From Clostridia bacterium (GTDB lineage: Bacteria; Bacillota; Clostridia; Oscillospirales; CAG-382), in contig JAFYPA010000052.1 of the NCBI GenBank assembly GCA_017560085.1, positions 65,928 through 129,927 on the forward strand: a DNA stretch of 64,000 nucleotides, in the 5' to 3' direction. Position numbers and translations under genes: made by a program. Under the pieces are notes generated by a model, which did not search any database, was not told the DNA's origin, and saw only the letters and a program-made list of their open reading frames with translations. This document shows positions 1 to 64,000 of the stretch, one piece after another; the first letter of the stretch is position 1, and each line of letters begins with the position of its first letter.

Positions 1-2137
1 GCTCAAAGCATATTGACGGCATTCCCGTGCCGATAACCACAACGCCCGAAAGCTTATCTCCCACAAGGTCAATGCCCTCCGAGAAAAGACCTCCGCAGAC
101 CGCGAAGCCAACCAGGGTTTCCTCACCGTGCTTTTCGAAGGCTTCAAGGAATTCCGCTCTTTTTTCCTCGTCCATATTGCTCATTTGTGTCACAGTTCTG
201 ATTTCGGGATGGGCATCGGCAAAAACCTCAAGAACGCTTGTGAGGTATTTGAAGGACGGGAAGAAAACAAGGTAATTACCCGTTTTGCATTTTATTGCGG
301 AGTAGATTGTTTCGCAGACTCTTTCGTAGCTTCCCTCTCTGTCCTTAAGTCTTGTGGAAAGAGTGGTATACACCGCAACCAGCTGATTTTCGGGCTTGAA
401 GGGTGACGGAAGCCTTATGTATTTATCGGTATCCGCATTCATACAGAGAAGCTCTGTATAATAATCAAAGGGTGAAAAGGTTGCGGAGAAGTACACGGTG
501 CTCCTTATACTGTCGCATATTGCACGAAGAATAGGAGCGGGATTTGTGCAGGTATAATAAAGCACGGTTTCCTTGCCGTCCGTTTCGGCATACACACGGA
601 AGCATGACGGATGCGTGGTTGCGAGCTGTGTTATCTGAAGCATAAAGTTGCAGTCAAAGAAGGTTTCGAGAGTTTTTTCCTTCTCCTTTGCGTAGCCGTC
701 CTCTCCGAGAAAGCCCTTGTAATTGTCGCAGAGCTTTTCAAGGGCGTTTTCAAATTCAAGCCCCGCACTTATGCCTAAAATTCTTCTTTCCTCCTCGGCA
801 TCGAACATACTCTTACCGAGCTTTTTAAGGACATTCGCAAGAGAGGAAAAGCTTCGTCTTACCTTTTTGGGTGCTTCCTTGAGCTCCTTGTGTGCCTTTG
901 TAAGGGATGCTCTCGAAAGAATTGCTGTGTACATATCCCTTGCTCTGTCGGGAAGGTTATGTGCCTCGTCAACAAGTGCGATGTAGTCTCCGCCGACGGA
1001 GAAGTATCGCTGAAGATACGCCTGCGGGTCATAGAGGTGGTTATAGTCACCGACCACGCAGTCGCAGAAGTAGCTTGTATCAAGGGCGAGCTCGTGGGGG
1101 CATACGCAATGCTTTTCGGCGTATTCCGCTATTTTTTCGGGAGTAATAACGAATTCGTTGTTTATGATATCCCACAGAGCGTCGTTCATTCTGTCAAAGC
1201 AGGAGGCGGAATATTTGCAAAGGGACGGCATACAGTTGCCCTCGGAAAGACAGCTTTTGGTCTTGGCAGTGAGGACAAGGAGCCTTGTATAAAGTCCGCT
1301 CTCACGCATTTTTTCAACTGTTTCCGCCGCGACGGTTCTTTGCACGGCTTTGGCGGTGAGGTAGAAAATCTTCTCTCCCATATCCTCACCGAGCGCCTTA
1401 TATGCGGGGAACAACGATGATACTGTCTTGCCCGTTCCCGTGGGAGCCTGAGCGAAAAGTGCCGAGCTGTCACGAACGGAGCGGTACACCGCACCGCAGA
1501 GCTCTCTCTGTCCCTTGCGGTAGCTTCCGAAGGGGAATTTCAGATTGGCGATGGATTCGTTTCTCTTTTTTCTGTGCTCATAAATGAAGGTTATCCACGG
1601 AAGAAGCTCATCGCACATTTCGTTGAACCTTTCCGTAGCAAAGGAAAAATCAATTCTTTTTTCAAGTATATTGGTTTCCTCGCTGTCGCAGTTGTGGTAA
1701 ATGAGCCGAATAACCGCACTACGCTTCCCCGACAGCTTCATATACATATAGGCATAGCAATAAAGCTGAAGATCATAAACGGGTATACTTCCGAAGTCAA
1801 GCGAGGACACCTTTTTAGAGGTGGTTTTAATCTCATCGATAACCACATTCTCACCCGGCACGCCCTCGGAAATACCGTCAGCTATACCCACAAGGTTCAG
1901 AACAAAGGGCGAATCCCCCATTCTTTCCTCAATACAAAGCCGATATTCCGGATTGTAAAGCTTCAACAGCGTACTTTGCGCCTTCTGAAACTCCCGATGG
2001 AATTTCACGCCCTTCTTCATCTTTTCCACAGGCACAGACGCCACCCCAACATAAGCATCCCCGCTCCTGCGAAGAAACTCACATATTTCACGGACAGATG
2101 TATTAACATATCCGTCGTCGCGGATGTCAAAAAGCAT
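1..2137 (-). CDS. XPD/DinG-family Fe-S DNA helicase with N-terminal PD-(D/E)xK (Cas4/AddB-like) nuclease domain; C-terminus lies beyond the window edge
   Basis: Absent from the ORF track because it has no in-window stop. My translation of the minus strand from ATG 2137 (SD AAAGGTGGTG upstream) stays open to base 1 and begins MLFDIRDDGYVNTSVREICEF. Nuclease-like motifs VIDEIKTT and QLYCYAYMY are present. Walker A is AQAPTGTGKT. There is a Cys cluster CLSEGNCMPSLCKYSASC plus CVCPHE, and a DEAH box LVDEAHNL. Confidence 0.75.
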   Translation of the reverse strand, partial: MLFDIRDDGYVNTSVREICEFLRRSGDAYVGVASVPVEKMKKGVKFHREFQKAQSTLLKLYNPEYRLCIEERMGDSPFVLNLVGIADGISEGVPGENVVIDEIKTTSKKVSSLDFGSIPVYDLQLYCYAYMYMKLSGKRSAVIRLIYHNCDSEETNILEKRIDFSFATERFNEMCDELLPWITFIYEHRKKRNESIANLKFPFGSYRKGQRELCGAVYRSVRDSSALFAQAPTGTGKTVSSLFPAYKALGEDMGEKIFYLTAKAVQRTVAAETVEKMRESGLYTRLLVLTAKTKSCLSEGNCMPSLCKYSASCFDRMNDALWDIINNEFVITPEKIAEYAEKHCVCPHELALDTSYFCDCVVGDYNHLYDPQAYLQRYFSVGGDYIALVDEAHNLPDRARDMYTAILSRASLTKAHKELKEAPKKVRRSFSSLANVLKKLGKSMFDAEEERRILGISAGLEFENALEKLCDNYKGFLGEDGYAKEKEKTLETFFDCNFMLQITQLATTHPSCFRVYAETDGKETVLYYTCTNPAPILRAICDSIRSTVYFSATFSPFDYYTELLCMNADTDKYIRLPSPFKPENQLVAVYTTLSTRLKDREGSYERVCETIYSAIKCKTGNYLVFFPSFKYLTSVLEVFADAHPEIRTVTQMSNMDEEKRAEFLEAFEKHGEETLVGFAVCGGLFSEGIDLVGDKLSGVVVIGTGMPSICFE

Positions 2138-2624
2138 AAAACACCACCTTTCTTTTTTACGGGAGGCCTCCGGCGGCTCGCTTTTGGGAAAAGCGAGACC
2201 AAAACTTTAAATGTTATGCAGGGCTCGCTTTCCGCTCCCCCTGCATGGGTTTTGTTTTTTTGTTGCCAACTTTAACCTGTTGCATTCCGTTCTGCCTAGG
2301 TTAAAGGGCAACCGAATACCGAACAAGCGAACTTTAACAACCCACGGTCGGCTTGTAGATGTGTTTTAATTTATATCTCATTTTCGTTTTCCCCGCCTGC
2401 GACGATGCCGTGGGTTGGCATCGTTGCACGGAATACACTTGCCTTTTATCATAGCAGAACGGTAAGCAACTCGATACCCACAGCAACTCCTAACTCTAAC
2501 CCCGGCGCAAGGAGAGAAAGACCTCCAAGACCGCTTGCGGTCTTCGCGGTCTTGACGAGTGAAGCCAATATATTCAAGTTCTTGCGGAGCTTCTTTCAAG
2601 AAGCGACTCGCCGAAGGCCTCTCG
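2138..2624 (-). other. 487-nt non-coding, hairpin-dense spacer (candidate structured leader or ncRNA) between two helicase genes
   Basis: No credible ORF; the two track ORFs here are Arg/Pro-rich junk. At least six stem-loops are readable: 2177-2197, 2216-2246, 2262-2312, 2403-2423, 2527-2544 and 2589-2604. There is no hairpin plus U-run on the minus (gene) strand. Confidence 0.35.
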
Positions 2625-4775
2625 TTAAAGAAGCTCAATCAGCTCCGAAACCTTTTTGGCGTTCATGCGGTCACCGGCGTAGGCTTTTTGGAGGAGGGGC
2701 TTTGGGACGAGGTAGTCGTATTTTTCGGTGAAGCAGCCCTCGGAGTCGTCGATGAGGGAGATGTTTTTGGATTCGTCGACGTAGCGGGCGGCACGCATAA
2801 GGGTCAGGAATTCGTCAATGTCTTTGTCCTCGAGATGGAGAGAGAGAACGTAGGGGTTTTCTATTACTGTCCTTGAGGTTACTATACCGCCTGTGGTCTT
2901 GCGGATGAAACGGCAGAGAGTGTTCATCGCACTGCTTCCGAACCAGGGGAGAATTATATATAAATCGTCGTCGAGCTTGTGCATCGGATAGTCGAGAAGA
3001 CCGTTGTCCTTGGCGAGCTTTCTTGCACTTGTCAGAACTCTTGCGGCATTTTTGCCGAGATAGGGGTAAATTTCGTCCTCGGAGAGAATCTTTTTGACAT
3101 ATTCGGCTATCTTGTCGTCTATGCCCGTCAGACTTCCGCGCCAGAAGGAGGAAAGCTTGCCCTTGGCGGCTCTTGCGTAGATTATTCTCTGCTCGCTGTC
3201 AAGCCGCTCGCATATCCATACCCTGCCCGCAAGACTGAACTTTCCGCCGGGACTTACCGCCTCGGGGATTTCACCTATCTCCTTGCCGTCCTCGTCTCTT
3301 ACCGTGTAGTTTACCTCTTCCTTGAATACAGCGTAGAACTTGAAGGAGTTTATCATCTTCTCCGCTCCGAGACCGAGAATTACCTTGCCGTCATCACATC
3401 TGTCTATGTTTCCTTTGGCGTACAGATGCGAAAGCAGAAGCTTGTAGTCCTCGCTTGAAATTCCCGAAAAGGGCGCAAGAGTGAGCACCGTTCTTGCAAG
3501 CTCGGGAAGTGAAAGTCCCTCTATACTCGATGCAAGCACGGATAAGGTCTGATGGGCAAGAAGACTGTATGGGTACTTCTTCTCCTTCGCAGACTCAACA
3601 AAGCGCTCACGTCTGTAAAGCTCAACTATCGCTATTCCCTGCAAAAGCTCGAAGGGTAGAATGTCGTATCTGTCGGCGTTGTCCTTTTCGCTCTCGTATG
3701 TGAAAACGGAAAGCATCTCGGGTGTGTTGCCTCGTCGTCCCGAGCGTCCGAGCCTCTGAAGAAAGCTTGATACCGTGTTGGGCGTGCCGAGACTGACCAC
3801 TCTTTCAAGTCTGCCGATGTCTATACCCAATTCAAGGGTGGATGTAGCACATACTACCGTGTGCCTTGACGGACTCTTGAGTGCCTTTTCAGCATCGTGT
3901 CGGAGAGATGCGGATATATTTCCGTGGTGAATGAAAATGTCGCCGTTGTCGTGCCTTTTGGCGGATATGTCACGCAGAGAGGCGGTGATTTTTTCCGTTT
4001 CCTCACGGCTGTTGGAAAACACAAGGGAGTTCTTCTTTTTTACGGCATCGTATATGAATTCGTCCCTTGCGTGTATGTCCTCAAAGTATTCGTACAGAAG
4101 CGAAACATCAAGCTTTTCACCGCCGAAGCTCGGGCAGACCGTGCTTCTGTCGTTGCACTTGGACAGCATTCTGCAGGCACTTTCCGTGCTTCCCACCGTT
4201 GCGGAAAGACCCACAAGGCGAGGATTCACCTCTGCGATTTTCATTATTCTGGATATCTGACAGAGCACCTGTCCGCCTCTGTCCGTGCCAAGAAGGGCGT
4301 GAAGCTCGTCTATTACTACGAACTTCAGATTCCTGAATATATTTCTTATCTTCGTGCCGTGGCAGATAAGCAGGCTCTCAAGGGATTCGGGGGTTATCTG
4401 AAGTATTCCCGAGGGGGACTCGGTGAACTCCTCCTTGTTCCTTGAGGATACGTCACCGTGACGGTGATATACGCTTATGCCCGCGGACTTGCAAAGATAG
4501 GTTATACGCTCGAACTGGTCGTTTATAAGAGCCTTGAGCGGAGCTATATAAAGAACACTTACTCCGTCCTTCGGCATTTTTTCTATTTGCGTAAGTATGG
4601 GAAAGAACGCCGCTTCCGTTTTTCCCGAGCTTGTGCCGCAGGATAAAAGCAGATTGTCCTTTGTGTCAAGTATTACGCCTATCGCCTCATTCTGTACGGG
4701 GCGAAGTCCCTGCCAGCCGTTTCGGAATACATATTCCTTTATAAACGGGGCAAGCCTTGTTGAATTATCCTGCAT
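2625..4775 (-). CDS. Lhr-like DExH-box superfamily-2 helicase (helicase component of a Shango-type TerB/ATPase/helicase module)
   Basis: Start moved to ATG 4775 (MQDNSTRL, SD GAAAGGA 5 nt upstream); the 10 extra codons of the track ORF read into the heptamer array. SF2 motifs: I GTSSGKTEAAF, II VIDELHAL, III LSATVG, VI LQRLGRSGRRG. There is a long C-terminal extension after the two RecA-like domains. Confidence 0.8.
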   Translation of the reverse strand: MQDNSTRLAPFIKEYVFRNGWQGLRPVQNEAIGVILDTKDNLLLSCGTSSGKTEAAFFPILTQIEKMPKDGVSVLYIAPLKALINDQFERITYLCKSAGISVYHRHGDVSSRNKEEFTESPSGILQITPESLESLLICHGTKIRNIFRNLKFVVIDELHALLGTDRGGQVLCQISRIMKIAEVNPRLVGLSATVGSTESACRMLSKCNDRSTVCPSFGGEKLDVSLLYEYFEDIHARDEFIYDAVKKKNSLVFSNSREETEKITASLRDISAKRHDNGDIFIHHGNISASLRHDAEKALKSPSRHTVVCATSTLELGIDIGRLERVVSLGTPNTVSSFLQRLGRSGRRGNTPEMLSVFTYESEKDNADRYDILPFELLQGIAIVELYRRERFVESAKEKKYPYSLLAHQTLSVLASSIEGLSLPELARTVLTLAPFSGISSEDYKLLLSHLYAKGNIDRCDDGKVILGLGAEKMINSFKFYAVFKEEVNYTVRDEDGKEIGEIPEAVSPGGKFSLAGRVWICERLDSEQRIIYARAAKGKLSSFWRGSLTGIDDKIAEYVKKILSEDEIYPYLGKNAARVLTSARKLAKDNGLLDYPMHKLDDDLYIILPWFGSSAMNTLCRFIRKTTGGIVTSRTVIENPYVLSLHLEDKDIDEFLTLMRAARYVDESKNISLIDDSEGCFTEKYDYLVPKPLLQKAYAGDRMNAKKVSELIELL

Positions 4776-4790
4776 GGTTGTCCTTTCAGA

Positions 4791-4822
4791 AAATGCAAAA
4801 TGCAAGGTGCAAAATGCAAAAT
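4791..4822 (-). repeat. Tandem heptamer array, 4.5 copies (mRNA strand UUUUGCA UUUUGCA CCUUGCA UUUUGCA UUUU)
   Basis: The plus strand reads AAATGCA AAATGCA AGGTGCA AAATGCA AAAT. It fills the spacer between the TAA of the ATPase gene (4822-4824) and the SD of the helicase gene. Confidence 0.9.
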
Positions 4823-6162
4823 TAGAGCTCGAATTTTGAGAATGCGGAGTCGAATTCGTCTGCGGTGTCCTCCGATTCGCTTGTTGCCTTTTCCGCCTCT
4901 GCCTTTATGAGGGTTTCAAAGGATGCGTCGGGATTCTGCATAAGAATGTTGAGCACGGAAAGGAAGTCTCTTATTACCTCTCTGGGTGTAAGAAGGCTGT
5001 CCGAGCCCATTCTTTCGCTGTAGATTTTGAGGAAGCGGAGCTTTTCCTCGTCGGTGGTTCTGATGTCGCACTTGTAGTAGAGGTTGTGCACCGTTTCAAG
5101 CTTTCCCACGAGGGCAAAAAGCTCGTCGCCCGTGAGCCTTGAAAGTCTTATTACGGGAGTGATGAAGTTCTTGAGGCTTTCGTTTTCCGATATTCCGAAG
5201 CGCGAGTCGGAAAGTCTTGAGCGGAGTGCCTCGTAGCTGTAGAGGCCTCTGTTTTTGTCCTCAAGGAATTCGGGTGTGCCGCCGAAGTATATGCCGAGTC
5301 CCTCTGCCTTGCCCTGCATTGTGTCGTTGAACATGGAAAGTATCTTTTCGTAGTTGTTCTCACGGGAGACACGGTTGGGGATTTTGTAGAGGTTTACGCA
5401 TTCGTCAAGGTATACTATAAGTCCCTTGTAGCCAAGCTTTCGTACAAACAGAGCCATAAGCTTTATATAGTCGTACCAGTTTTCGTCGTTGATTACCGAG
5501 GCAACACCGAGCTCTGTTCTTGCCTCAAGCTTTGTGGAGTATTCGCCGCGGAGCCACTTGAGAGATGCACCGAGAAGTGCCTCGTCTCCCGTGGAATAGC
5601 CCTCGTAATAGCTCCAGATGACCTTTGCAAAGTCAAAGCCGTTTACAAGGCACTCAAGCTCGGAGCAGACCTTGAATATTTCCGCTCTTACGAATTTTGT
5701 AAACTCCTCCGAGTCGGGCTCGATTCCTTCGGAAACCGCATTTGTTCCGACGCCTCCGAGCCATCTTGCGAGAATCCCCGCAAGAGCACCGCCGTCGGGC
5801 GAGGACTTGCAGGCGAGATTCTTTATAAGCTCACGGTAGGTTGCAAGACCCTGATTTCTTGTACCCGCAAGTCTTCTCTCGGGAGAAAGGTCCGCACTTG
5901 CCGTGACAAAGCCCTCGGAGAGTGCGTGGTTTTCTATAAGGCGAAGAAGAAAGCTTTTACCGCTTCCGTATCTGCCCACGATGAATTTCACCGCACACAT
6001 TCCGTCCGCTATGTCCTCAAGGTCACGGAGAAGTGCCGAAAGCTCGTCGTTTCTTCCTATTGCGATATATTCAAGTCCGCTTCTCGGAACTACGCCCGCA
6101 CCTATAGAATTGAGAAGTATACCGAGTACACGTCTTGAAATTTTTACATTGTTGTCTGTCAT
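4822..6162 (-). CDS. DUF2791 / BrxC-BrxD-type P-loop ATPase (ATPase component of the Shango-type module)
   Basis: Start moved to ATG 6162 (SD GGAGGTG 8 nt upstream), 2 nt after the TGA of the upstream gene. N-terminal GAGVVPRSGLEYIAIGRNDEL, Walker A GRYGSGKS and Walker B LIVYLDEC match my memory of this family. Confidence 0.75.
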   Translation of the reverse strand: MTDNNVKISRRVLGILLNSIGAGVVPRSGLEYIAIGRNDELSALLRDLEDIADGMCAVKFIVGRYGSGKSFLLRLIENHALSEGFVTASADLSPERRLAGTRNQGLATYRELIKNLACKSSPDGGALAGILARWLGGVGTNAVSEGIEPDSEEFTKFVRAEIFKVCSELECLVNGFDFAKVIWSYYEGYSTGDEALLGASLKWLRGEYSTKLEARTELGVASVINDENWYDYIKLMALFVRKLGYKGLIVYLDECVNLYKIPNRVSRENNYEKILSMFNDTMQGKAEGLGIYFGGTPEFLEDKNRGLYSYEALRSRLSDSRFGISENESLKNFITPVIRLSRLTGDELFALVGKLETVHNLYYKCDIRTTDEEKLRFLKIYSERMGSDSLLTPREVIRDFLSVLNILMQNPDASFETLIKAEAEKATSESEDTADEFDSAFSKFEL

Positions 6163-6164
6163 AT

Positions 6165-7562
6165 TCAAAGCACCTCCGTGTCGTAAAGCTCACTAAATAT
6201 TTCTTTAAGCTCGTCGCTGTAATCTTCCAAAAAAACAAAATCCTCTATTATGATATCGCCGTATGTGTCCGACGATTTTTCGTTTATTGCATCAATATAT
6301 CCTTGCGCCATACCGCCACGCTTTTTCGAGAAGGCGTTTACGTCAAGACCCTTCGACATAGCACAAAGGAATTGCTTTTCTGCTTCGGTAAGGCTTGCAA
6401 AGAAGTCCTGCCAGTCCTCGGGGATATCGGTGTTTACGGTTGTTTGTCCGTTATCCGTCGGAGCATCGAGCGGTGTTTCCGCTTCTACCGCTTCCTCGGT
6501 GCCACCGTAGACGGATTCCACACTGAAGCTTATATCGTTTCCGCCGTAATCCGCACCTAAAAGCTCTGCGATTTTCCAGGATTCCGCCTCAAGTCTTTTT
6601 GCCTTGGCGAAGTCTATATCAAGGCTTATCGGCTCGAAGCTTGCCTTTTCCGCCTCCGCCTTTTCACGGCGAAGCTGCTCCTTCTTGGGCGAGGGCTTTC
6701 GTCCAACCTTTGCGGGCATCGGCAGAAAATCGGGTATGGCATCTCTTATCGCATCGGAGCAGACTCTTCTGTACTCGGAGGACAGAGTAAAGCCGACGAT
6801 TTTGGATTTTGCGCCAAGTCCCAGTCTTACAAGGTTGTCGGTATGCTTCAGCACCGCGGTTATGAAGGTGCGAAGCTCTGTATTGTCGGAATAGGGCAGA
6901 TATGTCACGGTGATTTTTGCGGGGCATCCGCTTGTACAAGGGAGTCCCATAAACGCCGTTCGTTCGGTTGTCACGGGCTCGGGAAGGAAGAAGCCTCTTC
7001 CCCGCTCCCCGAGTGCCGCGGACAGTGCCTTCGGGATTACTGCGAGCACCGCCCTTCGGTAAAGCTCTTGGTTCTTTTCGAAGCAGGGTGATTTTCGGAT
7101 ATCGTACTCGGAAAGATACTGCAGTGCATTTTCGAGAGTGCTCTCAAGCTCCGAGGCATCCCTTTTGAAAAATACGTTTACAAGCTCTCCGACCGCAAAA
7201 TCCGAAACGAGGAACGCCTCCCCCGCACCGATTTGCGAAAGCTCGGATATTTTTCCGACATTGCCCGTCACAAGGCAAAGGTCGCATATCCATTCGCCGA
7301 GAAGTATGGCGAGAATCCGACTGTTTTTTCTGCAAAGCGTGTAAAGCTCCGAAAGCTCACGGAATGCGCAGTCGAATTCCGTCCCGCCCTTTATTGCGGA
7401 TTCTGTAATTTCTGCGATGCGGTACACCAAAGGCACGGAGAATGCTTCGAGCTCGGACGCATCCCGCTCGTCTGTACCCTTACGGAAAGCACTATAGCCG
7501 TGCTTTGACGGTGTTATGTAAACATCCGTGACTGTTCCGTTTGCCCTGTTCTTTTCGTCCAT
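6165..7562 (-). CDS. TerB-N/TerB-C-like protein (first gene of the Shango-type module)
   Basis: 465-aa ORF with SD AAGGGGGAG. It has a Lys/Glu-rich linker. The acidic C-terminal segment GYIDAINEKSSDTYGDIIIEDFVFLEDY resembles the TerB-C motif (INE..D..GD.L.E). Assignment rests on that motif plus the conserved gene neighbourhood. Confidence 0.55.
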   Translation of the reverse strand: MDEKNRANGTVTDVYITPSKHGYSAFRKGTDERDASELEAFSVPLVYRIAEITESAIKGGTEFDCAFRELSELYTLCRKNSRILAILLGEWICDLCLVTGNVGKISELSQIGAGEAFLVSDFAVGELVNVFFKRDASELESTLENALQYLSEYDIRKSPCFEKNQELYRRAVLAVIPKALSAALGERGRGFFLPEPVTTERTAFMGLPCTSGCPAKITVTYLPYSDNTELRTFITAVLKHTDNLVRLGLGAKSKIVGFTLSSEYRRVCSDAIRDAIPDFLPMPAKVGRKPSPKKEQLRREKAEAEKASFEPISLDIDFAKAKRLEAESWKIAELLGADYGGNDISFSVESVYGGTEEAVEAETPLDAPTDNGQTTVNTDIPEDWQDFFASLTEAEKQFLCAMSKGLDVNAFSKKRGGMAQGYIDAINEKSSDTYGDIIIEDFVFLEDYSDELKEIFSELYDTEVL

Positions 7563-7598
7563 AATGCTCCCCCTTTTTTATTATTTCGGTAATATATA

Positions 7599-7627
7599 AT
7601 TTTACTCCGTTTTTTTCTTTTCGTCAA
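7599..7627 (-). promoter_or_regulatory. Sigma-A-type promoter for the TerB/ATPase/helicase operon
   Basis: The minus strand reads TTGACG (7627-7622), 17 nt, TAAAAT (7604-7599), about 35 nt upstream of ATG 7562. Confidence 0.5.
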
Positions 7628-7688
7628 GGGATTTTACACGGAAAGCTCAAATATTAAATATAAAGTAACAATTTCAGCGGTAAACGGC

Positions 7689-7719
7689 AAAAAAACGGTG
7701 CACCCGTAAGGTACACCGT
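7689..7719 (-). terminator. Intrinsic terminator of the ABC exporter operon (readable in both directions)
   Basis: 10-bp stem ACGGTGCACC/GGTACACCGT with a 5-nt loop, flanked by an A-run (7689-7695) and a T-run (7722-7727). It starts 10 nt after the TGA at 7729-7731. Confidence 0.7.
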
Positions 7720-7728
7720 GATTTTTTA

Positions 7729-9609
7729 TCAGGTTGCAAAGCCTGCGTACTGCGACTTGTAAAGATTGAAATATGCACCCTGCTTTTCGATAAGCTCCTC
7801 GTGGCTTCCGCATTCCGCAACCTTACCGCCGTCAACGACTATAATCATATCGGCGTCCTTGATGGTGGAAAGTCTGTGAGCGATTATGAGGCTTGTTCTG
7901 CCCTTGAGAAGCGTTGCAAAGGCGTTCTGGATATGCACCTCTGTTCTTGTATCAACGCTGGAGGTTGCCTCGTCAAGAATAAGAATCTTGGGGTCTGCAA
8001 TAAAGGCACGGGCAATGGAGAGAAGCTGTCTCTGTCCCTGAGAGAGGTTTCCGCCGCCCTCGGAAAGGACGGTATCGTAGCCTTCGGGAAGATGCTCGAT
8101 GAAGGAGGCGATGTTTGCGCTCTTTGCCGCCGCATAGATTTCCTCGTCGGTTGCACTCTGGTTGCCGTACTTTATGTTGTTCTTTATGGTATCCGAGAAG
8201 AGAACGGTATCCTGAAGAACGATGGCGATATTCTTACGGAGGGATTCCTTGGAGATATCGTTGATGTTTCTGCCGTCAAGAAGAATTTCACCGCTGTCAA
8301 GCTCATAGAAGCGGGTAAGAAGGTTTGCGACGGTAGTTTTACCCGCACCCGTCTTACCTACGATTGCAATTTTCTGTCCCGGCTTTACCTTAAGGTCAAA
8401 GCCCTTGAGCACGGGCTCGCCCTTAACATAGGAGAACACGAGGTTATTGAAGTCGAGATTACCACTTATATTGCTTTCGTTTATTTCAAACTTACCCTCA
8501 TCGATTTCGGGATCGGCATCGAGAATTTCGAATACTCTTTCCGCACCTGCGATAGCTGTCTGAATTGCTGCATACTGGTTTGCGATTTCGTTTATAGGTC
8601 TTGAGAACTGCTTGGAGTAGAGAAGGAACGCCTGAATAACGCCGACGGTAATTGCACCCTCTGTTCCCGCTGTCTTGATGGCAAGATAACCGCCTATTGC
8701 CGCAACGAGAAGGTAGCCGAGGTTTCCGATTACGTTCATAAGCGGACCCATTACGCCGCCGAAGATGTTAGCCTTTATACCTGCCTTGGAGAGCTTACGG
8801 CTGACAACGGAGAATTCTTCAACATTCTTATCCTCTCTGCCGAAGGCGATAACCGTCTTGAAGCCGTTTACAGATTCCTCAACCTCGCTATTTAACTCGC
8901 CAAGTAACGTCTGCTGCTGCTTGAAGAAACGGCGCATAAACTTGGAAAGCTTCATTGTAACAAGGAGCGTGAGCGGAATTGTAATCATACTTACAAGCGT
9001 CATAAGAGGGCTGTAGGAAAGCATGATTATAAGTGTACCCACAATGGTAATAATGCCGGAGAACAGCGAGCCTATGGACTGTGAAATAGTCATAGAAATG
9101 TTTTCCGTATCGTTGGAAAGACGGCTCATTATGTCACCGTGGCGGTGTGTATCAAAGAAGCCTATAGGGAGCTTTTCAAGCTTTGAGAAAAGGTCGAGTC
9201 TGAGTGTTCGTACCGTTGACTGTGAAAGCTTTGCGGAGTAAATTCCCTGGAAGTAGGAAAGAAGCGCGCTTGCGATATAAACGATTGCCATAAGGGTGAG
9301 CATTGTCCTGAGTGTTGCAAAGTCTACGCTCTTTCCCGTTTCGAAGACCATAATTGCGTCAATCGCCTTCTGCTGAAGTGCGGGGCCCGCAAGGCTCAGA
9401 AGGGTTGTGATAACCATAATCGCAAGGAGTCCGAGAACAACATATTTACTCTTGCCGATGTATGCTATGAGCTTTTTGAGAGTTCCGCGGGTGTCCTTGG
9501 GCTTCTCCATCATAAGCATCGCACCGTGAGGACCGCCCGGTCTTCCTCCGGGTCTGCCGGGACCTCCCGGGCCCTGCGGAGCTGTATCTTTTCTTGGTGT
9601 ATTGTTCAT
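7729..9609 (-). CDS. ABC exporter, fused permease/ATPase subunit (heterodimer partner 2)
   Basis: Six predicted TM helices followed by an NBD with Walker A GKTGAGKTT, signature LSQGQRQLL and Walker B ILILDEATS. The N-terminal tail is Gly/Pro-rich. Confidence 0.9.
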   Translation of the reverse strand: MNNTPRKDTAPQGPGGPGRPGGRPGGPHGAMLMMEKPKDTRGTLKKLIAYIGKSKYVVLGLLAIMVITTLLSLAGPALQQKAIDAIMVFETGKSVDFATLRTMLTLMAIVYIASALLSYFQGIYSAKLSQSTVRTLRLDLFSKLEKLPIGFFDTHRHGDIMSRLSNDTENISMTISQSIGSLFSGIITIVGTLIIMLSYSPLMTLVSMITIPLTLLVTMKLSKFMRRFFKQQQTLLGELNSEVEESVNGFKTVIAFGREDKNVEEFSVVSRKLSKAGIKANIFGGVMGPLMNVIGNLGYLLVAAIGGYLAIKTAGTEGAITVGVIQAFLLYSKQFSRPINEIANQYAAIQTAIAGAERVFEILDADPEIDEGKFEINESNISGNLDFNNLVFSYVKGEPVLKGFDLKVKPGQKIAIVGKTGAGKTTVANLLTRFYELDSGEILLDGRNINDISKESLRKNIAIVLQDTVLFSDTIKNNIKYGNQSATDEEIYAAAKSANIASFIEHLPEGYDTVLSEGGGNLSQGQRQLLSIARAFIADPKILILDEATSSVDTRTEVHIQNAFATLLKGRTSLIIAHRLSTIKDADMIIVVDGGKVAECGSHEELIEKQGAYFNLYKSQYAGFAT

Positions 9610-9655
9610 TTGTATATTCCTTTCAAATCAAATACTTTAGAAATGTCCGCAGACC

Positions 9656-11371
9656 TTACTCTTTGGAAAGCTGGGAATTGTAGATGTCTATGTATACCTC
9701 GTTATTTTCGAGAAGCTCCGCGTGTGTACCGCTTCCAACGATTCTGCCGCCGTCAAGCACGAAGATTCTGTCGCAGTTCTTGACGCTGGCGATTCTCTGT
9801 GCAATCATAATAACGGTGGTTTCGGAAAGGTTTTCACGAAGTGCCGCGTGGAGTCTTGCTTCTGTGCCGAGGTCAAGTGCGGATGTGCTGTCGTCAAAGA
9901 TAAGCACCTCGGGCTTCTTCATAATGGAGCGGGCAATGGAGATTCTCTGCTTCTGACCGCCTGAAAGCGATGCGCCCTTTTCGCCGATGATTGTGTTGTA
10001 ATCATCGTTGAAGCCCATAATGAAGTCGTCCGCCTGAGCGATTTTTGCACACTTCTTTACTTCCTCAAGGTCAGCCGTTTCGTCGCCCCACTTGATGTTC
10101 TCCTCGATTGTTCCGGAGAAAAGCTCGCTCTTCTGAAGAACATAGCCGATTTTCTTACGGAGAGAGGAAAGTGTGTATTCCTTTACGTTTACGCCGTTAA
10201 TGAGAATTTCACCGGAGCAAACGTCATAGTATCTTGCAATAAGAGCAACAAGGGAGGTCTTACCCGAGCCCGTAGAGCCGAGGATGGCAACCGTCTCGCC
10301 CTTGGTGAGCTTGAAGTCAACATCGGCGAGAATATCGTTTCCGCTTGTGCCGGGGTACTTGAAGGAAACATTTCTGAATTCGATTTCCGTGATTTCGCCC
10401 GTGAGCTCCTTGTCACCGCCCTTGATAACGGGGTCTGTGTCAAGCACCTCGCTGATTCTGCCTGCGGAAGCTGAGGCGCGGGAAATCATCTGGAACATCA
10501 TTGTTATCATCATTACGGAGAAAAGAATCTGTGTAACGTATGTTACCGCAGACATAACCTTACCTACCTGCAATGCTCCCGCCTGCACCTGAAGACCGCC
10601 GATGTAAATGATTGCGATAACAGCCGCATTCATTACTATCATAATAACGGGATTCATAAGGGCAAGGATGAACTGAACTCGAAGGTTTGTGGTACAAAGG
10701 TCGTCGTTTGCGTTGCCGAATCTCTTGGTTTCGTGCTCCTCACGAACATATGCCTTTACTACTCTTGCGCCTGTTACATTTTCCATAACAACCGAGTTGA
10801 GCTTGTCAAGCTTTTCCTGAACAACCTTGAACATGGGGTTAGTCTTGATAACTATAAGCACAACACCGAGAAGCATTAAGGGAAGACAGATAGCAACAAC
10901 CGTAGCAAAGCTCAGGTTAAGTCCGAGCATCATAATGATACCGCCGACAAAGAACATAGGCGAGCGCACGAACATACGGAGAAGGAAGTTCATAAACTGC
11001 TGTACCTGCTGTATATCGTTGGTGATTCTTGTAACAAGAGAGCCTGTGGTGAACTTATCCGTCTGCTCGGGAGAAAGGCTCATTACCTTTTTGTAGGTAT
11101 CGCATCTTACATCGTTTCCGAAGTTCTGCGATGCAATGGAGCCGAATGCCGCCGCAAGTATACCCGACAGACCGCCGACTATTGACAGAAGCACCATAAA
11201 GATACCCGTTTTTATTACAAGCTCAAGATTTCCCTTGAGTACACCCTCATCCACAATGGTCGCCATGAGCTTGGGGAGCTGAAGGTCGATGAAAACCTCG
11301 GAAATCATCGTGATGGGTGCAAGAAGCGCAATAAACCAGTAGCGCTTCATGTAGACAAACATTTTTTTCAT
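9656..11371 (-). CDS. ABC exporter, fused permease/ATPase subunit (heterodimer partner 1)
   Basis: TMD plus NBD with Walker A GSTGSGKTS, signature LSGGQKQRI and Walker B VLIFDDSTS. Confidence 0.9.
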   Translation of the reverse strand: MKKMFVYMKRYWFIALLAPITMISEVFIDLQLPKLMATIVDEGVLKGNLELVIKTGIFMVLLSIVGGLSGILAAAFGSIASQNFGNDVRCDTYKKVMSLSPEQTDKFTTGSLVTRITNDIQQVQQFMNFLLRMFVRSPMFFVGGIIMMLGLNLSFATVVAICLPLMLLGVVLIVIKTNPMFKVVQEKLDKLNSVVMENVTGARVVKAYVREEHETKRFGNANDDLCTTNLRVQFILALMNPVIMIVMNAAVIAIIYIGGLQVQAGALQVGKVMSAVTYVTQILFSVMMITMMFQMISRASASAGRISEVLDTDPVIKGGDKELTGEITEIEFRNVSFKYPGTSGNDILADVDFKLTKGETVAILGSTGSGKTSLVALIARYYDVCSGEILINGVNVKEYTLSSLRKKIGYVLQKSELFSGTIEENIKWGDETADLEEVKKCAKIAQADDFIMGFNDDYNTIIGEKGASLSGGQKQRISIARSIMKKPEVLIFDDSTSALDLGTEARLHAALRENLSETTVIMIAQRIASVKNCDRIFVLDGGRIVGSGTHAELLENNEVYIDIYNSQLSKE

Positions 11372-11404
11372 TTTCTTTCCTCACATCTGTATATTTGACT
11401 CAAA

Positions 11405-11884
11405 TTAAGTACTTGTCTTTTCGGAGCTCTTATCCACAACTCTTTCCCTCACCTTCAAGAGAAGGGCGCGAAGCTGCTCTGTTTCCTCCTCGGTCAGTGC
11501 TCCGTTGAGCATTGCATCGTACCTGGAAAATACCGCAAACATTGCCATTGCCGTATCACGGCCCTTTTCCGTAAGGGATACTATTGTCCTTCGCTGGTCG
11601 TCCGAGTCGGTTTTTCTTGTTACAAAGCCGTCCGCTTCCATCTTCTGAAGCGACACGCTGACGGTCGGAGGCTTTATTCCCACAAGCCTTGCAAGCTCAA
11701 GCTGGCTTATTCCGTTGTTTCCCGCAAGGTGGAACAGTATTGCTCTGTAGCCGTTGGGGATTCCGCTCGCATCGTTCTCGCGGTTTATCGCCTCGGCAAG
11801 AACAAGGGCTATATCACCTATTACCATATTTACGGAAAGACCTTCGCCGCAGTTGCCTCTGCAGTTGTTTATTATTTCATTCAT
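11405..11884 (-). CDS. MarR-family transcriptional regulator
   Basis: Winged-HTH segment LARLVGIKPPTVSVSLQKMEADGFVTRKTDSDDQRRTIVSLTEKG. It is the first gene of the MarR-ABC-ABC operon. Confidence 0.85.
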   Translation of the reverse strand: MNEIINNCRGNCGEGLSVNMVIGDIALVLAEAINRENDASGIPNGYRAILFHLAGNNGISQLELARLVGIKPPTVSVSLQKMEADGFVTRKTDSDDQRRTIVSLTEKGRDTAMAMFAVFSRYDAMLNGALTEEETEQLRALLLKVRERVVDKSSEKTST

Positions 11885-12096
11885 AATGATTCCTTTCGGT
11901 TTACCGTATCAAAAATTCCAACATTTTACATTATACTCCTTCTTTTCGGAAAATGCAATAATGATAGCATAATTTTCATCAAATTTTCAGATTTCTTTAT
12001 ATGCCGTATACACTTTGAGGGTGGTCAGCTTTGATACACTCGGGCGGATTTTCGGAAAACTTGGTCGTTTTGTGCTAAAATTTGGCGTTTTCTCCA

Positions 12097-12125
12097 TTTA
12101 CAAATGCATTTTTTTGCGGTAGAAT
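12097..12125 (+). promoter_or_regulatory. Candidate promoter for the isomerase/WbsX-like operon
   Basis: TTTACA (12097-12102), 17 nt, TAGAAT (12120-12125). Confidence 0.4.
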
Positions 12126-12195
12126 AGGTGCATATAAAACAAAACAGGTCTATGCTGTTATGTGCTTAAAGCAGGACAGCGGAAAGGAAATAATT

Positions 12196-13635
12196 ATGGC
12201 ATACATCAGAAAGCCGAAAATTGGTATTGTATCTCTCGGTCACAAGGTTTACTGGCCTCAGTTTGAAGGTCTTTACGAGGAGCTCTCGGAGAAGGCGGGA
12301 GAGTTCGCAAAGTATTTCAAGAATTCGGACGTTGTTTACGCGGGCTTTGCGGATGACGTTGATTCCGCATACGAAGCGGTGCAGAAGCTCAAGAAGGAGG
12401 ACATTGATGCTCTTTTCCTTGTTATGACAACCTATGTTATAAGTGCGGTTGCCGCTCCCTTTGCGATTTATCTTGACGTACCTCAGGTTCTTGTGGGCAT
12501 TCAGCCTCTTAACCACCTTGACTATCAGAAGACAACCACATATATGCAGCTTTGCAACGACGATATCTGCGCTATGCCCGAGGTTGCGGGTGTTTACGAA
12601 AGACTCGGCAAGAAGATGCCCAAGTTCCTTATCGCAACAAGCAGTGAAAAAGAAAAGATTGCACACAAGGTAGAAACCTTTGAAAAGGCACTCACCGCTA
12701 AGGCGGCATTCAAGTATGCAAAGATAGGCTATCTCGGACACACATACGAGGGTATGTATGATATGCACACAGACCCCACTGCGTTCTCCAGAACCTTCGG
12801 TGCTCACGTAAAGATGCTTGAAATGTGTGAGCTTCGTGAGTATGTAAACGCGGCGGACGACATAAGAATCAAGGAAAAGATTGAGGAAATCAAGAGAACC
12901 TTCGACATCAAGGAGCCCTCAAACGACCCTCTCACAGACTATGTAAAGGACGCAGACCTTGAATGGTCGGCAAGATGTGCGGTAGGTCTTGACGAGCTTA
13001 TTGCGAGAAACGGACTTACGGGTCTTGCATACTACTACAAGGGTGAAAACGGCAACGAATACGAAAACATCGGTGCAAACCTTATTCTCGGAAACACGCT
13101 TCTCACAAGCTCGGGCATTCCGCTTGCGGGCGAGGCTGACCTTAAGACCTGTGCGGCAATGCTCATAATGAACAGAGTCGGCGGTGGCGGTTCCTTTGCG
13201 GAGCTTCATCCCTTTGACTGCGAGGACGACATCTGTCTTATCGGTCACGACGGACCCCATCACATCGGTATTTCCGACAAGAAGCCGATTCTCCGTAAGC
13301 TCAAGAAGTTCCACGGCAAGAGCGGCAGCGGTATCGGTGTTGAATTCAACATCAAGGCAGGTCCCATAAGCCTTCTCTCCTGCTCTGTTACAAAGGAAGG
13401 CAAGATGAAGATGATTCTCGGTAAGGGTGAGTCCATTTCCGGTGCGATTCCCCAGACGGGTAACACAAACACAAGATGTAAGTTCGGCTGCGGAGTTGAG
13501 GACTTCATTGAAAGATGGTGTAACGAGGGTCCGACACATCATCTTGCACTCGGTACGGGTGACAACACAGAGGCAATTGAGCTGTTCTGTGATATTATGG
13601 ATATCGAGCTTCGCAAGGTTATGCTTGACAAATAA
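12196..13635 (+). CDS. L-arabinose isomerase-family sugar isomerase
   Basis: Start moved to ATG 12196 (MAYIRKPK, SD GGAAAGGAAA). The segment PLAGEADLKTCAAMLIM..GGGGSFAELHPFD..LIGHDGPHH parallels the E. coli AraA segment GFAGEGDWKTAALLRIM..GGTSFMEDY..VLGSHMLE. Confidence 0.7.
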   Translation: MAYIRKPKIGIVSLGHKVYWPQFEGLYEELSEKAGEFAKYFKNSDVVYAGFADDVDSAYEAVQKLKKEDIDALFLVMTTYVISAVAAPFAIYLDVPQVLVGIQPLNHLDYQKTTTYMQLCNDDICAMPEVAGVYERLGKKMPKFLIATSSEKEKIAHKVETFEKALTAKAAFKYAKIGYLGHTYEGMYDMHTDPTAFSRTFGAHVKMLEMCELREYVNAADDIRIKEKIEEIKRTFDIKEPSNDPLTDYVKDADLEWSARCAVGLDELIARNGLTGLAYYYKGENGNEYENIGANLILGNTLLTSSGIPLAGEADLKTCAAMLIMNRVGGGGSFAELHPFDCEDDICLIGHDGPHHIGISDKKPILRKLKKFHGKSGSGIGVEFNIKAGPISLLSCSVTKEGKMKMILGKGESISGAIPQTGNTNTRCKFGCGVEDFIERWCNEGPTHHLALGTGDNTEAIELFCDIMDIELRKVMLDK

Positions 13636-13656
13636 TTTTCTTCGGAGGAAAAGACT

Positions 13657-14865
13657 ATGTACAATATAAAGCTTGAAAACTACGTTCCCGAGCCAAAGCC
13701 CGCCACAAGCGACAGAATTGTTGCGGCTCACTACTATGCGGCGTGGAAGAAGGGCGCGGCAAGAATTCACGAGGCCTTTGACGACCTTCACGACTACCCC
13801 GAAAGAACACCTCTGCACGGCTACTACGACGAGGAAAATCCCGAGCTCTGCGACTGGGAAATCAAGTGGGCACTTGAGCACGGCATCAACTGCTTTATTT
13901 ACTGCTGGTACAGAAATCTCGACAATATGGGCAAGCCCATAACGGTAAACGATTTAAGATGCGGTCATTGTCTGCACGAGGCTCTTTTCAATGCAAAATA
14001 CGGCAAGATGATGAAGTTTGCCATTATGTTCGAGAACAGCCCCAGATGGGGTACTACAGACCCCGAGGACATTATCGAAAACGTTATGCCCTTCTGGATG
14101 GAAAACTACTTCAAGAGAGAAAACTATCTTATTATAGATAACAAGCCGGTTGTATTCGTATTCTCCGCACAGAGACTTCTTGAGGCACTCGGCGGAATTG
14201 AAGGACAGGCAAAGGCATTTGAGGCCTGCCGCGAATACGCAAGAAAGCACGGCTTTGACGGTATGCTCTTTGCAAAGCAGGACTGGCACACAAGTGAGCA
14301 GATTGTAAAGGATGACATTGCAAGCGGATATGATATACGCTTCGGTTACAACTCAGGTTATGCCGCACCCTACAACTTCCCGCCTGAGGAGGATGTTGTC
14401 AATGCTCAGCTTGCGCTTCTTCGCAAGAAAATCAATGATTTCCCTATGGGATTCGTTCCGACTGCAAGCTGCTTCAGCGATGCAACCCCCAGAACAACAC
14501 AGCACTGGATTGATATGGGCTACGGCTTCCACAAGCAGACAATTTACTATCTCTCCCCCGATAACTACAGAAGGGTTATCCGCAAGATGAAGGCTCTTAC
14601 CGATTCGCTTCCCGAGGGCTCATACGGAAAGAAGATATTTATGATTGACAACTGGAACGAATGGGACGAGGGTCACTATGTTTCACCCAGCCACGAGTTC
14701 GGCTTCCGCTATCTTCAGGCTATCCGCGAGGAGCTGACAGCACGCGACAATCTTCCCGACTACAGAATGCCGCAGGATATAGGACTTTCCAACTTCAACA
14801 AGTCCTGGGGCAATCCCGATCTTTCCGAGCAGTGCAAGAAGAAGTTTGGGGTTGAATACAAATAA
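13657..14865 (+). CDS. WbsX / GH99-like glycan-processing protein (no signal peptide)
   Basis: The N-terminal pattern AAHYYAAW...PLHGYYDEENPELCDWEIKWALEHGINCFIYCWY resembles the WbsX-family pattern (FYLPQFH...GFYDL...EYGIDGFCYYHYWF) from memory. Confidence 0.5.
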   Translation: MYNIKLENYVPEPKPATSDRIVAAHYYAAWKKGAARIHEAFDDLHDYPERTPLHGYYDEENPELCDWEIKWALEHGINCFIYCWYRNLDNMGKPITVNDLRCGHCLHEALFNAKYGKMMKFAIMFENSPRWGTTDPEDIIENVMPFWMENYFKRENYLIIDNKPVVFVFSAQRLLEALGGIEGQAKAFEACREYARKHGFDGMLFAKQDWHTSEQIVKDDIASGYDIRFGYNSGYAAPYNFPPEEDVVNAQLALLRKKINDFPMGFVPTASCFSDATPRTTQHWIDMGYGFHKQTIYYLSPDNYRRVIRKMKALTDSLPEGSYGKKIFMIDNWNEWDEGHYVSPSHEFGFRYLQAIREELTARDNLPDYRMPQDIGLSNFNKSWGNPDLSEQCKKKFGVEYK

Positions 14866-14876
14866 TTGCGCAATAT

Positions 14877-14907
14877 GGCGGTGTACCTCGGTATGCCGTC
14901 TTTTTTT
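14877..14907 (+). terminator. Intrinsic terminator after the WbsX-like gene
   Basis: GGCGGTGTACC / GGTATGCCGTC stem (with G-U pairs) followed by TTTTTTT. Confidence 0.65.
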
Positions 14908-14910
14908 ATG

Positions 14911-14945
14911 CAAAAACGGTGCCGTATCGCAATGACACAGCACCG
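14911..14945 (-). terminator. Intrinsic terminator after the distal GH-A-like paralog
   Basis: The minus strand reads CGGTGC, loop, GCACCG, then TTTTTG. It starts 9 nt after the stop at 14954. Confidence 0.55.
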
Positions 14946-14953
14946 AAGGCATT

Positions 14954-16648
14954 TTATTTTTTCTTGTTTATTGACATAACCTTAAAGTAGTCGCCCTTTA
15001 CATTTCTTATTGCAGATTCCTTGAGGTATCTTGCACCAAAGCCAAGGGTTGTTGCGATGGTGGATGCAATCTGATTTTCCTTTGAGGGAACGAAGTCTGC
15101 CGTTTCGCCTCTGTATACTCTGTAGTAGCAGTGGAGCTTGTCGTTTACGGCATTCCATGTGAGCATATTCTTGTTCTTGTCGAATTTTACGTTTGTTGCG
15201 TATACATCGGGTCTGTCGATGTAGTCGGTTGTGAATACTGTTACGGATTCGGGGAGAAGCGTATATGTGAGGTTAAGCTCATCGTCAAGAGAGATTCTTG
15301 CGCTTTCGTCCTGAAGGTCACCGAACTCGTTCATGGGGACATTGTGGGAATCGTATTCGTACACCTTGAAGGGCTGAAGGTCCTCTGCGTGCTTTATTGC
15401 AAGGTTGAGCCTGAGCTCCTTCTTTTCCTTGGCACGGTTAACTATTGTTATGGAAACATTACCGTCCTTATGGAGAAGAGCCGCACTACGGAGCATATAA
15501 TCACCGCAGTCCACGTCAAGCACCTTGGAGTTACGCTTCATATACTTTGTGACGATACCGAGGCACCAGTACATTTCACGCACGGAATAATCTCCGTCGT
15601 CCTCCCACTTCATAAGACCGCACTTGTTGTACTTTGTGTCCTGTGTCTGGGAGATGTATCTTTCCGCCTTGCCCCATTCCTTTGCGTACTCGTCGTTTTC
15701 GGCGTAGTGGCAGACATAGGGGTCGGGATAGTCGGAGTATGTCCAGTATACGAGGTTGAGAACGCCCGCATTGATTGCGGCAAGAGCGCCCTCGGTATAG
15801 GCAAGAGCGGCATATGCGCCCTCTCCGTTGTAGTTGTAGTTTGTTACGTCCTTGATGACACCGGGAAGGAAGCAATAGGAGGATTCCTTGATGTCATTCT
15901 TACCCTCTCCGCTCTTGAAGCCGAATTCACCTATGATAAGACGCTTGCCTGCCGCACCATTACAGCGGATACATTTCATAACACAGTCAAGGCAATGCTT
16001 TCTGAACCAGTCGTAAAATTCAAGGCTGTAAATATCGTGGCTTGAAACATAATGATGTGTGCAGAAGTCCTCGGTTATGGATGACATTTCGTTTATGGCA
16101 TAATCAATGGTAGTCCAGGGAGGCGTGCAGGATTCATCCGTGGACAGAAGTCCCACATAAAGCTCTCTGTTCTGGAATGCACGGTAGAGATGTGTGTGGT
16201 AGGTCTTGAAAAGATCCATATTCTTTTTGAGAACACCGTGATTTGCACAGGAAAGCTCGTTTGAGAAGCAATAGTATCTTATCTGCTTTACATTTCTTTC
16301 GTTTATGAGGTAGTCAAGCTTTTCCGCAACCTTCTGTGCGTATTCCCATCTTTCCTCGTCGCAAAAGTGCTGTTTACCCATTGCGGAAGCGAGATAAATG
16401 GGAGTGTCGGTAACCTTCTGCATTCTTTCGTAGTAGTCAGCAAAGGTATCCATACTGTCCTTTGACCAGTCGGAGAAGCCTCCGAAGGTACGCATAAATG
16501 CGGGAGAAATTTCGTGGTAGCACTTTGCGAGCTTCTGGTCGAAGTGCTCCTTTTCGGTGAGTCTGTAGAAGTGCCATTCGCTGTTGTGGAAGCCGAGTCC
16601 GCCAAAGAGGCTGGGGAACTGCGGGCGGGTTATTTTCATATTGGGCAT
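14954..16648 (-). CDS. Clan GH-A-like (beta/alpha)8 glycoside hydrolase with C-terminal Fn3-like domain, paralog 1 (cytoplasmic)
   Basis: Start moved to ATG 16648 (MPNMKITRPQF, SD AAAGGAG), matching the paralog N-terminus MSTNMKITRPDF. YYCFSNE (Asn-Glu acid/base) and IIGEFG (nucleophile Glu) are spaced as in clan GH-A enzymes. There is no signal peptide. Confidence 0.5.
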   Translation of the reverse strand: MPNMKITRPQFPSLFGGLGFHNSEWHFYRLTEKEHFDQKLAKCYHEISPAFMRTFGGFSDWSKDSMDTFADYYERMQKVTDTPIYLASAMGKQHFCDEERWEYAQKVAEKLDYLINERNVKQIRYYCFSNELSCANHGVLKKNMDLFKTYHTHLYRAFQNRELYVGLLSTDESCTPPWTTIDYAINEMSSITEDFCTHHYVSSHDIYSLEFYDWFRKHCLDCVMKCIRCNGAAGKRLIIGEFGFKSGEGKNDIKESSYCFLPGVIKDVTNYNYNGEGAYAALAYTEGALAAINAGVLNLVYWTYSDYPDPYVCHYAENDEYAKEWGKAERYISQTQDTKYNKCGLMKWEDDGDYSVREMYWCLGIVTKYMKRNSKVLDVDCGDYMLRSAALLHKDGNVSITIVNRAKEKKELRLNLAIKHAEDLQPFKVYEYDSHNVPMNEFGDLQDESARISLDDELNLTYTLLPESVTVFTTDYIDRPDVYATNVKFDKNKNMLTWNAVNDKLHCYYRVYRGETADFVPSKENQIASTIATTLGFGARYLKESAIRNVKGDYFKVMSINKKK

Positions 16649-16689
16649 GGGAGGGTCTCCTTTGGTTTGATGTTTTGGGGAAGTGGGAT

Positions 16690-16724
16690 TCATAATGCAT
16701 AATGCATAATGCATAATGCATAAT
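16690..16724 (-). repeat. Tandem heptamer array, 5 copies (mRNA strand AUUAUGC x4 + AUUAUGA)
   Basis: The plus strand reads TCATAAT GCATAAT GCATAAT GCATAAT GCATAAT, 42 nt upstream of ATG 16648. Confidence 0.9.
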
Positions 16725-16732
16725 CGAGGTTG

Positions 16733-16763
16733 ATTGCAAAGAATTCTGCGAATTCTTTGCAAT
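16733..16763. repeat. Perfect 14-bp inverted repeat with 3-nt spacer (operator or RNA hairpin)
   Basis: ATTGCAAAGAATTC tgc GAATTCTTTGCAAT lies between the two GH-A-like paralogs. No U-run follows it on the mRNA strand. Confidence 0.85.
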
Positions 16764-16789
16764 CTTCATTGATTTTAAATTGCTTTGGG

Positions 16790-18460
16790 TTAGCGTTTTT
16801 GGTTGACGGAGAGTACCTTGTAGTAGTTGCCTTTTACGGTTTTGATGGCTGAGGCTTCGAGGTATCTTGCGTCGAGGTCGAGGGTTTCGGCGACGGTGGA
16901 GGCTATCTGGTTTTCTTTTGAGGGGATGAAGTCCTCGGTTTCGCCTCGGTATACTCGGTAGTAGCAATGGAGCGGGTCGTCGATTTTGTCCCAGCTTACT
17001 ATGTTACCCTCTTGCTTTACGTTTTCGGCGTAGATGTCCTCTCTGTCTATGTAGTCTGTTGTGAGTACCGTGAAGGAATCGGGAAGGAGCTTATAGGTGA
17101 ATTTTCCTCCGTTGTGGCATACTGTTTCGGAATAGTCCTGAAGGTCGCCGAATTCGTTCATCGGGACGTTGTGGCTGTCGTAGATGTATGCCCGAAGGTC
17201 GGGCATATTTTTGATTCCGAAGATGTCAAGGTCTATGTCTATTTCCGATTCGGTATGGTTTCTGTTGACAATGCAGATGCTTACCGTGCCGTCACGGTTT
17301 AAAAGGGCGCAGGTGTGGATGTTTCTGTCGGCACATTCAACGCTTAATACCTTTGCGTTTCTTCGGCAGAATCTTGAGATGAGTCCCGAGGAATAATAGC
17401 ATTCACGCACGGAATAGTCTCCGTTGTCCTCCCACTTCATAAGACCCCATTTGTTGTATTTTACGTCCTGGGTATGGGAGATGAATCGCTCGCATTCGCC
17501 CCATTCCTTTGCGAATTTATCCTTGTCGGAATGGTAGTGGCAGACATATGGGTCGGGATAGTCGGTAAATGTCCAGATGACTATGGCAAATACGCCCGCG
17601 TTTATGGATGCGAGAATGATATCCGCAAGAATGAGTGCACCGAGTGCTCCCTCTCCGTTGTAATACCAGCCGTTTACGTCTCTTATAACGCCGTTCAAAA
17701 ACCAGCCGTATTCCTTGCAGTCTACGCTGACACCGACCTCGCCGAGGATGAAGCGCTTGCCGTCACACTGACAGCTCTTTATTACTCTGTCCTCGCATTT
17801 TTCCTTGAACCAGTAGTAAAGATCGGGGTCTGTCATTCTTTCGTAAGAGCCAGAAAGATAGTGATGACCGCACATTTCCTCCGTGATTCGCTTCATATGC
17901 TTTGCGGCGTAGTCCATTGTGTCCCAGGCTTCGACAGGACCTGCATCCGTTGCGAGAAGTCCTATATTGAGGTCATACTTCTGAAATGCCTGAAACAGAA
18001 GCTCGTGGTATTTTTGGAAAAGAGGCAAATCCTCAAGGAGTCCGCCCCAGTCGTTCATTGACATTTCGTTGGAGTAGCAATAATAGCGAAGCTGCTTTAC
18101 TCCTCTTTCGTTCTTGAGGTAGTTAAGACGGGATGCGACATTTTCCGCATACTCCTTTCTTTCCTCGTCATTGAAGTGGAGCTGTCCCTTCGCGGCGGCA
18201 AAGTATATGGGAGTGTCCGTCACCTTCTGCATTCTTTCGTAGTAGTCGGCGAAGGTGTCCATGCTTTCCTTTGTCCAGTTGGGATAGCCCGCAAAGCAAC
18301 GGGAAAAGCCCGGGGAAAGCTCACGGTAGCATTTGCAGATTTTCTGGTCGAAATGCTCCTTTTCTATAAGTCTGTAAAAAAGAGCCTCGTTATTGTGAAA
18401 GCCGAAGCCCCCGAAGAAGGTCGGGAAATCGGGGCGGGTGATTTTCATATTTGTTGACAT
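16790..18460 (-). CDS. Clan GH-A-like glycoside hydrolase with C-terminal Fn3-like domain, paralog 2 (cytoplasmic)
   Basis: 556 aa, roughly 55-65% identical by eye to 14954-16648. Motifs YYCYSNE and ILGEVG are present. There is no signal peptide. Confidence 0.5.
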   Translation of the reverse strand: MSTNMKITRPDFPTFFGGFGFHNNEALFYRLIEKEHFDQKICKCYRELSPGFSRCFAGYPNWTKESMDTFADYYERMQKVTDTPIYFAAAKGQLHFNDEERKEYAENVASRLNYLKNERGVKQLRYYCYSNEMSMNDWGGLLEDLPLFQKYHELLFQAFQKYDLNIGLLATDAGPVEAWDTMDYAAKHMKRITEEMCGHHYLSGSYERMTDPDLYYWFKEKCEDRVIKSCQCDGKRFILGEVGVSVDCKEYGWFLNGVIRDVNGWYYNGEGALGALILADIILASINAGVFAIVIWTFTDYPDPYVCHYHSDKDKFAKEWGECERFISHTQDVKYNKWGLMKWEDNGDYSVRECYYSSGLISRFCRRNAKVLSVECADRNIHTCALLNRDGTVSICIVNRNHTESEIDIDLDIFGIKNMPDLRAYIYDSHNVPMNEFGDLQDYSETVCHNGGKFTYKLLPDSFTVLTTDYIDREDIYAENVKQEGNIVSWDKIDDPLHCYYRVYRGETEDFIPSKENQIASTVAETLDLDARYLEASAIKTVKGNYYKVLSVNQKR

Positions 18461-18473
18461 TGTGATTATTCCT

Positions 18474-18508
18474 TATAAATTAAGAATTAGGAATTCATAA
18501 TTAAGAAT
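18474..18508 (-). repeat. Degenerate tandem heptamer array, 5 copies (mRNA strand UUCUUAA UUAUGAA UUCCUAA UUCUUAA UUUAUAA)
   Basis: The plus strand reads TATAAAT TAAGAAT TAGGAAT TCATAAT TAAGAAT. It fills the spacer from the TAA of the SGNH gene (18508-18510) to the SD AAGGAA of paralog 2. Confidence 0.75.
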
Positions 18509-19143
18509 TATTTTATATCCTTAAGGCTCGCGTAGTATTCCTGGGTGTCGCCGTCAAGACTTTTGCCGTCGTTTTCGCCTTCGACCTCTACACTTCTGAT
18601 TTTCTCGCATACGGCATCGGATAGAATATCTATGCCCTTTTCGCTCGGGTGTATAAGGTCTTCGCAGATGCATCCGTCAAAGTCTGCGGCTACAAGAGGA
18701 TAAAGGTCGTTGACTTCAATACCGAGTCTGTTCATCAGCTCAACTGCGGCTTTATTGTACATTTCGATTTCGGAATTTCTCTGTTCTCCCATAGGAACTC
18801 TGCGGTTGGGATGCACGGGAGTTGTGGTTGCAAAGAACACCTTTGCGCCGGTAGAAAGAAGAATCTTTGCAATTCTTTCAAGATATTCAAGATATACCGG
18901 AAGCGAGGTTCCGTTTTCCTCCTCACCGTAAAAATGACCCGTATCCCAGAGTCCGTTGTTCCAATGAATTATATCGGGCTTCGGGAATGTGGGAAGCCAA
19001 TGACGAAGAGTGTTATGCGTATATGCGGCAAAGCGGCAGTTTTCCGAAGGCCCGAACACGTTGTATTCCTCACCCAGCTTTTCCGCAACCTTTTTTTGAT
19101 AGAACATTCTTATTGAGTCACCGAGAAGAAGTACCTGCTTCAT
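18508..19143 (-). CDS. SGNH/GDSL-family hydrolase (esterase)
   Basis: Block I LLLGDSI, block III WNNGLWD, block V DLIHPSEKG. Confidence 0.8.
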   Translation of the reverse strand: MKQVLLLGDSIRMFYQKKVAEKLGEEYNVFGPSENCRFAAYTHNTLRHWLPTFPKPDIIHWNNGLWDTGHFYGEEENGTSLPVYLEYLERIAKILLSTGAKVFFATTTPVHPNRRVPMGEQRNSEIEMYNKAAVELMNRLGIEVNDLYPLVAADFDGCICEDLIHPSEKGIDILSDAVCEKIRSVEVEGENDGKSLDGDTQEYYASLKDIK

Positions 19144-19297
19144 ATTTTTCTCCTTTGTGGTTATTGTATTTTATATCATTTTATCACACAAAAACGCCTC
19201 TGTCAATCCTAAAAAAGGGATATAAATGCAAATATATTGACATTTTGGGCATTCGGAAAAACGGGAATAATTTTTGTGCGGGACAGCCGAAATATAC

Positions 19298-19326
19298 TTG
19301 ACTTTTGTGTGACAAAGTGCTATAAT
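19298..19326 (+). promoter_or_regulatory. Consensus-like sigma-A promoter for the YgjV-like gene
   Basis: TTGACT (19298-19303), 17 nt, TATAAT (19321-19326). Confidence 0.65.
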
Positions 19327-19358
19327 ACGCTTTGGATTTTTCAATGTGGAGGAAAACT

Positions 19359-19922
19359 ATGGATAAATATCAGATTATAACACAGATCATCGGCTATATT
19401 GCCACTGTGCTTACGGTTTCATCATTCCAGTTCAAGTCTCAGAAGGGCATTATGGCGGTACAGAGCGTTTCTACGGTGCTGTGGACGGTACACTTCTTTA
19501 TGCTCGGTGCGATTTCCGGCTCGCTTCTCAATCTTATGTGCGCAATCCGCTCTATGATTTATGCGAAGAGAAGCACATCCGCTTGGGCAAGACATATCAG
19601 CTGGGTTTACATATTCACAGTTCTTGCGCTTGTGATTTACACTCTTCAGTTTACAACCTTCGGCTATGAAGTAAGCGTAAAGAATATGATAGTACAGTTC
19701 CTTCCCACGCTCGGTGTTATCGCAACAAATGTCGGCTACAGACTTGAGACGGGCTTCAAGGTAAGATGCTCACAGTTCATTTCGAGTCCCTGCTGGCTTA
19801 TTTACAATGCGTTCTCCGGCTCTGTCGGTGGCGTTATAACAGAGGTTATCGCATTCTGCTCAGCAGTTATCGGTGTAATCAGACACGACATCAAGGACCT
19901 TAAAAAGGCAAGACAGAAGTAA
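19359..19922 (+). CDS. YgjV-family inner membrane protein
   Basis: Start moved to ATG 19359 (SD GGAGGAAAA). It is a multi-TM protein beginning MDKYQIITQIIGYIATVLTVSSFQFK, typical of the YgjV family. Confidence 0.6.
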   Translation: MDKYQIITQIIGYIATVLTVSSFQFKSQKGIMAVQSVSTVLWTVHFFMLGAISGSLLNLMCAIRSMIYAKRSTSAWARHISWVYIFTVLALVIYTLQFTTFGYEVSVKNMIVQFLPTLGVIATNVGYRLETGFKVRCSQFISSPCWLIYNAFSGSVGGVITEVIAFCSAVIGVIRHDIKDLKKARQK

Positions 19923-19931
19923 AAACAAAGC

Positions 19932-19968
19932 TCCCGTCGGTGCAAGGCATCGGCGGGATATCTTTTTG
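19932..19968. terminator. Bidirectional intrinsic terminator between convergent genes
   Basis: TCCCGTCG / CGGCGGGA stem with T-rich tracts on both strands. Confidence 0.55.
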
Positions 19969-19972
19969 TATT

Positions 19973-21397
19973 TTATTCGGAAAGAGCCTTATCGCATTCG
20001 TGAAGCATAAGTGCAATAATCTTAACCGCCTCAACGAACTGATTTACACGGAGGATTTCATCACTCTGATGTGCATCACCATGACCTGCGGGAAGCTCGG
20101 GGGTTTCGTTTTCGATATAGCCCGCCTGAAGTCCAACGCTGAATGCGTTCCTGAGGTATCTTGCATATGTGCCTCCGCCCATATAGAAGCCCTTTGCATC
20201 TGGATTGCCGGAAAGCTCGGCATATACTCTTTCAAGACTTACTGCGATTTTGTCGTCACGGGGAATTGCAAAGCCTGCTTTGTTTTCGTGGATATATGCC
20301 TTAGGATATGCGGAGGTGATTCTTGATTCAAGCTCATTTGCCGTAATGCCTGTGCCGTATCTTATATCAAGGGCGATATTGGGTACTCCGTCCTCAAGCG
20401 AGCAGATGCCGTTTACGCTTGTAAGCTTGCCAAAGCAATCGTCACAGCAGGCAATACCGAGCTTTTCGCCGTAGAAGTCACCCGCAAGGTCTGCTATCTG
20501 TGCGAGCATATCTCTGTCGTTCTTGCAGAGCGAGGGGCATTCGCAAAGTGCGAGAGAAACCACGTTTGCGGCATTCACACCACCCTCGGGGCTTGCGGCG
20601 TGCTTGGGAAGTCCCGTGCCGCGGATGACGATGAGGTCGCCGTCCTTTTCGGCTTCGAGGAATTTGTTGTCCTTTGCCTTGTCGCAGATTTCGTTATAGA
20701 GTGCGTCGTTGTACTTGATTTTAACAAGAAGTCTGTCCAGCATAATGTTGTATGCCGTGCCGCCGCAGAATTCGGTAATTTCCTCAAATTTGCCGTCGAT
20801 AATCATATGTGCACGGCAGATGCCCTTTTCTCCGAAGGACACGGGGAAGCCTGCATCGGGAACTATGCTGACATCGGGCATTTTGTTTTCTCTTGCGAAG
20901 GCTTCGATATCCGCCATACCGCACTCCTCGTTTGAGCCAAGGAAAACGGAAACCTTGTTCTTGAGTCCAAGTCCCGCATATTCAAGAAGCTTTACGGCAT
21001 ATATGGAAGCTGCAACGCCCGCCTTGTTGTCCTCAACACCTCTGCCTACAAGGACATCGCCCATTCTTTTAGGCTCAAAGGGCTTTGTGTAAATCCAGTC
21101 CTCGGGGGAAACGGGTACTACATCGGTGTGTGCAAAAAGACCGATTGTCTTGTCTCCGCTGCCGTAATTCATAAGACCGTAGCTTCCGTCCGAGCTTACA
21201 CCGCCCGTAAAGCCGTGCTGCTTCATTATTTCAACAGCCGCATCAAGGCACTCTCGGCAGGGCTTTCCGAAGGGGGCGCCCTCTGTGCCTTCCTCGAGAA
21301 TCGAGGGGTACTTTGCGAGGTTCAGTATTACATCAAGCATTTCATCCTTGTGAAGTGCAATATATTCGTCCATCTTTTTTGTTATTTCCTGATACAT
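19973..21397 (-). CDS. M20-family dipeptidase (PepV/Sapep-like)
   Basis: Motifs LFAHTDVVP and GRGVEDNKAG; 474 aa, a size typical of PepV-like dipeptidases. Confidence 0.8.
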   Translation of the reverse strand: MYQEITKKMDEYIALHKDEMLDVILNLAKYPSILEEGTEGAPFGKPCRECLDAAVEIMKQHGFTGGVSSDGSYGLMNYGSGDKTIGLFAHTDVVPVSPEDWIYTKPFEPKRMGDVLVGRGVEDNKAGVAASIYAVKLLEYAGLGLKNKVSVFLGSNEECGMADIEAFARENKMPDVSIVPDAGFPVSFGEKGICRAHMIIDGKFEEITEFCGGTAYNIMLDRLLVKIKYNDALYNEICDKAKDNKFLEAEKDGDLIVIRGTGLPKHAASPEGGVNAANVVSLALCECPSLCKNDRDMLAQIADLAGDFYGEKLGIACCDDCFGKLTSVNGICSLEDGVPNIALDIRYGTGITANELESRITSAYPKAYIHENKAGFAIPRDDKIAVSLERVYAELSGNPDAKGFYMGGGTYARYLRNAFSVGLQAGYIENETPELPAGHGDAHQSDEILRVNQFVEAVKIIALMLHECDKALSE

Positions 21398-21597
21398 TTT
21401 ATAAATCCTTTCGATGATAATTTGTTATAGTCTGTCCGTTTTTCGCATTTTTAAAGCACGGAAACAATACCTTGTTATTTTACAATTTTTATTGTGATTT
21501 GTCAATAGAAAAAAGCACAAGTCTCTCCACATATTTTTAATTTTACAAATATATGTTCATAATAGTATGTTATAATTAGGGTAACGGAGGTGATTTT

Positions 21598-22764
21598 ATG
21601 CCACTTATTCTTGCTGAAAGCGATATTACAAAAATGAATGTCGATGCGATTGTAAATCCCGCCAATCCCACGCTTCTGGGCGGTGGAGGTCTTGACGGTG
21701 AGATACACAAGGCTGCAGGCACAAAACTTCTTGATGAGTGCAGAAGGCTCGGAGGCTGTAAGACGGGCGAGGCTAAAATCACAAAGGGATACGACCTTCC
21801 CGCAAAATACATAATTCACACGGTAGGTCCAATATGGCAGGGCGGAAGCGGTAACGAGCGCGAGCTTCTTTGTGAGTGCTACCGCAATGCCCTTGCTCTT
21901 GCCTTGAAAAAGAGATGTCGCACGGTTGCCGTTCCGATTATTTCGGCAGGTGCGTACGGATATCCCATAGCCGAGGCAACTGAGATTGCGAAAAGGGAAA
22001 TTCTTCGCTTCCTTGATGAGTATGACGGTATTACAGTATATCTTTTGAAGCGCCGTGATATGATGCCGGAAAAGGGACGCTTGTACTCTCAGATTGAGTA
22101 CTATATGATGCAAAACGGCATTTCGGGTACGGATGACATACCGAAGAGCTTATTTACTGTTTCCGACAGAAATGTGGTGGATAAATGCGAATGCTCCGCG
22201 CCGTGTACGGAGGTCGAGTCTCTTTTTGCTGAAGAGGAGCGGGTTGACGGATGCATTTGCGAGGATTCGGATTACCCGATGCAACAGTCACCTGTGCGGA
22301 AATCACGCTCTGCGAAGGTGTGGGAAAGCTCCGCTCCGAGTGTTATCGGAAGTGCAATTCCGAAGATGGCGAAGGCTTCCGCAAAAAAGAGCAACAGCCT
22401 TGAGGATATGCTGGACAATCTCGATATGAGCTTTTCCGAAACATTACTTCAATTGATAGATGCCTCGGGAATGTCGGATGCCGAGTGCTACAAGCGGGCG
22501 AATATCGACAGAAAGCTGTTCTCAAAAATAAGGAGCAACAAGAACTACAAGCCGTCAAAATCCACCGTACTTGCGTTTGCGATTGCGTTGAGGCTGAATC
22601 TCGACGACACCCGTATGCTTCTTGAAAGAGCGGGCTTTGCACTGTCACCGTCAAGCAAATTCGATGTTATAATTCAGTTTTTTATAACAAACGGAAATTA
22701 CGACATATACGAAATAAACGATGCTCTCTTCGCTTTTGACCAGAATCTTTTGGGTGCATCATAA
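21598..22764 (+). CDS. Macro-domain (ADP-ribose binding/hydrolase) protein fused to a C-terminal HTH-like domain
   Basis: The N-terminus [26 protein letters not shown] is a macro-domain signature. The C-terminal ~115 aa ([49 protein letters not shown]) look like an XRE-type HTH module. Confidence 0.75.
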
Positions 22765-22781
22765 CAAATAAGGAGATAATT

Positions 22782-23258
22782 ATGGCATTTACAATAAGAG
22801 AAGCAACCGAATACGAGGTTGCGGACATACTTGATTTTATAAACCGTCTTGCGGCATACGAAAATCTCTCAGGCGCTGTTGTCGCAACGGAGGCTATGCT
22901 TCACGAATGGATATTTGCAAGAAAATCGGCAGAGGTGCTTTTCGCCCTTGAGGACGACAAGAAGGTAGGCTTTGCGCTGTTTTTCCACAACTTCTCTACC
23001 TTCCTCGGCAGAAGTGGACTTTATCTTGAGGATTTGTTCGTGCTTCCCGAGTACCGTGGCAAGGGCTACGGCAAGGCACTTTTACAGACTATGGCGAGAA
23101 TTGCGGTAGAGAGAGGCTACGGCAGAATGGAATGGAGCTGTCTTGACTGGAACGAGAACAGCATAGCCTTCTACAAGTCGCTGGGTGCCGTTCCTATGGA
23201 CGAATGGACGGTTTACAGACTTGAGGGCAAGACCCTTGAGGATGTAGCGGGAGTATAA
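22782..23258 (+). CDS. GNAT-family N-acetyltransferase (diamine acetyltransferase-like)
   Basis: Acetyl-CoA motif YRGKGYGKALL; 158 aa. Confidence 0.8.
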   Translation: MAFTIREATEYEVADILDFINRLAAYENLSGAVVATEAMLHEWIFARKSAEVLFALEDDKKVGFALFFHNFSTFLGRSGLYLEDLFVLPEYRGKGYGKALLQTMARIAVERGYGRMEWSCLDWNENSIAFYKSLGAVPMDEWTVYRLEGKTLEDVAGV

Positions 23259-23282
23259 AAAAGAGCAAAGGAATTATATATT

Positions 23283-24140
23283 ATGGGAAACATTAAAACG
23301 GGACTTGTTCTTGAGGGCGGTGCTATGCGCGGAATGTTCACCGCGGGCGTGCTTGACGTTTTTATAGAGAACGGCATTGATTTCGACGGACTAATAGGCG
23401 TTTCCGCAGGTGCTTGCTTCGGATGCAGTTATCAGTCTTGGCAAAAGGGCAGGACATACAGATACAACATCAAATACTGCCGTGACAAGAGGTATTGCTC
23501 CTTCAGGAATCTTATTCTCACAGGGGATATGTACGGCAAGAAGTTCTGCTACTACGACCTTCCCGAAAAGCTTGACGTGTTTGACAAAGAAGCCTTCAAC
23601 AACAGCAGAATGAAATTTTATATAGTGGCAACGGATGTGGAAACAGGCAAGCCCGTTTACCGCTCCTTTGACAAGGCAGAGGGCGATTTCACGGAATTTA
23701 TGCGTGCCTCGGCATCTATGCCCTTTGTTTCAAGAATTGTAAGGGTGGGCGGCAAAAAACTTCTTGACGGAGGTATTTCCGATTCAATTCCGCTGGAATA
23801 CTTTGAGAAGGAGGGCTACAACAGAAATATAGTTGTAACCACACGTGAGCTCGGATATACAAAGGAAAAGAATCCGCTCTCCCCCATCGCTCCGCTTGTA
23901 TATGCAAGATATCCCAATATGGCAAAGGCTATTGCGGAAAGACATATTATGTACAACAGACAGCTTGAATATATTGCAGAGCGCGAAAAAAGCGGCGAGG
24001 TGCTTGTTATCCGTCCGGAAAAGCCCCTTGAGCTCAAGCACGCGGAGCACGATGAGGAAAAGCTCCGTGTCGCATACGAAAGCGGTCGTGCGGTTGCGGA
24101 AAAGAGACTTGCCGAGATTAAAAAATTCCTCGGAATATAA
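23283..24140 (+). CDS. Patatin-like phospholipase
   Basis: Oxyanion GGAMRG, nucleophile elbow GVSAGA, catalytic Asp LLDGGISD. Confidence 0.85.
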   Translation: MGNIKTGLVLEGGAMRGMFTAGVLDVFIENGIDFDGLIGVSAGACFGCSYQSWQKGRTYRYNIKYCRDKRYCSFRNLILTGDMYGKKFCYYDLPEKLDVFDKEAFNNSRMKFYIVATDVETGKPVYRSFDKAEGDFTEFMRASASMPFVSRIVRVGGKKLLDGGISDSIPLEYFEKEGYNRNIVVTTRELGYTKEKNPLSPIAPLVYARYPNMAKAIAERHIMYNRQLEYIAEREKSGEVLVIRPEKPLELKHAEHDEEKLRVAYESGRAVAEKRLAEIKKFLGI

Positions 24141-24257
24141 TTTTCATTTGTCGCATGACAAGCGACCTTTCATATTTAAAAATGTGTATAATAATAACCG
24201 TAAGGAACAAACAAGACCTTGCGGTTAAATATTTTATATATGAAAGGAAAAAAGACC

Positions 24258-24968
24258 ATGAGCTTTTTCAAGAACACATTCACAAAGAACGCCACAGAAA
24301 ACACAGAATCCACAGTAAAGACAGAAAACAACATCTGCGAGCTTGTATTCATCCTTGACAGAAGCGGATCTATGTCGGGACTTGAGAAGGACACCATCGG
24401 AGGCTTCAACTCCCTTATCGGAAAGCAGAAGCAGGAGGAGGGCGAATGCCTTGTAACAACCGTCCTTTTTGACCACGAATCCGAAATGATTCACGACAGA
24501 GTAAATCTCAAGATGATTTCTCCCATGACCGATAAGGAATATTATGTAAGAGGCTCAACGGCACTTCTTGATGCTGTCGGTCAGACAATCGAGCATATTG
24601 ACAACGTAAGAAAGTACATTCGCTCCGAGGATGTTCCCTCAAAGACTCTTTTCGTTATAACCACAGACGGAATGGAGAATGCAAGCAGACGCTTCAATGC
24701 AGAAAAGATAAAGTCTATGGTAAAGAGCAAGCAGGAAAAGGACGGCTGGGAATTCATCTTTATGGGTGCTAACATTGATGCTGTTTCCGCTGCGGACAAC
24801 ATAGGAATCCGTGAGGACAGAGCGGTAAAATATTGCAGTGACTCCGCGGGTACGGCGATGAACTACGATGCCGTATGCTATGCGGCATCCGCCGTAAGAT
24901 GTTCAAAGCCCCTCGGCAGAGAGTGGAAGTCGGGCATCGAGGAATACGAAAGAAAGAGTAGGAAATAA
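24258..24968 (+). CDS. von Willebrand factor A (vWA) domain protein
   Basis: Start moved to ATG 24258 (SD AAAGGA). MIDAS motif LDRSGSM is present, with a downstream TTDG. Confidence 0.75.
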   Translation: MSFFKNTFTKNATENTESTVKTENNICELVFILDRSGSMSGLEKDTIGGFNSLIGKQKQEEGECLVTTVLFDHESEMIHDRVNLKMISPMTDKEYYVRGSTALLDAVGQTIEHIDNVRKYIRSEDVPSKTLFVITTDGMENASRRFNAEKIKSMVKSKQEKDGWEFIFMGANIDAVSAADNIGIREDRAVKYCSDSAGTAMNYDAVCYAASAVRCSKPLGREWKSGIEEYERKSRK

Positions 24969-24969
24969 G

Positions 24970-25006
24970 AAAAAAAGGAGAGTCTCAGACTCTCCCAATT
25001 TTTATT
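24970..25006. terminator. Bidirectional intrinsic terminator
   Basis: GGAGAGTC tca GACTCTCC, flanked by an A-run and a T-rich tract, between convergent genes. Confidence 0.7.
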
Positions 25007-26473
25007 TTACTTCTTTTCTGCTTCGTATTCAGCCTTTATGGACTTGAACAAATCATAAAGGTCCTTTGTTGTAAGGTCATTGTCACCGTCTACGTCTGCG
25101 ATAACAGCCTCGCCCCAGTCGTGGTTAAGGTCCTTAATACCCATTGCGATGTATTCGGCTACTCTCTGAAGGTCGTAGCTCTGGATTCCGCCGTCTGCGT
25201 CCATATCGCCGTAGTTGATGTAGTAGTAGCCGCTGTTCTTGAAGTATTCTTCAGCCTTGGAGCCCTTAACTGTAACGTATGTCGGACCGCTTGTGCTTCC
25301 GAATGCTGTGGAAGCGAGTGCTTCGATGCTTGCGGGTACTGTTACATAGGAGAACCAGAGGTTGCCGTAGCCGCCTTCTGCTATAGTCTTTACGGTTTCG
25401 GGAATTCTGTAGTAGTAAAGCTCAACATCCTCAGGAGTTTCGCCGAAGCAGTTCCAGAAGGAGCCTACATTAACATTTACGATTACACCTGCATCGAGCT
25501 GATAAAGCTTTCTGTCATTCCAGAATGCGCATTCACCGATTGTTGCAAGCTTGCTTGCCTTTGTGCCTGTGTTCTTGAAGCTTACAAGCTCGGAGCAGTT
25601 TGCGAAGGAGCAGAAGCCGATGCTTGTAAGGCCGCCCTTGTATTCAACTGTCTTAAGGGATGTACAGCCTGCAAATGCCATATCGCCAACCTTTGTGCAG
25701 GATGCGGGAATTTCTATGGATTTAAGGCTTCTGCAGCCGTAGAATGCGTTGTTGCCGATTGTAACGAGATCCTCGCCGAGGTCAACGGATGTGATGCCCT
25801 TGCCGAAAAATGCATCAGCAACTGCAAGTGTACCATCGGGGAGAACAACATCTGTCTTTGAGCCGTTGTACTTTACAAGCACGCTTCCGAGCATTACGAA
25901 TTCATCTGTCAGACCGTCCATATAAGGTGTGAGACCGAATACGGATGAGCCTATGTCGGAAAGCTTTGTCTGAGCCGATGTGTTTGTTACGCTTGTAAGC
26001 TTGGGGCAATAATAGAATGAGTTATTACCGATTGTTGTAATCTTGGAGTTCTTTGAGCTTGAGTTAAAAGCAACGCTGTAAAGCTTGGGACAGTATGAGA
26101 AGCAGTTCTCACCGATTGTTACAAGGTTTGTAGCGTTTGTGAAGGAAACGGTTTCGAGAGTTTCAATACCGGAGCCTACGCCGTCTGCAATTGCGATAAT
26201 CTTGCATTCTGTGCTGCCCGACTTTACCGTTGCGGGAACTGCGGCACCCTTTGCGGTTTCGGAAACGGCAATTACCTTTGCGGTCTTTGCGGATGTATCA
26301 CATTCGTATGTAAATACGCCTGAGGTTACCTCGTTGATAGCGAGAAGCTCTGCTTCCTCTGTAAGAACGGCTTCCTCTGTGATTTCTTCAACTTCCTGTG
26401 CATTTACTGCTACTGCACTTCCGAATACGGAAAGTGTTGCGAGAGATATCGCCAAAATCTTCTTGAAGTTCAT
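25007..26473 (-). CDS. Secreted BspA-type leucine-rich-repeat protein with C-terminal dockerin
   Basis: Signal peptide MNFKKILAISLATLSVFGSAVAVNA. LRR units recur (IGxxAFxxCxxLxSVxF). The C-terminal duplicated Ca-binding segments DMDADGGIQSYDL and DVDGDNDLTTKDL indicate a dockerin. Confidence 0.75.
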   Translation of the reverse strand: MNFKKILAISLATLSVFGSAVAVNAQEVEEITEEAVLTEEAELLAINEVTSGVFTYECDTSAKTAKVIAVSETAKGAAVPATVKSGSTECKIIAIADGVGSGIETLETVSFTNATNLVTIGENCFSYCPKLYSVAFNSSSKNSKITTIGNNSFYYCPKLTSVTNTSAQTKLSDIGSSVFGLTPYMDGLTDEFVMLGSVLVKYNGSKTDVVLPDGTLAVADAFFGKGITSVDLGEDLVTIGNNAFYGCRSLKSIEIPASCTKVGDMAFAGCTSLKTVEYKGGLTSIGFCSFANCSELVSFKNTGTKASKLATIGECAFWNDRKLYQLDAGVIVNVNVGSFWNCFGETPEDVELYYYRIPETVKTIAEGGYGNLWFSYVTVPASIEALASTAFGSTSGPTYVTVKGSKAEEYFKNSGYYYINYGDMDADGGIQSYDLQRVAEYIAMGIKDLNHDWGEAVIADVDGDNDLTTKDLYDLFKSIKAEYEAEKK

Positions 26474-26693
26474 ATTATCGTACCTTTCAAAAAATTATTG
26501 CATCATAATACATCATATTAATATTACCATATATTTTTTGTTTTGTCAAGAAAATCACGAAAAATTCCATTAACAAATAACAAGACAAATGTAAAAATTC
26601 AGATTATTTTTGATAAATTTATCTAATTACATTGAATATGACGAAAAAAGGTGATATTATAGTGTTGTTATATTAAAACTCAAGGAGAACATT

Positions 26694-27245
26694 ATGGAGC
26701 TTAAAATAGAAAAAGGAAGACCCGCGGACATATCCGACAGACTTCCGAAGGAAATAAAGGTTTACGATTATCTCGACGGTCTCGGCATTGAATACGACAG
26801 AGTAGACCACGCCGCCTACGACACTATGAAGGATTGCACCGCTACGGACGAGCTTCTCGGTGTGGGTACGGTCAAGAATCTTCTTCTTTGCAACTCGCAG
26901 AAGACGGAGTTTTATATGCTTCTTATGCCTGCGGACAAGAAGTTCAAGACAAAGGAGCTTTCAAAGCAGATTGGCTCCGCAAGGCTTTCCTTTGCAAGCG
27001 GTGAGCTTATGGAGGAGCTTCTTGATATCACTCCCGGCTCTCTTACAATTCTCGGTCTTATCAACGATTCCGACAAGAGAGTGCGCCTTCTTATTGACAG
27101 AGATGTAATGCAGAGCGAATATATCGTTGCTCATCCTTGCATCAACACATCCAGCCTCAAGATTAAGACAGACGACATTATGAAGGTATTTCTGCCTTCT
27201 CTCAAGAGAGACCCGATTTTCGTAGAGCTTTTCGGTGAGGACTAA
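26694..27245 (+). CDS. YbaK/ProX-like aminoacyl-tRNA deacylase domain protein
   Basis: 183 aa with the YbaK-type pattern KNLLLCNSQ...FYMLLMPADKKF..KELSKQIG. Confidence 0.55.
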   Translation: MELKIEKGRPADISDRLPKEIKVYDYLDGLGIEYDRVDHAAYDTMKDCTATDELLGVGTVKNLLLCNSQKTEFYMLLMPADKKFKTKELSKQIGSARLSFASGELMEELLDITPGSLTILGLINDSDKRVRLLIDRDVMQSEYIVAHPCINTSSLKIKTDDIMKVFLPSLKRDPIFVELFGED

Positions 27246-27248
27246 GAT

Positions 27249-28286
27249 ATGATAAGATTCAACAGCGACTATACCGAGGGCGCACTTCCCGAAATTCTCG
27301 ATGCGCTCGTAAAGACAAATTTCGAGCAGACCACAGGCTACGGCGAGGATGAGTACTGTGCCGAAGCAAGGGAATATATAAAGTCCGCCTGCAATGCACC
27401 GAGCTCTGATGTGCATTTCCTTGTGGGAGGCACACAGACAAATCTCACCGTCATCTCTTCCCTGCTTCGCCCCTATCAGGCGGTGCTCTGTGCGGATAGC
27501 GGGCATATAAACACACACGAAACGGGAGCAATCGAGGCTACCGGTCACAAGGTTATGACGGTACAGGGAAACCTCGGTAAGATATGTGCCGATGATGTTT
27601 ACAAAGCCTACAGAGCACATTTTGAGGACGAGTCCCGTGAGCATATAACTCAGCCGAAGGTTGTATACATCTCACATCCCACCGAATGGGGTACGCTATA
27701 TAGCAAAAGAGAGCTTGAGGAAATATCCGAGGCATGCAAAAAGTGTAATTTCTATCTGTATCTTGACGGTGCAAGGCTCGGCTACGGACTTGTGGCAGAG
27801 GGTACGGACGTTACCCTTCCCGACCTCGCAAGACTTTGCGACTGCTTCTATATTGGCGGTACAAAGTGCGGTGCGCTTTTTGGTGAGGCTGTGGTTATAA
27901 CCAACGACGAAATCAAGGCAGATTTTCGCTATTGTATAAAGCAGAAGGGTGCGCTACTTGCAAAGGGCAGACTTCTGGGGATTCAGTTCTGCGAGCTTTT
28001 CAAAGACGGGCTTTACGAGAGAGCCTGCAAGAACGCAAATGTACTTGCGCTCAGGATAAGAAACGCCTTTGCCGAATGCGGATTTGAGTTTTACTTCGAC
28101 TCGGTTACCAATCAGCAGTTCCCCATTTTCACAAAAGAGGAAATCGATACACTGTCCGCCAAATACGGCTTTTTGCCTATTGAAAAGCTTGACGAATCCC
28201 GCACGGCGGTGAGATTCTGCACAAGCTGGGCAACAAGGGACGAGGATGTCGATGCGCTCATTCGTGACATAAAAATGCTTAAGTGA
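27249..28286 (+). CDS. Threonine aldolase / beta-eliminating lyase family PLP enzyme
   Basis: N-terminus FNSDYTEG, GGTQTNL, and PLP-lysine context YIGGTKCGA. Confidence 0.65.
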   Translation: MIRFNSDYTEGALPEILDALVKTNFEQTTGYGEDEYCAEAREYIKSACNAPSSDVHFLVGGTQTNLTVISSLLRPYQAVLCADSGHINTHETGAIEATGHKVMTVQGNLGKICADDVYKAYRAHFEDESREHITQPKVVYISHPTEWGTLYSKRELEEISEACKKCNFYLYLDGARLGYGLVAEGTDVTLPDLARLCDCFYIGGTKCGALFGEAVVITNDEIKADFRYCIKQKGALLAKGRLLGIQFCELFKDGLYERACKNANVLALRIRNAFAECGFEFYFDSVTNQQFPIFTKEEIDTLSAKYGFLPIEKLDESRTAVRFCTSWATRDEDVDALIRDIKMLK

Positions 28287-28295
28287 GGTCAAAAG

Positions 28296-29162
28296 GTGTA
28301 CATCTACAAAAAAGAGCGACAGATACCCAACGATGACATAAGCGTTTTCAAGGGTCATTGCGGCACAGACAGAAAAAAGACCTGTCATCTTCACGAATTC
28401 GTGGAGCTTGTTTACATTGTTTCGGGAAGCGGAACGCAGTACATCGGGGATAAGGAATACAAGGTTAAGCACGGCGATTTGCTGTACATAAACTTCGGTC
28501 AGAGCCACGGATTTGTGACGGATTCGGAATTTGATTTTGTAAACATACTGATAAACCCTGTTTTTCTCAGCCGTGAGCTTGTGAATTCGGAGAACATAGA
28601 GGAAATATTCGCGCTGTCCCTTTTCGAGGAATTCGGCTCGGAGCACGATTTTTTAAGGCAGTCGGTTTCCTTCTCGGGAAGAGAGCTTCAGGAAATAGAC
28701 AACGCGGTGAACGCAATGCTGACGGAATATGCGGAAAAGAAGCTGGGCTACCGAAGCACACTTCGCGGTTATCTGCAGGTTATATTCTCCCTTCTTCTGC
28801 GGAATCTTTCAAGGAAAGCCAACACGGACGACGGTGGTATTCTCGACCTTCCCGCGGACATAGCATCCTACATTGAGGAAAACTGCTTTGACAAAATAAC
28901 TCTTGCCGACATTGCGGGCATGAGCTTCTACAACCCCGCCTATTTCGGACGGCTTCTGAAAAAGCACTACGGCAAGTCCTTTTCCGCCTACATAAAGGAA
29001 AAACGAATGGATAAAGCCGCAGAGCTTCTGTGCGACAAGGGCAGGACGGTAGATGATGTAATCTCCGTCGTGGGCTACAGCGACAGAAAGCTTTTCTATA
29101 AGCACTTCAAGGAAACCTTCGGAAAAACTCCAAAGGAATACCGAGATTCAAAGAACATATAA
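28296..29162 (+). CDS. AraC-family transcriptional regulator (cupin sensor + HTH)
   Basis: GTG start with a GAGG SD. The N-terminal cupin has HLHEFVELVYIVSG. The C-terminal AraC double HTH ends FKETFGKTPKEYR. Confidence 0.85.
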   Translation: MYIYKKERQIPNDDISVFKGHCGTDRKKTCHLHEFVELVYIVSGSGTQYIGDKEYKVKHGDLLYINFGQSHGFVTDSEFDFVNILINPVFLSRELVNSENIEEIFALSLFEEFGSEHDFLRQSVSFSGRELQEIDNAVNAMLTEYAEKKLGYRSTLRGYLQVIFSLLLRNLSRKANTDDGGILDLPADIASYIEENCFDKITLADIAGMSFYNPAYFGRLLKKHYGKSFSAYIKEKRMDKAAELLCDKGRTVDDVISVVGYSDRKLFYKHFKETFGKTPKEYRDSKNI

Positions 29163-29183
29163 CCAACAACAGAACATCCTCAC

Positions 29184-29211
29184 AGCCACGCAGAAATGCG
29201 TGGCTTTTTTT
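29184..29211 (+). terminator. Intrinsic terminator after the AraC gene
   Basis: AGCCACGC agaaat GCGTGGCT followed by TTTTTTT. Confidence 0.8.
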
Positions 29212-29261
29212 ATGCCGTCAATGCACATTCACAGCTTTCAATTTCAAATCCCCCACATCCG

Positions 29262-29293
29262 ATTATGCATTATGCATTATGAATTATGCATTA
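29262..29293 (+). repeat. Tandem heptamer array, 4.5 copies (ATTATGC ATTATGC ATTATGA ATTATGC ATTA)
   Basis: Same heptamer as the 16690-16724 array but on the plus strand. It lies between two terminators with no gene downstream. Confidence 0.9.
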
Positions 29294-29327
29294 AAAAATC
29301 CATCCCCTGCCGAAGCAGAGGATGGAT
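29293..29327 (-). terminator. Intrinsic terminator of the giant surface-protein gene (also readable on the plus strand)
   Basis: The minus strand reads ATCCATCCTCTGC ttcg GCAGGGGATGGAT followed by TTTTT. It lies 30 nt after the stop at 29359-29361. Confidence 0.75.
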
Positions 29328-29358
29328 CTTTTATTTGATTCCGATGAAAAATCAGGAA

Positions 29359-32300
29359 TTACTTAAGGTTGCTGCCACTTACAGTACCGAAGTTTGCCTT
29401 AACGATACCGAGGTCGGTTACGTTAACTGCGCCGTCTTCGTTGATGTCAACTGTGCTCTTGTACTCATCTGTAGCTGCGGAGTCGAATGCTCTTACAACT
29501 CTGATGAAGTCGGAGAGATCAACTGTGCCGTCACCGCAGATTGCAGTGGTGGATTCCTTGATGTCACCGCCGAGTACTGTAATCTCAACAACGTTGCCTG
29601 CCGCAGATACGGTAACCTCTTCAAGTGCTGTGACGTAACCGTTCTTAGCAACCTTGATCACGATTGTATCGCCAACCTTTGCATCCTTGAATACATATTC
29701 AAGAGTTGCTTCTGTGTTGCCTATATCATCAATTACTACAGGTTCATCAAGGTCCTTCCAAATGTAACCGATGTTGGAAACTGTTTCGCCATCCTTGTCA
29801 TCGAAGGTTACGATAACCTTAACGTCAGCAGTTGTGATTTCAAGCTCTGTATCTGCATGTGTTGTGTAAGCTGTTGCAACTCTTGTTACTTCGAGACCGT
29901 CTACATAGAGAGCCACGAGGTAGTTGCCTTCTGCGTCAACATACTTTTCAGCATCTTCAACGTCTGCGATATCGAGAAGCTCGAATGCAGGAGTGCCTGC
30001 TGCTTCGTAAGCTGCTCTCTGGTCTTCTGTCATCTTAGCAGCGATTGTTGCGATAACAACCTCTTCTGTTGCATCGATGTAGCCGTCTGCATCATTTGCG
30101 GAGCCGTCCCATACGAATGCTACGCCGTCTTCGCTCATAGCAAGCTCAATGCCGAGGTAGTTTGCAATACCTTCTGCAAGAACAAGTGCGTTGGAAGCAT
30201 CAGGATCGAATGTCATGTAGTCGCTGTTGAATGCGATACCGAATGCACCTGCGTTAACCTTACCGCCCTTGTAAGCAACCTTGATTGTGTAGTCGCCTGT
30301 TACGGGGTTGTAGTTACCGTATGTCTTGTATTCGTAGTCAGCTTCAACAACTGCTTCGATGATGTCATCCTTGTGAGCTGTGTATACAACTGCAATCTTA
30401 TCTGTGTCGAGGCCATTTGTGTAAGGAGCTACGAGGTAGTTTGTACCGTTGAAGTACTTAGGATCTGCGTCTGCCGAAACAACATATTCAAGGAACTTGT
30501 CCGGGAAGGAAGCTGTTGCATTGAGTACGAATGTTGCAATGAGAACCTCTTCGTTTGTTGCATCAATGTATCCGGGAGCTTCTTCGATTGCCCATGTGTT
30601 TGCGTAGTAGTCATCGCCCTTTGCAAAGATGGGAGATACTGCTGTACCTATTTCGGAGAAGAGTGTTACGCCTTCTGCAGGAATTACTTCAACAAGTCCG
30701 GGAAGAACGAAGCCGAAGGAGCCCATGTGAGCCTTAACGTTTGTAATCTTGAGCTCAACTGTGTATGTGCCTGCTGCTTCATCGTATACACCGTATGTCT
30801 TGTATTCTGCGGGCTCAACGATTGTGCTCTTGAATACGGGAACGAGTGTTGTGTCTTCTGCGAATGTGAATTCATCAACAACGTCTGTTGTTCCTTCAAC
30901 AGCCCAGCCGAGGAATTCGTGGTCAGCCTTTTCGGGGGCTGTACCGTTGAATCTTACTGCTTCGCTGTTGAGTGCGTCGATTGCGTAGAGAACAGCGCCG
31001 TCTTCGCCCTTGAATGTTACTGTTGCAACTGTGGGTTCGGACTTGAAGAGGTACATGGAGTCAATGTATACATATTCTCCGTTAGCGGCAAGTGCGCTTG
31101 CCTTAACCTCGTTCATAGGTCTTATGTGGAACTGGATGGAGAGGTCGGGAGTCTTGCCGTCTGCTCTGTCCATCTTGTCTACTACATATGTCCACTTGCC
31201 TGCTTCCATATCAACGCTGAGCATATCAGCCGCTACAAGAGTTGTATTCTCCCAAGGATGCTTCTGATACCAAACGTTGAACTTTCTTGTTTCTGTGTTC
31301 ACGCCGGGAACATAGTAGTATCTGTATACTGCGTATTCGTAAATTGCGGGGTTAAGAACTGTGCTGTTAGCACCTGTTGAGTAGTTGAGAGGATATCTGC
31401 CGGAGCCTTCGATATTGATAGAGGTTGTTGTTGCGTTACCTTCGCTACCGGGGATAATCTTAACTGCTTCAACGCCATCAATTGTTGCGTTTTCTCTTGT
31501 AAATACGCCTGCTACATTGTTAACTACACCGAGGTCTGCTGCAACATAGTTCTTGTATGCCGATTCGGGCATTGCGATTTCGTTGAATGTTGCTGTAAGT
31601 GTTGCGCCACCTGCGGGAGCTGTGTATGTAGCATCAACGTCAGCTGTGCCGTCGTTCCAAGCCTTGAATGTGTAGTAAGCATCCTTTGTGGGAGCGGGAA
31701 CTGTTGTTACTGCGGGGAATGTTACTGCCGCGCCTACCTGGTATTCTGCTTCTGTTTCTGTGCCGTTTACAACGAACTTAACAATTGCATACTCAACCTC
31801 TTCTTCAACAGTTACGAATTCAACTGTATGTTCGCCTGCTGTTGTGATGCCTGTGATGATGTCGTTTGTATAGTTTTCAAGGAGGATTGCTTCGCCACCG
31901 TCAATCTTAACAGCGTTTGCTGTGGAATCTGCGGGAAGCTCGTATGTGAAGCCCTTGAGAACTATTGCCTTACCCCAGTTGGAGTCAATATTTGTACGAT
32001 CTGCGGGATATGTTTCCTGTGCGTTTGTAGCAGCGTGGAGCTTACCGCCGATTGCCTTAACTACGATTGCGCCTGTATCTGTTACATTTGCAGTCATATT
32101 GTTGTTAAGGATTACTACTCTTGTAGCATCGTCGGGATCAGCCGCACCTGTCTGCTTGTTTGTACCAACCTGGATTTTGCCGATTGTACCGCCGTTATAT
32201 TCAACTACGGTTACACCTGCACGAACAGAAGCTGTCTGAGACTTATCTGTGTCGTAAACCTTGGATACGGAGGAGCCTGTGATTGTGATATCACCTACTG

Positions 32301-35300
32301 TACCGTCGTTGATTGTGAAGTATCTGAGACCGGAGTAGTTTGTAACAGCAGTATCAGCAGAAGAACCGAGGTTGATGTAGCCTACAGAACCGCCGTTGAC
32401 ATTAACATTGTTGATACCGTATACAGCCTGATTACCCTTCCAGCCGTGACCGTTTCTGATTGCACCTACTTCACCACCGTAAACGTTGATTGTAGATGTA
32501 CCTCTGTAGGTCTGACCGGACTGAACACCAAGGTCAACTCTTCCGAATGTACCGCTCTTGATATTGATAATACCGTTATCCTTGAGCTGGTTGTTGTAGT
32601 GGAGGAAGCCTATCTTCTGTCCGTTGACTGTTAAGTTTTCACCGAAGGTGAGCTCATAACCCATAGACATGATACCGCCGTCACCACTGGATGCATTAAT
32701 CTCAAGGTTGTTGAATTCGATGTCGTTGCCGAGTCTGAGGTGAGAGTCGCTGCTGCCGTACTTCATGTCGAATACGGATTCAACTGTCTGACCTGTGATT
32801 GTAATCTTTCTGTTTGCGCCCTTGAGGAAGTCATTTGTAGAAGAAGCAGACTCATTGCTCTTGGAGTATGTACCAACTACAACGATTGTGTCGATGTCTT
32901 CATTTGCAAGAACAACTTCCTGTGCTCTCTTAAGAGTCTTAACGAGAGTTGCGGGTGTAAGACCATCGTTTGTATCAGCACCTGCGTCGCCGAGGTATAC
33001 AGCGTTTTCGAATGTTCTTACTGTTGCTTCCCAAACTGCTGTGTATGTTGCACCTGCAGATGTGATAGCTGTAAGCTCGGGAGTCCAGCCCTTGAATGTG
33101 TAGCCGTCCTTTGTGGGAGCCGCGGGAGCTACGGGAGTTTCGTCAATCTTTGTTTCAACTGTTACAGTTGCTGCGCCGTCTGCAAACTTACCACCGTTAG
33201 CGTCAAAGATTGCATTTGCGGATGTAACAACACTTACAGTTGTGAATTCAGCAGTATTAACACCTGCAACGAACTTGGATGCAGGGATTACACCGTTAAG
33301 GTCTTCGAGAAGCATTGTTTCTTCGCCAACCTTAACAGCATTTGCTGCAGAGCCTTCGGGAAGCTCGTATGTATAGCCGTTGTGTGTTGTTGTTACAAAA
33401 TCGTTTGCAACAGTAACGTCTGCGTGAAGCTTTGCGCCAATTGCCTTGATTACGATTGCATCTGCATCTGTAACCTTGCCTTCAACGTAGGAGTCGTTGT
33501 TGTAGATTACGATTCTCTTTGCATCGGGGTCGTCTGCCTTACCCTTTGTGATGCTACCCTCGAGAATGCCGGGAGCATTGATTTCAATTACGGTTACACC
33601 TGTTGCGGTGCTTGTCTTTGAACCGTCTTTATTTGAATCCTTGGATGTAATGGTCATATTGCCTGTTACCTTACCGCCGTTAAGGGTGAAGTAACGGAGA
33701 CCGTTGTAGCTGTTAACAGCTGCATCTGTAGCACTGTCAAGGTTGAATGCCTCGATTGTACCGCTGTTAAGGATTACCTTACCTGTACCATTGAATGTCT
33801 GCTTTGTACCGGAGCCGTGACCGAACTTGACGCTGCCAACGGTAGCACCATCGATAACTATTGTGGATGTACCGTAGTAGCTGCCGTCTGTCCAGTTACC
33901 AACATGAACAGAACCCCATGTACCTGCCTTGAGGGTGATTGTAGAATCAGCTGCGGTTTCAAGCTTGTTGCCTCCGTAGTAGAACTGGGAGAGTCTTGCG
34001 TTTGTAACAACGCCTGTACCGATTGTGATATCGTTACCCTGAGCCATGAAGCGACCGTCGCCATCCTTAATCTTGATGGTTACATTGTCATAGTCAACAG
34101 AGCCTGTGTGTCTGAGGTGACCTGCGCTTACGTCGAATACGTCGGAAGAGCCGTTGTAACCTCTAACCTTGATTGTCTTGCCTGCTACACCGAATGTAAT
34201 TGCATCGGAGTTGAGCTGACCGTTACCGATAACATAGAGAGTGTCAAGGCCTTCTGTCTTAAGAAGTGTTTCAGCCTTGGAAAGTGTCTTTACTGCGAAC
34301 TTGGATGTACGTCCGTGGTTTGCATCGTCACCTGCGGTTGCGTTTACATAAACTGCGTTTGCTTCTTCGTAGCCGATGATGTAAGGTGTGAAGTCGTAGT
34401 TGTTTGCGCTATATTCGTCGCTGAAGAATGCGTAGCCTGCGATGTCATAGTAGAAGTCAGCTCTGATCTTATCTGTCTGTACTTCACCGAGGAGTCTCAT
34501 ATGCATCTGCTTGAAGTCTTTGAGACCTGCCTTTTCCATCTTGATAACAACGCGTTCCCATGTGCCGTCAGCCTTAAGAGGTGCGGAAGCATAGTATCTG
34601 TCGCCGATGCCTGTACCCTGGAGAGGACGAATGTTGGGAGTACCGGTCTGGTTGGTTCTCATAATAACCACATAATATACAAGACCGTTTTCAACTGTCA
34701 TACCGAGGTTTGCATAAGAGTCGCAGTATGTTTCTGCGGGTGTTGCGGGAGCTGTGCCGTCCTTGAATGCATATCTCTTGTATACATATCTTGTTTCGGC
34801 ATCTGTGCCCGTTGTAACGGACATATTGCTTCCGGAAGCAGTATAGAAGTGTGTGAATGTGTTTGCTGCAAACATCTTCACGGGCTCGTTTACAACGAGA
34901 GCTTCCCAAACTGCTGTGTATGTTGCGCCTTCAGCTGTGATTGCTGTAAGCTCGGGAGACCATCCCTTGAATGTGAAGCCTGCCTTTGCGGGAGCTTCGG
35001 GAGCTACGGGAACCTCACCGATTGTTGTTACAACTGTCTTTGTTGTTTCTTCGCCCCAAGCACCGCCGTTTGCGTTGAATGTTGCGTTTGCTGTTGTGGG
35101 AGCTACGGGAGCGTCTTCCCAAACGTAAACTGCGAGAATCTGTGCAGCCTTGATTGTGCTGTTGTCAAAGTCTGCGGGAGCAGCGTACTTGATGATGTCG
35201 CCTTCTGCAAGGTCTGCCTTGAAGGAAACAACGAAGTCTGCTGTGCCTTCCTTAACTGTAGCAAGGTTAAGTGTACCTGCAACATCGCCTGCTTCGAGGT

Positions 35301-38300
35301 AGAAGCCTCTCTTTGTGGAAGCAGAGGGAGATGCATTGATTACGTATGCTACGTTGATGTCTTCGCCTGTGATGGGTGTTTCAAAGCCGAGGTACTTACC
35401 GTCATTCCACTTGTACCATGTGCTTACAACACCTTCGGGGAAGAGTACGGATGTTACGTTGCCGCTTGTTCCGTAGTAGCTGGATGTTGTTGTCTTGCCT
35501 GTAGAGCCTTCTGTATCCTTTGCAAGACCGGGAACTGCGAGAGCGGAGTTAACCGTTGTGTAAACTGTACCGTCTGCATTGTAGTTCTGTGCGAATGCAC
35601 CCTCGTACTTGTCGCCGTTCTTTGTTGTCTTGAATACTGTTGCATCTGCGGGGATGGGAGAGTTTGCAATGTCGGAAACGAGAGTAATTGTTACTTCACC
35701 GTCTGCGATCATATCAGCTTCTTCCCAAACTGCATAGTAGGATGCATCCTGAGTTGCTGCGAATTCGCCTGCAACGAGAACATCTGTAGAGCCCTGTGCC
35801 GCCCAACCCTTGAGGTAGTAACCGGGCTTTACGGGACGTGCAAATGTGTCGTTTGTAGCCGCATTTTCAAGACCCTTATCGGACCATACGGGGAGAACGT
35901 CTTCTGTTGCGCCGATTGCAACTGTCTTTTCTACGAAGAGTGTATCACCGTCATAGAACTTGAGTGTTGCTGTTGTGGGAGCATTTGCTTCCCAAACTGC
36001 TGTGTATGTTGCACCTGCAGCTGTGATAGCTGCAAGCTCGGGAGTCCAGCCCTTGAATGTGAAGCCTTCCTTTGCGGGTGCTTCGGGAGCTACGGGAACT
36101 TCACCGATTGTTGTTACAACTGTCTTTGTTGTTTCTTCGCCCCAAGCACCGCCGTTTGCGTTGAATACTGCATTTGCTGTTGTGGGAGCGAGTGTGCCTT
36201 CTGTAAGGAATTCAACTGTTGTTACGCCTTCAGCGAGAGCGAATGTAAGGTCTTCGAGGAGGTCAACTTCGTTACCTTCCACATCGTATTCCTTAACTGT
36301 GTCGCCGTTTGTAAGTCTTACATACTTAACGGAATCGTTGGGTGTAAGAACTACGGATGCATAGTCAGCGGAGTATGCAACGCCACCGAGGTTACCGTTG
36401 TACTTAACTGCGTAGGATGCACCTGTGATTGCACCAACTGTTGCCTTGTCTGTGTTAGCCTTGATAACGGACTTGCCCTTAACAACACCGGATGTTACTG
36501 TGATAGGACCTACAGTACCGTCCTGGATGTCGATGTATGCATTACCGCCAACTTCCTTACCGATGCTGATTTCACCTACATTAGCGTTGTCCTTGATTGT
36601 AATAGCAAGGTTGCCTGTCATGTAGGAGTATCCTTCTGCAAGAACAATCTTGGTAAGGTTTGCATTGTCCTTAACTGTAACTGTTGCGTTACCCTTAAGC
36701 TGTGCCTGAATGCCTTCCTTACCTACCTTACCTGCAACGACAAGGTATGCATTTGCATTCTTACCGAACACATAGTTAACGTCACCGTTTGTGAAGTTAC
36801 CACTCCAGCCGGAGCAACGAACCAATACCTTTGAGGGAGTTTCGATTGTAAGTGTGTTACCGTTAGATGTACCTGAGCCACCGTCAGCTGTAGCGTTTAC
36901 ATAAAGTGCGTTGGCGTCTGTTGATGTTGTTGTAAAGGTTTCTGTGAGTGTGAGGTTGTTACCGAATGCGTTAAGACCTCTTTCACCGTTACCCTTGTTG
37001 AATGCAACATTGTCGAGTATGATATCGGCATTCTTATCTGTACCGAATGTCACACTGTTTGTGCCCATGTTAATCGCACCGCCGGCGGATGTGATTACGA
37101 ATGTACCACCGTTGTGTGAAAGTGTGAGTGAGCCTGTGAGGTTAATATCCTTTTTAAGAGCAAATACTACCTTCTTGCCTTCAGCTGTCTTTTCCTTAAC
37201 AGGAGTAGAAATTACATCTGTTAAGTAAACAATTTCATAGCCTGCTGCTCTGTAAGCCGCGATGTGTGCAAGCTCGTCCTTAACAACAAACTCGATTGTG
37301 TTAACAGCACCCTCTGTGATCTTGTCAAGAGAGATTTCGCCGTTAAGATCTGCGAGCTCATATGTTGTGGATGTTTCGCCTGCTGTAATCTTGATAGCAT
37401 CAGCATCGCTGCTTGCGTTTGCTGTGTATGTGAACTTGTTGAGAGTTGCACTTGCGTAGTCTGCGGATACTGTTGTATCAGCCGCTACCTTACCGCCCTT
37501 AACATTAAGAACAGTAACAGGTCCTGAGGTTGTGCCGGGTTCAACGCCGTCGTTGAAGATTGCATAAACCTTGGAGTTTTCGTTATCGTTTGTGTGTTCC
37601 TTTACGATTTCAGAAACAGAACCCTTGTTAGCTGTGATAACCCAGAGAGCTTCTCTCTTTTCAGCTGTACCGATACCGGAGGAGTGTCTGCCTGTTGTAT
37701 TAATCTTTGTGATGGAGCCACCGTCAAGTGTGATTTCACGGAGACCGCTGTAGCTACCGATGGAGCCCTTACCGGAGCCACCGCCTGTTGCGTTAGCTGT
37801 GATTGTGCCAATCTTTGCATTGTCCTTGAGGTTAACTCTGATTGCGCCGTATGTCTTGATTACATTGTCGTAACCCTGACCGTGAGCGGAGAGTGTATTA
37901 ATTACTGTGTTACCTTCGAGGTTAACTGTTACATCACCCTTGAATGTCCAGCTACCGCTGTAGATACCGGGCATAACCTTATCGATTGTACCGCCCTTAA
38001 CGGTAATTGTGTTGAGCATGGGGCTGGGGATGTTACCGGAGTTGTTACCGCCTGCCGCATAGTAGAAGTTTGCGAGAACTGTGGCTGTACCGCTACCGAG
38101 TGTAAGATTACCGGAAGTGATACCTGCGAACTTCATGTTTGCGCCAACTGTGATATCGTGGTTTTCGAGTGTGAGCTTACCGTCCCATGTTGTCTGCTGC
38201 TGGAATGTGAAGTTATCCATTTCAACATCGCCCATGAGGTATGCACAGTATGCGGAGCAGTCGATGATGTCTGCAACATTGTCATCTGTGTAGCCGAGGT

Positions 38301-40299
38301 AAGTAATCTTTCTGCCTGCTGTACCGAAACCTATAGACTTTCCGTTTGTCTTGTCGTCAGCACCTACCGCAACAGTACCCATAATGTATACTGTATCTAC
38401 GATAGAGCCTTCAGCATCCATGATTTCTCTTGCTCTCTTGAATGTCTTAACGGGAGCTGCGGGAGAGTTACCTCTGTTAGCATCGTCACCGCTTGCGGAA
38501 ATGTAGAGGTCTTCAAAGAGGTCAGCTTCGGATTCGAAGAAGCCTACTGTTGTTGTACCGTCTGCAAAGAGAGAAGCGGGGATAAGATCATTTTCAAGGT
38601 CTGCAAGCTTGAGAACTGTTGTACCAACTCTTACAGAGTCGTAATCGTCGGAGTTTGCTTCATATGTGAAGCCGTTGAGAGTTGCCGCATATGTGGAAGC
38701 ATCGTAGCTTACATCAGCCTTAAGATAACCGCCTGTTACGTCGATTGTCTTTGCCTTTGTATCTGTAACCTGACCTGCATATGTAGCCATTGTGCCGTTG
38801 TTGAAGATGATAACTCTTGTAGCTTTGTCTTCTTCGGGTGTCTTATCGTCAATGTTGTTACCGAGCGAGATATTGCCCTTAACAGCGTTAACTGCATTGA
38901 TTTCGAATACGGTTACGCCTTCTCTTGCGGGATTAGCGCTTGCACTGTCGCCGTATGTGGAGCTTTCTGTTGTTACGATTGCATCAACAGAACCACCGTT
39001 GATTGTGTAGTATCTGAGACCCTTGTACTGTGTCGCAGCAACAGCACCATTGGAGTTAAGGGTGATACCGCCCACATTACCACCGTTGATGTTAACGATG
39101 AACTTACCGTATGCTGTAGGTGAGCTCTTCCAACCGTGTGCAAGGTTGATTGTACCGATACTACCGCCGTTAACAGTAAGAGTTGTGTTGCCCTTATATG
39201 TACCGCTGATAGGTCCTATAAGAACTCTTGCGAAGTTACCGCTGTTAACTTCGAATTCGTTGTTTGTACCGCTGTAAGCAGAAAATTCTGTCTTGTCATC
39301 CTTGTTTGTAAGACCCTCGCCGAAGACAAGCTTGTTGCCTCTTGCCTGAATCATACCGTCGCCGGAGCCGTCCTTGATTGTGATGTTTTCGAAAACAATG
39401 GGGCCTGCAAGAACAAGGTCATCGTCTGTGCCGCTTGCATTAGCATCGTAGTTGAATACAACATTTGCTGTCTTACCTGTTACGGTAATTGTTCTGCCTG
39501 CCACACCGATTTCTTCAGCGTCCTTGGCTGTCTTGAAGTTGTCGAGAATAACATATGTATCAACAGATGCATTAGCCTTTGCTACAGCATTTGCTCTTGT
39601 GAGTGTAGCAACGGGAGCATCCGCGGAAAGACCGGAGTATATATCCTTACCGTTAGCGGAAAGGTATACTACCTCTTCACCGTTACCGCCGGCTATGCAA
39701 GGTGCAAAGTCAAAGTTCTTTGCGCTGTATTCGTCAGCGAAGAATGCCATTGCAGATACGTCGTAGTAATGCTCTTCAGTGAAGTTAGCATTTTCGTAAC
39801 CGCCTGCGAACATAATGTGAAGCTGGTTGAATTTTTCAAGATTTTCGTTTTCAATCTTGATTACAACACGCTCCCACTTGCCGTCTGCCTTGTAAGCAGA
39901 AGACTTGTAGTCACCGCCGCCGTTACTAGTGCTGCCTGTAACTGTCGCACCGTAAACTCTTACCCAGGGGGTAGTAGCAAAGTTTGTACGAACGTCAGCA
40001 GCGAAATAAATAACGCCATCATTAGGTGTTATTGTGCCGAGACCGTATGAGTCGTAGTGAATACTCTTGGAAGCATCCACGAGCTCGTGATGGTAGTAGG
40101 TAAGATTGTTTTCTGCATCGTACAATCTTTCCTTGGAAAGACCTTCCTTTGATCTGAACACATCACTGCTGCCTACCGCAGTATAGATGTGCAAAGGATC
40201 GGAAATGGTCTGTGTTTCCTGTGCATTTGCAGTAAAGCTGAAGCAAGATACAACCATCATTGCTGTCAGTATCGCCGCAAACAATCGCTTGATTTTCAT
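29359..40299 (-). CDS. Giant (3,646 aa) secreted multi-module protein: CBM-like modules, about five right-handed beta-helix modules, Listeria-Bacteroides-type repeats, two cohesin-like modules, C-terminal dockerin
   Basis: Start moved to ATG 40299 (MKIKRLFAAILTAMMVVSCFSFTANA signal peptide, SD AAAGGAG). Beta-helix N-caps recur (VYLSANGKD, LYISASGDDANRGNSPAAPVKT, VYVNATAGDDANHGRT, VYLGDAGADTNDGLTPATLVKT). The repeat FNANGGAWGEETTKTVV...GFTFKGWTPEL...ATYTAVWE recurs. The dockerin reads CGDGTVDLSDFIRVV...DINEDGAVNVTDLGIV. Confidence 0.85.
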   Translation of the reverse strand: MKIKRLFAAILTAMMVVSCFSFTANAQETQTISDPLHIYTAVGSSDVFRSKEGLSKERLYDAENNLTYYHHELVDASKSIHYDSYGLGTITPNDGVIYFAADVRTNFATTPWVRVYGATVTGSTSNGGGDYKSSAYKADGKWERVVIKIENENLEKFNQLHIMFAGGYENANFTEEHYYDVSAMAFFADEYSAKNFDFAPCIAGGNGEEVVYLSANGKDIYSGLSADAPVATLTRANAVAKANASVDTYVILDNFKTAKDAEEIGVAGRTITVTGKTANVVFNYDANASGTDDDLVLAGPIVFENITIKDGSGDGMIQARGNKLVFGEGLTNKDDKTEFSAYSGTNNEFEVNSGNFARVLIGPISGTYKGNTTLTVNGGSIGTINLAHGWKSSPTAYGKFIVNINGGNVGGITLNSNGAVAATQYKGLRYYTINGGSVDAIVTTESSTYGDSASANPAREGVTVFEINAVNAVKGNISLGNNIDDKTPEEDKATRVIIFNNGTMATYAGQVTDTKAKTIDVTGGYLKADVSYDASTYAATLNGFTYEANSDDYDSVRVGTTVLKLADLENDLIPASLFADGTTTVGFFESEADLFEDLYISASGDDANRGNSPAAPVKTFKRAREIMDAEGSIVDTVYIMGTVAVGADDKTNGKSIGFGTAGRKITYLGYTDDNVADIIDCSAYCAYLMGDVEMDNFTFQQQTTWDGKLTLENHDITVGANMKFAGITSGNLTLGSGTATVLANFYYAAGGNNSGNIPSPMLNTITVKGGTIDKVMPGIYSGSWTFKGDVTVNLEGNTVINTLSAHGQGYDNVIKTYGAIRVNLKDNAKIGTITANATGGGSGKGSIGSYSGLREITLDGGSITKINTTGRHSSGIGTAEKREALWVITANKGSVSEIVKEHTNDNENSKVYAIFNDGVEPGTTSGPVTVLNVKGGKVAADTTVSADYASATLNKFTYTANASSDADAIKITAGETSTTYELADLNGEISLDKITEGAVNTIEFVVKDELAHIAAYRAAGYEIVYLTDVISTPVKEKTAEGKKVVFALKKDINLTGSLTLSHNGGTFVITSAGGAINMGTNSVTFGTDKNADIILDNVAFNKGNGERGLNAFGNNLTLTETFTTTSTDANALYVNATADGGSGTSNGNTLTIETPSKVLVRCSGWSGNFTNGDVNYVFGKNANAYLVVAGKVGKEGIQAQLKGNATVTVKDNANLTKIVLAEGYSYMTGNLAITIKDNANVGEISIGKEVGGNAYIDIQDGTVGPITVTSGVVKGKSVIKANTDKATVGAITGASYAVKYNGNLGGVAYSADYASVVLTPNDSVKYVRLTNGDTVKEYDVEGNEVDLLEDLTFALAEGVTTVEFLTEGTLAPTTANAVFNANGGAWGEETTKTVVTTIGEVPVAPEAPAKEGFTFKGWTPELAAITAAGATYTAVWEANAPTTATLKFYDGDTLFVEKTVAIGATEDVLPVWSDKGLENAATNDTFARPVKPGYYLKGWAAQGSTDVLVAGEFAATQDASYYAVWEEADMIADGEVTITLVSDIANSPIPADATVFKTTKNGDKYEGAFAQNYNADGTVYTTVNSALAVPGLAKDTEGSTGKTTTSSYYGTSGNVTSVLFPEGVVSTWYKWNDGKYLGFETPITGEDINVAYVINASPSASTKRGFYLEAGDVAGTLNLATVKEGTADFVVSFKADLAEGDIIKYAAPADFDNSTIKAAQILAVYVWEDAPVAPTTANATFNANGGAWGEETTKTVVTTIGEVPVAPEAPAKAGFTFKGWSPELTAITAEGATYTAVWEALVVNEPVKMFAANTFTHFYTASGSNMSVTTGTDAETRYVYKRYAFKDGTAPATPAETYCDSYANLGMTVENGLVYYVVIMRTNQTGTPNIRPLQGTGIGDRYYASAPLKADGTWERVVIKMEKAGLKDFKQMHMRLLGEVQTDKIRADFYYDIAGYAFFSDEYSANNYDFTPYIIGYEEANAVYVNATAGDDANHGRTSKFAVKTLSKAETLLKTEGLDTLYVIGNGQLNSDAITFGVAGKTIKVRGYNGSSDVFDVSAGHLRHTGSVDYDNVTIKIKDGDGRFMAQGNDITIGTGVVTNARLSQFYYGGNKLETAADSTITLKAGTWGSVHVGNWTDGSYYGTSTIVIDGATVGSVKFGHGSGTKQTFNGTGKVILNSGTIEAFNLDSATDAAVNSYNGLRYFTLNGGKVTGNMTITSKDSNKDGSKTSTATGVTVIEINAPGILEGSITKGKADDPDAKRIVIYNNDSYVEGKVTDADAIVIKAIGAKLHADVTVANDFVTTTHNGYTYELPEGSAANAVKVGEETMLLEDLNGVIPASKFVAGVNTAEFTTVSVVTSANAIFDANGGKFADGAATVTVETKIDETPVAPAAPTKDGYTFKGWTPELTAITSAGATYTAVWEATVRTFENAVYLGDAGADTNDGLTPATLVKTLKRAQEVVLANEDIDTIVVVGTYSKSNESASSTNDFLKGANRKITITGQTVESVFDMKYGSSDSHLRLGNDIEFNNLEINASSGDGGIMSMGYELTFGENLTVNGQKIGFLHYNNQLKDNGIINIKSGTFGRVDLGVQSGQTYRGTSTINVYGGEVGAIRNGHGWKGNQAVYGINNVNVNGGSVGYINLGSSADTAVTNYSGLRYFTINDGTVGDITITGSSVSKVYDTDKSQTASVRAGVTVVEYNGGTIGKIQVGTNKQTGAADPDDATRVVILNNNMTANVTDTGAIVVKAIGGKLHAATNAQETYPADRTNIDSNWGKAIVLKGFTYELPADSTANAVKIDGGEAILLENYTNDIITGITTAGEHTVEFVTVEEEVEYAIVKFVVNGTETEAEYQVGAAVTFPAVTTVPAPTKDAYYTFKAWNDGTADVDATYTAPAGGATLTATFNEIAMPESAYKNYVAADLGVVNNVAGVFTRENATIDGVEAVKIIPGSEGNATTTSINIEGSGRYPLNYSTGANSTVLNPAIYEYAVYRYYYVPGVNTETRKFNVWYQKHPWENTTLVAADMLSVDMEAGKWTYVVDKMDRADGKTPDLSIQFHIRPMNEVKASALAANGEYVYIDSMYLFKSEPTVATVTFKGEDGAVLYAIDALNSEAVRFNGTAPEKADHEFLGWAVEGTTDVVDEFTFAEDTTLVPVFKSTIVEPAEYKTYGVYDEAAGTYTVELKITNVKAHMGSFGFVLPGLVEVIPAEGVTLFSEIGTAVSPIFAKGDDYYANTWAIEEAPGYIDATNEEVLIATFVLNATASFPDKFLEYVVSADADPKYFNGTNYLVAPYTNGLDTDKIAVVYTAHKDDIIEAVVEADYEYKTYGNYNPVTGDYTIKVAYKGGKVNAGAFGIAFNSDYMTFDPDASNALVLAEGIANYLGIELAMSEDGVAFVWDGSANDADGYIDATEEVVIATIAAKMTEDQRAAYEAAGTPAFELLDIADVEDAEKYVDAEGNYLVALYVDGLEVTRVATAYTTHADTELEITTADVKVIVTFDDKDGETVSNIGYIWKDLDEPVVIDDIGNTEATLEYVFKDAKVGDTIVIKVAKNGYVTALEEVTVSAAGNVVEITVLGGDIKESTTAICGDGTVDLSDFIRVVRAFDSAATDEYKSTVDINEDGAVNVTDLGIVKANFGTVSGSNLK
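33026..33228 (-). repeat. Diverged third copy of the ~200-bp intragenic repeat (Listeria-Bacteroides-type repeat module)
   Basis: It shares the 5' ~80 nt (GCTTCCCAAACTGCTGTGTATGTTGCACCTGCAG...) with the copies at 34901 and 35987, then diverges. It encodes ANAIFDANGGKF...GYTFKGWTPELTAITSAGATYTAVWE. Confidence 0.7.
34901..35103 (-). repeat. Intragenic 203-bp repeat, copy A
   Basis: My manual alignment to 35987-36189 gives 12 mismatches in 203 nt, with a central run of more than 60 identical nt. Confidence 0.85.
35987..36189 (-). repeat. Intragenic 203-bp repeat, copy B
   Basis: See copy A. It encodes TTANAVFNANGGAWGEETTKTVVTTIGEVPVAPEAPAKEGFTFKGWTPELAAITAAGATYTAVWEA. Confidence 0.85.
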
Positions 40300-40360
40300 A
40301 AGCAATTCTCCTTTGAAAAAATAAAAATTTTCTGGTGGGGATAACAACCCCATTGTTAGA

Positions 40361-40389
40361 AGTATAATACATTTTTGATTGTTTGTCAA
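40361..40389 (-). promoter_or_regulatory. Sigma-A-type promoter of the giant gene
   Basis: The minus strand reads TTGACA (40389-40384), 17 nt, TATACT (40366-40361), about 60 nt upstream of ATG 40299. Confidence 0.6.
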
Positions 40390-40503
40390 GACAAATTGTC
40401 TAATTTAAAGTAAAATTATCATTATTTACAAATTTATATGTATATTTTTTATGATTACGCCAATACCCGAATAATGGCTACGGAAAATTCGCCCCGTTTC
40501 CAC

Positions 40504-40532
40504 TTGACAGCCGTATTTATTTGTTATATAAT
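40504..40532 (+). promoter_or_regulatory. Consensus sigma-A promoter of the GntR gene
   Basis: TTGACA (40504-40509), 17 nt, TATAAT (40527-40532). Confidence 0.65.
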
Positions 40533-40554
40533 TATATAATAATGTAACTCTTTT

Positions 40555-41277
40555 ATGAAAAAATCCGAAAGGAAAAACGCCTTGAACACCAATAACACAC
40601 CCAATCGCAATGCGATGTATGAGGTCATTGCGGACAAAATAGAAGAAATGATACTCTCGGATGAGATGCAGGCATCGGAAAAGCTTCCCTCGGAATCCGT
40701 GCTTTCGGAAAAGTTCGGGGTTTCCCGTCCCGTGGTGCGCGAGGCACTCAACACACTTCGCGAGCGCGGGCTTATAGCCTCACGGCAGGGTGCGGCATCC
40801 GTTATAACAGAGCCCGATGCGGATACGCTTCTTCGTAATTTCAACAGAATAATCCTTATGAAAAAGGTATCGCCGATGCAGGTATATCAGGTACGAATGG
40901 TGCTTGAAACGCTGTGTGCGGGTCTTGCTGCTAAAAAATGCACGCAGAGCGAGATAGAAAATCTTCGTACCCTGAACGAAAAGGTGCGCACCTCAAAAGG
41001 AAACTACGAGCTTCGTGCAAGGACAGACCTTGAATTCCACATAGCAATTGCGGAATGCTCGGGCAATCCCCTGCTCTCGGTAATGCTTGAGGCTCTGGCG
41101 TCTCTTCTTGAGCCGATTATTATAAACAATCTCAAAAATCTTGAAAAGGACACGGGAGATTTATTCCACGGCAGGATTATTGATGCGATAGAGTCGGGAG
41201 ATGAGGCTTCATCCGAAAAGTTAATGCGTGAGCATCTGACGGAGTCGGCAATGCTTTACGGTGCGGATTTTTATTAA
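40555..41277 (+). CDS. GntR-family (FadR/FCD subfamily) transcriptional regulator
   Basis: wHTH ESVLSEKFGVSRPVVREALNTLRERGLIASRQGAASVI followed by an all-helical FCD-like C-terminus. The start is uncertain (ATG 40555 or ATG 40615); neither has an SD. Confidence 0.8.
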   Translation: MKKSERKNALNTNNTPNRNAMYEVIADKIEEMILSDEMQASEKLPSESVLSEKFGVSRPVVREALNTLRERGLIASRQGAASVITEPDADTLLRNFNRIILMKKVSPMQVYQVRMVLETLCAGLAAKKCTQSEIENLRTLNEKVRTSKGNYELRARTDLEFHIAIAECSGNPLLSVMLEALASLLEPIIINNLKNLEKDTGDLFHGRIIDAIESGDEASSEKLMREHLTESAMLYGADFY

Positions 41278-41346
41278 AATTATAAAATCGAATACAAAAG
41301 TAAAATGCCTTGGCAGGGTGTATGGCTCTGTCAAGGCAAATTTGTT

Positions 41347-42354
41347 TTATTTCAAAAAGAGCGTGAACAGCTTTTTGATAACGCTTATGATTACAACAAT
41401 ATCCGAAAAATCATTACTTTCGGATGCTTCCGTTTCGGTCGTAGCATCTGCAAATTTATCATGTGCGAAATCTATCAAATGGTTATAAAACTTTTCCTCG
41501 CATTCGTAAGTAATCCCGTTATAATCAAAGCAATATGTCCCGGGAATTTTCGTAAGGGTATGCACCTTTCCGTCAGCCGTCGTGAATTTAATCACCAATG
41601 CTTCGAAATCACCGCCACTCGGAAAAACCGTTTCGCCTTTCTCGTAAAACGGTATCGAATTAAAGTTCAGGCAGAAGGATTCTATTTTATCCTCGTCTGT
41701 CAGAGTGAACTTCATATTCTGCTTGTAATATTCGGGAGTCGGATTTTTCGGTATGCCCTGCCCCCAAGATGCTGAATATTCTATTTTTACAACATCGCAT
41801 TCACCGGGAACAAAACGGTGCGTGCCAAGTCCGAGACTTGCATGTGACTCAAAGCCCACTCTTTCCGCTATGCTCTCCGAAAGCTCACCCCGGTAAACAC
41901 AGTATATTCCTTCCGCCATAGTCACAAGCTCGGAGAATTCAACAACATATGACTCGTTATTGTGCGTGAGAATATAACCGCAGCTATCGTCCTTAATTGT
42001 CTCAAGTGCAATACTGAATTTTGATTCCTTGCCGTTTTTGTCCTTTACCTGAACATAGCACCAGGCGGCACCGGAAACGGGGTAAAGATTTTCCGTTGTG
42101 ACGGTCAGATTCACATTTTTCATAGCATCAATGCAGACAGCGATGCTTTCCGTGTTATCCGTTGTATAGCCGAAATTATAAGATGTCCTCTTGCCGTCTG
42201 CGGAAATATAGTTGAGGTCTAAAACGGAAAAATAAAATTCCTTTATATCCGAAGCCGATGGCAAAAAGTCCGACGGGGCTTTGGCGTATGTACACATCAC
42301 AAAAAGCGTTGAAATAATGAGGGAAACGACTAAAGTGAAGAATGTCTTTTTCAT
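41347..42354 (-). CDS. Secreted hypothetical protein
   Basis: 335-aa ORF with signal peptide MKKTFFTLVVSLIISTLFVMCTYA and SD. I recognise no family. Confidence 0.5.
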   Translation of the reverse strand: MKKTFFTLVVSLIISTLFVMCTYAKAPSDFLPSASDIKEFYFSVLDLNYISADGKRTSYNFGYTTDNTESIAVCIDAMKNVNLTVTTENLYPVSGAAWCYVQVKDKNGKESKFSIALETIKDDSCGYILTHNNESYVVEFSELVTMAEGIYCVYRGELSESIAERVGFESHASLGLGTHRFVPGECDVVKIEYSASWGQGIPKNPTPEYYKQNMKFTLTDEDKIESFCLNFNSIPFYEKGETVFPSGGDFEALVIKFTTADGKVHTLTKIPGTYCFDYNGITYECEEKFYNHLIDFAHDKFADATTETEASESNDFSDIVVIISVIKKLFTLFLK

Positions 42355-42520
42355 ATTAACACACCTTTCAAATTATTTGTACAAGTACAGTATATAGCAG
42401 AAAGCGGAAAATTTCAATACTTTTACCCTAACTGTAATTCAGGTGTTACTTTGGAAATATATTTCGTTAATATTTTTAACATCTTGTACGAAACAAAAAG
42501 GGGGGAATACGACATAATGA

Positions 42521-42554
42521 CGAAAGAAAAATCGGGCAGCCGAAGCCACCCGAT
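42521..42554 (-). terminator. Intrinsic terminator after the SBP gene
   Basis: The minus strand reads AUCGGGUGGC UUCG GCUGCCCGAU (10-bp stem, UUCG loop) followed by UUUUCUUU. Confidence 0.75.
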
Positions 42555-42589
42555 TGTATAACATTATTGAATTAAATCCAACTCAAAAA

Positions 42590-44032
42590 TTATTCGTAGA
42601 TTTCTGCGAGAGTTGCAATCTTTTCTTCCCAAACGTCCTTTCTGGAAGCAACGAGAGAGGAAAGTGTGTTACCGCTCTTTGCTGTTACGATGGAAGCACC
42701 GTCGAAGCCGACTACCTGGTCAAGGAATCTTGCGGAGTTTCTGATAATCGGAATCATTTCTTCGGATTCTGTGTCTCTTGTGGACTTGATTGTAAGAATG
42801 ATATCGAAGTATACGGGAAGAACGAGATCGTTACTGTAGTATGCGAGTGTTTCGAGAACAGCACCTGTCTTGTCGAGATCCTGGTTTGTAACGGGGATGT
42901 ATGTAAGGCAGGAGATGTTGGGAGTTCTGGAGTAGTAGTTTTCCTGATCCTCGTCAAGCTTGGGGTAAGGAATGAAGCCTACATCGATGTCTTCAAGAGC
43001 TCTTGTTCCGGGAACCATGCTGATGAAGGAGTCGTTGAAGAGAAGTCTGCCTTCGTTGAACATCTTGTCGTCAACACCGTACTTTGCACCCTCGAAGAAT
43101 GCGCCTTCGTTGTCGAATACTTCAATCATCTTGTCAACGATTGTGTATGTACGCTCGTTGTCAACGTTGAGTATAGGCATATTGTTGTCATCCTTTGTGA
43201 GACATTCTCCGCCGTAGCCTGCAAAGAGTGCCTGAAGCTGCTCGTACTGCCAGCCGCCGAAGCCGAGTCTGTCGTCGTCACGGTTGATTATACCGTCACC
43301 GTTGAGGTCCTTTGTAGCTGCCTTGATGTAGTCAACGAACTTGTCGTGTGTCCATGTGCCGTCAAATACCATCTGGTAGGGGTATTCGAGACCGAGCTCG
43401 TCGCACATTGTCTTGTTGAAGATGAGACATTCTGCGCCGGAGAAGGAGGAAAGGTTGTAGTCACCTGTCATACAGAACACCTTGGAGCCGAAGCAGATGT
43501 CACGCTGTACATTGGAGTACCACCAGTCGTTTTCAAGGTTGATGTAGGGGATTTCGTTCCAGTCAACGAACATACCCTCTTCGATAAGTGTGGGCATACC
43601 GCTGTGCTGAACGTGTGCGTATGCGTCGTATGTGGAGTCGCCGGCCTGAGTAAGAGTTCTGATTGTTGCTGTTTCAGCCTGCTGGTCGCCGCCTGTTGTA
43701 GGACGTGTGGAGGGAACGAAGTTCATTTCCGCAAGACCGAGGTGCTCCATTGTGAGCTTGTTTCTCTGGTAGATGGCATCGTTGAGCTCGTCGCCTGTTT
43801 CTTCCTCTGCAACATAGCTGGACTTAAGTCCCGAATAGCCGAGATACATATTGAAGGACTTGCCCTCAGCCGCACCTGCGGGAACCTTAAGAGTTGCACC
43901 CTCCTCTACCTCGAGGTCTGTGCTTGTTCCGGGAGTTACTGCTTCCTCGGGAGCCTTCTTGAGGCAGGATGTCATACCTGCTGTGATAACACCTGCAAGA
44001 AGAAGTGCGAGAATTCTTTTTGTGTTTTTCAT
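42590..44032 (-). CDS. ABC-transporter extracellular solute-binding lipoprotein (family 1, sugar type), no adjacent permease genes
   Basis: Lipoprotein signal MKNTKRILALLLAGVITAGMTSC. 480 aa, with Trp/Tyr/Asp-rich composition typical of carbohydrate SBPs. Confidence 0.7.
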   Translation of the reverse strand: MKNTKRILALLLAGVITAGMTSCLKKAPEEAVTPGTSTDLEVEEGATLKVPAGAAEGKSFNMYLGYSGLKSSYVAEEETGDELNDAIYQRNKLTMEHLGLAEMNFVPSTRPTTGGDQQAETATIRTLTQAGDSTYDAYAHVQHSGMPTLIEEGMFVDWNEIPYINLENDWWYSNVQRDICFGSKVFCMTGDYNLSSFSGAECLIFNKTMCDELGLEYPYQMVFDGTWTHDKFVDYIKAATKDLNGDGIINRDDDRLGFGGWQYEQLQALFAGYGGECLTKDDNNMPILNVDNERTYTIVDKMIEVFDNEGAFFEGAKYGVDDKMFNEGRLLFNDSFISMVPGTRALEDIDVGFIPYPKLDEDQENYYSRTPNISCLTYIPVTNQDLDKTGAVLETLAYYSNDLVLPVYFDIILTIKSTRDTESEEMIPIIRNSARFLDQVVGFDGASIVTAKSGNTLSSLVASRKDVWEEKIATLAEIYE

Positions 44033-44194
44033 TTTGCCGATTTCCTTTCGTGCATATTTTTTTGCAATACCATTTTATACTCTTTTTGTCAATTTTGCAA
44101 TAGGTAAAAATGGTAAAACCGTAACGGTAAAGTAAACTTTTTTACAAAATATCTCAAAGCGGACAAAATTCTTCCTTTCCCGCACTGTTCCGCC

Positions 44195-44223
44195 TTGACT
44201 TCACCGTTTTTTGGGAGTATAAT
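44195..44223 (+). promoter_or_regulatory. Consensus sigma-A promoter for araD/araM-like genes
   Basis: TTGACT (44195-44200), 17 nt, TATAAT (44218-44223). Confidence 0.65.
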
Positions 44224-44259
44224 ACACCCGACAGAACATATGAAAGCAGAGGAATCAAA

Positions 44260-44955
44260 ATGCTTGAAAACATAAAGGAAAAGGTACTCCGTGCCAATCT
44301 CCTGCTCCCGAAATCGGGGCTTGTTACCCTTACCTGGGGCAATGTTTCGGAGCTTGACAGAGAGACGGGCTACATAGTTATAAAGCCCTCGGGCGTAAGC
44401 TATGACGAAATGACTGCAGAAGATATGGTAGTTGTCGACCTTGACGGCAACAAAATCGAGGGCAGACTGAACCCTTCATCCGACACGCCCACACATCTTG
44501 AGCTTTACAGAAAATTCCCCGAAATCGGCGGTATCACACATACCCATTCGAGATGGGCAACAATCTTTTCACAGTGCGGAAGAGGTATTCCCGCTCTCGG
44601 AACGACCCACGCGGACACCTTCTACGGTGAGGTCCCTTGTACAAGAATGATGACTCCCGAGGAGATTTTCTCGGAGTATGAGCTTAACACGGGCAAGGTC
44701 ATAACGGAGCTTTTCACAAGCGAAACGGTTATGCAGATTCCCGCGGCTCTTGTTTATTCGCACGGTCCCTTTACATGGGGCAAGGACGGAGCGAAATCCG
44801 TGGAAAACGCAATCATTCTTGAGGAGGTTGCCATGATGGCGTGGAATACTCTTATGATGAATCCCGATGCAAAAATTCAGCAGGAGCTTCTTGACAAGCA
44901 TTATCTTCGCAAGCACGGTGCGAACGCCTACTACGGTCAGGGAGAGAGCAAATGA
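44260..44955 (+). CDS. araD: L-ribulose-5-phosphate 4-epimerase
   Basis: Class II aldolase fold with the AraD-type N-terminus [32 protein letters not shown] and GGITHTHS. Confidence 0.85.
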
Positions 44956-46199
44956 TTATTGACGGAAGAAATTACGGCGGTGTATGCTCCTGCGGTAAAG
45001 TCCACGAATACGAAACGGAATTCTGCATAATAGAAAAGGGCTGTCTTGCAAGGGCTGACGAATACATTTCAAAGCACGGCTTTTCGGGCTTTTGCGTTGC
45101 CGTTTACGATGAGAACACATACAAGGCAACAGAGGGACTTCATCCACAAGCGGACAAGGAAATAATTCTTAACCCCGAAAATCTCCACGCCAACGAGCAC
45201 GGTGTGGAGCTTGCGATGAAGGAAATTCCCGCGGGATGCGACTATCTTATTGCGGTAGGCTCGGGTACGGTGCACGATATTACAAGGTACTGTGCCTATC
45301 TCCTGAAGATTCCCTTTGTGTCCTGCCCTACGGCGGCAAGCGTTGACGGCTTCTGCTCAAGTGTTGCGGCAATGACGTGGGAGGGCTGTAAAAAGACGCT
45401 TATTGCCGTTGCTCCGAGAATTGTTATTGCAGACCTCGATATTATCTCAAAGGCTCCGATGCGACTTACACGGTCGGGCTTCGGGGATATGATAGGCAAA
45501 TATATCGCTCTTACGGACTGGAAAATCGGAGTAATACTCAAGGGTGAGCACTTCTGCAAGGTTATTTACGATATGACCCTTGAGGCAACAAAAGCCGTTG
45601 TCGAGTCTGCGGACGGTATTGCAAACGGAGACATTTCCGCATACGAAAAGCTGACATACGGGCTTCTTCTTTCGGGAATAGCGATGAAGCTTCTCGGAAA
45701 TTCCAGATGTGCATCCGGTGCGGAGCATCATATTTCGCACTTTATAGAAATGCAGCCCGAGGGCTTTGGTGCGATTTCCGAGGCTCTTCACGGTGAAAAG
45801 GTCGGTGTAGGTACGCTTATCGCGCGCCGTGAATATGAAAGGCTCGCAAATGCGAAAAATATTTCCTTCAGGGATTACCCCAAAATCGAGGACGGCTACA
45901 TAAAGGAAATGTTCGGCACTCTCACGGATTCCATAATTGCGGAAAACGCAAAGGACAGCGCAGATGGAATTACGGCAGAGCTTCTTTACGAAAAGTGGGA
46001 TGAGATTTGTGCTGTTATAAGCTCCGTTCCAAGCTACGGTGAGCTTCTTGAGTGCTACAACAAAATCGGGGCTTGTACGACTCTTTCGGATATCGGCATC
46101 GGTGAGGATAAGCTTTCGATGCTTCTTGAATATTCTCCGCTTGTCCGCAACAGGGTTACGCTTATGAGGCTTCGCAGGGCGATAATTGAAGATAATTGA
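44952..46199 (+). CDS. Iron-containing alcohol dehydrogenase-family enzyme, AraM-like sn-glycerol-1-phosphate dehydrogenase
   Basis: ATGA overlap with the araD stop. Motifs [11 protein letters not shown] and SGAEHHISH are dehydroquinate-synthase-like/Fe-ADH fold signatures. Its position after araD parallels B. subtilis araM. Confidence 0.55.
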
Positions 46200-46250
46200 A
46201 TAAGAACAGAAAATGAGGATGTACTTTTTTGTTGTACACCCTCTTTTGTT

Positions 46251-47771
46251 TTATTGTCCTTCGTATATTTCGTAAACGTATTTCGGAACGAAATCCACAC
46301 AGTAGACATCCGCTTCCTCATCAGAGAGAAGATTCTTAACGTAGCTTTCCGTGTTTTCGTCCACATCCACCTTTTCAAGCTCAACGCCGAAATGACAAAG
46401 CCTGTTGCCCACGCCCTGAATATATGTGTTGCCAATCATCTTCGGCGTATATTCCTCAGACTTAATAGTGCATTGAACAAGAAATGTCGTGCTTCTGTCA
46501 AGTATATTATTTTTTATCACGAAATTCTTGAAGGGATTATTGGACGTGCCACCGCTTCGTATACATCCGTCACCGCCCGTGTTGTGTCTTGTTGAGCCGA
46601 AGCCGAAGCCCGCACGGCGAAGAAGGTTGCCCTCGAAGAGAATGTTTTCTCCGCCTCTTTTGTAGTCCTCTATTTCAGTAAGGAAATATTCTATACAATA
46701 TACGCAATCCGTAATGACGTTGTTTTTGTAAAGCACATCATTCATAAAGCAATCGCCCTTGGATTTTTTACTGTACTGATGTGTTATGCCTGCGTCGTAG
46801 CATTGATAAACGTAGCAATTTTCGATTGTGTAGCCCTTGCATCCGCCGAAAACCTGAACTCCGTTGCCGTATCGGATAAATGAGCCGTATTCGTCCCTGC
46901 GGTAATTCTGAAGCGAGCCGCCAATCCAGCCGACCTCGCAGTTTGTAACCGTGAGATTTTCAACCGTGCCCGCACCTATTCCGTGACCGCCCGTGTGGAC
47001 TATGCAAAGATTGTCTATGGTTACGTTGTTGCCTCTGACGGTTATATTGTGACCTCTTGTGTTGAACTCGATATTACGGAAAAGCTCACCGGGGTTTCCC
47101 TTGTCACAGCGGAGAAAAACCGAGCCTACGGCGCTGTCTGCGGGGATGATTTCGCAGTCCGTGTGGGTGTTCCATTTGTGGAAAAGAGTCATATTTTCAA
47201 GCTCTTCTCTGTAGTCGTATTCACGCTCGGGATTTTCACGGCAGGTGTATTTTCCGAAGCGCACGTTGGGAATCTGCTTTCTTGCAAAGCCCTTGTAATT
47301 GAAATTGCCGTCGCCGTCAAAGAAAATCGCACCGACGTCCGTTAAGGCATCGTTATAGAACCTCCATATTTTCTTTCCGCTTTCGTCCGCATAGTCGAGA
47401 GTCCACTTTTCAGCACCGCTTCCGTCCTCGGGCGAGCCTGAAATTATCGGCTTTCTGCCCTCTCCGTAGGCGGAGATTGTTCTGTCCTCGGGGACAACGA
47501 TTTTTTCCCGCCAGCATCCGCCTCTTTCAAGGAGAATTGCATCGCCCTGCTTGGATACGCCGATGGCTCTTGAAATTGTCCTCACGGCGGACTTTGGTGT
47601 TCTGCCGTTAAGGGCATCGTTGCCATTGGGTGAAACATAGTAAACTGCGCCGCTGTGGCTATGGGACACGGTATTCGGTGTATTTCTGATTTCGGCGATT
47701 CTCTCACGCTCAAGCTTGTCAAGCTCTGCGATTTTGGCGTTGCCGATGGATTTGTCGAAGGTTATGTTCAT
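46251..47771 (-). CDS. Right-handed parallel beta-helix repeat protein, paralog 1 (no signal peptide)
   Basis: N-cap YYVSPNGNDALNGRTPKSAVRTISRAI. Repeated NxxIxN/CxV coils are present (NVTIDNLCIVHTGGHGIGAG, NLTVTNCEVGWIGG, YTIENCYVYQCYDAGITHQ). Confidence 0.7.
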   Translation of the reverse strand: MNITFDKSIGNAKIAELDKLERERIAEIRNTPNTVSHSHSGAVYYVSPNGNDALNGRTPKSAVRTISRAIGVSKQGDAILLERGGCWREKIVVPEDRTISAYGEGRKPIISGSPEDGSGAEKWTLDYADESGKKIWRFYNDALTDVGAIFFDGDGNFNYKGFARKQIPNVRFGKYTCRENPEREYDYREELENMTLFHKWNTHTDCEIIPADSAVGSVFLRCDKGNPGELFRNIEFNTRGHNITVRGNNVTIDNLCIVHTGGHGIGAGTVENLTVTNCEVGWIGGSLQNYRRDEYGSFIRYGNGVQVFGGCKGYTIENCYVYQCYDAGITHQYSKKSKGDCFMNDVLYKNNVITDCVYCIEYFLTEIEDYKRGGENILFEGNLLRRAGFGFGSTRHNTGGDGCIRSGGTSNNPFKNFVIKNNILDRSTTFLVQCTIKSEEYTPKMIGNTYIQGVGNRLCHFGVELEKVDVDENTESYVKNLLSDEEADVYCVDFVPKYVYEIYEGQ

Positions 47772-47810
47772 TTTTATGTCCTCATTTTGTTATATAATAA
47801 TTTTTATGCG

Positions 47811-48146
47811 TCACACTCCGCCACAAACGTAAACGATATGATTTGCCATAAAGCAAAACCACAAGTAGCATACACCTGCAATACTCAAAGCATTAAATAC
47901 AGCCCATCCGTATTTTTTGTTTTCAAGTGAACTTACAAATACAAAATACCATATAAACGGTATTACCGGCACAAGTGAAATCAATGTCACAATATGGGAA
48001 GTCACCTTTACAACAGCAAATAGTCCCTCATTTTTCACATTGTAAGCACCGCCTGAAATCTCCGTGAGTATCATAACAGCAAGCCACAGAAGGACGGATA
48101 CTGTGATATAGATAACGTATGATTTTTGGGTTAAAAGCTTTTTCAT
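47811..48146 (-). CDS. Small integral membrane protein (3-4 TM)
   Basis: 111-aa hydrophobic ORF with SD AAAGGAG. Confidence 0.5.
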   Translation of the reverse strand: MKKLLTQKSYVIYITVSVLLWLAVMILTEISGGAYNVKNEGLFAVVKVTSHIVTLISLVPVIPFIWYFVFVSSLENKKYGWAVFNALSIAGVCYLWFCFMANHIVYVCGGV

Positions 48147-48168
48147 TTTACATCTCCTTTACCAGATG

Positions 48169-48390
48169 TTAACTGTGCACCTGCGCATCCCTTATAAGAT
48201 AGCGTGCATTCTCCAAATCTCTTTTATGTACAAATATTTTGTACTCGGTTCTCATAATATTCAGCCACGCATAAGTTCTGACATCAAAGGTATACTTTAT
48301 ATTGCTCTGCGAGAGTATTTCTCTGACCTTTGCCTGAAATGCGATGTCCTCGGTTATTATAAGCTCTTTTCTGTTGAATATCGTTATCAT
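48169..48390 (-). CDS. Small soluble hypothetical protein (73 aa; possibly DUF2007-like)
   Basis: Start moved to ATG 48390 (SD GGAGG 7 nt upstream). The sequence begins MITIFNRKELIITEDIAFQAKVREIL. Confidence 0.4.
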   Translation of the reverse strand: MITIFNRKELIITEDIAFQAKVREILSQSNIKYTFDVRTYAWLNIMRTEYKIFVHKRDLENARYLIRDAQVHS

Positions 48391-48427
48391 TCGTAATCCT
48401 CCAAGCATCGGGAAAATATTGCAAGCG

Positions 48428-48832
48428 TCAAATGAAAGCCGCCGCGATACACAGCCCAATCATCACTGCAAATTGCACCAACGGCACAAACTGAACTGCA
48501 AAGCTGAACTTGCTTTTTGCTCTTTTCCTTGCAATGACCGAGGTAAGAATGCACAAAGTAGCTGTAATTGGAAGCAATACTCCGAGCGCTACACCGTAAC
48601 CGAGCATATTTGCCTGCGATTCCGTAAGATTCGGGTCGTCAAAGAAAAATATAGTAAAAATTCCCATAAGTGACATCGGAATGTATGCTGCCGAAAGCAC
48701 TATATTCAAAATAAATCCCGCTTTATCAAGCTTTGTGTATTCGTAACCCTTCTTTTTCGGTATTATAAAACAAATTCCAAGGCACAGAAGAGCGAAAATT
48801 CCGAAAATATCTAACAGGGAAAGTCCGAACAT
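48428..48832 (-). CDS. Small integral membrane protein (4 TM)
   Basis: 134-aa hydrophobic ORF with SD GGAGG. Confidence 0.5.
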   Translation of the reverse strand: MFGLSLLDIFGIFALLCLGICFIIPKKKGYEYTKLDKAGFILNIVLSAAYIPMSLMGIFTIFFFDDPNLTESQANMLGYGVALGVLLPITATLCILTSVIARKRAKSKFSFAVQFVPLVQFAVMIGLCIAAAFI

Positions 48833-48852
48833 AGCATTTACCTCCTATGTGA

Positions 48853-50382
48853 TTATTTCTCCCCCTCATAAACCGGGAACACATACTTAGGAATATTATC
48901 CACGAAATAAACCTTTGCATCCTCGTCACGAAGAAGATTCTTTATGCTGTCAAAAACATTCTCGTCAACCTTGGTATTGGCAACGGGGACAACACCGAAT
49001 CTGCAAAGTCCGTTGCCCACGCCCTGAACGTAGGTGTTGCCTTCCATTTTCGGGATGTATTCCTCTGCCTGCGTTTCGCACTGAACAAGGTTTGTAATGC
49101 TTCTGTCAAAGATGTTGTTCTTTATAATGTAATTCCTGAAGGGATTTGACGAGCCGCCGCTTCTGATGTTGCCGTCACCGCCTCTGTTGGGTCTTGTCTG
49201 ACCGAAGCCGAAGCCCGCACGGCGAAGAAGGTTGCCTTCGAAGAGAATGTTCTTGCCCGTTCTTACATAGCCCTCGTATTCGCTGTGGAAATATTCTATG
49301 TTGTATACACAGTCGGTGATTACATTGTCCTTGTAAAGAACATCGTCCATTATGCAATCGCCCTTTGCACGGAAGGAATACTGATGTGTAATTCCCGCAT
49401 CGTAGCACTGATAAACATAGCAGTTTGCGATGGTGTATCTCTTGCATCCGCCGTATATTTCAACGCCGTTTCCGAAGCGGAAGGACGAGCCGACCTCGTC
49501 TCTTGTGTACGCCTGAAGCGAGCCGCCTATCCAGCCGATTTCACAGTTTGTGACGGTGAGCCCCTCTATTGTGCCCGCACCTATTCCGTGGCTTCCCGTG
49601 TGGACTATGCATATATTGTCAACCGTTATATCCGTTGCCGCCGCCACAATGGTGTGTCCCTTGGTGTTGAACTCTATCTGACTGAAGATTTCACCGGGAT
49701 TGCCCTTGTCGCATCTTAAATATACGGGGCCTACCGCTCTGTCCGTTGCGATAAAGTCGCCGTTGAACTCGGTGTCTGCCTTATGGAAGAAGTACATATT
49801 CTTAAGCTCTGCTCTGTAGTCGTACTTCTTTTCGGGATTGCCCTTGCAAGTGAATTTTCCGCCGTTTTCATCGCGGTCCTTGCAATCGGGAATATCCTTT
49901 GCGGCATAGCCCTTGTAGGAGAAGTCGTCACCGCCGTCAAAGAAGATACCGCCGATATCCGTCATCTGCTCGTTGTGGAACTTCCATATTTTTTCACCGT
50001 TTTCGCCCTCGTAGTCGAGAGTCCACTTTTCGGCGCCTGCACCGTTTTCCGGCGAGCCCGAGATTATCGGCTTTTTGCCTTCACCGTAAGCTGTAAGAGT
50101 AATTCCCATTCTGATTATAAGCTTTTCACGCCAATATCCGCCACGCTCAAGAAGTATTATGTCACCCTCTCTTGCGGTAACAAGCGCACGATTTATTGTT
50201 CTGAAGGGTGATGACGGTGAAAGACCGCAGTTTGTGTCGTTGCCGTTCGGTGAAACATATCTTTTTACGCCCTTTTTGTCGTATAAATCCATATTGGGCG
50301 TGTTTCTTATTTCCTCGATTCTTTTTGCTTCAAGTATGTCAAGCTCTGCAACCTTTTTGTTGCCTTCGTTAATATCAAACAT
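48853..50382 (-). CDS. Right-handed parallel beta-helix repeat protein, paralog 2 (no signal peptide)
   Basis: Start moved to ATG 50382 (MFDINEGNKKVAELD, aligns with the paralog N-terminus MNITFDKSIGNAKIAELD). About 60% identical by eye to 46251-47771. Confidence 0.7.
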   Translation of the reverse strand: MFDINEGNKKVAELDILEAKRIEEIRNTPNMDLYDKKGVKRYVSPNGNDTNCGLSPSSPFRTINRALVTAREGDIILLERGGYWREKLIIRMGITLTAYGEGKKPIISGSPENGAGAEKWTLDYEGENGEKIWKFHNEQMTDIGGIFFDGGDDFSYKGYAAKDIPDCKDRDENGGKFTCKGNPEKKYDYRAELKNMYFFHKADTEFNGDFIATDRAVGPVYLRCDKGNPGEIFSQIEFNTKGHTIVAAATDITVDNICIVHTGSHGIGAGTIEGLTVTNCEIGWIGGSLQAYTRDEVGSSFRFGNGVEIYGGCKRYTIANCYVYQCYDAGITHQYSFRAKGDCIMDDVLYKDNVITDCVYNIEYFHSEYEGYVRTGKNILFEGNLLRRAGFGFGQTRPNRGGDGNIRSGGSSNPFRNYIIKNNIFDRSITNLVQCETQAEEYIPKMEGNTYVQGVGNGLCRFGVVPVANTKVDENVFDSIKNLLRDEDAKVYFVDNIPKYVFPVYEGEK

Positions 50383-50541
50383 TTCTGTATTGCTTCCTTT
50401 CACTATTGAGTTTAGAGAATTATACCACGGAAGCGAGCCGTAAATCAATAGATTTGAGTTTTTTTAGTTAAAATGCATATTTATTTGTAAAATATGTCAA
50501 TTTCCCGCAGAAGTGCAAAAAAGTTATTTTATGTCATACTG

Positions 50542-50570
50542 TTGACAACCTGCACTTTTAAGTATATAAT
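50542..50570 (+). promoter_or_regulatory. Consensus sigma-A promoter for the HAD hydrolase gene
   Basis: TTGACA (50542-50547), 17 nt, TATAAT (50565-50570). Confidence 0.65.
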
Positions 50571-50605
50571 AAACACAACACCAAACACAAAGCAAAGGAA
50601 AAAAC

Positions 50606-51361
50606 ATGGGTAAATTTGACGGCTATCTTATCTGCACCGACCTTGACGGCACCTTTACAAACGGTCACGACATATGCGGAGAAAACGCAGAATATGTAAA
50701 ATACTTTCAGGAAAACGGCGGTCTTTTCACCGTCTCCACGGGCAGACTTCCGAATCATATAGAGGCATTTTCCGACTTTGCTCCCAACTGTCCCGTGGTT
50801 ACGCACAACGGTGCCGCTGTTTACGATATGCAGGAAAAGATGTTCCTTTATAAGAGCATTATCACGGAGGACGCATCAGAGGTTCTCGACTGTGCCTTCA
50901 AAAGTGATTGCATCCGTAAGGTATGGATAAACACCGCTCTTAACGGCTACGACATAAAGGGTGCGAATGACATCAAAAAGGACGATCCGCCCTTCAAAAT
51001 CGTAATCTGTGCCGAGCCCGCAGAGGAGGCGCTTAAGCTCAAGAACGAGCTTGCGGAGAAATTCGGAGACAAATTCTGCATATTCCTTGCGTGGAGAACG
51101 GGAATAGAAATTCTCGCAAGGGACACAAACAAGGGTACAGCCGTGGCAAGGCTCCGCAGTATTCTCGGGGACAAGGTGAAAAAGGTAATCTGTGTCGGGG
51201 ACAGCGAGAGCGATACCTTTATGTTTGATTATGCGGATATCGGCATCGCCGTTGAAAATGCGGACGAATATGCAAAGAAATCTGCGGACAGAATTACAGT
51301 GAATTTCACCAAGGGCTTTGTGAAATATGTCGTTGAGGATATCGAAAAGGGTAATCTCTGA
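50606..51361 (+). CDS. HAD-superfamily hydrolase, Cof-type (IIB) phosphatase
   Basis: Motif I LICTDLDGT, motif II VSTGR, motif IV CVGDSESD. Confidence 0.8.
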   Translation: MGKFDGYLICTDLDGTFTNGHDICGENAEYVKYFQENGGLFTVSTGRLPNHIEAFSDFAPNCPVVTHNGAAVYDMQEKMFLYKSIITEDASEVLDCAFKSDCIRKVWINTALNGYDIKGANDIKKDDPPFKIVICAEPAEEALKLKNELAEKFGDKFCIFLAWRTGIEILARDTNKGTAVARLRSILGDKVKKVICVGDSESDTFMFDYADIGIAVENADEYAKKSADRITVNFTKGFVKYVVEDIEKGNL

Positions 51362-51399
51362 CGGATAAAAAATGTTTACACAAATATTGTTCCCGCCTC

Positions 51400-51428
51400 T
51401 TGAATTTTTACTTTAATAATGGTAAAAT
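51400..51428 (+). promoter_or_regulatory. Sigma-A promoter for uxuA
   Basis: TTGAAT (51400-51405), 17 nt, TAAAAT (51423-51428) with an extended TG. Confidence 0.55.
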
Positions 51429-51462
51429 ATAGAAAAACAAATATTACGAAAGGAATTAAGCT

Positions 51463-52512
51463 ATGAAAATGTCATTCCGCTGGTACGGTAACGACGATCC
51501 CGTTACACTTACCAACATATCACAGATTCCCGGAATGAGAAGCGTTGTTTCCGCGGTGTACTCCGTGCCCGTAGGTGAGGTTTGGCCGATGGAAGCGATT
51601 CTCGAAATCAAGGATTCTTGCGAAAAGCACGGTCTCATTTTTGACATTGTTGAATCCGTTCCCGTTCACGAGGATATAAAGCTCGGAAAGCCTTCCCGTG
51701 AGCGCTACATTGAAAACTACTGTCAGAACATCAGAAACCTTGCAAAGGCAGGCGTTAAGGTAATCTGCTACAACTTTATGCCCGTATTTGACTGGCTCCG
51801 CTCCAGCCTCAACTTTGAAAACGAGGACGGCTCCACATCTCTCATTTACAGAGAAGAGGACGTTCTTGCAATGGACCCCTCCAAGGGCGACCTTTCCCTT
51901 CCCGGCTGGGACTCCAGCTACACAAAGGAAAGCCTCGGAAAGCTTCTTGACGAGTACAAGGGCATTGACGAGGAGGCACTCTGGAGAAACGTAGAATACT
52001 TCCTTAAGAAGATTATTCCCGTTTGCGAGGAATGCGATGTCAAAATGGCTGTTCACCCTGACGATCCGCCGTGGGGCATTTTCGGTCTTCCGAGAATTGT
52101 TACAACAGAGGAAAACCTTGCAAGATACCTTGCACTTGTTGACTCTCCCTGCAACGGTCTTACACTCTGCACGGGCTCGCTCGGTGCTAACCCCGAAAAC
52201 GATCTTCCGAGGATGATCAGACGCTTCGGTGCTGAAGGTAAAATTCCCTTTATGCACGTTCGTAACATCAAGTATGTTGGTGAAAGAGGCTTCAACGAAA
52301 CGGCTCACAAGACAGAGTGCGGCTCTCTCAACATTTACGAGATTATGCGTGCGCTTTATGATGTAAAGTTCGACGGCTACATCCGTCCCGACCACGGCAG
52401 AATGATCTGGGGTGAAACGGGCAGACCGGGCTACGGTCTTTACGACAGAGCTCTCGGTGCCGTATACCTTAACGGTCTCTGGGAGGCTATCAACAAGGAA
52501 AACGAAAGATAA
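51463..52512 (+). CDS. uxuA: Mannonate dehydratase
   Basis: N-terminus [18 protein letters not shown] is characteristic of UxuA; 349 aa. Confidence 0.85.
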
Positions 52513-52591
52513 TTTCCTAAAAACAAAATCAATCAAGGTGGGATATCCACATCCCGCCTTTTTTGTTACCCTTATTTACACGGAGGAGAAA

Positions 52592-52942
52592 ATGGAAAAC
52601 GCCCGCTTCACGAAAAACGACAACGGCTTTATATGTGCCAACTGCGGATTTGAGGTAATGCCTCTGGGTACTACCAGCAGAAACCACTGTCCGAGATGTC
52701 TTTGCTCACTTCACGTTGACGTAAATCCCGGTGACAGAGCCTGCGACTGCGGTGGAATACTTGAGCCGATAAGTGCAGTTCCCGACCCTAAAAAGGGGTT
52801 TGTGATAACGCACAAGTGCCGCAAATGCGGATTCGTTTCCCATAACAAGGCGGCTCTGAAGAACGCAAAGTCCAAGCTTCCCGACGAGCAATACGACGAT
52901 GAGGACTTCCTCATAAAGCTCACCGTGTCGAGGGACTGGTAA
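52592..52942 (+). CDS. RNHCP-domain zinc-ribbon protein
   Basis: Start moved to ATG 52592 (SD GGAGGAG). It contains the literal SRNHCPRCLCSLHVD motif and a second Cys pair CRKCG. Confidence 0.75.
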   Translation: MENARFTKNDNGFICANCGFEVMPLGTTSRNHCPRCLCSLHVDVNPGDRACDCGGILEPISAVPDPKKGFVITHKCRKCGFVSHNKAALKNAKSKLPDEQYDDEDFLIKLTVSRDW

Positions 52943-53047
52943 ACAAAAATCGGGCTGTGGCGAAGAACATCGTCACAGCCCAAATTTTACATAATTTTGT
53001 AGGGAACGACCTGTGTGTCGTTCCTTTTTTTGCAGATAAATCCGCTT

Positions 53048-54139
53048 TTATTTAAGATTTACAAGTGTAAACGCAAGATTCTCAAGTATTCTGTATCCGT
53101 CCGAGATTGTACGCTTAAGCTTCGCGTCCGCCTCAAGGCAAGCCGCGGCAAAGCGCTTTGCGTAGCCCTTCTGCACTGAGGAAAGCGTAGCAACGTACTT
53201 TTTCACCACGAAATCACGGAGTCCCGATGCGTTTATTATATCGGGTATAGCCTTTCCCTCTCTCTGAAGGGAGGAAACAATACTCAAATCCGTCGCCATT
53301 TTGCTTATCGCACCGAATATGAGAAGTGGCTCTGTTTTTGTAAGTCGAAGCTTTGAGAGAGCATCAGCCGCGCCCTCAAAGTTCTTTGCGGATATGGCGT
53401 TTGTTACATCGAAGGTAATCGCTTCCGTGTTCTTTATGCAGACATAGTCGATATCCTCCGTTGTAACCTCGCTTCTGCCTCTTACGGTAAGATAGGCGCA
53501 AAGCTTTTCCGCTTCGTTTGCGAGAAGGCACATATCCGTACCGGTACAGTCACAGAGATAACGCACATTTTCGGGAGAGATTGCTATTTTTTCTTTATCA
53601 AAATGCTTCTTTATCCAGCGAAGAAGCGTAGGATCACCTGGTGCCGCTCTTTCGAATTCGCAGGCGAGTGCGTTTTCAGAGATTTTTTTGATTATCGCAC
53701 CGTTTGACTTTCCCTTCACGGGGTCGATGTTGGAGAAATAAATTACAACAACCGTCATTTCTCCCACATCCGAGAGCATATTGTAGACGTCTGTCATTTC
53801 CCTCTCGGAAAGTCTTGAAAAATCGGGGCTGTCAAGCTTTATTACACGCTTGCTTTCCTCCTTGGGAGCTTCGTCAAAAAAGGAGAATTCCTGCATAGGC
53901 ACAGCCGAAATTTCGTCGCAAAGCTCACCGAAGTCAACCTCGCCACGCATTACGGATATATTCACCGATTCCCCCGCCGCCTTACAAAGCTCGCCGAAGT
54001 AGTATCTTTTCATATACTCCTCGTCACCGCCGAAAACGTAAGTACCGCCTATGTCGCCGTCCTTGAGTCTTCGCTTGAGCTCGGCAAGGGCTTCCTTTGA
54101 GGAGTCGTCCTTTTTGCCGTATGTTTTTTTGTATGCCAT
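53048..54139 (-). CDS. holA: DNA polymerase III delta subunit
   Basis: 363 aa. The N-terminus YVFGGDEEYMKRYY and overall helical layout are delta-like. The neighbourhood (comEC-type gene, ftsK, mfd) is replication/repair. Confidence 0.55.
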   Translation of the reverse strand: MAYKKTYGKKDDSSKEALAELKRRLKDGDIGGTYVFGGDEEYMKRYYFGELCKAAGESVNISVMRGEVDFGELCDEISAVPMQEFSFFDEAPKEESKRVIKLDSPDFSRLSEREMTDVYNMLSDVGEMTVVVIYFSNIDPVKGKSNGAIIKKISENALACEFERAAPGDPTLLRWIKKHFDKEKIAISPENVRYLCDCTGTDMCLLANEAEKLCAYLTVRGRSEVTTEDIDYVCIKNTEAITFDVTNAISAKNFEGAADALSKLRLTKTEPLLIFGAISKMATDLSIVSSLQREGKAIPDIINASGLRDFVVKKYVATLSSVQKGYAKRFAAACLEADAKLKRTISDGYRILENLAFTLVNLK

Positions 54140-54160
54140 ATATACCTCGTCTGAGTTTTA

Positions 54161-55039
54161 TCAGAAATCAAAATTCGGAACGTATTCCTCAATTGCAGAG
54201 CTTCTCTCCTGCGTGTAGCCGTGGGTTATGCCGAGCCTTTGCGCGTAGTCCGTTACCTTGCTGTATTCAAGGGTTGTGACCCTTCTTGAAAGCTCGGGGA
54301 ATTCCTTGGCTCTGTGTGTGGGGAAATACTGACACATTATGCTTATATAGAGTCTTGAGACATCGTACTTTTCCGAAAGTCTGTCGAGTATCGTCATTGA
54401 ATCCTTATAGAGCTTCGGCAGAACAAGGTGTCTCGGAAGAACACCCTTTATCATATGTCCCTCACCGTCAAATTCGGGATATCCCACCTGACGGAACATT
54501 TCCTCAAGTGCCTTCCACGCAACATCAAAGTAGTCGGATGCACCCGAATATTTTGCGGAATATTCGGATGAGTAATACTTTATATCGGGAAGATAAATAT
54601 CAACAAGCCCCTCGAGAGAACGAAGCGTTTCGACCTTGTCATATCCGCCCGTATTGTAAACCACGGGAATACCGAGCTTGTCCTTCACTCTTCCGAGTGC
54701 GTTCGCTATGCTTACACTGTAGTGCGTGGGGTTTACAAGATTGAGATTTGCCGCCCCCATATCCCGCACGGAAAGAAAGATATCGCAAAGCTCGTCCTCC
54801 GTTACGTCCCTTCCCCGAAGTCCGCTTGATATTTCGTGATTCTGGCAAAAGACGCATTTAAGCGAACAGCCCGAGAAGAATACCGTTCCCGAGCCCTTGC
54901 CGTATGATATGCAGGGCTCTTCCCATTCGTGGAGTCCTACCCTTGCAATTCTTATTTTGTTATCCGCTCCGCAAAAGCCTCGGTGTGTGCTTCTGTCGCA
55001 AAGGCAATTGCGGGGACAGGCTGTGCATTTTGTTGTCAT
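54161..55039 (-). CDS. Radical SAM protein (PflX / pyruvate-formate-lyase-activase-like)
   Basis: CxxxCxxC cluster CSLKCVFCQN preceded by an extra N-terminal Cys cluster CTACPRNCLC. Confidence 0.75.
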   Translation of the reverse strand: MTTKCTACPRNCLCDRSTHRGFCGADNKIRIARVGLHEWEEPCISYGKGSGTVFFSGCSLKCVFCQNHEISSGLRGRDVTEDELCDIFLSVRDMGAANLNLVNPTHYSVSIANALGRVKDKLGIPVVYNTGGYDKVETLRSLEGLVDIYLPDIKYYSSEYSAKYSGASDYFDVAWKALEEMFRQVGYPEFDGEGHMIKGVLPRHLVLPKLYKDSMTILDRLSEKYDVSRLYISIMCQYFPTHRAKEFPELSRRVTTLEYSKVTDYAQRLGITHGYTQERSSAIEEYVPNFDF

Positions 55040-55590
55040 ATTGTTTTTTCTATCTTAAAAAGAGTCATAAGGAGCGAGAGAACAACATAAACCACCGCAA
55101 CCGCGACGAGATTACATATATATTCCGGAATGACCGCTCCTGCGAGTATATCCGCAAAGCCTATATTATGCCACGTTCCGAGAAGATAAAAGGCACTTAC
55201 CACCGACTTTATAAGAAGAAGCGGTGCCGCCGCAAAAACAGCATTTATTACACCCTTGCCTGAAAAAGCATAGGAAAGCTTCTGAGCATAATGGGCACAG
55301 ATGCAATATATAAGTGCGCTGAACACGGGAACAAAGCAGGTCACGTCAACAAGGAAGCCGAACACAATTCCCAGTATAACCGTCCTTCTTCTTGAGGAGA
55401 GAATCGCACTGCATATTACAAGTGCCGCCATAATGTCGGGCTTTACCGCATTCTGTGCTATATCCGCTCCGAAGGAAAGAAAGCCCATTCGGACACCGAG
55501 ATGAGGCATCACGGAGGCGGTAATAAGATAGAACACCGTAAATGTGGCTATGAAGAATATAAGCTCTCTTTTTCCGCTTGAATGTATCAT
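55036..55590 (-). CDS. Integral membrane protein (possibly MreD-like)
   Basis: 184-aa, 5-TM ORF with SD AAGGAGG. VKPDIMAALVI weakly resembles the MreD PDL motif. Confidence 0.4.
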   Translation of the reverse strand: MIHSSGKRELIFFIATFTVFYLITASVMPHLGVRMGFLSFGADIAQNAVKPDIMAALVICSAILSSRRRTVILGIVFGFLVDVTCFVPVFSALIYCICAHYAQKLSYAFSGKGVINAVFAAAPLLLIKSVVSAFYLLGTWHNIGFADILAGAVIPEYICNLVAVAVVYVVLSLLMTLFKIEKTI

Positions 55591-55636
55591 ATCCCGTTAC
55601 CTCCTTTTTTCGAAATGCATATCATTATATCGGATA

Positions 55637-56776
55637 TCAGCCTGCAGCCGCAGGTGTCATCATGGGAACAGTCGCCATGCTGTACTTTGCAACAACCTCA
55701 TCCTTTGTCTTTACCTTTTCGGAATAAGGCTTTATGAGGTCGGAATAAGCCTTGTTTCTGAGCACCGTCTCGATTTCACTGCTTGTGTCGCTGTAGGTGT
55801 TGTACTTTTCCTTGTCCATGGGGTACTTCTTCATAATGTGTGCACCGTAGGATGTGTAAACTGTCTTGATTTCGCCCTCTGCCATTGTGAGTGCGGCATC
55901 CTGGAATTCGGGCATAAACTTGCCGTTATCCGTTACGAAGTAGCCCTCTGTGTAAATAGCGTTTCCGGGGTCTGCGCCCTCGTATTCGGCGAAGATTGCC
56001 TCGAATTCCTCGCCTGAAGCGATTCTTGCCTCGATTGTCTTAACCTCGGAGAGCTTTGCTTCCTTTTCCTCTGCGGTGAGGGAAACCTTTTCGCCCGCCT
56101 CGTTGGTCTTGGAGTTTGTGTTTACGAGAATGTGCTTTACTATTGCGTATTTTTCACCGAAGTATTCCTTCTTGTCATCCTCGGAAACATCAACAGCCTT
56201 TCGAAGCTCTGTTGCCTTGTAGCTCATTTCACAGTACTTACGGAAGTCCTCCATTGTGATTCCGAGTCCCGAAATAAAGGAATTGAAGTCCTCCTTGGAG
56301 CCGATTGCAAGCTGAATCTGAGAAACCTGGTTGTCTATCTGTGCCTCAAGCTTCTTGTCGGAGTCCGCAAGAAGTCTGCCCGTAACATTATCCTGACCCT
56401 TGAGTCTGTCATACATATAGGACGCGGCAATCATATCCTTTGCCGTTCTCATTGCCGCCTCGTTCTGAATATCCGCGAAGGTTTTGTCCTCCATACCGGG
56501 CACAGCCTCATCACCGATAATCTGTGCGTATTCGCCCACGGTAACCGTCCAGAATTCGGGAATATCCGTTGTTGAGCCGAGGCTGTTTACAAGGAAGTCG
56601 GTCTTTTCCATAGACATATGGAAGGAGAGCATATTTTCATTGAAGCCCTGAACGATTTCGCCGTTTTCGTCCTCAAGGCATATAACATCATACTTCTTTG
56701 TGCTGCAGGAGGCAAGTGAAAATGCCATCATGGAAAGCACGACAAGAATACTTAAAATTTTAACCGCTGTTTTCAT
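55637..56776 (-). CDS. PrsA/SurA-like peptidyl-prolyl isomerase lipoprotein
   Basis: Lipobox LASCS and a parvulin-type segment YAIVKHILV. Its position directly after mfd is common in Clostridia. Confidence 0.6.
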   Translation of the reverse strand: MKTAVKILSILVVLSMMAFSLASCSTKKYDVICLEDENGEIVQGFNENMLSFHMSMEKTDFLVNSLGSTTDIPEFWTVTVGEYAQIIGDEAVPGMEDKTFADIQNEAAMRTAKDMIAASYMYDRLKGQDNVTGRLLADSDKKLEAQIDNQVSQIQLAIGSKEDFNSFISGLGITMEDFRKYCEMSYKATELRKAVDVSEDDKKEYFGEKYAIVKHILVNTNSKTNEAGEKVSLTAEEKEAKLSEVKTIEARIASGEEFEAIFAEYEGADPGNAIYTEGYFVTDNGKFMPEFQDAALTMAEGEIKTVYTSYGAHIMKKYPMDKEKYNTYSDTSSEIETVLRNKAYSDLIKPYSEKVKTKDEVVAKYSMATVPMMTPAAAG

Positions 56777-56837
56777 TGGTATAGTGTCCTTTCTTTTAAA
56801 GAATACTTAAAGATATACATTATAATTATAGCAGACT

Positions 56838-59800
56838 TCATTCCTCTTTTGGTGAATAAAGATTAAATATTTTATCCGTAAAGTCCGCCACATCCTTCTC
56901 GGAGGTGATTTTTATGCTGTAATAAGGATTTGCACCCGCACAGTAAAGCAGAGCCTTGCCGAAAACGGCGTACATTTCCCTGAGTATTTCCTTTGAGGGG
57001 CTTTCGGGGTACACGTTGAGCCTGCCCGACTTCACCTCAAGGCGCTTTATCTTCGCCTTTTCCCCTCTTGCACGGATTTTGGAAATCCAGATGAGAGTTA
57101 CCACGGATTTGGGCATCTCGCCGTATCTGTCGAGAAGCTCGTCCGTTACATCGTCCGCATCGGCATCGCTTTCTATTGCGGCAATTTTCTTGTACGCCTC
57201 GATTCTCGCACCGGGGACGGAAATATAGCTGTCGGGGATATATGCGTTTCTGCCGAAGTCAATGGTACACTCGCACTTTTTGGGAAGAGCCTCGCCCTTT
57301 TCCTCAAGCACAGCCTCCTCAAGAAGCTTTATATAAAGGTCATAGCCCACCGCTTCAAGGTGTCCCGACTGCTCCGCACCGAGAAGATTTCCCGCACCTC
57401 TTATTTCAAGGTCACGCATTGCTATCTTGAAGCCCGAGCCGAATTCGGTATATTCACGCACCGCCTCAAGACGCTTCTGTGCGATTTCCGAAAGTGCCTT
57501 TGTGCCGTCGTAGGTAAGGTATGCATACGCTCTTCTTGTGCTTCTGCCCACTCGTCCCCTTATCTGATGAAGCTGTGAAAGACCCATTCTGTCAGCGTGC
57601 TCGATGATAATGGTATTGGCATTGGGAACATCCACGCCTGTTTCTATTATGGTTGTACACACAAGGACATCGATATCTCCGTCTACAAGCCTTCGCCAGA
57701 TATCGGAAAGCACATCCTCCGTCATCTGTCCGTGGGCAATTGCTATATTGGCATCGGGCACCATTTTGCGTATTGTTTCCGCCGTGCCCTCTATGCCGTC
57801 CACCTTATTGCGCAGGTAAAAGACCTGACCGCCTCGCCGAAGCTCCCTCTTTATTGCCTCTCCTATGACCTCGTTGTCGTGCTCCATAACATAGGTCTGC
57901 ACGGGATATCTGTCCTGCGGTGCTTCCTCAAGCACGGACATATCACGGATGCCCGCCATTGCCATATTGAGAGTTCTCGGAATGGGCGTTGCGGTAAGAG
58001 TAAGAACATCTATATTCTGTGCGAGCTGCTTGAGCTTTTCCTTGTGGGCAACACCGAATCTCTGCTCCTCGTCCACGACAAGAAGCCCGAGATCCTTGAA
58101 TTCTATATCCTTTGAAAGAAGTCTGTGCGTGCCTATAATAAGGTCAACATTACCGATGCGGAGATTCTTCAGCGTTTCCTTTATTTGCTTTGGGCTTTTA
58201 AATCTTGAAACCACATCTATATTGCAGGGGAAGTCCGCAAATCTTGAGAGTGCTGTTTCGTAATGCTGCCACGCAAGAATCGTCGTCGGCACGAGAATTG
58301 CCGCCTGCTTGCCCTCCGCAATGCACTTGAACACCGCACGGAGCGCAACCTCTGTTTTTCCGAAGCCTACATCACCGCACAAAAGTCTGTCCATCGGGTA
58401 GGATTCCTGCATATCCTTCTTGATTTCGGATATAGCCTCAAGCTGACCGTCCGTTTCCTCATATATGAATTTGCCCTCGAAGTCTCTCTGCCATTCGCTG
58501 TCTGCACCGAAGGCATAGCCGGGGAGCCTTCTTCTCTTTGCGTAAAGCTCTATGAGCTCCTTTGCCATATCCTTGGCGGCTTTTTTAACTCTGGTTTTGG
58601 TTTTCTGCCAGTCCTGACCGCCGATTTTGGAAAGCTTTACATTTTCGCCTGCACCCGCATATCGGGAAACTCTGTCGAGCTGGTCTGCGGGGACGTAGTT
58701 TACGTCGTTCCCTGCGTAGGTTATTGCGATGTAGTCCTTTGTGATGCCTCCTACGGTAAGCGTTTTTATTCCGTCGTAACGACCTATACCGTGTACCGTG
58801 TGTACGACATAATCTCCGACATTGAGGTCGGAATAGGAAAGTATTCTCTTTGCGGAGGATTTGCTTCTGCCCGCTCTTCTTGCCGCCGCCTTTGTTGCGG
58901 TATATTCGGTATTGCCCTCCGTCAGGAATGCAAGCCTTGAGGTTGTAAGCTCAAAGCCGGGGAATACCTGCGTCTGCTCGTCCTTGTAGGTTATATATAC
59001 ATGCTGTGCGGACATGGAATCGCATTTGATTTCGGACGGTGACACGACTATTGACTTTATGCTTCTTTCCGTCATAAGCGAGCCGAGTACGCCCGCACTG
59101 TGCACCGAGCCCGCAAGGATTATGCTTCTGAAGCCTCGTTCTCTGTAGTCCTCAAGGTCGTCGCAAAGCACCTCCATATCCCTTGTGAATGCGGTGGTTG
59201 CCTTTGTTCTGAAATTGTATATGCCCGAAAACTTCATATTGGAGCTTTGTGTGAAGGTATTGCACACAAGCGTGGGCTTCTCGCGGATTTTCGAGAGAAG
59301 ATATTCGTAATTTTCGCAGTAGGATGTCTTTCTGAGGTTGATTTCTCCGTGCTCCGCAAGGAAGGTAACGGTTTGTGCAAGCTGCATTTCGTAGCTTTCG
59401 AGTCTTTCCGTTATTCTTGCAAGGTCAAAGAGGAAAATGCATCCGTCGGCGTAGTCGAGGAGAGTTGATTTCTCCGCAAGCACGCTCGGAAGGTACTTGT
59501 CAATGCAGGCAAGAGTGCCCTCTGCAAGGGATGCCTTTTCCGAAAGAAGCTTGGTTATAAGACCTTCGTAGTCGGCTACCTTGAGTTTGTCGCCGCTTCT
59601 TTCCGCCATCATTCTGCGCTTCTGTGCGTTGGAGAGAAGCTCGTCAATCTCCGCCTCTATTTTCTTCTGCTCGTCCTCGCTTATGAGGATTTCCTTTGCG
59701 GGGGAAATGACGATATCCGTAACATTCTCCGTTCTTCGCTGTGTGAGGATATCGAATGTGCCCGCACAGTCAAGCTCGTCGCCGAAGAATTCCATTCTGA

Positions 59801-60425
59801 CAGGGCTTTGCATATCGGGAGGGAAAACGTCAAGAATGTCTCCCCTTGCGGAAAACTGTCCCCTGCCCTCTACTGTGTCCGCCCTTGTATAGCCGAAATA
59901 CACAAGCTTTTCAAGAAGCTCCTCGGTCGGGTATTCGTCACCGACGGAAATGCGTATTTCCTCGGCGCATCTTTCCTTGGGAGGAAGAATTCCGAGAAGT
60001 GCTTCGGGCACGCATATAACCATTTTTGCCCTTCCCGAGGCGATGGCACGGATGGCGTTTATTCTGTCGTGCTCAAACTCACGGCTTGTTGCACTGATAT
60101 TGTAAAATACATAGTCGCGCTGTGAAAAAACAAGTATTCCGTCGGAAAACGCAGAAAGAAACCTTGCGAGATTATACGCCGTTTTTTCATCGGGAACGCA
60201 TATAATACTGCAGGAATTTTCATCCGTCACGGAGCTTTCCGAGGCAAGGGCATAGCAAAGTGCGGCACGCGGTGTATCCGCAAGACCGGTTGCCATAATG
60301 GGGTCGTCTCTGTAAAGACTTCCCGATGCCTTGAACGCTTCCAGCCTTGAAAGTATTCTGCCGTATTCGGGCTCGCCCTTTACCGCTTCGGTTATGATTC
60401 TTGCTTCCTCTGTTTTAAAGCTCAT
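56838..60425 (-). CDS. mfd: Transcription-repair coupling factor
   Basis: Start moved to ATG 60425 (SD GGAAAGGAAG). It has a UvrB-homology N-terminus and an RNAP-interaction region. Helicase motifs are GDVGFGKTEVA and VVDEEQRFG, and a TRCF C-terminus is present. Confidence 0.9.
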   Translation of the reverse strand: MSFKTEEARIITEAVKGEPEYGRILSRLEAFKASGSLYRDDPIMATGLADTPRAALCYALASESSVTDENSCSIICVPDEKTAYNLARFLSAFSDGILVFSQRDYVFYNISATSREFEHDRINAIRAIASGRAKMVICVPEALLGILPPKERCAEEIRISVGDEYPTEELLEKLVYFGYTRADTVEGRGQFSARGDILDVFPPDMQSPVRMEFFGDELDCAGTFDILTQRRTENVTDIVISPAKEILISEDEQKKIEAEIDELLSNAQKRRMMAERSGDKLKVADYEGLITKLLSEKASLAEGTLACIDKYLPSVLAEKSTLLDYADGCIFLFDLARITERLESYEMQLAQTVTFLAEHGEINLRKTSYCENYEYLLSKIREKPTLVCNTFTQSSNMKFSGIYNFRTKATTAFTRDMEVLCDDLEDYRERGFRSIILAGSVHSAGVLGSLMTERSIKSIVVSPSEIKCDSMSAQHVYITYKDEQTQVFPGFELTTSRLAFLTEGNTEYTATKAAARRAGRSKSSAKRILSYSDLNVGDYVVHTVHGIGRYDGIKTLTVGGITKDYIAITYAGNDVNYVPADQLDRVSRYAGAGENVKLSKIGGQDWQKTKTRVKKAAKDMAKELIELYAKRRRLPGYAFGADSEWQRDFEGKFIYEETDGQLEAISEIKKDMQESYPMDRLLCGDVGFGKTEVALRAVFKCIAEGKQAAILVPTTILAWQHYETALSRFADFPCNIDVVSRFKSPKQIKETLKNLRIGNVDLIIGTHRLLSKDIEFKDLGLLVVDEEQRFGVAHKEKLKQLAQNIDVLTLTATPIPRTLNMAMAGIRDMSVLEEAPQDRYPVQTYVMEHDNEVIGEAIKRELRRGGQVFYLRNKVDGIEGTAETIRKMVPDANIAIAHGQMTEDVLSDIWRRLVDGDIDVLVCTTIIETGVDVPNANTIIIEHADRMGLSQLHQIRGRVGRSTRRAYAYLTYDGTKALSEIAQKRLEAVREYTEFGSGFKIAMRDLEIRGAGNLLGAEQSGHLEAVGYDLYIKLLEEAVLEEKGEALPKKCECTIDFGRNAYIPDSYISVPGARIEAYKKIAAIESDADADDVTDELLDRYGEMPKSVVTLIWISKIRARGEKAKIKRLEVKSGRLNVYPESPSKEILREMYAVFGKALLYCAGANPYYSIKITSEKDVADFTDKIFNLYSPKEE

Positions 60426-60604
60426 TTTCCGCACTTCCTTTCCTTCCGTGTGTTTGTAAAATCAAAAAACGATACGGCACATAAAGAGATATACCCCTCT
60501 ATGCGCCTTGTTATTACTATTTGCTACATATTATATACCATTATGCTCTGTTTGTCAAGACAAAAACCGAAAACGGCAGACAGTTGTCCGCCGTTTTTTG
60601 CAGA

Positions 60605-62080
60605 TTATTTTCCGATGGTAATTCCGCTTAAAACACCGAGCGATGCCTTGTTGAGCTCGAAGAGCTTTATTATGCTGCTGCCCTTGTCGGTGCTCATTAT
60701 TGTGCTTTTTCCGCTTTCGAGGCTGATGCTTCTTGTTTCTATGCCGACCATCCTGTTTCCGCTGTATTTTGCAAAAGCGAGGAATGCGGAATAGGGTGTG
60801 GAAAGTCCGTTGCGGATTGCGTAGTTGTACGTACCCTTATACTCAACTATATTCGAGCGGTAAAGCGTTCCGTCAAGAAGCCTCTGCGCTATTCCCGCAC
60901 AGTTTACCTTACCGTTGCCGTAGCTCATATCCCAGCCCGTTATACCGAGGTCTGTGGCTGTGTCGCAGATAAGACTCTTCATTTCCGCGGGAGTTGTATC
61001 CGGCTTATATCCGAGAATAAGCGCCGCAACGCCCGTTACCATAGGAGCGGCAAAGGAAGTACCGCTGTTGTATCTGTAGCCCGTATCCGAATTTTTAAGA
61101 CAGTATACCATTCTTCCCTGAGCGGAAATATCAACGCCTGCATTTTCCTGGGATGAACTCCAATGCATACCGTCAGCCGTGATGTTCGCAACGGAGATTG
61201 TTGCGTCATAGGATGCTGGGTAATAATCGGCATCAAGCGTGTTCGACTGACTTCCGTTGTTTCCCGCGGCGGCTATTATTTGAACTCCCTTTGAGGATGC
61301 ATAATTTACTGCAGCAAGAAGAGATTTACTGCTGTCCTTAGCCGCACCGCAGCTCATATTTATAACATCACAGCCGTACACATCAATAGCTCTGTATATT
61401 CCCTTAACAAGATTAGAAACATTTCCGACTCCGCTGTCGGTGAATGCCTTTAAGGGAACAATCTTTGCCTCAAAGGCGATACCTCTGTAATGGTCGCCGT
61501 TTGCCGCGATAATTCCCGAAACGCAGGTGCCGTGTCCGTGACCGTCAAGTGTAATGTATCTTTTGGAGGAGTCCGTATCGACATCGGGGCTGACGTTTTC
61601 GCCTGAAAGTATGTTGCCCGCAATATCGGCATTCGGATAAACACCGCTGTCTATAACACCGACAACAACGCCCTTGCCCGTAAATCCGAGGCTCCAGAGT
61701 GACTGAACATTCAGAAGATTGTAGGATTTTCCGAGAGGAACTGTGGAAGAGCTTGTCCCGGAATCTATTGTCATATATTCTGATGTGTTCGGCATATCGA
61801 AGAGATATGCGGGAGCATCCTCCTCATAGTATTCGATAAGTCCCATTTCCATGTACTTTTCGATTACCGCCATATCGTCGGTTTTGAATATGCCGTGATT
61901 TTTGGCGATTGCCTTGTCCTCATCGAAGCATTCCTCTGTCATAAGGCTTGCTTCTTCGTCGCAGAGCATTGCGGCATCGGAATCAATCTTGAAAATATAG
62001 TCCGTCGCAAACGCCGAGACTTCAAGCACGGCGCACACGGCGACTGCCGCTATTAAGTTCAGAAATCCTTTTAACTTCAT
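60605..62080 (-). CDS. Secreted S8-family (subtilisin-like) serine peptidase
   Basis: Signal peptide. Catalytic triad contexts are VIDSGV, HGHGTCVSG and SGTSFAAPMVTG. Confidence 0.85.
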   Translation of the reverse strand: MKLKGFLNLIAAVAVCAVLEVSAFATDYIFKIDSDAAMLCDEEASLMTEECFDEDKAIAKNHGIFKTDDMAVIEKYMEMGLIEYYEEDAPAYLFDMPNTSEYMTIDSGTSSSTVPLGKSYNLLNVQSLWSLGFTGKGVVVGVIDSGVYPNADIAGNILSGENVSPDVDTDSSKRYITLDGHGHGTCVSGIIAANGDHYRGIAFEAKIVPLKAFTDSGVGNVSNLVKGIYRAIDVYGCDVINMSCGAAKDSSKSLLAAVNYASSKGVQIIAAAGNNGSQSNTLDADYYPASYDATISVANITADGMHWSSSQENAGVDISAQGRMVYCLKNSDTGYRYNSGTSFAAPMVTGVAALILGYKPDTTPAEMKSLICDTATDLGITGWDMSYGNGKVNCAGIAQRLLDGTLYRSNIVEYKGTYNYAIRNGLSTPYSAFLAFAKYSGNRMVGIETRSISLESGKSTIMSTDKGSSIIKLFELNKASLGVLSGITIGK

Positions 62081-62115
62081 ATTTACGACCTTTCCTTTCG
62101 TCGTATTCCTTTGAG

Positions 62116-63159
62116 TTATCTGTCGGAAAGCACGGAATATCCTACTCCGTCCGTAAGCACCGTAACCGTACCTATATCGGCTGTTACATATACGGCAGAG
62201 CCGTTGTCACCGAGTCGTTTTACGATTTCCGCATTGGGATGTCCGTAGCTGTTGTCAACTCCGCAGCTTATAACCGAAACATCGGGGCTGACCGCTCTTA
62301 CGAAATCCGCCGTGCTTGAGGTATCCGAGCCGTGGTGAGCTACCTTGTAAAGCTCGCAGTCGAGGTCGTCACCGTAAAGAAGGAGGCTGTCCTCCACTAT
62401 TCTTTCGGCATCACCCGAGAACATTGCGTCATAGCCCTTATATGAAAGCTTCATAACGACACTGCTGTTGTTGAGCTCCTCCTCGTCACATTCGAAGGGA
62501 GCGAGAATGCTGAGTGTGCATCCGTCGATTTCGTATCTGTCGCCGGGCTCTGCACTGTAGACCTTACAGCCGTTTTTCTTTTCCCTTGCGATTGCACGGT
62601 AGAACTTATCGAAAAGCGTTGTATTTGTTGCGGCATCCGGCATAATTACGCATTTTACATCGAATTTCGCAAGGACACTTGCCGCACCGCCTATGTGGTC
62701 GTTGTGGGGATGAGTGAGAATGAGATAATCGATTTCGTCAACGCCCGACGCCTCAAGGTGCTTTATGAGTCTTGTTTCTATGCTTGTTCCTGTATCAACA
62801 AGGATGTATTCTCCGCCCGGTGTTGTGATAAGAGTACTGTCACCCTGACCGACGTCTATGAAGTCGAATCGCAGAAGCGAATCCGTTTCGGCAAAAGTCG
62901 TCGGAGGCACGGAGCTTTTTGTTGCTCCCGTCGGGGTTGCGATTTTTTCGGGAAGGCTCACGGAGGTATTTCCGAAGCCGCCCATATTCGCAAGTGCGAT
63001 TACCGCTATTGCGATTACCGCAATAAACGCCACCGCCGTCAGAAGCTTGTCGCCCTGCTTTTTACGGATTTTCTTTTTTTGTCTTGATGATTTTGACGGT
63101 GTGGAGCGGGACTTACCTTTGCCTGCTCCCGCACCCTTTCCTTTTGATTTTCCGGGCAT
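62116..63159 (-). CDS. Membrane-anchored MBL-fold hydrolase, ComEC/Rec2 C-terminal-domain type
   Basis: Lys-rich N-terminus followed by one TM helix. Motifs FIDVGQGDS and LILTHPHNDHIGG. Confidence 0.75.
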   Translation of the reverse strand: MPGKSKGKGAGAGKGKSRSTPSKSSRQKKKIRKKQGDKLLTAVAFIAVIAIAVIALANMGGFGNTSVSLPEKIATPTGATKSSVPPTTFAETDSLLRFDFIDVGQGDSTLITTPGGEYILVDTGTSIETRLIKHLEASGVDEIDYLILTHPHNDHIGGAASVLAKFDVKCVIMPDAATNTTLFDKFYRAIAREKKNGCKVYSAEPGDRYEIDGCTLSILAPFECDEEELNNSSVVMKLSYKGYDAMFSGDAERIVEDSLLLYGDDLDCELYKVAHHGSDTSSTADFVRAVSPDVSVISCGVDNSYGHPNAEIVKRLGDNGSAVYVTADIGTVTVLTDGVGYSVLSDR

Positions 63160-63200
63160 TTTTTCTCCCTTGAATTTCTGTATTTATAGGTTGCCGAAGA

Positions 63201-64000
63201 TTATTCGGCGTTTTCCTTGTTCTTGATTTCGAGGAATTCCTCTCTTGTGATAAGCACTCTTCTCGGCTTTGAGCCCTCAAAGGGGCCTACAAAGCCCATT
63301 TCGGAAAGCATATCCACGATTCTTGCGGCTCTTGCATAGCCGAGGGAAAGCTTTCTCTGAACCAGCGATGTGGAAATCTGTCCCATATCGACACCGAGTT
63401 CCAGTGCGGGAATCATCATTTCGTCCCTTTCGAAGCCCTCTGTTGTGCCGACGTAGGTTTCCGCTCCCTCGGAGCCTCCGCCCTTGCCCTTCTTCTTTTC
63501 CGAGCACTTCATGGCTTCCATTTCGATTGCGTTCTGGATGTCATCGTCATATGCAACAATACCGCTTCCGCGAAGGAAGTCCGTGATTTCCTCGATAACA
63601 GAGTCGGGGCCTACAAAGGAGCCCTGGACTCTTGTGGGCTTCATGCATCCTACGGGAGCATAAAGCATATCACCCTTACCTACAAGGTTTTCCGCACCGA
63701 TTGTATCAAGAATGGTTCTTGAGTCGACCTGAGAAGCAACGGTGAACGCAATTCTCGAAGGTACGTTTGCCTTGATTACGCCCGTGATAACGTCAACGGA
63801 GGGTCTCTGTGTACCGATGATAAGGTGCATACCTGCGGCTCTCGCCTTCTGTGCAAGACGGCAGATGGAGGTTTCGACCTCGTCTCTTGCTGTCATCATA
63901 AGGTCAGCAAGCTCGTCTATGATAATTACTATCTGGCACATCTTCTTGAATCTCGGGTCCTTCTCGCACACTGCGTTGTAGGACTTGATGTCACGGCACT
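63201..64000 (-). CDS. ftsK: DNA translocase FtsK/SpoIIIE, C-terminal part (N-terminus beyond the window)
   Basis: Walker B IIIDELADLM, GTQRPS, and gamma-domain wHTH LVQRKLSLGYARAARIVDMLSEMGFVGP. The frame stays open to base 64000. Confidence 0.9.
   Translation of the reverse strand, partial: CRDIKSYNAVCEKDPRFKKMCQIVIIIDELADLMMTARDEVETSICRLAQKARAAGMHLIIGTQRPSVDVITGVIKANVPSRIAFTVASQVDSRTILDTIGAENLVGKGDMLYAPVGCMKPTRVQGSFVGPDSVIEEITDFLRGSGIVAYDDDIQNAIEMEAMKCSEKKKGKGGGSEGAETYVGTTEGFERDEMMIPALELGVDMGQISTSLVQRKLSLGYARAARIVDMLSEMGFVGPFEGSKPRRVLITREEFLEIKNKENAE

What the first reader, a model, noticed from the sequence alone, without database searches (positions are those of the whole stretch)
2625..7627. 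TerB-like / DUF2791 P-loop ATPase / Lhr-like DExH helicase operon: a Shango-type anti-phage module
Seen in sequence:
- Three minus-strand genes are packed almost without spacers. The TGA of gene 1 lies 2 nt before the ATG of gene 2, and there is a 46-nt spacer before gene 3.
- They sit behind one TTGACG-N17-TAAAAT promoter.
- Gene 2 carries the N-terminal GVVPRSGLE..GR..EL block plus Walker A/B typical of the DUF2791 (BrxC/BrxD-type) ATPase.
- Gene 3 has all SF2 DExH motifs with a long Lhr-like C-terminus.
- Gene 1 ends in an acidic INE..D..GD motif like TerB-C.

Established knowledge: exactly this triad (TerB-N/TerB-C protein + DUF2791 ATPase + SF2 helicase) was flagged by comparative genomics as a mobile conflict system. 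It was later shown experimentally to be the Shango defence system (SngA/B/C).

Inference: this is a Clostridial Shango homolog. Its mechanism is still unknown, so a divergent Firmicutes copy with extra neighbours is worth attention.
Basis: partly seen in the sequence, partly recalled or inferred. Interest (0 to 1): 0.8.

Follow-up and report, generated by a model that had tools for sequence, protein, structure and literature searches.

The report
Shango defence operon, lineage-fixed variant
The three genes are a real Shango-type (SngA/B/C) anti-phage operon, but an unusual version: its first protein lacks the usual TerB-N domain, and throughout one gut Clostridia lineage it sits as a fixed chromosomal block in front of a nuclease-helicase gene (EndoDinG).

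Summary
Three co-oriented minus-strand genes (6165-7562, 4822-6162, 2625-4775) have the stated junctions and promoter.

Profile searches identify them as Shango:
- SngB: E 1.9e-168, full length.
- SngC: E 7.9e-203, full length.
- SngA: E 1.3e-23, but only the C-terminal 57% of the model. It has Pfam TerB_C and no TerB_N.

1. Gene 1 belongs to a small clade (about 27 clusters at 50% identity). This clade has replaced the first ~175 residues of canonical SngA, including the TerB_N core.
2. In all 9 clade loci with enough sequence, a fourth gene follows SngC on the same strand. It encodes a PD-(D/E)XK + XPD/DinG "EndoDinG" helicase, with a terminator after it. None of 80 outgroup Shango loci has it.
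3. The block is not in a defence island. SngB and SngC diverge at the same rate as the flanking housekeeping genes, so the block looks vertically inherited. No relative was found in IMG/VR.
4. SngA evolves much faster: 37-47% identity against 79-89% for SngB, and dN/dS 0.34 against 0.04.
5. A ~90-nt promoter block is conserved in 11 of 11 loci.

Verdict: a known system in a new variant. The mechanism is still inferred.

The parts
7590..7673 (-). Conserved promoter block of the operon: upstream element GTTAC (7669-7665), -35 CTTGAC(G) (7628-7622), -10 GTAAAAT (7605-7599), and conserved TATATATTAC just downstream.
   Evidence: Consensus scan. An alignment of 11 clade loci has 40 invariant columns although the upstream genes differ (ABC2, TrkH, AraC, MarR, AraA-like).
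7695..7719 (-). Intrinsic terminator of the upstream ABC exporter gene. It marks the 5' boundary of the module.
   Evidence: 11-pair stem followed by a T run; sequence.
6165..7562 (-). sngA-like gene, 465 aa. Layout: fast-evolving helical N-domain (residues 1-~195), conserved central SngA region (~196-335, including the PAKVGRKP and LEAESWK motifs), acidic disordered linker (338-377), and TerB_C (379-465). No TerB_N.
4822..6162 (-). sngB gene, 446 aa. DUF2791/BrxC_BrxD P-loop ATPase with Walker A GRYGSGKS at residue 63 and Walker B IVYLDE at residue 249. Its start lies 2 nt after the sngA stop (spacing compatible with translational coupling).
4794..4820 (-). Four tandem TTTTGCA-type heptamers in the sngB-sngC spacer. 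The same repeat lies in the sngC-EndoDinG spacer of L004, L005 and L007. Its function is unknown.
2625..4775 (-). sngC gene, 716 aa. Lhr/BrxHI-like DExH SF2 helicase with motifs GTSSGKT, DELH, SAT and QRLGRSGR, plus an Lhr-like region beyond the motor.
2138..2624 (-). 487-nt spacer found only in this genome, bracketed by 36-nt imperfect inverted repeats (2155-2190 and 2594-2629). It is strongly structured. Probably a MITE-like insertion that separates sngC from the EndoDinG gene.
1..2137 (-). First 712 codons of an 807-aa EndoDinG gene (PD-(D/E)XK nuclease + FeS XPD/DinG 5'-3' helicase); the rest lies beyond the window. It is the conserved fourth gene of the block in this lineage.
   Evidence: Linkage.

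Best explanation
This is a Shango-family (SngA-SngB-SngC) defence operon of an uncultured Oscillospiraceae/Ruminococcus-like bacterium, in a lineage-specific variant form.

Shown:
- One conserved sigma-70-type promoter (7627-7599) lies upstream of sngA, sngB and sngC, and no terminator-like site was found within the operon. sngB starts 2 nt after the sngA stop.
- SngB is an intact BrxD-type P-loop ATPase, and SngC is an intact Lhr/BrxHI-type DExH helicase.
- SngA keeps the central SngA region and TerB_C. Its TerB_N part has been replaced by a short, fast-evolving N-terminus.
- The block is fixed in the lineage and was ancestrally a four-gene unit. It ends with an EndoDinG nuclease-helicase gene followed by a terminator.

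Inferred mechanism:
- SngA is the variable sensor or adaptor. It is the only fast-evolving component, and its gene abuts that of the ATPase.
- On sensing a phage cue, SngA licenses the SngB ATPase to load or activate the SngC 3'-5' translocase on phage DNA or replication intermediates. This would parallel the homologous BrxD/BrxHI pair of BREX.
- Shango itself has no nuclease. In this lineage the co-transcribed EndoDinG may perform the DNA cutting, but that step is the least certain.
For: - Identity of the parts: PADLOC SngA, SngB and SngC are the best hits, and the Pfam domains agree. All catalytic motifs are invariant across 8 orthologous loci.
- Operon structure: junctions of 2 and 46 nt. 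A-B gaps of -8 to +2 nt in all loci. Promoter block conserved in 11 of 11 loci.
- Variant SngA: no TerB_N in 20 of 20 members. hhalign aligns clade positions 56-479 to canonical positions 175-580. A score gap of 326 to 192 bits separates the clade from the other 2171 relatives.
- SngA as the fast-evolving part: 37-47% identity against 79-89% for SngB and 70-83% for SngC. N-terminal residues 1-195 average 16-29% pairwise identity. dN/dS is 0.34 against 0.04 and 0.05. The same trend holds across 89 loci.
- Linkage to EndoDinG: 9 of 9 clade loci against 0 of 80 outgroup loci. Both flanks have been rearranged repeatedly, but the C-D junction never. Spacers are 21-53 nt in 5 loci, with hairpin-plus-T-run terminator-like sequences after D in most loci, read by eye.
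- EndoDinG identity: PDB 9KQH at E 6e-132.
- Shango is experimentally anti-phage in E. coli and P. aeruginosa.
Against: - No experiment exists for this variant, and the mechanism of Shango is unknown in the literature searched.
- The locus is not in a defence island. No other defence gene or integrase lies within ~15 kb.
- It is inherited vertically at housekeeping rates, and no relative was found in IMG/VR. A housekeeping role is therefore not excluded.
- dN/dS of SngA is raised but below 1, so positive selection is not shown.
- EndoDinG homologues at 41-48% identity stand alone in 3 of 3 other lineages examined. The linkage may simply reflect where the triad was inserted.
- In the window itself a 487-nt insertion separates sngC from the EndoDinG gene.
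- All comparison loci are metagenome or MAG contigs.
Confidence: 0.8

Rival explanations
1. The block is a domesticated genome-maintenance module, not immunity. In this lineage the SngABC-like proteins would work with EndoDinG in DNA repair, or in resolving replication or transcription conflicts on the host chromosome.
For: - It is present in every sampled relative, among housekeeping genes, with SngB and SngC under strong purifying selection (omega 0.04-0.05) and diverging like the flanking genes.
- It is co-oriented with a DinG-family repair-type helicase and shares a terminator with it.
- Many outgroup SngA-SngB pairs also sit next to rny-ymdB, alaS or lacZ without an adjacent SngC.
- No copies were found in viral contigs.
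Against: - The closest characterised relatives are experimentally anti-phage.
- SngA diverges far faster than any housekeeping neighbour, as expected for a component in conflict with parasites.
- The triad is absent next to EndoDinG in the more distant relatives examined, so it is an acquisition rather than ancestral core machinery.
Confidence: 0.15
2. It is an ordinary three-gene Shango. The EndoDinG gene is an unrelated housekeeping neighbour that marks the ancestral insertion site, and read-through transcription has no functional meaning.
For: - The EndoDinG family is widespread in Firmicutes (5687 hits at E < 1e-10).
- It stands alone in 3 of 3 other lineages examined.
- No canonical Shango locus carries it (0 of 80).
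- The window tolerates a 487-nt insertion between sngC and the EndoDinG gene.
Against: - Both outer borders of the A-B-C-D block were broken by rearrangements several times, while the C-D junction was kept in 9 of 9 loci.
- Spacers of 21-53 nt in five loci carry an RBS and no terminator.
- An 8.8-kb recombination tract carries B, C and D together.
Confidence: 0.45
3. It is a fragment of a BREX (type 2-like) system, with genes 2 and 3 being BrxD and BrxHI.
For: There are significant BrxD (2.9e-47) and BrxHI (1.2e-123) hits, and the Pfam family is named BrxC_BrxD.
Against: - The SngB and SngC models score far higher (559 against 160 bits; 674 against 412 bits).
- NCBIfam BREX_BrxD scores 159 bits against a cut-off of 350.
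- No PglZ, PglX or BrxC-type genes occur among the neighbours scanned or in the 9 related loci.
Confidence: 0.02

Closest known systems
Shango (SngA/SngB/SngC) of E. coli and P. aeruginosa PA14 (Millman et al. 2022, bioRxiv 10.1101/2022.05.11.491447; Johnson et al., bioRxiv 10.1101/2022.11.11.516204)
   Same: - Same three protein families in the same order and orientation.
- SngB and SngC match the models end to end.
- SngA shares the central region and TerB_C.
- As in the sampled family as a whole, SngA is the fastest-evolving component.
   Different: - SngA lacks the first ~175 canonical residues, including the TerB_N core.
- The block is fixed and vertically inherited among housekeeping genes, not sitting in a defence hotspot or island.
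- A fourth co-oriented gene (EndoDinG) is linked in 9 of 9 clade loci and in 0 of 80 other Shango loci.
BrxD + BrxHI accessory pair of BREX
   Same: The two-gene ATPase + DExH helicase module is homologous. SngC groups with BrxHI, DruE and DpdJ in a defence-specific SF2 clade (PMC12278908).
   Different: The scores are much lower than for SngB and SngC. No PglX, PglZ or BrxC partners are present, and a TerB_C protein precedes the pair.
EndoDinG, Finegoldia magna FmaDinG (PDB 9KQH; PMC13650095)
   Same: - The fourth gene matches 9KQH over its full length (E 6.3e-132).
- The D / ExK / QxxxY nuclease motifs, FeS cysteines, DEAH box and motif VI are all intact.
- The family is described as a Mn2+-preferring endonuclease coupled to a 5'-3' helicase.
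   Different: FmaDinG has no known in vivo role or partner. Here the gene is the last gene of a Shango operon across a whole lineage. More distant homologues stand alone.
Lhr-core helicase (Mycobacterium smegmatis, PDB 5V9X)
   Same: It is the best solved-structure match of SngC (1.3e-33). TIGR04121, an Lhr-like family, covers residues 12-574.
   Different: Only the motor region aligns by sequence. The Pfam WH_Lhr hit is below its threshold (19.4 against 27 bits). The C-terminal ~140 residues are specific to SngC.
TerB-N/TerB-C + DUF2791 ATPase + SF2 helicase conflict system predicted by Anantharaman, Iyer and Aravind 2012 (listed in the reference list of the paper read; its content is from my own knowledge)
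   Same: Same ATPase and helicase families, plus TerB_C.
   Different: The TerB-N half of the defining protein is absent here.

Membership tests
Shango (SngABC) | SngB: DUF2791 / BrxC_BrxD P-loop ATPase with intact Walker A and B | tested here: met
   PADLOC SngB 1.9e-168, covering profile positions 4-438 of 439. Pfam BrxC_BrxD 6.1e-151. Motifs are invariant.
Shango (SngABC) | SngC: SF2 DExH helicase of the SngC/BrxHI type | tested here: met
   PADLOC SngC 7.9e-203, covering profile positions 7-717 of 720. Pfam DEAD and Helicase_C. Motifs I, II (DELH), III and VI are present.
Shango (SngABC) | SngA: TerB_C domain and the central SngA region | tested here: met
   TerB_C 3.1e-10, above the Pfam cut-off. 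PADLOC SngA 1.3e-23. hhalign against canonical SngA gives probability 100 and E 4.5e-54.
Shango (SngABC) | SngA: TerB_N domain | tested here: not met
   - There is no TerB_N hit at E <= 0.1 for gene 1, or at E <= 1 for any of 20 clade members.
- 9 of 10 canonical relatives scanned carry TerB_N.
- The clade profile starts aligning at canonical position 175, so only the tail of TerB_N is retained.
Shango (SngABC) | Three adjacent co-oriented genes in the order A-B-C | tested here: met
   The order is conserved in 9 related loci.
Shango (SngABC) | Confers resistance to phage | not testable with these tools
   This is known only for the E. coli and P. aeruginosa systems.
Shango (SngABC) | Accessory or mobile distribution (defence island or hotspot). 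This is typical of the family but not strictly defining. | tested here: not met
   - The neighbours are housekeeping genes, with no other PADLOC system within ~15 kb.
- The block is present in all sampled relatives and diverges at housekeeping rates.
- There were no hits in IMG/VR.
BREX | PglZ, PglX methyltransferase and BrxC in the same cluster | tested here: not met
   None is found among the window neighbours or among the genes called in 9 related loci. BREX_BrxD scores 159 bits against a cut-off of 350.
EndoDinG (fourth gene) | N-terminal PD-(D/E)XK nuclease fused to an FeS-containing XPD/DinG helicase core | tested here: met
   - 9KQH matches at 6.3e-132 over residues 11-779.
- Pfam gives Helicase_C_2, DEAD_2 and HBB.
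- The motifs GIADG, DEIK, QLYCY, a Cys cluster, DEAH and QAAGRVIR are conserved.
- PDDEXK_1 (PF12705) is recorded for orthologues.

The most novel reading that the evidence does not exclude
The four-gene block is one functional machine: a Shango variant in which the TerB_N-less SngA senses infection and the SngB/SngC motor hands phage DNA to the co-transcribed EndoDinG nuclease-helicase as the effector. If so, Shango would gain its first identified nuclease effector, and EndoDinG, a structurally solved enzyme with no known biology, its first in vivo role.
Probability: 0.25. Interest if true: 0.65.

Novelty: new variant of a known kind. Interest (0 to 1): 0.45.

Why it matters
Shango is experimentally validated, but nothing is known about how it senses phage or what it does to them, and it has no obvious effector. 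This lineage offers three natural handles on those questions.
1. An SngA that works without the TerB_N core would show that TerB_N is dispensable or replaceable.
2. SngA, especially its N-terminal half, diverges several-fold faster than SngB and SngC, both in this clade and across 89 sampled loci. That points to SngA as the specificity or sensor subunit.
3. The strict operon linkage to EndoDinG, a nuclease-helicase solved in 2026 with no known cellular role, gives a testable candidate partner.

The locus also cautions that DefenseFinder or PADLOC 'Shango' calls can be fixed, core-like chromosomal genes rather than mobile islands.

Tried and rejected
- **TerB_N in gene 1.** Pfam was run at permissive thresholds on 20 members, and a profile-profile alignment was made. 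Nothing aligns N-terminal of the TerB_N tail.
- **Fold of SngA.** The AF2 model (pLDDT 76.8, about 90 for residues 40-285) gave no significant Foldseek match in the PDB or in BFVD. Sequence profiles of SngA and SngB against the PDB also gave nothing.
- **'Empty site' argument.** L013 has an EndoDinG gene without the triad. Its AraC neighbours are not orthologous to those of the clade, and only WbsX (57%) is shared. I therefore claim only that EndoDinG occurs alone elsewhere.
- **A simple inversion to explain L004 versus L007.** The gene order does not fit. The data instead show an 8.8-kb tract at 99.2% identity with sharp ends.
- **Structured RNA in the 487-nt spacer.** There is no Rfam family (only SNORD126 at E 0.36, which is noise) and no plasmid match. 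It looks like a MITE-like insert.
- **BREX and defence-island readings.** Both were rejected.
- **Phage-borne copies.** None were found in IMG/VR with the SngB motifs.
- **Positive selection on SngA.** Only one close pair was available, and omega is 0.34, not above 1.


Full report
**1. The observation**

The window carries three co-oriented minus-strand ORFs:
- Gene 1, 6165-7562: 465 aa.
- Gene 2, 4822-6162: 446 aa from the ATG.
- Gene 3, 2625-4775: 716 aa from the ATG.

The junction between genes 1 and 2 reads TGA-AT-ATG. The spacer between genes 2 and 3 is 46 nt.

TTGACG-N17-TAAAAT lies at 7627-7599, 36 nt upstream of the ATG and its AAGGGGGAG ribosome-binding site. It sits just after the terminator of the upstream ABC exporter gene at 7719-7695. 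As a bare consensus match this is weak, because 19 promoter-like sites were found against 11.3 +/- 3.4 in shuffles. Comparative data make it solid (section 5).

**2. What the proteins are**

Gene 2:
- Pfam BrxC_BrxD (DUF2791), 6.1e-151.
- PADLOC SngB, 1.9e-168 end to end, against 2.9e-47 for BrxD.
- NCBIfam BREX_BrxD scores 159 bits against a cut-off of 350.

Gene 3:
- Pfam DEAD and Helicase_C.
- PADLOC SngC, 7.9e-203 end to end, against 1.2e-123 for BrxHI.
- The nearest solved structure is Lhr-core 5V9X. An Lhr-like TIGR04121 match covers residues 12-574.
- Pfam WH_Lhr is below its threshold.

Gene 1:
- Pfam TerB_C only (3.1e-10).
- PADLOC SngA at 1.3e-23, but residues 132-455 match only profile positions 226-526 of 528.

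The triad is therefore Shango by composition and order, and not BREX. No Pgl or Brx core genes occur nearby or in related loci.

**3. SngA is a truncated or replaced variant**

- A word-indexed search found only 19 relatives of 463-524 aa. All have TerB_C and none has TerB_N.
- None of the 20 clade sequences hits TerB_N, even at E <= 1.
- An exhaustive profile search of 1.84 billion representatives gave about 27 full-length clade members (E < 1e-90). After a drop from 326 to 192 and then 148 bits came 2171 broader relatives. In these the match starts at clade-profile position ~55-90, which corresponds to protein position ~150-250.
- Nine of ten of these broader relatives that were scanned carry TerB_N plus TerB_C.
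- hhalign of the clade profile against 30 canonical proteins gives probability 100 and E 4.5e-54. Clade positions 56-479 align to canonical positions 175-580. The canonical N-terminus, including the conserved VPFFSYxPQYxQM...YLYWR core, has no counterpart.
- The AF2 model (pLDDT 76.8, about 90 for residues 40-285) shows a helical domain with a small sheet, a disordered acidic linker at 338-377, and a helical TerB_C.
- No significant fold match was found in the PDB or BFVD.

**4. A conserved fourth gene**

The apparently empty region 1-2137 is the start of an ORF that runs off the window. The full gene (L001:14026-16449, 807 aa) encodes an XPD/Rad3/DinG helicase with an N-terminal PD-(D/E)XK domain.

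It matches PDB 9KQH, Finegoldia magna 'EndoDinG', at 6.3e-132 over its full length. That enzyme is a Mn2+-preferring endonuclease coupled to a 5'-3' helicase. Its in vivo role is unknown (PMC13650095).

Evidence for linkage to the triad:
- In all 9 clade loci long enough to judge (window/L001, L003, L004, L006, L007, L008, L010, L011, L012), the gene follows sngC on the same strand.
- The spacers are 21-53 nt in five loci, 158 and 229 nt in two (L003 was not measured), and 487 nt in the window.
- Read by eye, hairpin-plus-T-run terminator-like sequences follow the fourth gene in most loci. None is apparent between C and D where the spacer is short.
- Meanwhile both outer flanks have been rearranged. 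Upstream lie MarR-ABC-ABC in either orientation, TrkAH, AraC, or an AraA-like gene. Downstream lie a 351-aa gene or GalK.
- Among 80 outgroup Shango loci from metagenomes (SngB 53-60% identical), none has an EndoDinG-like gene. All 53 complete SngA genes there are of the canonical type.

Evidence against a dedicated partnership:
- The EndoDinG family is large in Firmicutes (5687 hits at E < 1e-10).
- Homologues at 48, 44 and 41% identity stand alone among housekeeping genes.

The linkage is therefore clade-specific. It reflects either a four-gene operon under selection or the ancestral insertion site of the triad.

**5. Promoter footprint**

An alignment of the region upstream of sngA from 11 clade loci shows about 90 nt with 40 invariant columns. 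In window coordinates these include:
- GTTAC at 7669-7665.
- CTTGAC at 7628-7623.
- GTAAAAT at 7605-7599.
- The following TATATATTAC.

The genes further upstream differ between loci, and the adjacent SngA N-terminal coding sequence is hypervariable. The promoter therefore belongs to the module. Conservation within the spacer and of the upstream element suggests that a regulator binds there.

**6. Evolutionary behaviour**

Identities to the window proteins:

| Protein | Identity |
|---|---|
| SngA | 37-47% |
| SngB | 80-89% |
| SngC | 70-83% |
| EndoDinG | 65-83% |

- The flanking genes are comparable to SngB and SngC: ABC1 84-89%, ABC2 81-88%, AraA-like 83-91%. SngB, SngC and EndoDinG therefore look vertically inherited with the chromosome.
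- No integrase or second defence system lies within ~15 kb.
- No relative was found in IMG/VR.
- Within SngA, residues 1-195 average 16-29% pairwise identity. The central and TerB_C parts average about 50%.
- For the one close pair, window against L019, dN/dS is 0.34 for sngA, 0.04 for sngB, 0.05 for sngC and 0.02 for ABC2. dS changes along the locus (0.09, 0.29, 0.62), which indicates recombination.
- L004 and L007 share an 8.8-kb tract (sngB, sngC, EndoDinG and two further genes) at 99.2% nucleotide identity. The tract begins about 50 nt before the sngA stop codon. Their sngA alleles are 46% identical in protein and their flanks differ. An independent assembly (L005) reproduces the L004 arrangement.
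- Across all 89 sampled loci, SngA is the fastest-diverging component. Its median identity is 27-32% where SngB is 50-70%, and 53% where SngB is 80-90%.

**7. How it most likely works**

Shown:
- Intact enzymes.
- An operon with sngA and sngB only 2 nt apart.
- A conserved promoter.
- Fast-evolving SngA beside strongly constrained SngB and SngC.
- Linkage to EndoDinG.

Inferred:
- SngA is the sensor or adaptor.
- SngB and SngC form an ATP-driven DNA-acting motor, like the homologous BrxD/BrxHI pair.
- EndoDinG may supply the nuclease that canonical Shango lacks.

No paper found in the library describes a mechanism for Shango.

**8. Rivals**

- Ordinary three-gene Shango with EndoDinG as a bystander: 0.45 for that sub-question.
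- A domesticated genome-maintenance module: 0.15.
- A BREX fragment: 0.02.

**9. Novelty and score**

The system family is known, and PADLOC-type tools would call it Shango. New here:
- The TerB_N-less SngA clade.
- The lineage-fixed, core-like status of the block.
- The operon linkage to EndoDinG.
- The family-wide rate asymmetry that points to SngA as the variable subunit.

I rate it a new variant of a known kind, with interest 0.45.

**Caveats**

All comparison loci are metagenome or MAG contigs. No phenotype is available. The taxonomy rests on MAG labels (Oscillospiraceae and Eubacteriales) and on a dockerin-bearing giant surface protein in the window.

Noticed in passing
window 2138-2624 (inverted repeats 2155-2190 / 2594-2629): A 487-nt spacer between sngC and the EndoDinG gene is present only in this genome; other clade loci have 21-229 nt. 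It is bracketed by 36-nt imperfect inverted repeats and folds far better than shuffles (z = -6.07). It has no Rfam or plasmid match. It looks like a MITE-like insertion or an unknown structured RNA.
   Followed up: partly
window 4794-4820; L004 14979-15005; L007 14946-14972; L019 3434-3460: Four tandem TTTTGCA heptamers occur only in spacers of this module: between sngB and sngC in the window and L019, and between sngC and EndoDinG in L004, L005 and L007. L006, L008, L010 and L011 carry other short AT-rich tandem repeats (6-8 nt units) in the same spacers. They could be a protein- or RNA-binding site.
   Followed up: partly
L020, L036, L048, L053 (rny-ymdB checked by Pfam in L020 and L053); L088 (alaS); L098 (lacZ); 24 loci in all: Many canonical SngA-SngB pairs in gut and termite metagenomes have no SngC-type helicase within up to 10 kb. 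Housekeeping genes follow them directly. Two-gene SngAB units without an adjacent helicase seem common.
   Followed up: partly
L004 11400-20190 vs L007: An 8.8-kb tract (sngB, sngC, EndoDinG, a 352-aa gene and MurJ) is 99.2% identical between two genomes. Their ABC2 genes are about 85% identical and their sngA alleles 46% identical in protein. This indicates recent recombinational exchange, with a breakpoint about 50 nt before the sngA stop codon.
   Followed up: yes
window 29359-40389 (-): A giant 3676-aa ORF carries a Listeria-Bacteroides repeat (Flg_new), a C-terminal type I dockerin, and internal ~200-nt repeats at 33026-36189. It is a cellulosome-type surface protein and suggests a Ruminococcus-like host.
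   Followed up: partly
window 14954-16762 / 16790-18460 and 46251-47771 / 48853-50448: There are two pairs of tandem paralogous genes (72-82% nucleotide identity over repeat blocks). The first pair has no Pfam domain.
   Followed up: no
window 7640-7673 and the same block in 10 related loci (alignment A4): An invariant GTTAC followed by an AT-rich near-palindrome lies about 37 nt upstream of the -35 hexamer. The -35/-10 spacer (GAAAAGAAA) is also conserved. Together these suggest a dedicated regulator of the operon that is not encoded next to it.
   Followed up: partly

Follow-up and report, generated by a model that had tools for sequence, protein, structure and literature searches.

The 64-kb window (the whole stretch of DNA that was analysed) carries on its minus strand one gene of 11 kb whose product has 3,646 residues. 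The open reading frame as listed begins at the first in-frame TTG (29359..40389, minus strand); since this TTG at 40389 belongs to the −35 hexamer of the promoter, it was rejected as the start codon, and translation is taken to start at the ATG at 40299, which lies 8 nt past an AAAGGAG ribosome-binding site and yields the 3,646-residue protein. A product of equal length has also been called on the ENA contig XIEF21-1 scaffold_51. The features of the locus, in the order of the protein, are as follows.

40361..40389, minus strand: sigma-70-type promoter, TTGACA-17-TATACT, 11/12 consensus match
29359..40299, minus strand: complete coding sequence, 3,646 aa plus stop
40219..40299, minus strand: Sec signal peptide with ANA/Q cleavage motif, aa 1-27, read from the translation
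39685..40218, minus strand: A1, CBM-like jelly-roll module, aa 28-205, by homology to A2, the fold being taken from the A2 model
38527..39684, minus strand: B1, capped beta-solenoid, aa 206-591, family HMM 425 bits
37276..38523, minus strand: B2, capped beta-solenoid, aa 593-1008, family HMM 338 bits
36196..37245, minus strand: B3, divergent solenoid without the cap motif, aa 1019-1368, family HMM 83 + 23 bits in two pieces
35983..36180, minus strand: F1, Flg_new repeat, aa 1374-1439, Pfam and own-repeat HMM
35716..35913, minus strand: F2, divergent Flg_new repeat, aa 1463-1528, own-repeat HMM 21.6 bits
35095..35694, minus strand: X1, module of about 200 aa with unclassified fold, aa 1536-1735, no Pfam or PDB match
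34897..35094, minus strand: F3, Flg_new repeat, aa 1736-1801, Pfam and own-repeat HMM
34369..34893, minus strand: A2, CBM-like jelly-roll module, aa 1803-1977, AlphaFold model (pLDDT 85) and Foldseek
33232..34368, minus strand: B4, capped beta-solenoid, aa 1978-2356, family HMM 400 bits and AlphaFold model
33022..33222, minus strand: F4, Flg_new repeat, aa 2360-2426, Pfam and own-repeat HMM
31804..33015, minus strand: B5, capped beta-solenoid, aa 2429-2832, family HMM 401 bits
31576..31788, minus strand: F5, Flg_new repeat, aa 2838-2908, own-repeat HMM
31030..31575, minus strand: A3, distant A relative, aa 2909-3090, hhalign and iterated A profile
30823..31029, minus strand: F6, Flg_new repeat, aa 3091-3159, own-repeat HMM
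30364..30822, minus strand: C1, predicted cohesin-fold module, aa ~3160-3312, AlphaFold and Foldseek
29842..30348, minus strand: C2, predicted cohesin-fold module with an inserted helix, aa ~3318-3486, AlphaFold and Foldseek
29554..29841, minus strand: X module, Ig-like stalk before the dockerin, aa ~3487-3582, phmmer and Foldseek against the PDB
29380..29544, minus strand: dockerin, aa 3586-3640, Pfam Dockerin_1
29291..29330, minus strand: intrinsic terminator, hairpin plus T-run, read from the sequence

The gene is intact and expressible, with a ribosome-binding site, a promoter located about 60 nt upstream of the ATG, and a GC-rich 13-bp terminator hairpin that lies, with the T-run behind it, at ~29326-29291, about 30 nt past the stop codon. 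This bears out the original prediction of a single 3,646-residue gene with its own consensus-like promoter and terminator, and also that of a signal peptide, which reads MKIKRLFAAILTAMMVVSCFSFTANA with cleavage before QE and is 85% identical to that of the syntenic ortholog described below. A stop-free frame of 11 kb in DNA of 47% GC cannot be put down to chance. Long antisense open reading frames within 29359..40299 were rejected as shadow ORFs. Transcription is weakly supported by one metatranscriptome (n=1), in which patchy contigs of a related strain only were found, one of them reaching upstream of the promoter.

A large repetitive frame may also be the product of faulty assembly, and a misassembled collapse of several genes had been named at the outset as a finding that would speak against the prediction. 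With a DNA identity of up to 94%, the internal Flg_new repeats could in principle have led a short-read metagenome assembly to fuse several repeat-bearing genes into a chimera, and independent Logan contigs of the source sample do break at these repeats (and solely there), with alternative short joins. Yet these contigs tile the whole gene with an even depth of about 10× and 0 mismatches, the longest near-identical repeat (F1/F3) spans just 203 nt and carries about 12 differences, and the frame stays open through all 3,646 codons. Moreover, a syntenic ortholog (P0001) in the independent genome GCA_054284465.1 shares the overall order in one gene of 3,046 aa; it keeps both ends of the protein, while the middle varies and the module count differs. 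Misassembly was rejected on these grounds, and we consider it extremely improbable.

Pfam and NCBIfam recognise two families in the protein, Flg_new and Dockerin_1, leaving about 85% of it without a family, and no catalytic family was found in these databases anywhere along the chain. The Flg_new (Listeria-Bacteroides) repeats (PF09479/TIGR02543) score 62.5 bits against a cutoff of 27 in Pfam and 29.3 against 20.95 in NCBIfam. Pfam alone reports four stretches; six copies were found with an HMM trained on the repeats of this protein, in agreement with the at least six that had been predicted.

The predicted terminal dockerin was readily confirmed by Pfam, with Dockerin_1 matching aa 3589-3636 at 27-34 bits (cutoff 22.9). 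On direct reading, its second loop, DINEDGAVNVTD, is canonical, and its first calcium loop, AICGDGTVDLSD, is degenerate, as in type-II dockerins. The segment before the dockerin is an Ig-like X module, which the original prediction did not contain. By phmmer against the PDB, the X-dockerin segment matches the X-Doc dyads 4wi0_B (E 3.8e-8), 4u3s_B and 2b59_B (the XDocII of CipA), and by Foldseek the X module matches 2b59_B and 5g5d_B. Since an X module precedes the dockerin, the C-terminus can be read as a scaffoldin-type Coh-Coh-X-Doc cassette, and the last ~490 residues indeed model as cohesin-cohesin-X module-dockerin. The AlphaFold model of aa 3126-3646 (pLDDT 78, from an alignment of only 10 sequences) finds its best PDB match by Foldseek in the Coh9-X-DocII segment of CipA (4fl4_L and 3kcp_A, E 1.5e-11, probability 1.0). 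The modelled C1 and C2 also match dozens of cohesin chains (4ums, 4uyq_A, 5lxv_A and 3l8q among them) with a probability of 1.0 at moderate TM values of 0.5-0.57. The two are distantly related to each other (phmmer E 8e-9; 32-39% identity over partial BLAST segments). The two cohesin-like modules of the original prediction are thus recovered as predicted folds, while the Pfam Cohesin HMM (PF00963) gave no match on isolated C1 or C2 even at E ⩽ 10.

These C-terminal data also bear on a reading in which the cohesin folds would be Ig-like spacers that bind no dockerin, and the whole protein a dockerin-anchored fibrillar adhesin, directed at plant fibre, at host mucus or at other microbes, for which the L. 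reuteri serine-rich-repeat adhesin with its non-catalytic beta-solenoid binding region (PMC5866549) would be the model. The silence of the Pfam Cohesin HMM, the TM values of only about 0.5 to known cohesins and the 64-kb window, in which no other dockerin (hence no dockerin-bearing client) or cohesin is encoded, all fit such a protein, and Gram-positive surface adhesins typically carry both Flg_new repeats and beta-solenoids. Against it stand the specificity of the best structural match, which is to a Coh-X-Doc segment, and the module order Coh-Coh-X-Doc, which is exactly that of scaffoldin C-termini. In addition, ruminococcal cohesins are often missed by sequence HMMs, and divergent ones have been validated by crystallography (PMC13463774 and preprint); Flg domains have likewise been found in scaffoldin-like proteins (PMC13463774 and preprint). 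A pure adhesin with spacer cohesins is therefore possible but, in our judgement, unlikely.

Among the modules of the long N-terminal part, the A module (about 180 aa) had been predicted to occur in three copies of some 200 aa and to look like a CBM or beta-sandwich. Two copies are clear, A1 and A2 being 38% identical in the module alignment (BLAST E 1e-25). The third, at aa ~2909-3090, is a distant relative: its identity is 19%, and hhalign aligns it over the last 52 columns with a probability of 41% and E 2.8e-4. This A3 module scores 37.5 bits with the iterated A profile and is conserved in six homologs; for it, sequence and profile searches of the PDB gave no more than chance-level matches. 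As to the fold, the A2 model matches the jelly rolls of CBM22, CBM6, CBM4, CBM29 and CBM61 in the PDB by Foldseek (probability 1.0, TM 0.55-0.65), so that the predicted likeness to a CBM holds for this model. We conclude that the A module is, by its modelled fold, a CBM4/6/22-like jelly roll, the fold having been modelled for A2 only and A1 included by homology. There was no Pfam CBM match for the A modules, and their identity to the structural CBM matches is 9-14%. Many jelly rolls are not CBMs, and sugar binding by the A modules is a prediction. The X1 module, left unclassified in the original prediction, is unrelated to A or A3 by hhalign and gave no Pfam match and chance-level matches only in PDB sequence and profile searches; its homologs in two relatives (P0003 and P0004) directly precede a B module.

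The B module (about 380 aa) is present in five copies and makes up much of the rest of the chain. Its cap motif, VY(V/L)SxxGxDxNxGxxxxxPxxT(I/L)xxA, is common to DUF1565-type beta-helix proteins, two of which are encoded in the same window (DUF1565-type or right-handed beta-helix genes at 46251-47771 and 48853-50448). By hhalign, the B profile aligns with these two proteins with E values of 8e-5 and 3e-4 over 29-30 residues, and the likeness ends past this N-cap. The AlphaFold model of B is a confident strand-turn solenoid with periodic short strands, rungs of 25-29 residues and a helix at the cap; for B4, the pLDDT is mostly above 90 in the C-terminal half. Each B module closes with its own beta-sandwich subdomain of about 90 aa. 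Foldseek matches of B are weak, the best being a GH87 catalytic unit (beta-sandwich plus beta-helix) in the PDB, with E 1.6e-3 and TM 0.2, and a viral 'right handed beta helix' protein, with E 2.8e-6 and TM 0.17. No beta-helix HMM (Beta_helix, DUF1565, Pectate_lyase_3 or Pel9A-like) matched in Pfam or NCBIfam at E ⩽ 10, whether the whole protein or single B modules were searched, and sequence and profile searches of the PDB gave chance-level matches only. The prediction of about five beta-helix modules, each with an N-cap, is therefore partly supported: the number, the shared cap and the solenoid model agree with it, but B3 has no cap, none of the modules matches a known family, and structure searches lend the beta-helix nature of B weak support. 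A failure of domain searches to find a beta-helix or carbohydrate-active family had been named in advance as counting against the prediction, and Pfam, NCBIfam and PDB sequence searches did return none; the N-cap and the solenoid model counter this result.

The possibility that this array is enzymatic deserves attention, since a polyspecific lyase/hydrolase array had been one of the two functions originally proposed. Each capped module would then be catalytic, a polysaccharide lyase or hydrolase from a CAZy family yet to be described, and the protein a five-headed, cellulosome-docked depolymerase with CBMs of its own. In favour of this, beta-helix proteins of the DUF1565 and PL9-like kinds carry the N-cap motif, a catalytic unit comes first among the full-length matches in the PDB, a CBM-like module stands directly before B1 and B4, as CBMs do before catalytic modules, and the neighbouring genes suggest catabolism of sugar acids and deoxy-sugars. 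On the other hand, no PL or GH family matched in Pfam, NCBIfam or PDB sequences even at E ⩽ 10, and the resemblance to true beta-helix proteins does not extend beyond the 30 cap residues. In an alignment of 254 B domains, conservation is confined to the cap and to positions with Gly, Ala, Tyr or Asn; among charged residues only the Asp of the cap is conserved, and in the remainder of the module none of Asp, Glu, Lys, Arg and His attains 60%. The lack of a conserved acidic or basic residue in the solenoid body argues against catalysis and leaves the enzyme-array proposal unsupported. Furthermore, the B modules of relatives co-occur with separate, recognisable catalytic domains. We thus regard an enzyme array as very unlikely; judged from sequence conservation, B looks structural, not catalytic, and would serve as a stalk element.

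The pattern of conservation leaves room for catalysis by subfamily-specific residues. B could found a new functional class of beta-solenoid, either an undescribed catalytic family, active on polysaccharides, whose active site varies between subfamilies or a glycan-binding 'extension pole', although we hold this to be quite unlikely. Were the glycan-binding form correct, uncultured rumen Clostridia would use B as a modular pole to determine how far their cellulosome-like complexes extend, and A and X1 would be new CBM families.

In an exhaustive HMMER search, B was retrieved in 466 representative clusters. These are large surface proteins from uncultured Clostridia, and, as far as sequence comparison tells, the family is undescribed in curated databases. 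In these relatives, B modules occur in tandem and beside enzymes (GH43, GDSL, CE2 and CE4), and the proteins are anchored by dockerins, SLH domains or apparent C-terminal transmembrane tails. Since B is found next to real enzymes and with every kind of anchor, it behaves as an accessory surface module. Of the best 150 B-family proteins examined, no more than about a dozen were found to contain a member of the A family. The C1-C2-X-Doc cassette, or a form of it with one cohesin, is present in about ten related protein clusters, and Pfam Cohesin matched in one of the 43 relatives scanned. A profile search of genome contigs with the C-terminal cassette found one species only, represented by the Oscillospiraceae MAG SIG622. 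By its Mfd core, the organism is placed no more closely than as an uncultured member of the Oscillospirales, the best hits being about 69% identical and named Ruminococcaceae, Acutalibacteraceae, Oscillospiraceae or C. leptum.

Taken together, these data make it probable that the protein is a non-catalytic, Sec-secreted adhesin and adaptor scaffoldin of the cell surface or cellulosome, anchored by its X-dockerin. This favours the other function originally proposed, an adhesin that also docks further proteins, as suggested by the Coh-Coh-X-Doc C-terminus and the CBM-like fold of the A modules. We infer all binding events, as well as the ligand and the stalk role of B. In such a mechanism, the X module-dockerin dyad would insert into a cohesin that belongs to a protein anchored in the cell wall, as those of CipA, ScaB and CttA do, and C1 and C2 would each capture one dockerin-bearing partner, which may be an enzyme or a further scaffoldin. 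A long, semi-rigid arm would be formed by the N-terminal ~3,100 residues, in which Flg_new repeats link the five beta-solenoid modules. This arm would hold the CBM-like heads (A1, A2, probably A3 and possibly X1) off the cell for binding to plant-cell-wall polysaccharides.

Several known systems resemble parts of this arrangement. CipA of C. thermocellum (Coh9-X-DocII, PDB 3KCP and 4FL4) likewise ends in a cohesin, an Ig-like X module and a dockerin, and the X-Doc of A. cellulolyticus ScaA (4WI0 and 4U3S) is the one matched in sequence here; by analogy with both, the presumed role of the cassette is to anchor a scaffoldin to a surface cohesin. CipA differs by its nine type-I cohesins, its CBM3 and its lack of beta-solenoids, whereas the present protein has two cohesins outside the Pfam family and consists for about 85% of other modules. 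In R. flavefaciens, CttA (a CBM protein bearing an XDoc) and the scaffoldin ScaB both dock on ScaE (PMC5301203). In CttA, the XDoc is joined to two CBM-like modules that serve adhesion to the substrate, and in ScaB it is joined to cohesins; in its module make-up, the present protein unites the two. Like it, both are non-catalytic, XDoc-anchored and from a rumen member of the Oscillospirales. Neither CttA nor ScaB has beta-solenoid arrays or Flg_new repeats, the likeness being limited to the dockerin and the X fold, and the XDoc of R. flavefaciens has three characteristic insertions.

The single modules show similar partial likenesses. DUF1565 and right-handed beta-helix proteins (PF07602 and PF13229) share the N-cap motif with B, the model of which is also a solenoid, but B has no helix-body HMM match and no conserved catalytic residues, and it ends in a beta-sandwich of its own. 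CBM4/6/22 modules (BiXyn10A CBM, 4MGS/4QPW; CtCBM6, 1GMM; RmCBM4-2, 1K42) are jelly rolls of about 160 residues that, like A, stand upstream of a larger module, a likeness of fold only in view of the low identity. A non-catalytic beta-solenoid with a pectate-lyase fold is also known to bind glycans in the binding region of a serine-rich-repeat adhesin of L. reuteri (PMC5866549); that adhesin, displayed by a Gram-positive gut bacterium, contains one solenoid and is held by a sortase anchor, and its likeness to B is one of functional analogy only.

If this interpretation is correct, a giant hybrid protein is the core around which an uncultured cattle-gut member of the Oscillospirales assembles cellulosome-like structures on its surface, and one chain joins the roles that are split in R. 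flavefaciens between CttA (adhesion) and ScaB/ScaC (scaffolding). The finding overturns no concept, and it widens the known repertoire of scaffoldins and adhesins. Most of the mass of the protein belongs to the B and A families, which are described in no curated database. Given its 466 clusters and its relatives with GH43, esterase and deacetylase domains and with dockerin, SLH or apparent transmembrane anchors, B may be a widespread component of the surface proteins of Clostridia that annotation has so far missed. Defining the B and A families would improve the annotation of rumen metagenomes and could give new CBMs.

The minus-strand reading frame runs uninterrupted from 40389 to 29359 of the window. 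Its start codon is the ATG at 40299, 8 nt past a ribosome-binding site (AAAGGAG), giving a product of 3,646 aa, the same length as that called on the public ENA contig carrying this region; the first in-frame TTG (40389) was rejected as a start, since it coincides with the promoter -35 hexamer. A 13-bp GC-rich hairpin and then a T-run lie ~30 nt past the stop codon, and the N-terminus (MKIKRLFAAILTAMMVVSCFSFTANA, with QE after the break) reads, by direct inspection, as a probable Sec signal peptide. Independently assembled source-run contigs tile the gene at an even depth of ~10x with zero mismatches and are interrupted only at the internal Flg_new (Listeria-Bacteroides) repeats, and the longest near-identical repeat within the gene spans 203 nt at 94% identity. 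This shows the gene to be real and misassembly to be unlikely; that the 11-kb ORF is an assembly artefact is extremely improbable, also in view of a positional ortholog with conserved ends. As weak evidence of transcription, patchy contigs of 90–99% were found in one bovine metatranscriptome.

The DNA of repeat F3 (window 34901-35103) is 94% identical to that of F1 (35987-36189), and that of a third Flg_new repeat (33026-33228) 67% identical; the F1/F3 near-identity points to a probable recent internal duplication or gene conversion, and short-read contigs break at these repeats. Long antisense ORFs on the plus strand, at most 1,005 aa, lie inside the gene (for example, window 33817-36834 (+)); they are regarded not as genes but as shadow ORFs to which the codon bias of the true gene gives rise.

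The module map was built by self-comparison and family HMMs.

Promoter and modules of the protein (gene on the minus strand; modules in aa)
40389-40361 of the window, minus strand, promoter TTGACA-17-TATACT (sequence match)
1-27, signal peptide
28-205, A1, CBM-like module
206-591, B1, solenoid module
593-1008, B2, solenoid module
1019-1368, B3, divergent solenoid module without cap
1374-1439, F1, Flg_new
1463-1528, F2, Flg_new, divergent
1536-1735, X1, fold unassigned
1736-1801, F3, Flg_new
1803-1977, A2, CBM-like module
1978-2356, B4, solenoid module
2360-2426, F4, Flg_new
2429-2832, B5, solenoid module
2838-2908, F5, Flg_new
2909-3090, A3, distant A relative
3091-3159, F6, Flg_new
~3160-3312, C1, cohesin fold
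~3318-3486, C2, cohesin fold
~3487-3582, X module
3586-3640, dockerin

The map recovers the five capped modules (B3 being divergent and capless), six Listeria-Bacteroides repeats, two cohesin-like modules and dockerin of the original prediction. On the whole protein, Pfam recognised Flg_new (62.5 bits) and Dockerin_1 and nothing else, and NCBIfam only the same Flg_new-type repeat. Modules A, B, X1, A3, C1 and C2, scanned one by one at E ≤ 10, gave no credible match, and neither did B, X1 and A3 against the PDB in sequence and profile searches. Some 85% of the protein thus falls outside described families. The original prediction was to count as refuted if domain searches turned up no beta-helix or carbohydrate-active family; at the sequence level none turned up, so that structure-level evidence was needed.

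At the C-terminus, a phmmer comparison of the last 492 residues with the PDB matched them to dyads of X module and dockerin from two scaffoldins, that of A. cellulolyticus (4wi0_B, E 3.8e-8; 4u3s_B) and C. thermocellum CipA (2b59_B, 5g5d_B and 3kcp_A). Since the alignment to these dyads starts in the module before the dockerin, that module, overlooked originally, is an X module. An AlphaFold model covering aa 3126-3646, with ten co-linear homologs as input, reached pLDDT 78, with a low-confidence dockerin, as is expected without Ca. Its best matches are CipA Coh9-X-DocII structures (4fl4_L, 4fl4_C and 3kcp_A; E 1.5e-11 to 1e-10, probability 1.0), the order cohesin, X module, dockerin being common to both proteins; among the many single cohesins of types I–III that it also resembles are R. 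flavefaciens ScaC (5lxv_A) and the A. cellulolyticus cohesin dyad 3l8q. The C-terminus is thus predicted to be a scaffoldin-type cassette. C2 carries an inserted helix between strands (TEDQRAAYEAAG); an extra helix has been described in some cohesin groups, ruminococcal cohesins are often missed by sequence HMMs, and Flg domains are present in scaffoldin-like proteins (PMC13463774). The C1-C2-X-Doc arrangement, or a one-cohesin form, recurs in ~10 related clusters, and in one MAG only of the GTDB species set. Outside this gene, the 64-kb window encodes no dockerin, cohesin, A or B module. That the protein is an adhesin whose cohesin-like modules bind nothing is a minor but appreciable possibility.

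The ~200-aa module, read originally as CBM-like and present in three copies, has two clear copies, A1 and A2 (38% identity by module alignment, BLAST E 1e-25), and a third, A3, that is a distant relative (19% identity; hhalign probability 41%, E 2.8e-4, over the last 52 columns of A3; 37.5 bits with the iterated A profile). In an AlphaFold model of A2+B4 (pLDDT 85, pTM 0.75), the A part matches CBM22 (4mgs, 4qpw, 2wys), CBM6 (1gmm, 2v4v, 1uxz) and CBM4 (1k42, 3k4z), and also CBM29, CBM61 and CBM11, all at probability 1.0 and TM 0.5–0.65 over ~155–165 columns. The CBM-like reading therefore holds: A is predicted to be a jelly roll similar in fold to CBM4/6/22 but only 8–14% identical to the matched CBMs, of no described sequence family and with putative sugar binding.

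An exhaustive search with a profile from the five B copies found 466 representative proteins at E ≤ 1e-3 (154 at ≤ 1e-10, 32 at ≤ 1e-30), nearly all large and secreted with 2–12 tandem copies, and named 'hypothetical protein' from Ruminococcaceae, Oscillospiraceae or Clostridia MAGs. Pfam on 43 relatives gave Flg_new (11), dockerin (11), GH43 (5), SLH (3), GDSL esterase (2), and CE2, F5/8-C and cohesin once each, B itself matching no family; one relative is annotated as a polysaccharide deacetylase, and some end in hydrophobic tails that may be transmembrane. The B model runs from a capping helix through ~25–29-residue rungs with a recurring hxhxGGxhxxh to a ~90-aa beta-sandwich subdomain. The beta-helix call for B stands in part: the cap (VYxSxxGxDxNxGxxxxxPxxTxxxA) is common to DUF1565-type proteins, the profile aligning with the window's two bona fide DUF1565/Beta_helix proteins only over this 29–30-residue stretch (E 8e-5 and 3e-4), and Foldseek gave weak, whole-length matches to a phage 'right handed beta helix' protein (E 2.8e-6) and a GH87 catalytic unit (E 1.6e-3), both at TM ~0.2, without any family HMM match. 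The window's two DUF1565-type proteins, of ~510–530 aa (46251-47771 (-) and 48853-50448 (-)) and alignable with B in the cap only, have weak Beta_helix matches and no signal peptide; they may be beta-helix proteins that stay in the cytoplasm or are exported by an unconventional route.

Could the protein be an array of new beta-helix enzymes? In 254 aligned B domains, conservation falls on Gly, Ala, Tyr, Asn and hydrophobic residues; among charged residues only the cap Asp (87%) is conserved, and no acidic or basic residue reaches 60% in the solenoid body. Since B also co-occurs with separate catalytic domains, a structural or binding role is favoured over catalysis, and the enzyme array, for which library and PDB sequence searches were likewise empty, appears improbable.

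The organism is an uncultured member of Oscillospirales (Mfd core; best relatives, ~69% identical, named Ruminococcaceae, Acutalibacteraceae, Oscillospiraceae or C. leptum), and the gene occurs in gut and bovine-gut metagenomes. The positional ortholog P0001 (3,046 aa; GCA_054284465.1, JAZTCU010000008.1, 8001-17141 of its locus L005) shares downstream AraC, beta-eliminating lyase, tRNA-editing and LRR_5 genes with the window. It retains SP-A1-B1-B2-B3 and F5-A3-F6-C1-C2-X-Doc at 34–85% identity, and is 600 aa shorter, without X1, with one B fewer and an extra Flg_new repeat after A1. Conserved ends flank a plastic middle, which shows module gain and loss inside one orthologous gene.

Three genes downstream, and also retained near P0001, lies a secreted BspA-type leucine-rich-repeat protein (window 25007-26473 (-), LRR_5 E 3.5e-37, signal peptide), likely another surface protein. 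Window 40555-46199 and 50606-52512 hold a divergently transcribed GntR/FCD regulator, a solute-binding protein, a class II aldolase and Fe-alcohol dehydrogenase (fuculose/rhamnulose-type pair), an S6PP-like hydrolase and UxuA, which suggests sugar-acid or deoxy-sugar catabolism and hints that the big protein's target may be pectic or rhamnose-containing glycans. Tandem paralogs (window 14954-16762 (-) and 16790-18460 (-)) have common N-termini (NMKITRP.FP..FGG.GFHN); the latter alone matches any family, weakly, through the GH30 C-terminal domain. An intergenic (ATTATGC)n heptamer tract (window 29262-29295 (+) and 16691-16724 (-); 5 overlapping matches observed, 0 expected) has, in the source metagenome, a k-mer depth of ~478 for the bin with the 29.26-kb copy versus ~10 for the gene, and many different flanking sequences, so that it appears to be a short multi-copy element or a microsatellite common to many loci or genomes.

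Taken together, we consider it reasonably probable that the protein, without catalytic activity of its own, is displayed at the surface as both an adhesin and an adaptor scaffoldin. Its X-dockerin would anchor it to a cell-bound cohesin, C1 and C2 would recruit dockerin-bearing partners, and beta-solenoids with Flg_new linkers would form a long arm that presents the CBM-like heads to the substrate, merging the roles of two R. flavefaciens proteins, CttA and ScaB (PMC5301203). Such a kind of protein, a cellulosomal scaffoldin or XDoc-anchored binding protein, is already known, and no concept would change unless the B modules prove catalytic or a new glycan-binding class. What is new is the architecture, in which stacked solenoids make up about half of the 3,646 aa, together with the A and B families, both undescribed in the curated libraries searched; these are of relevance to cellulosome and rumen-microbiome specialists and of use in annotation.
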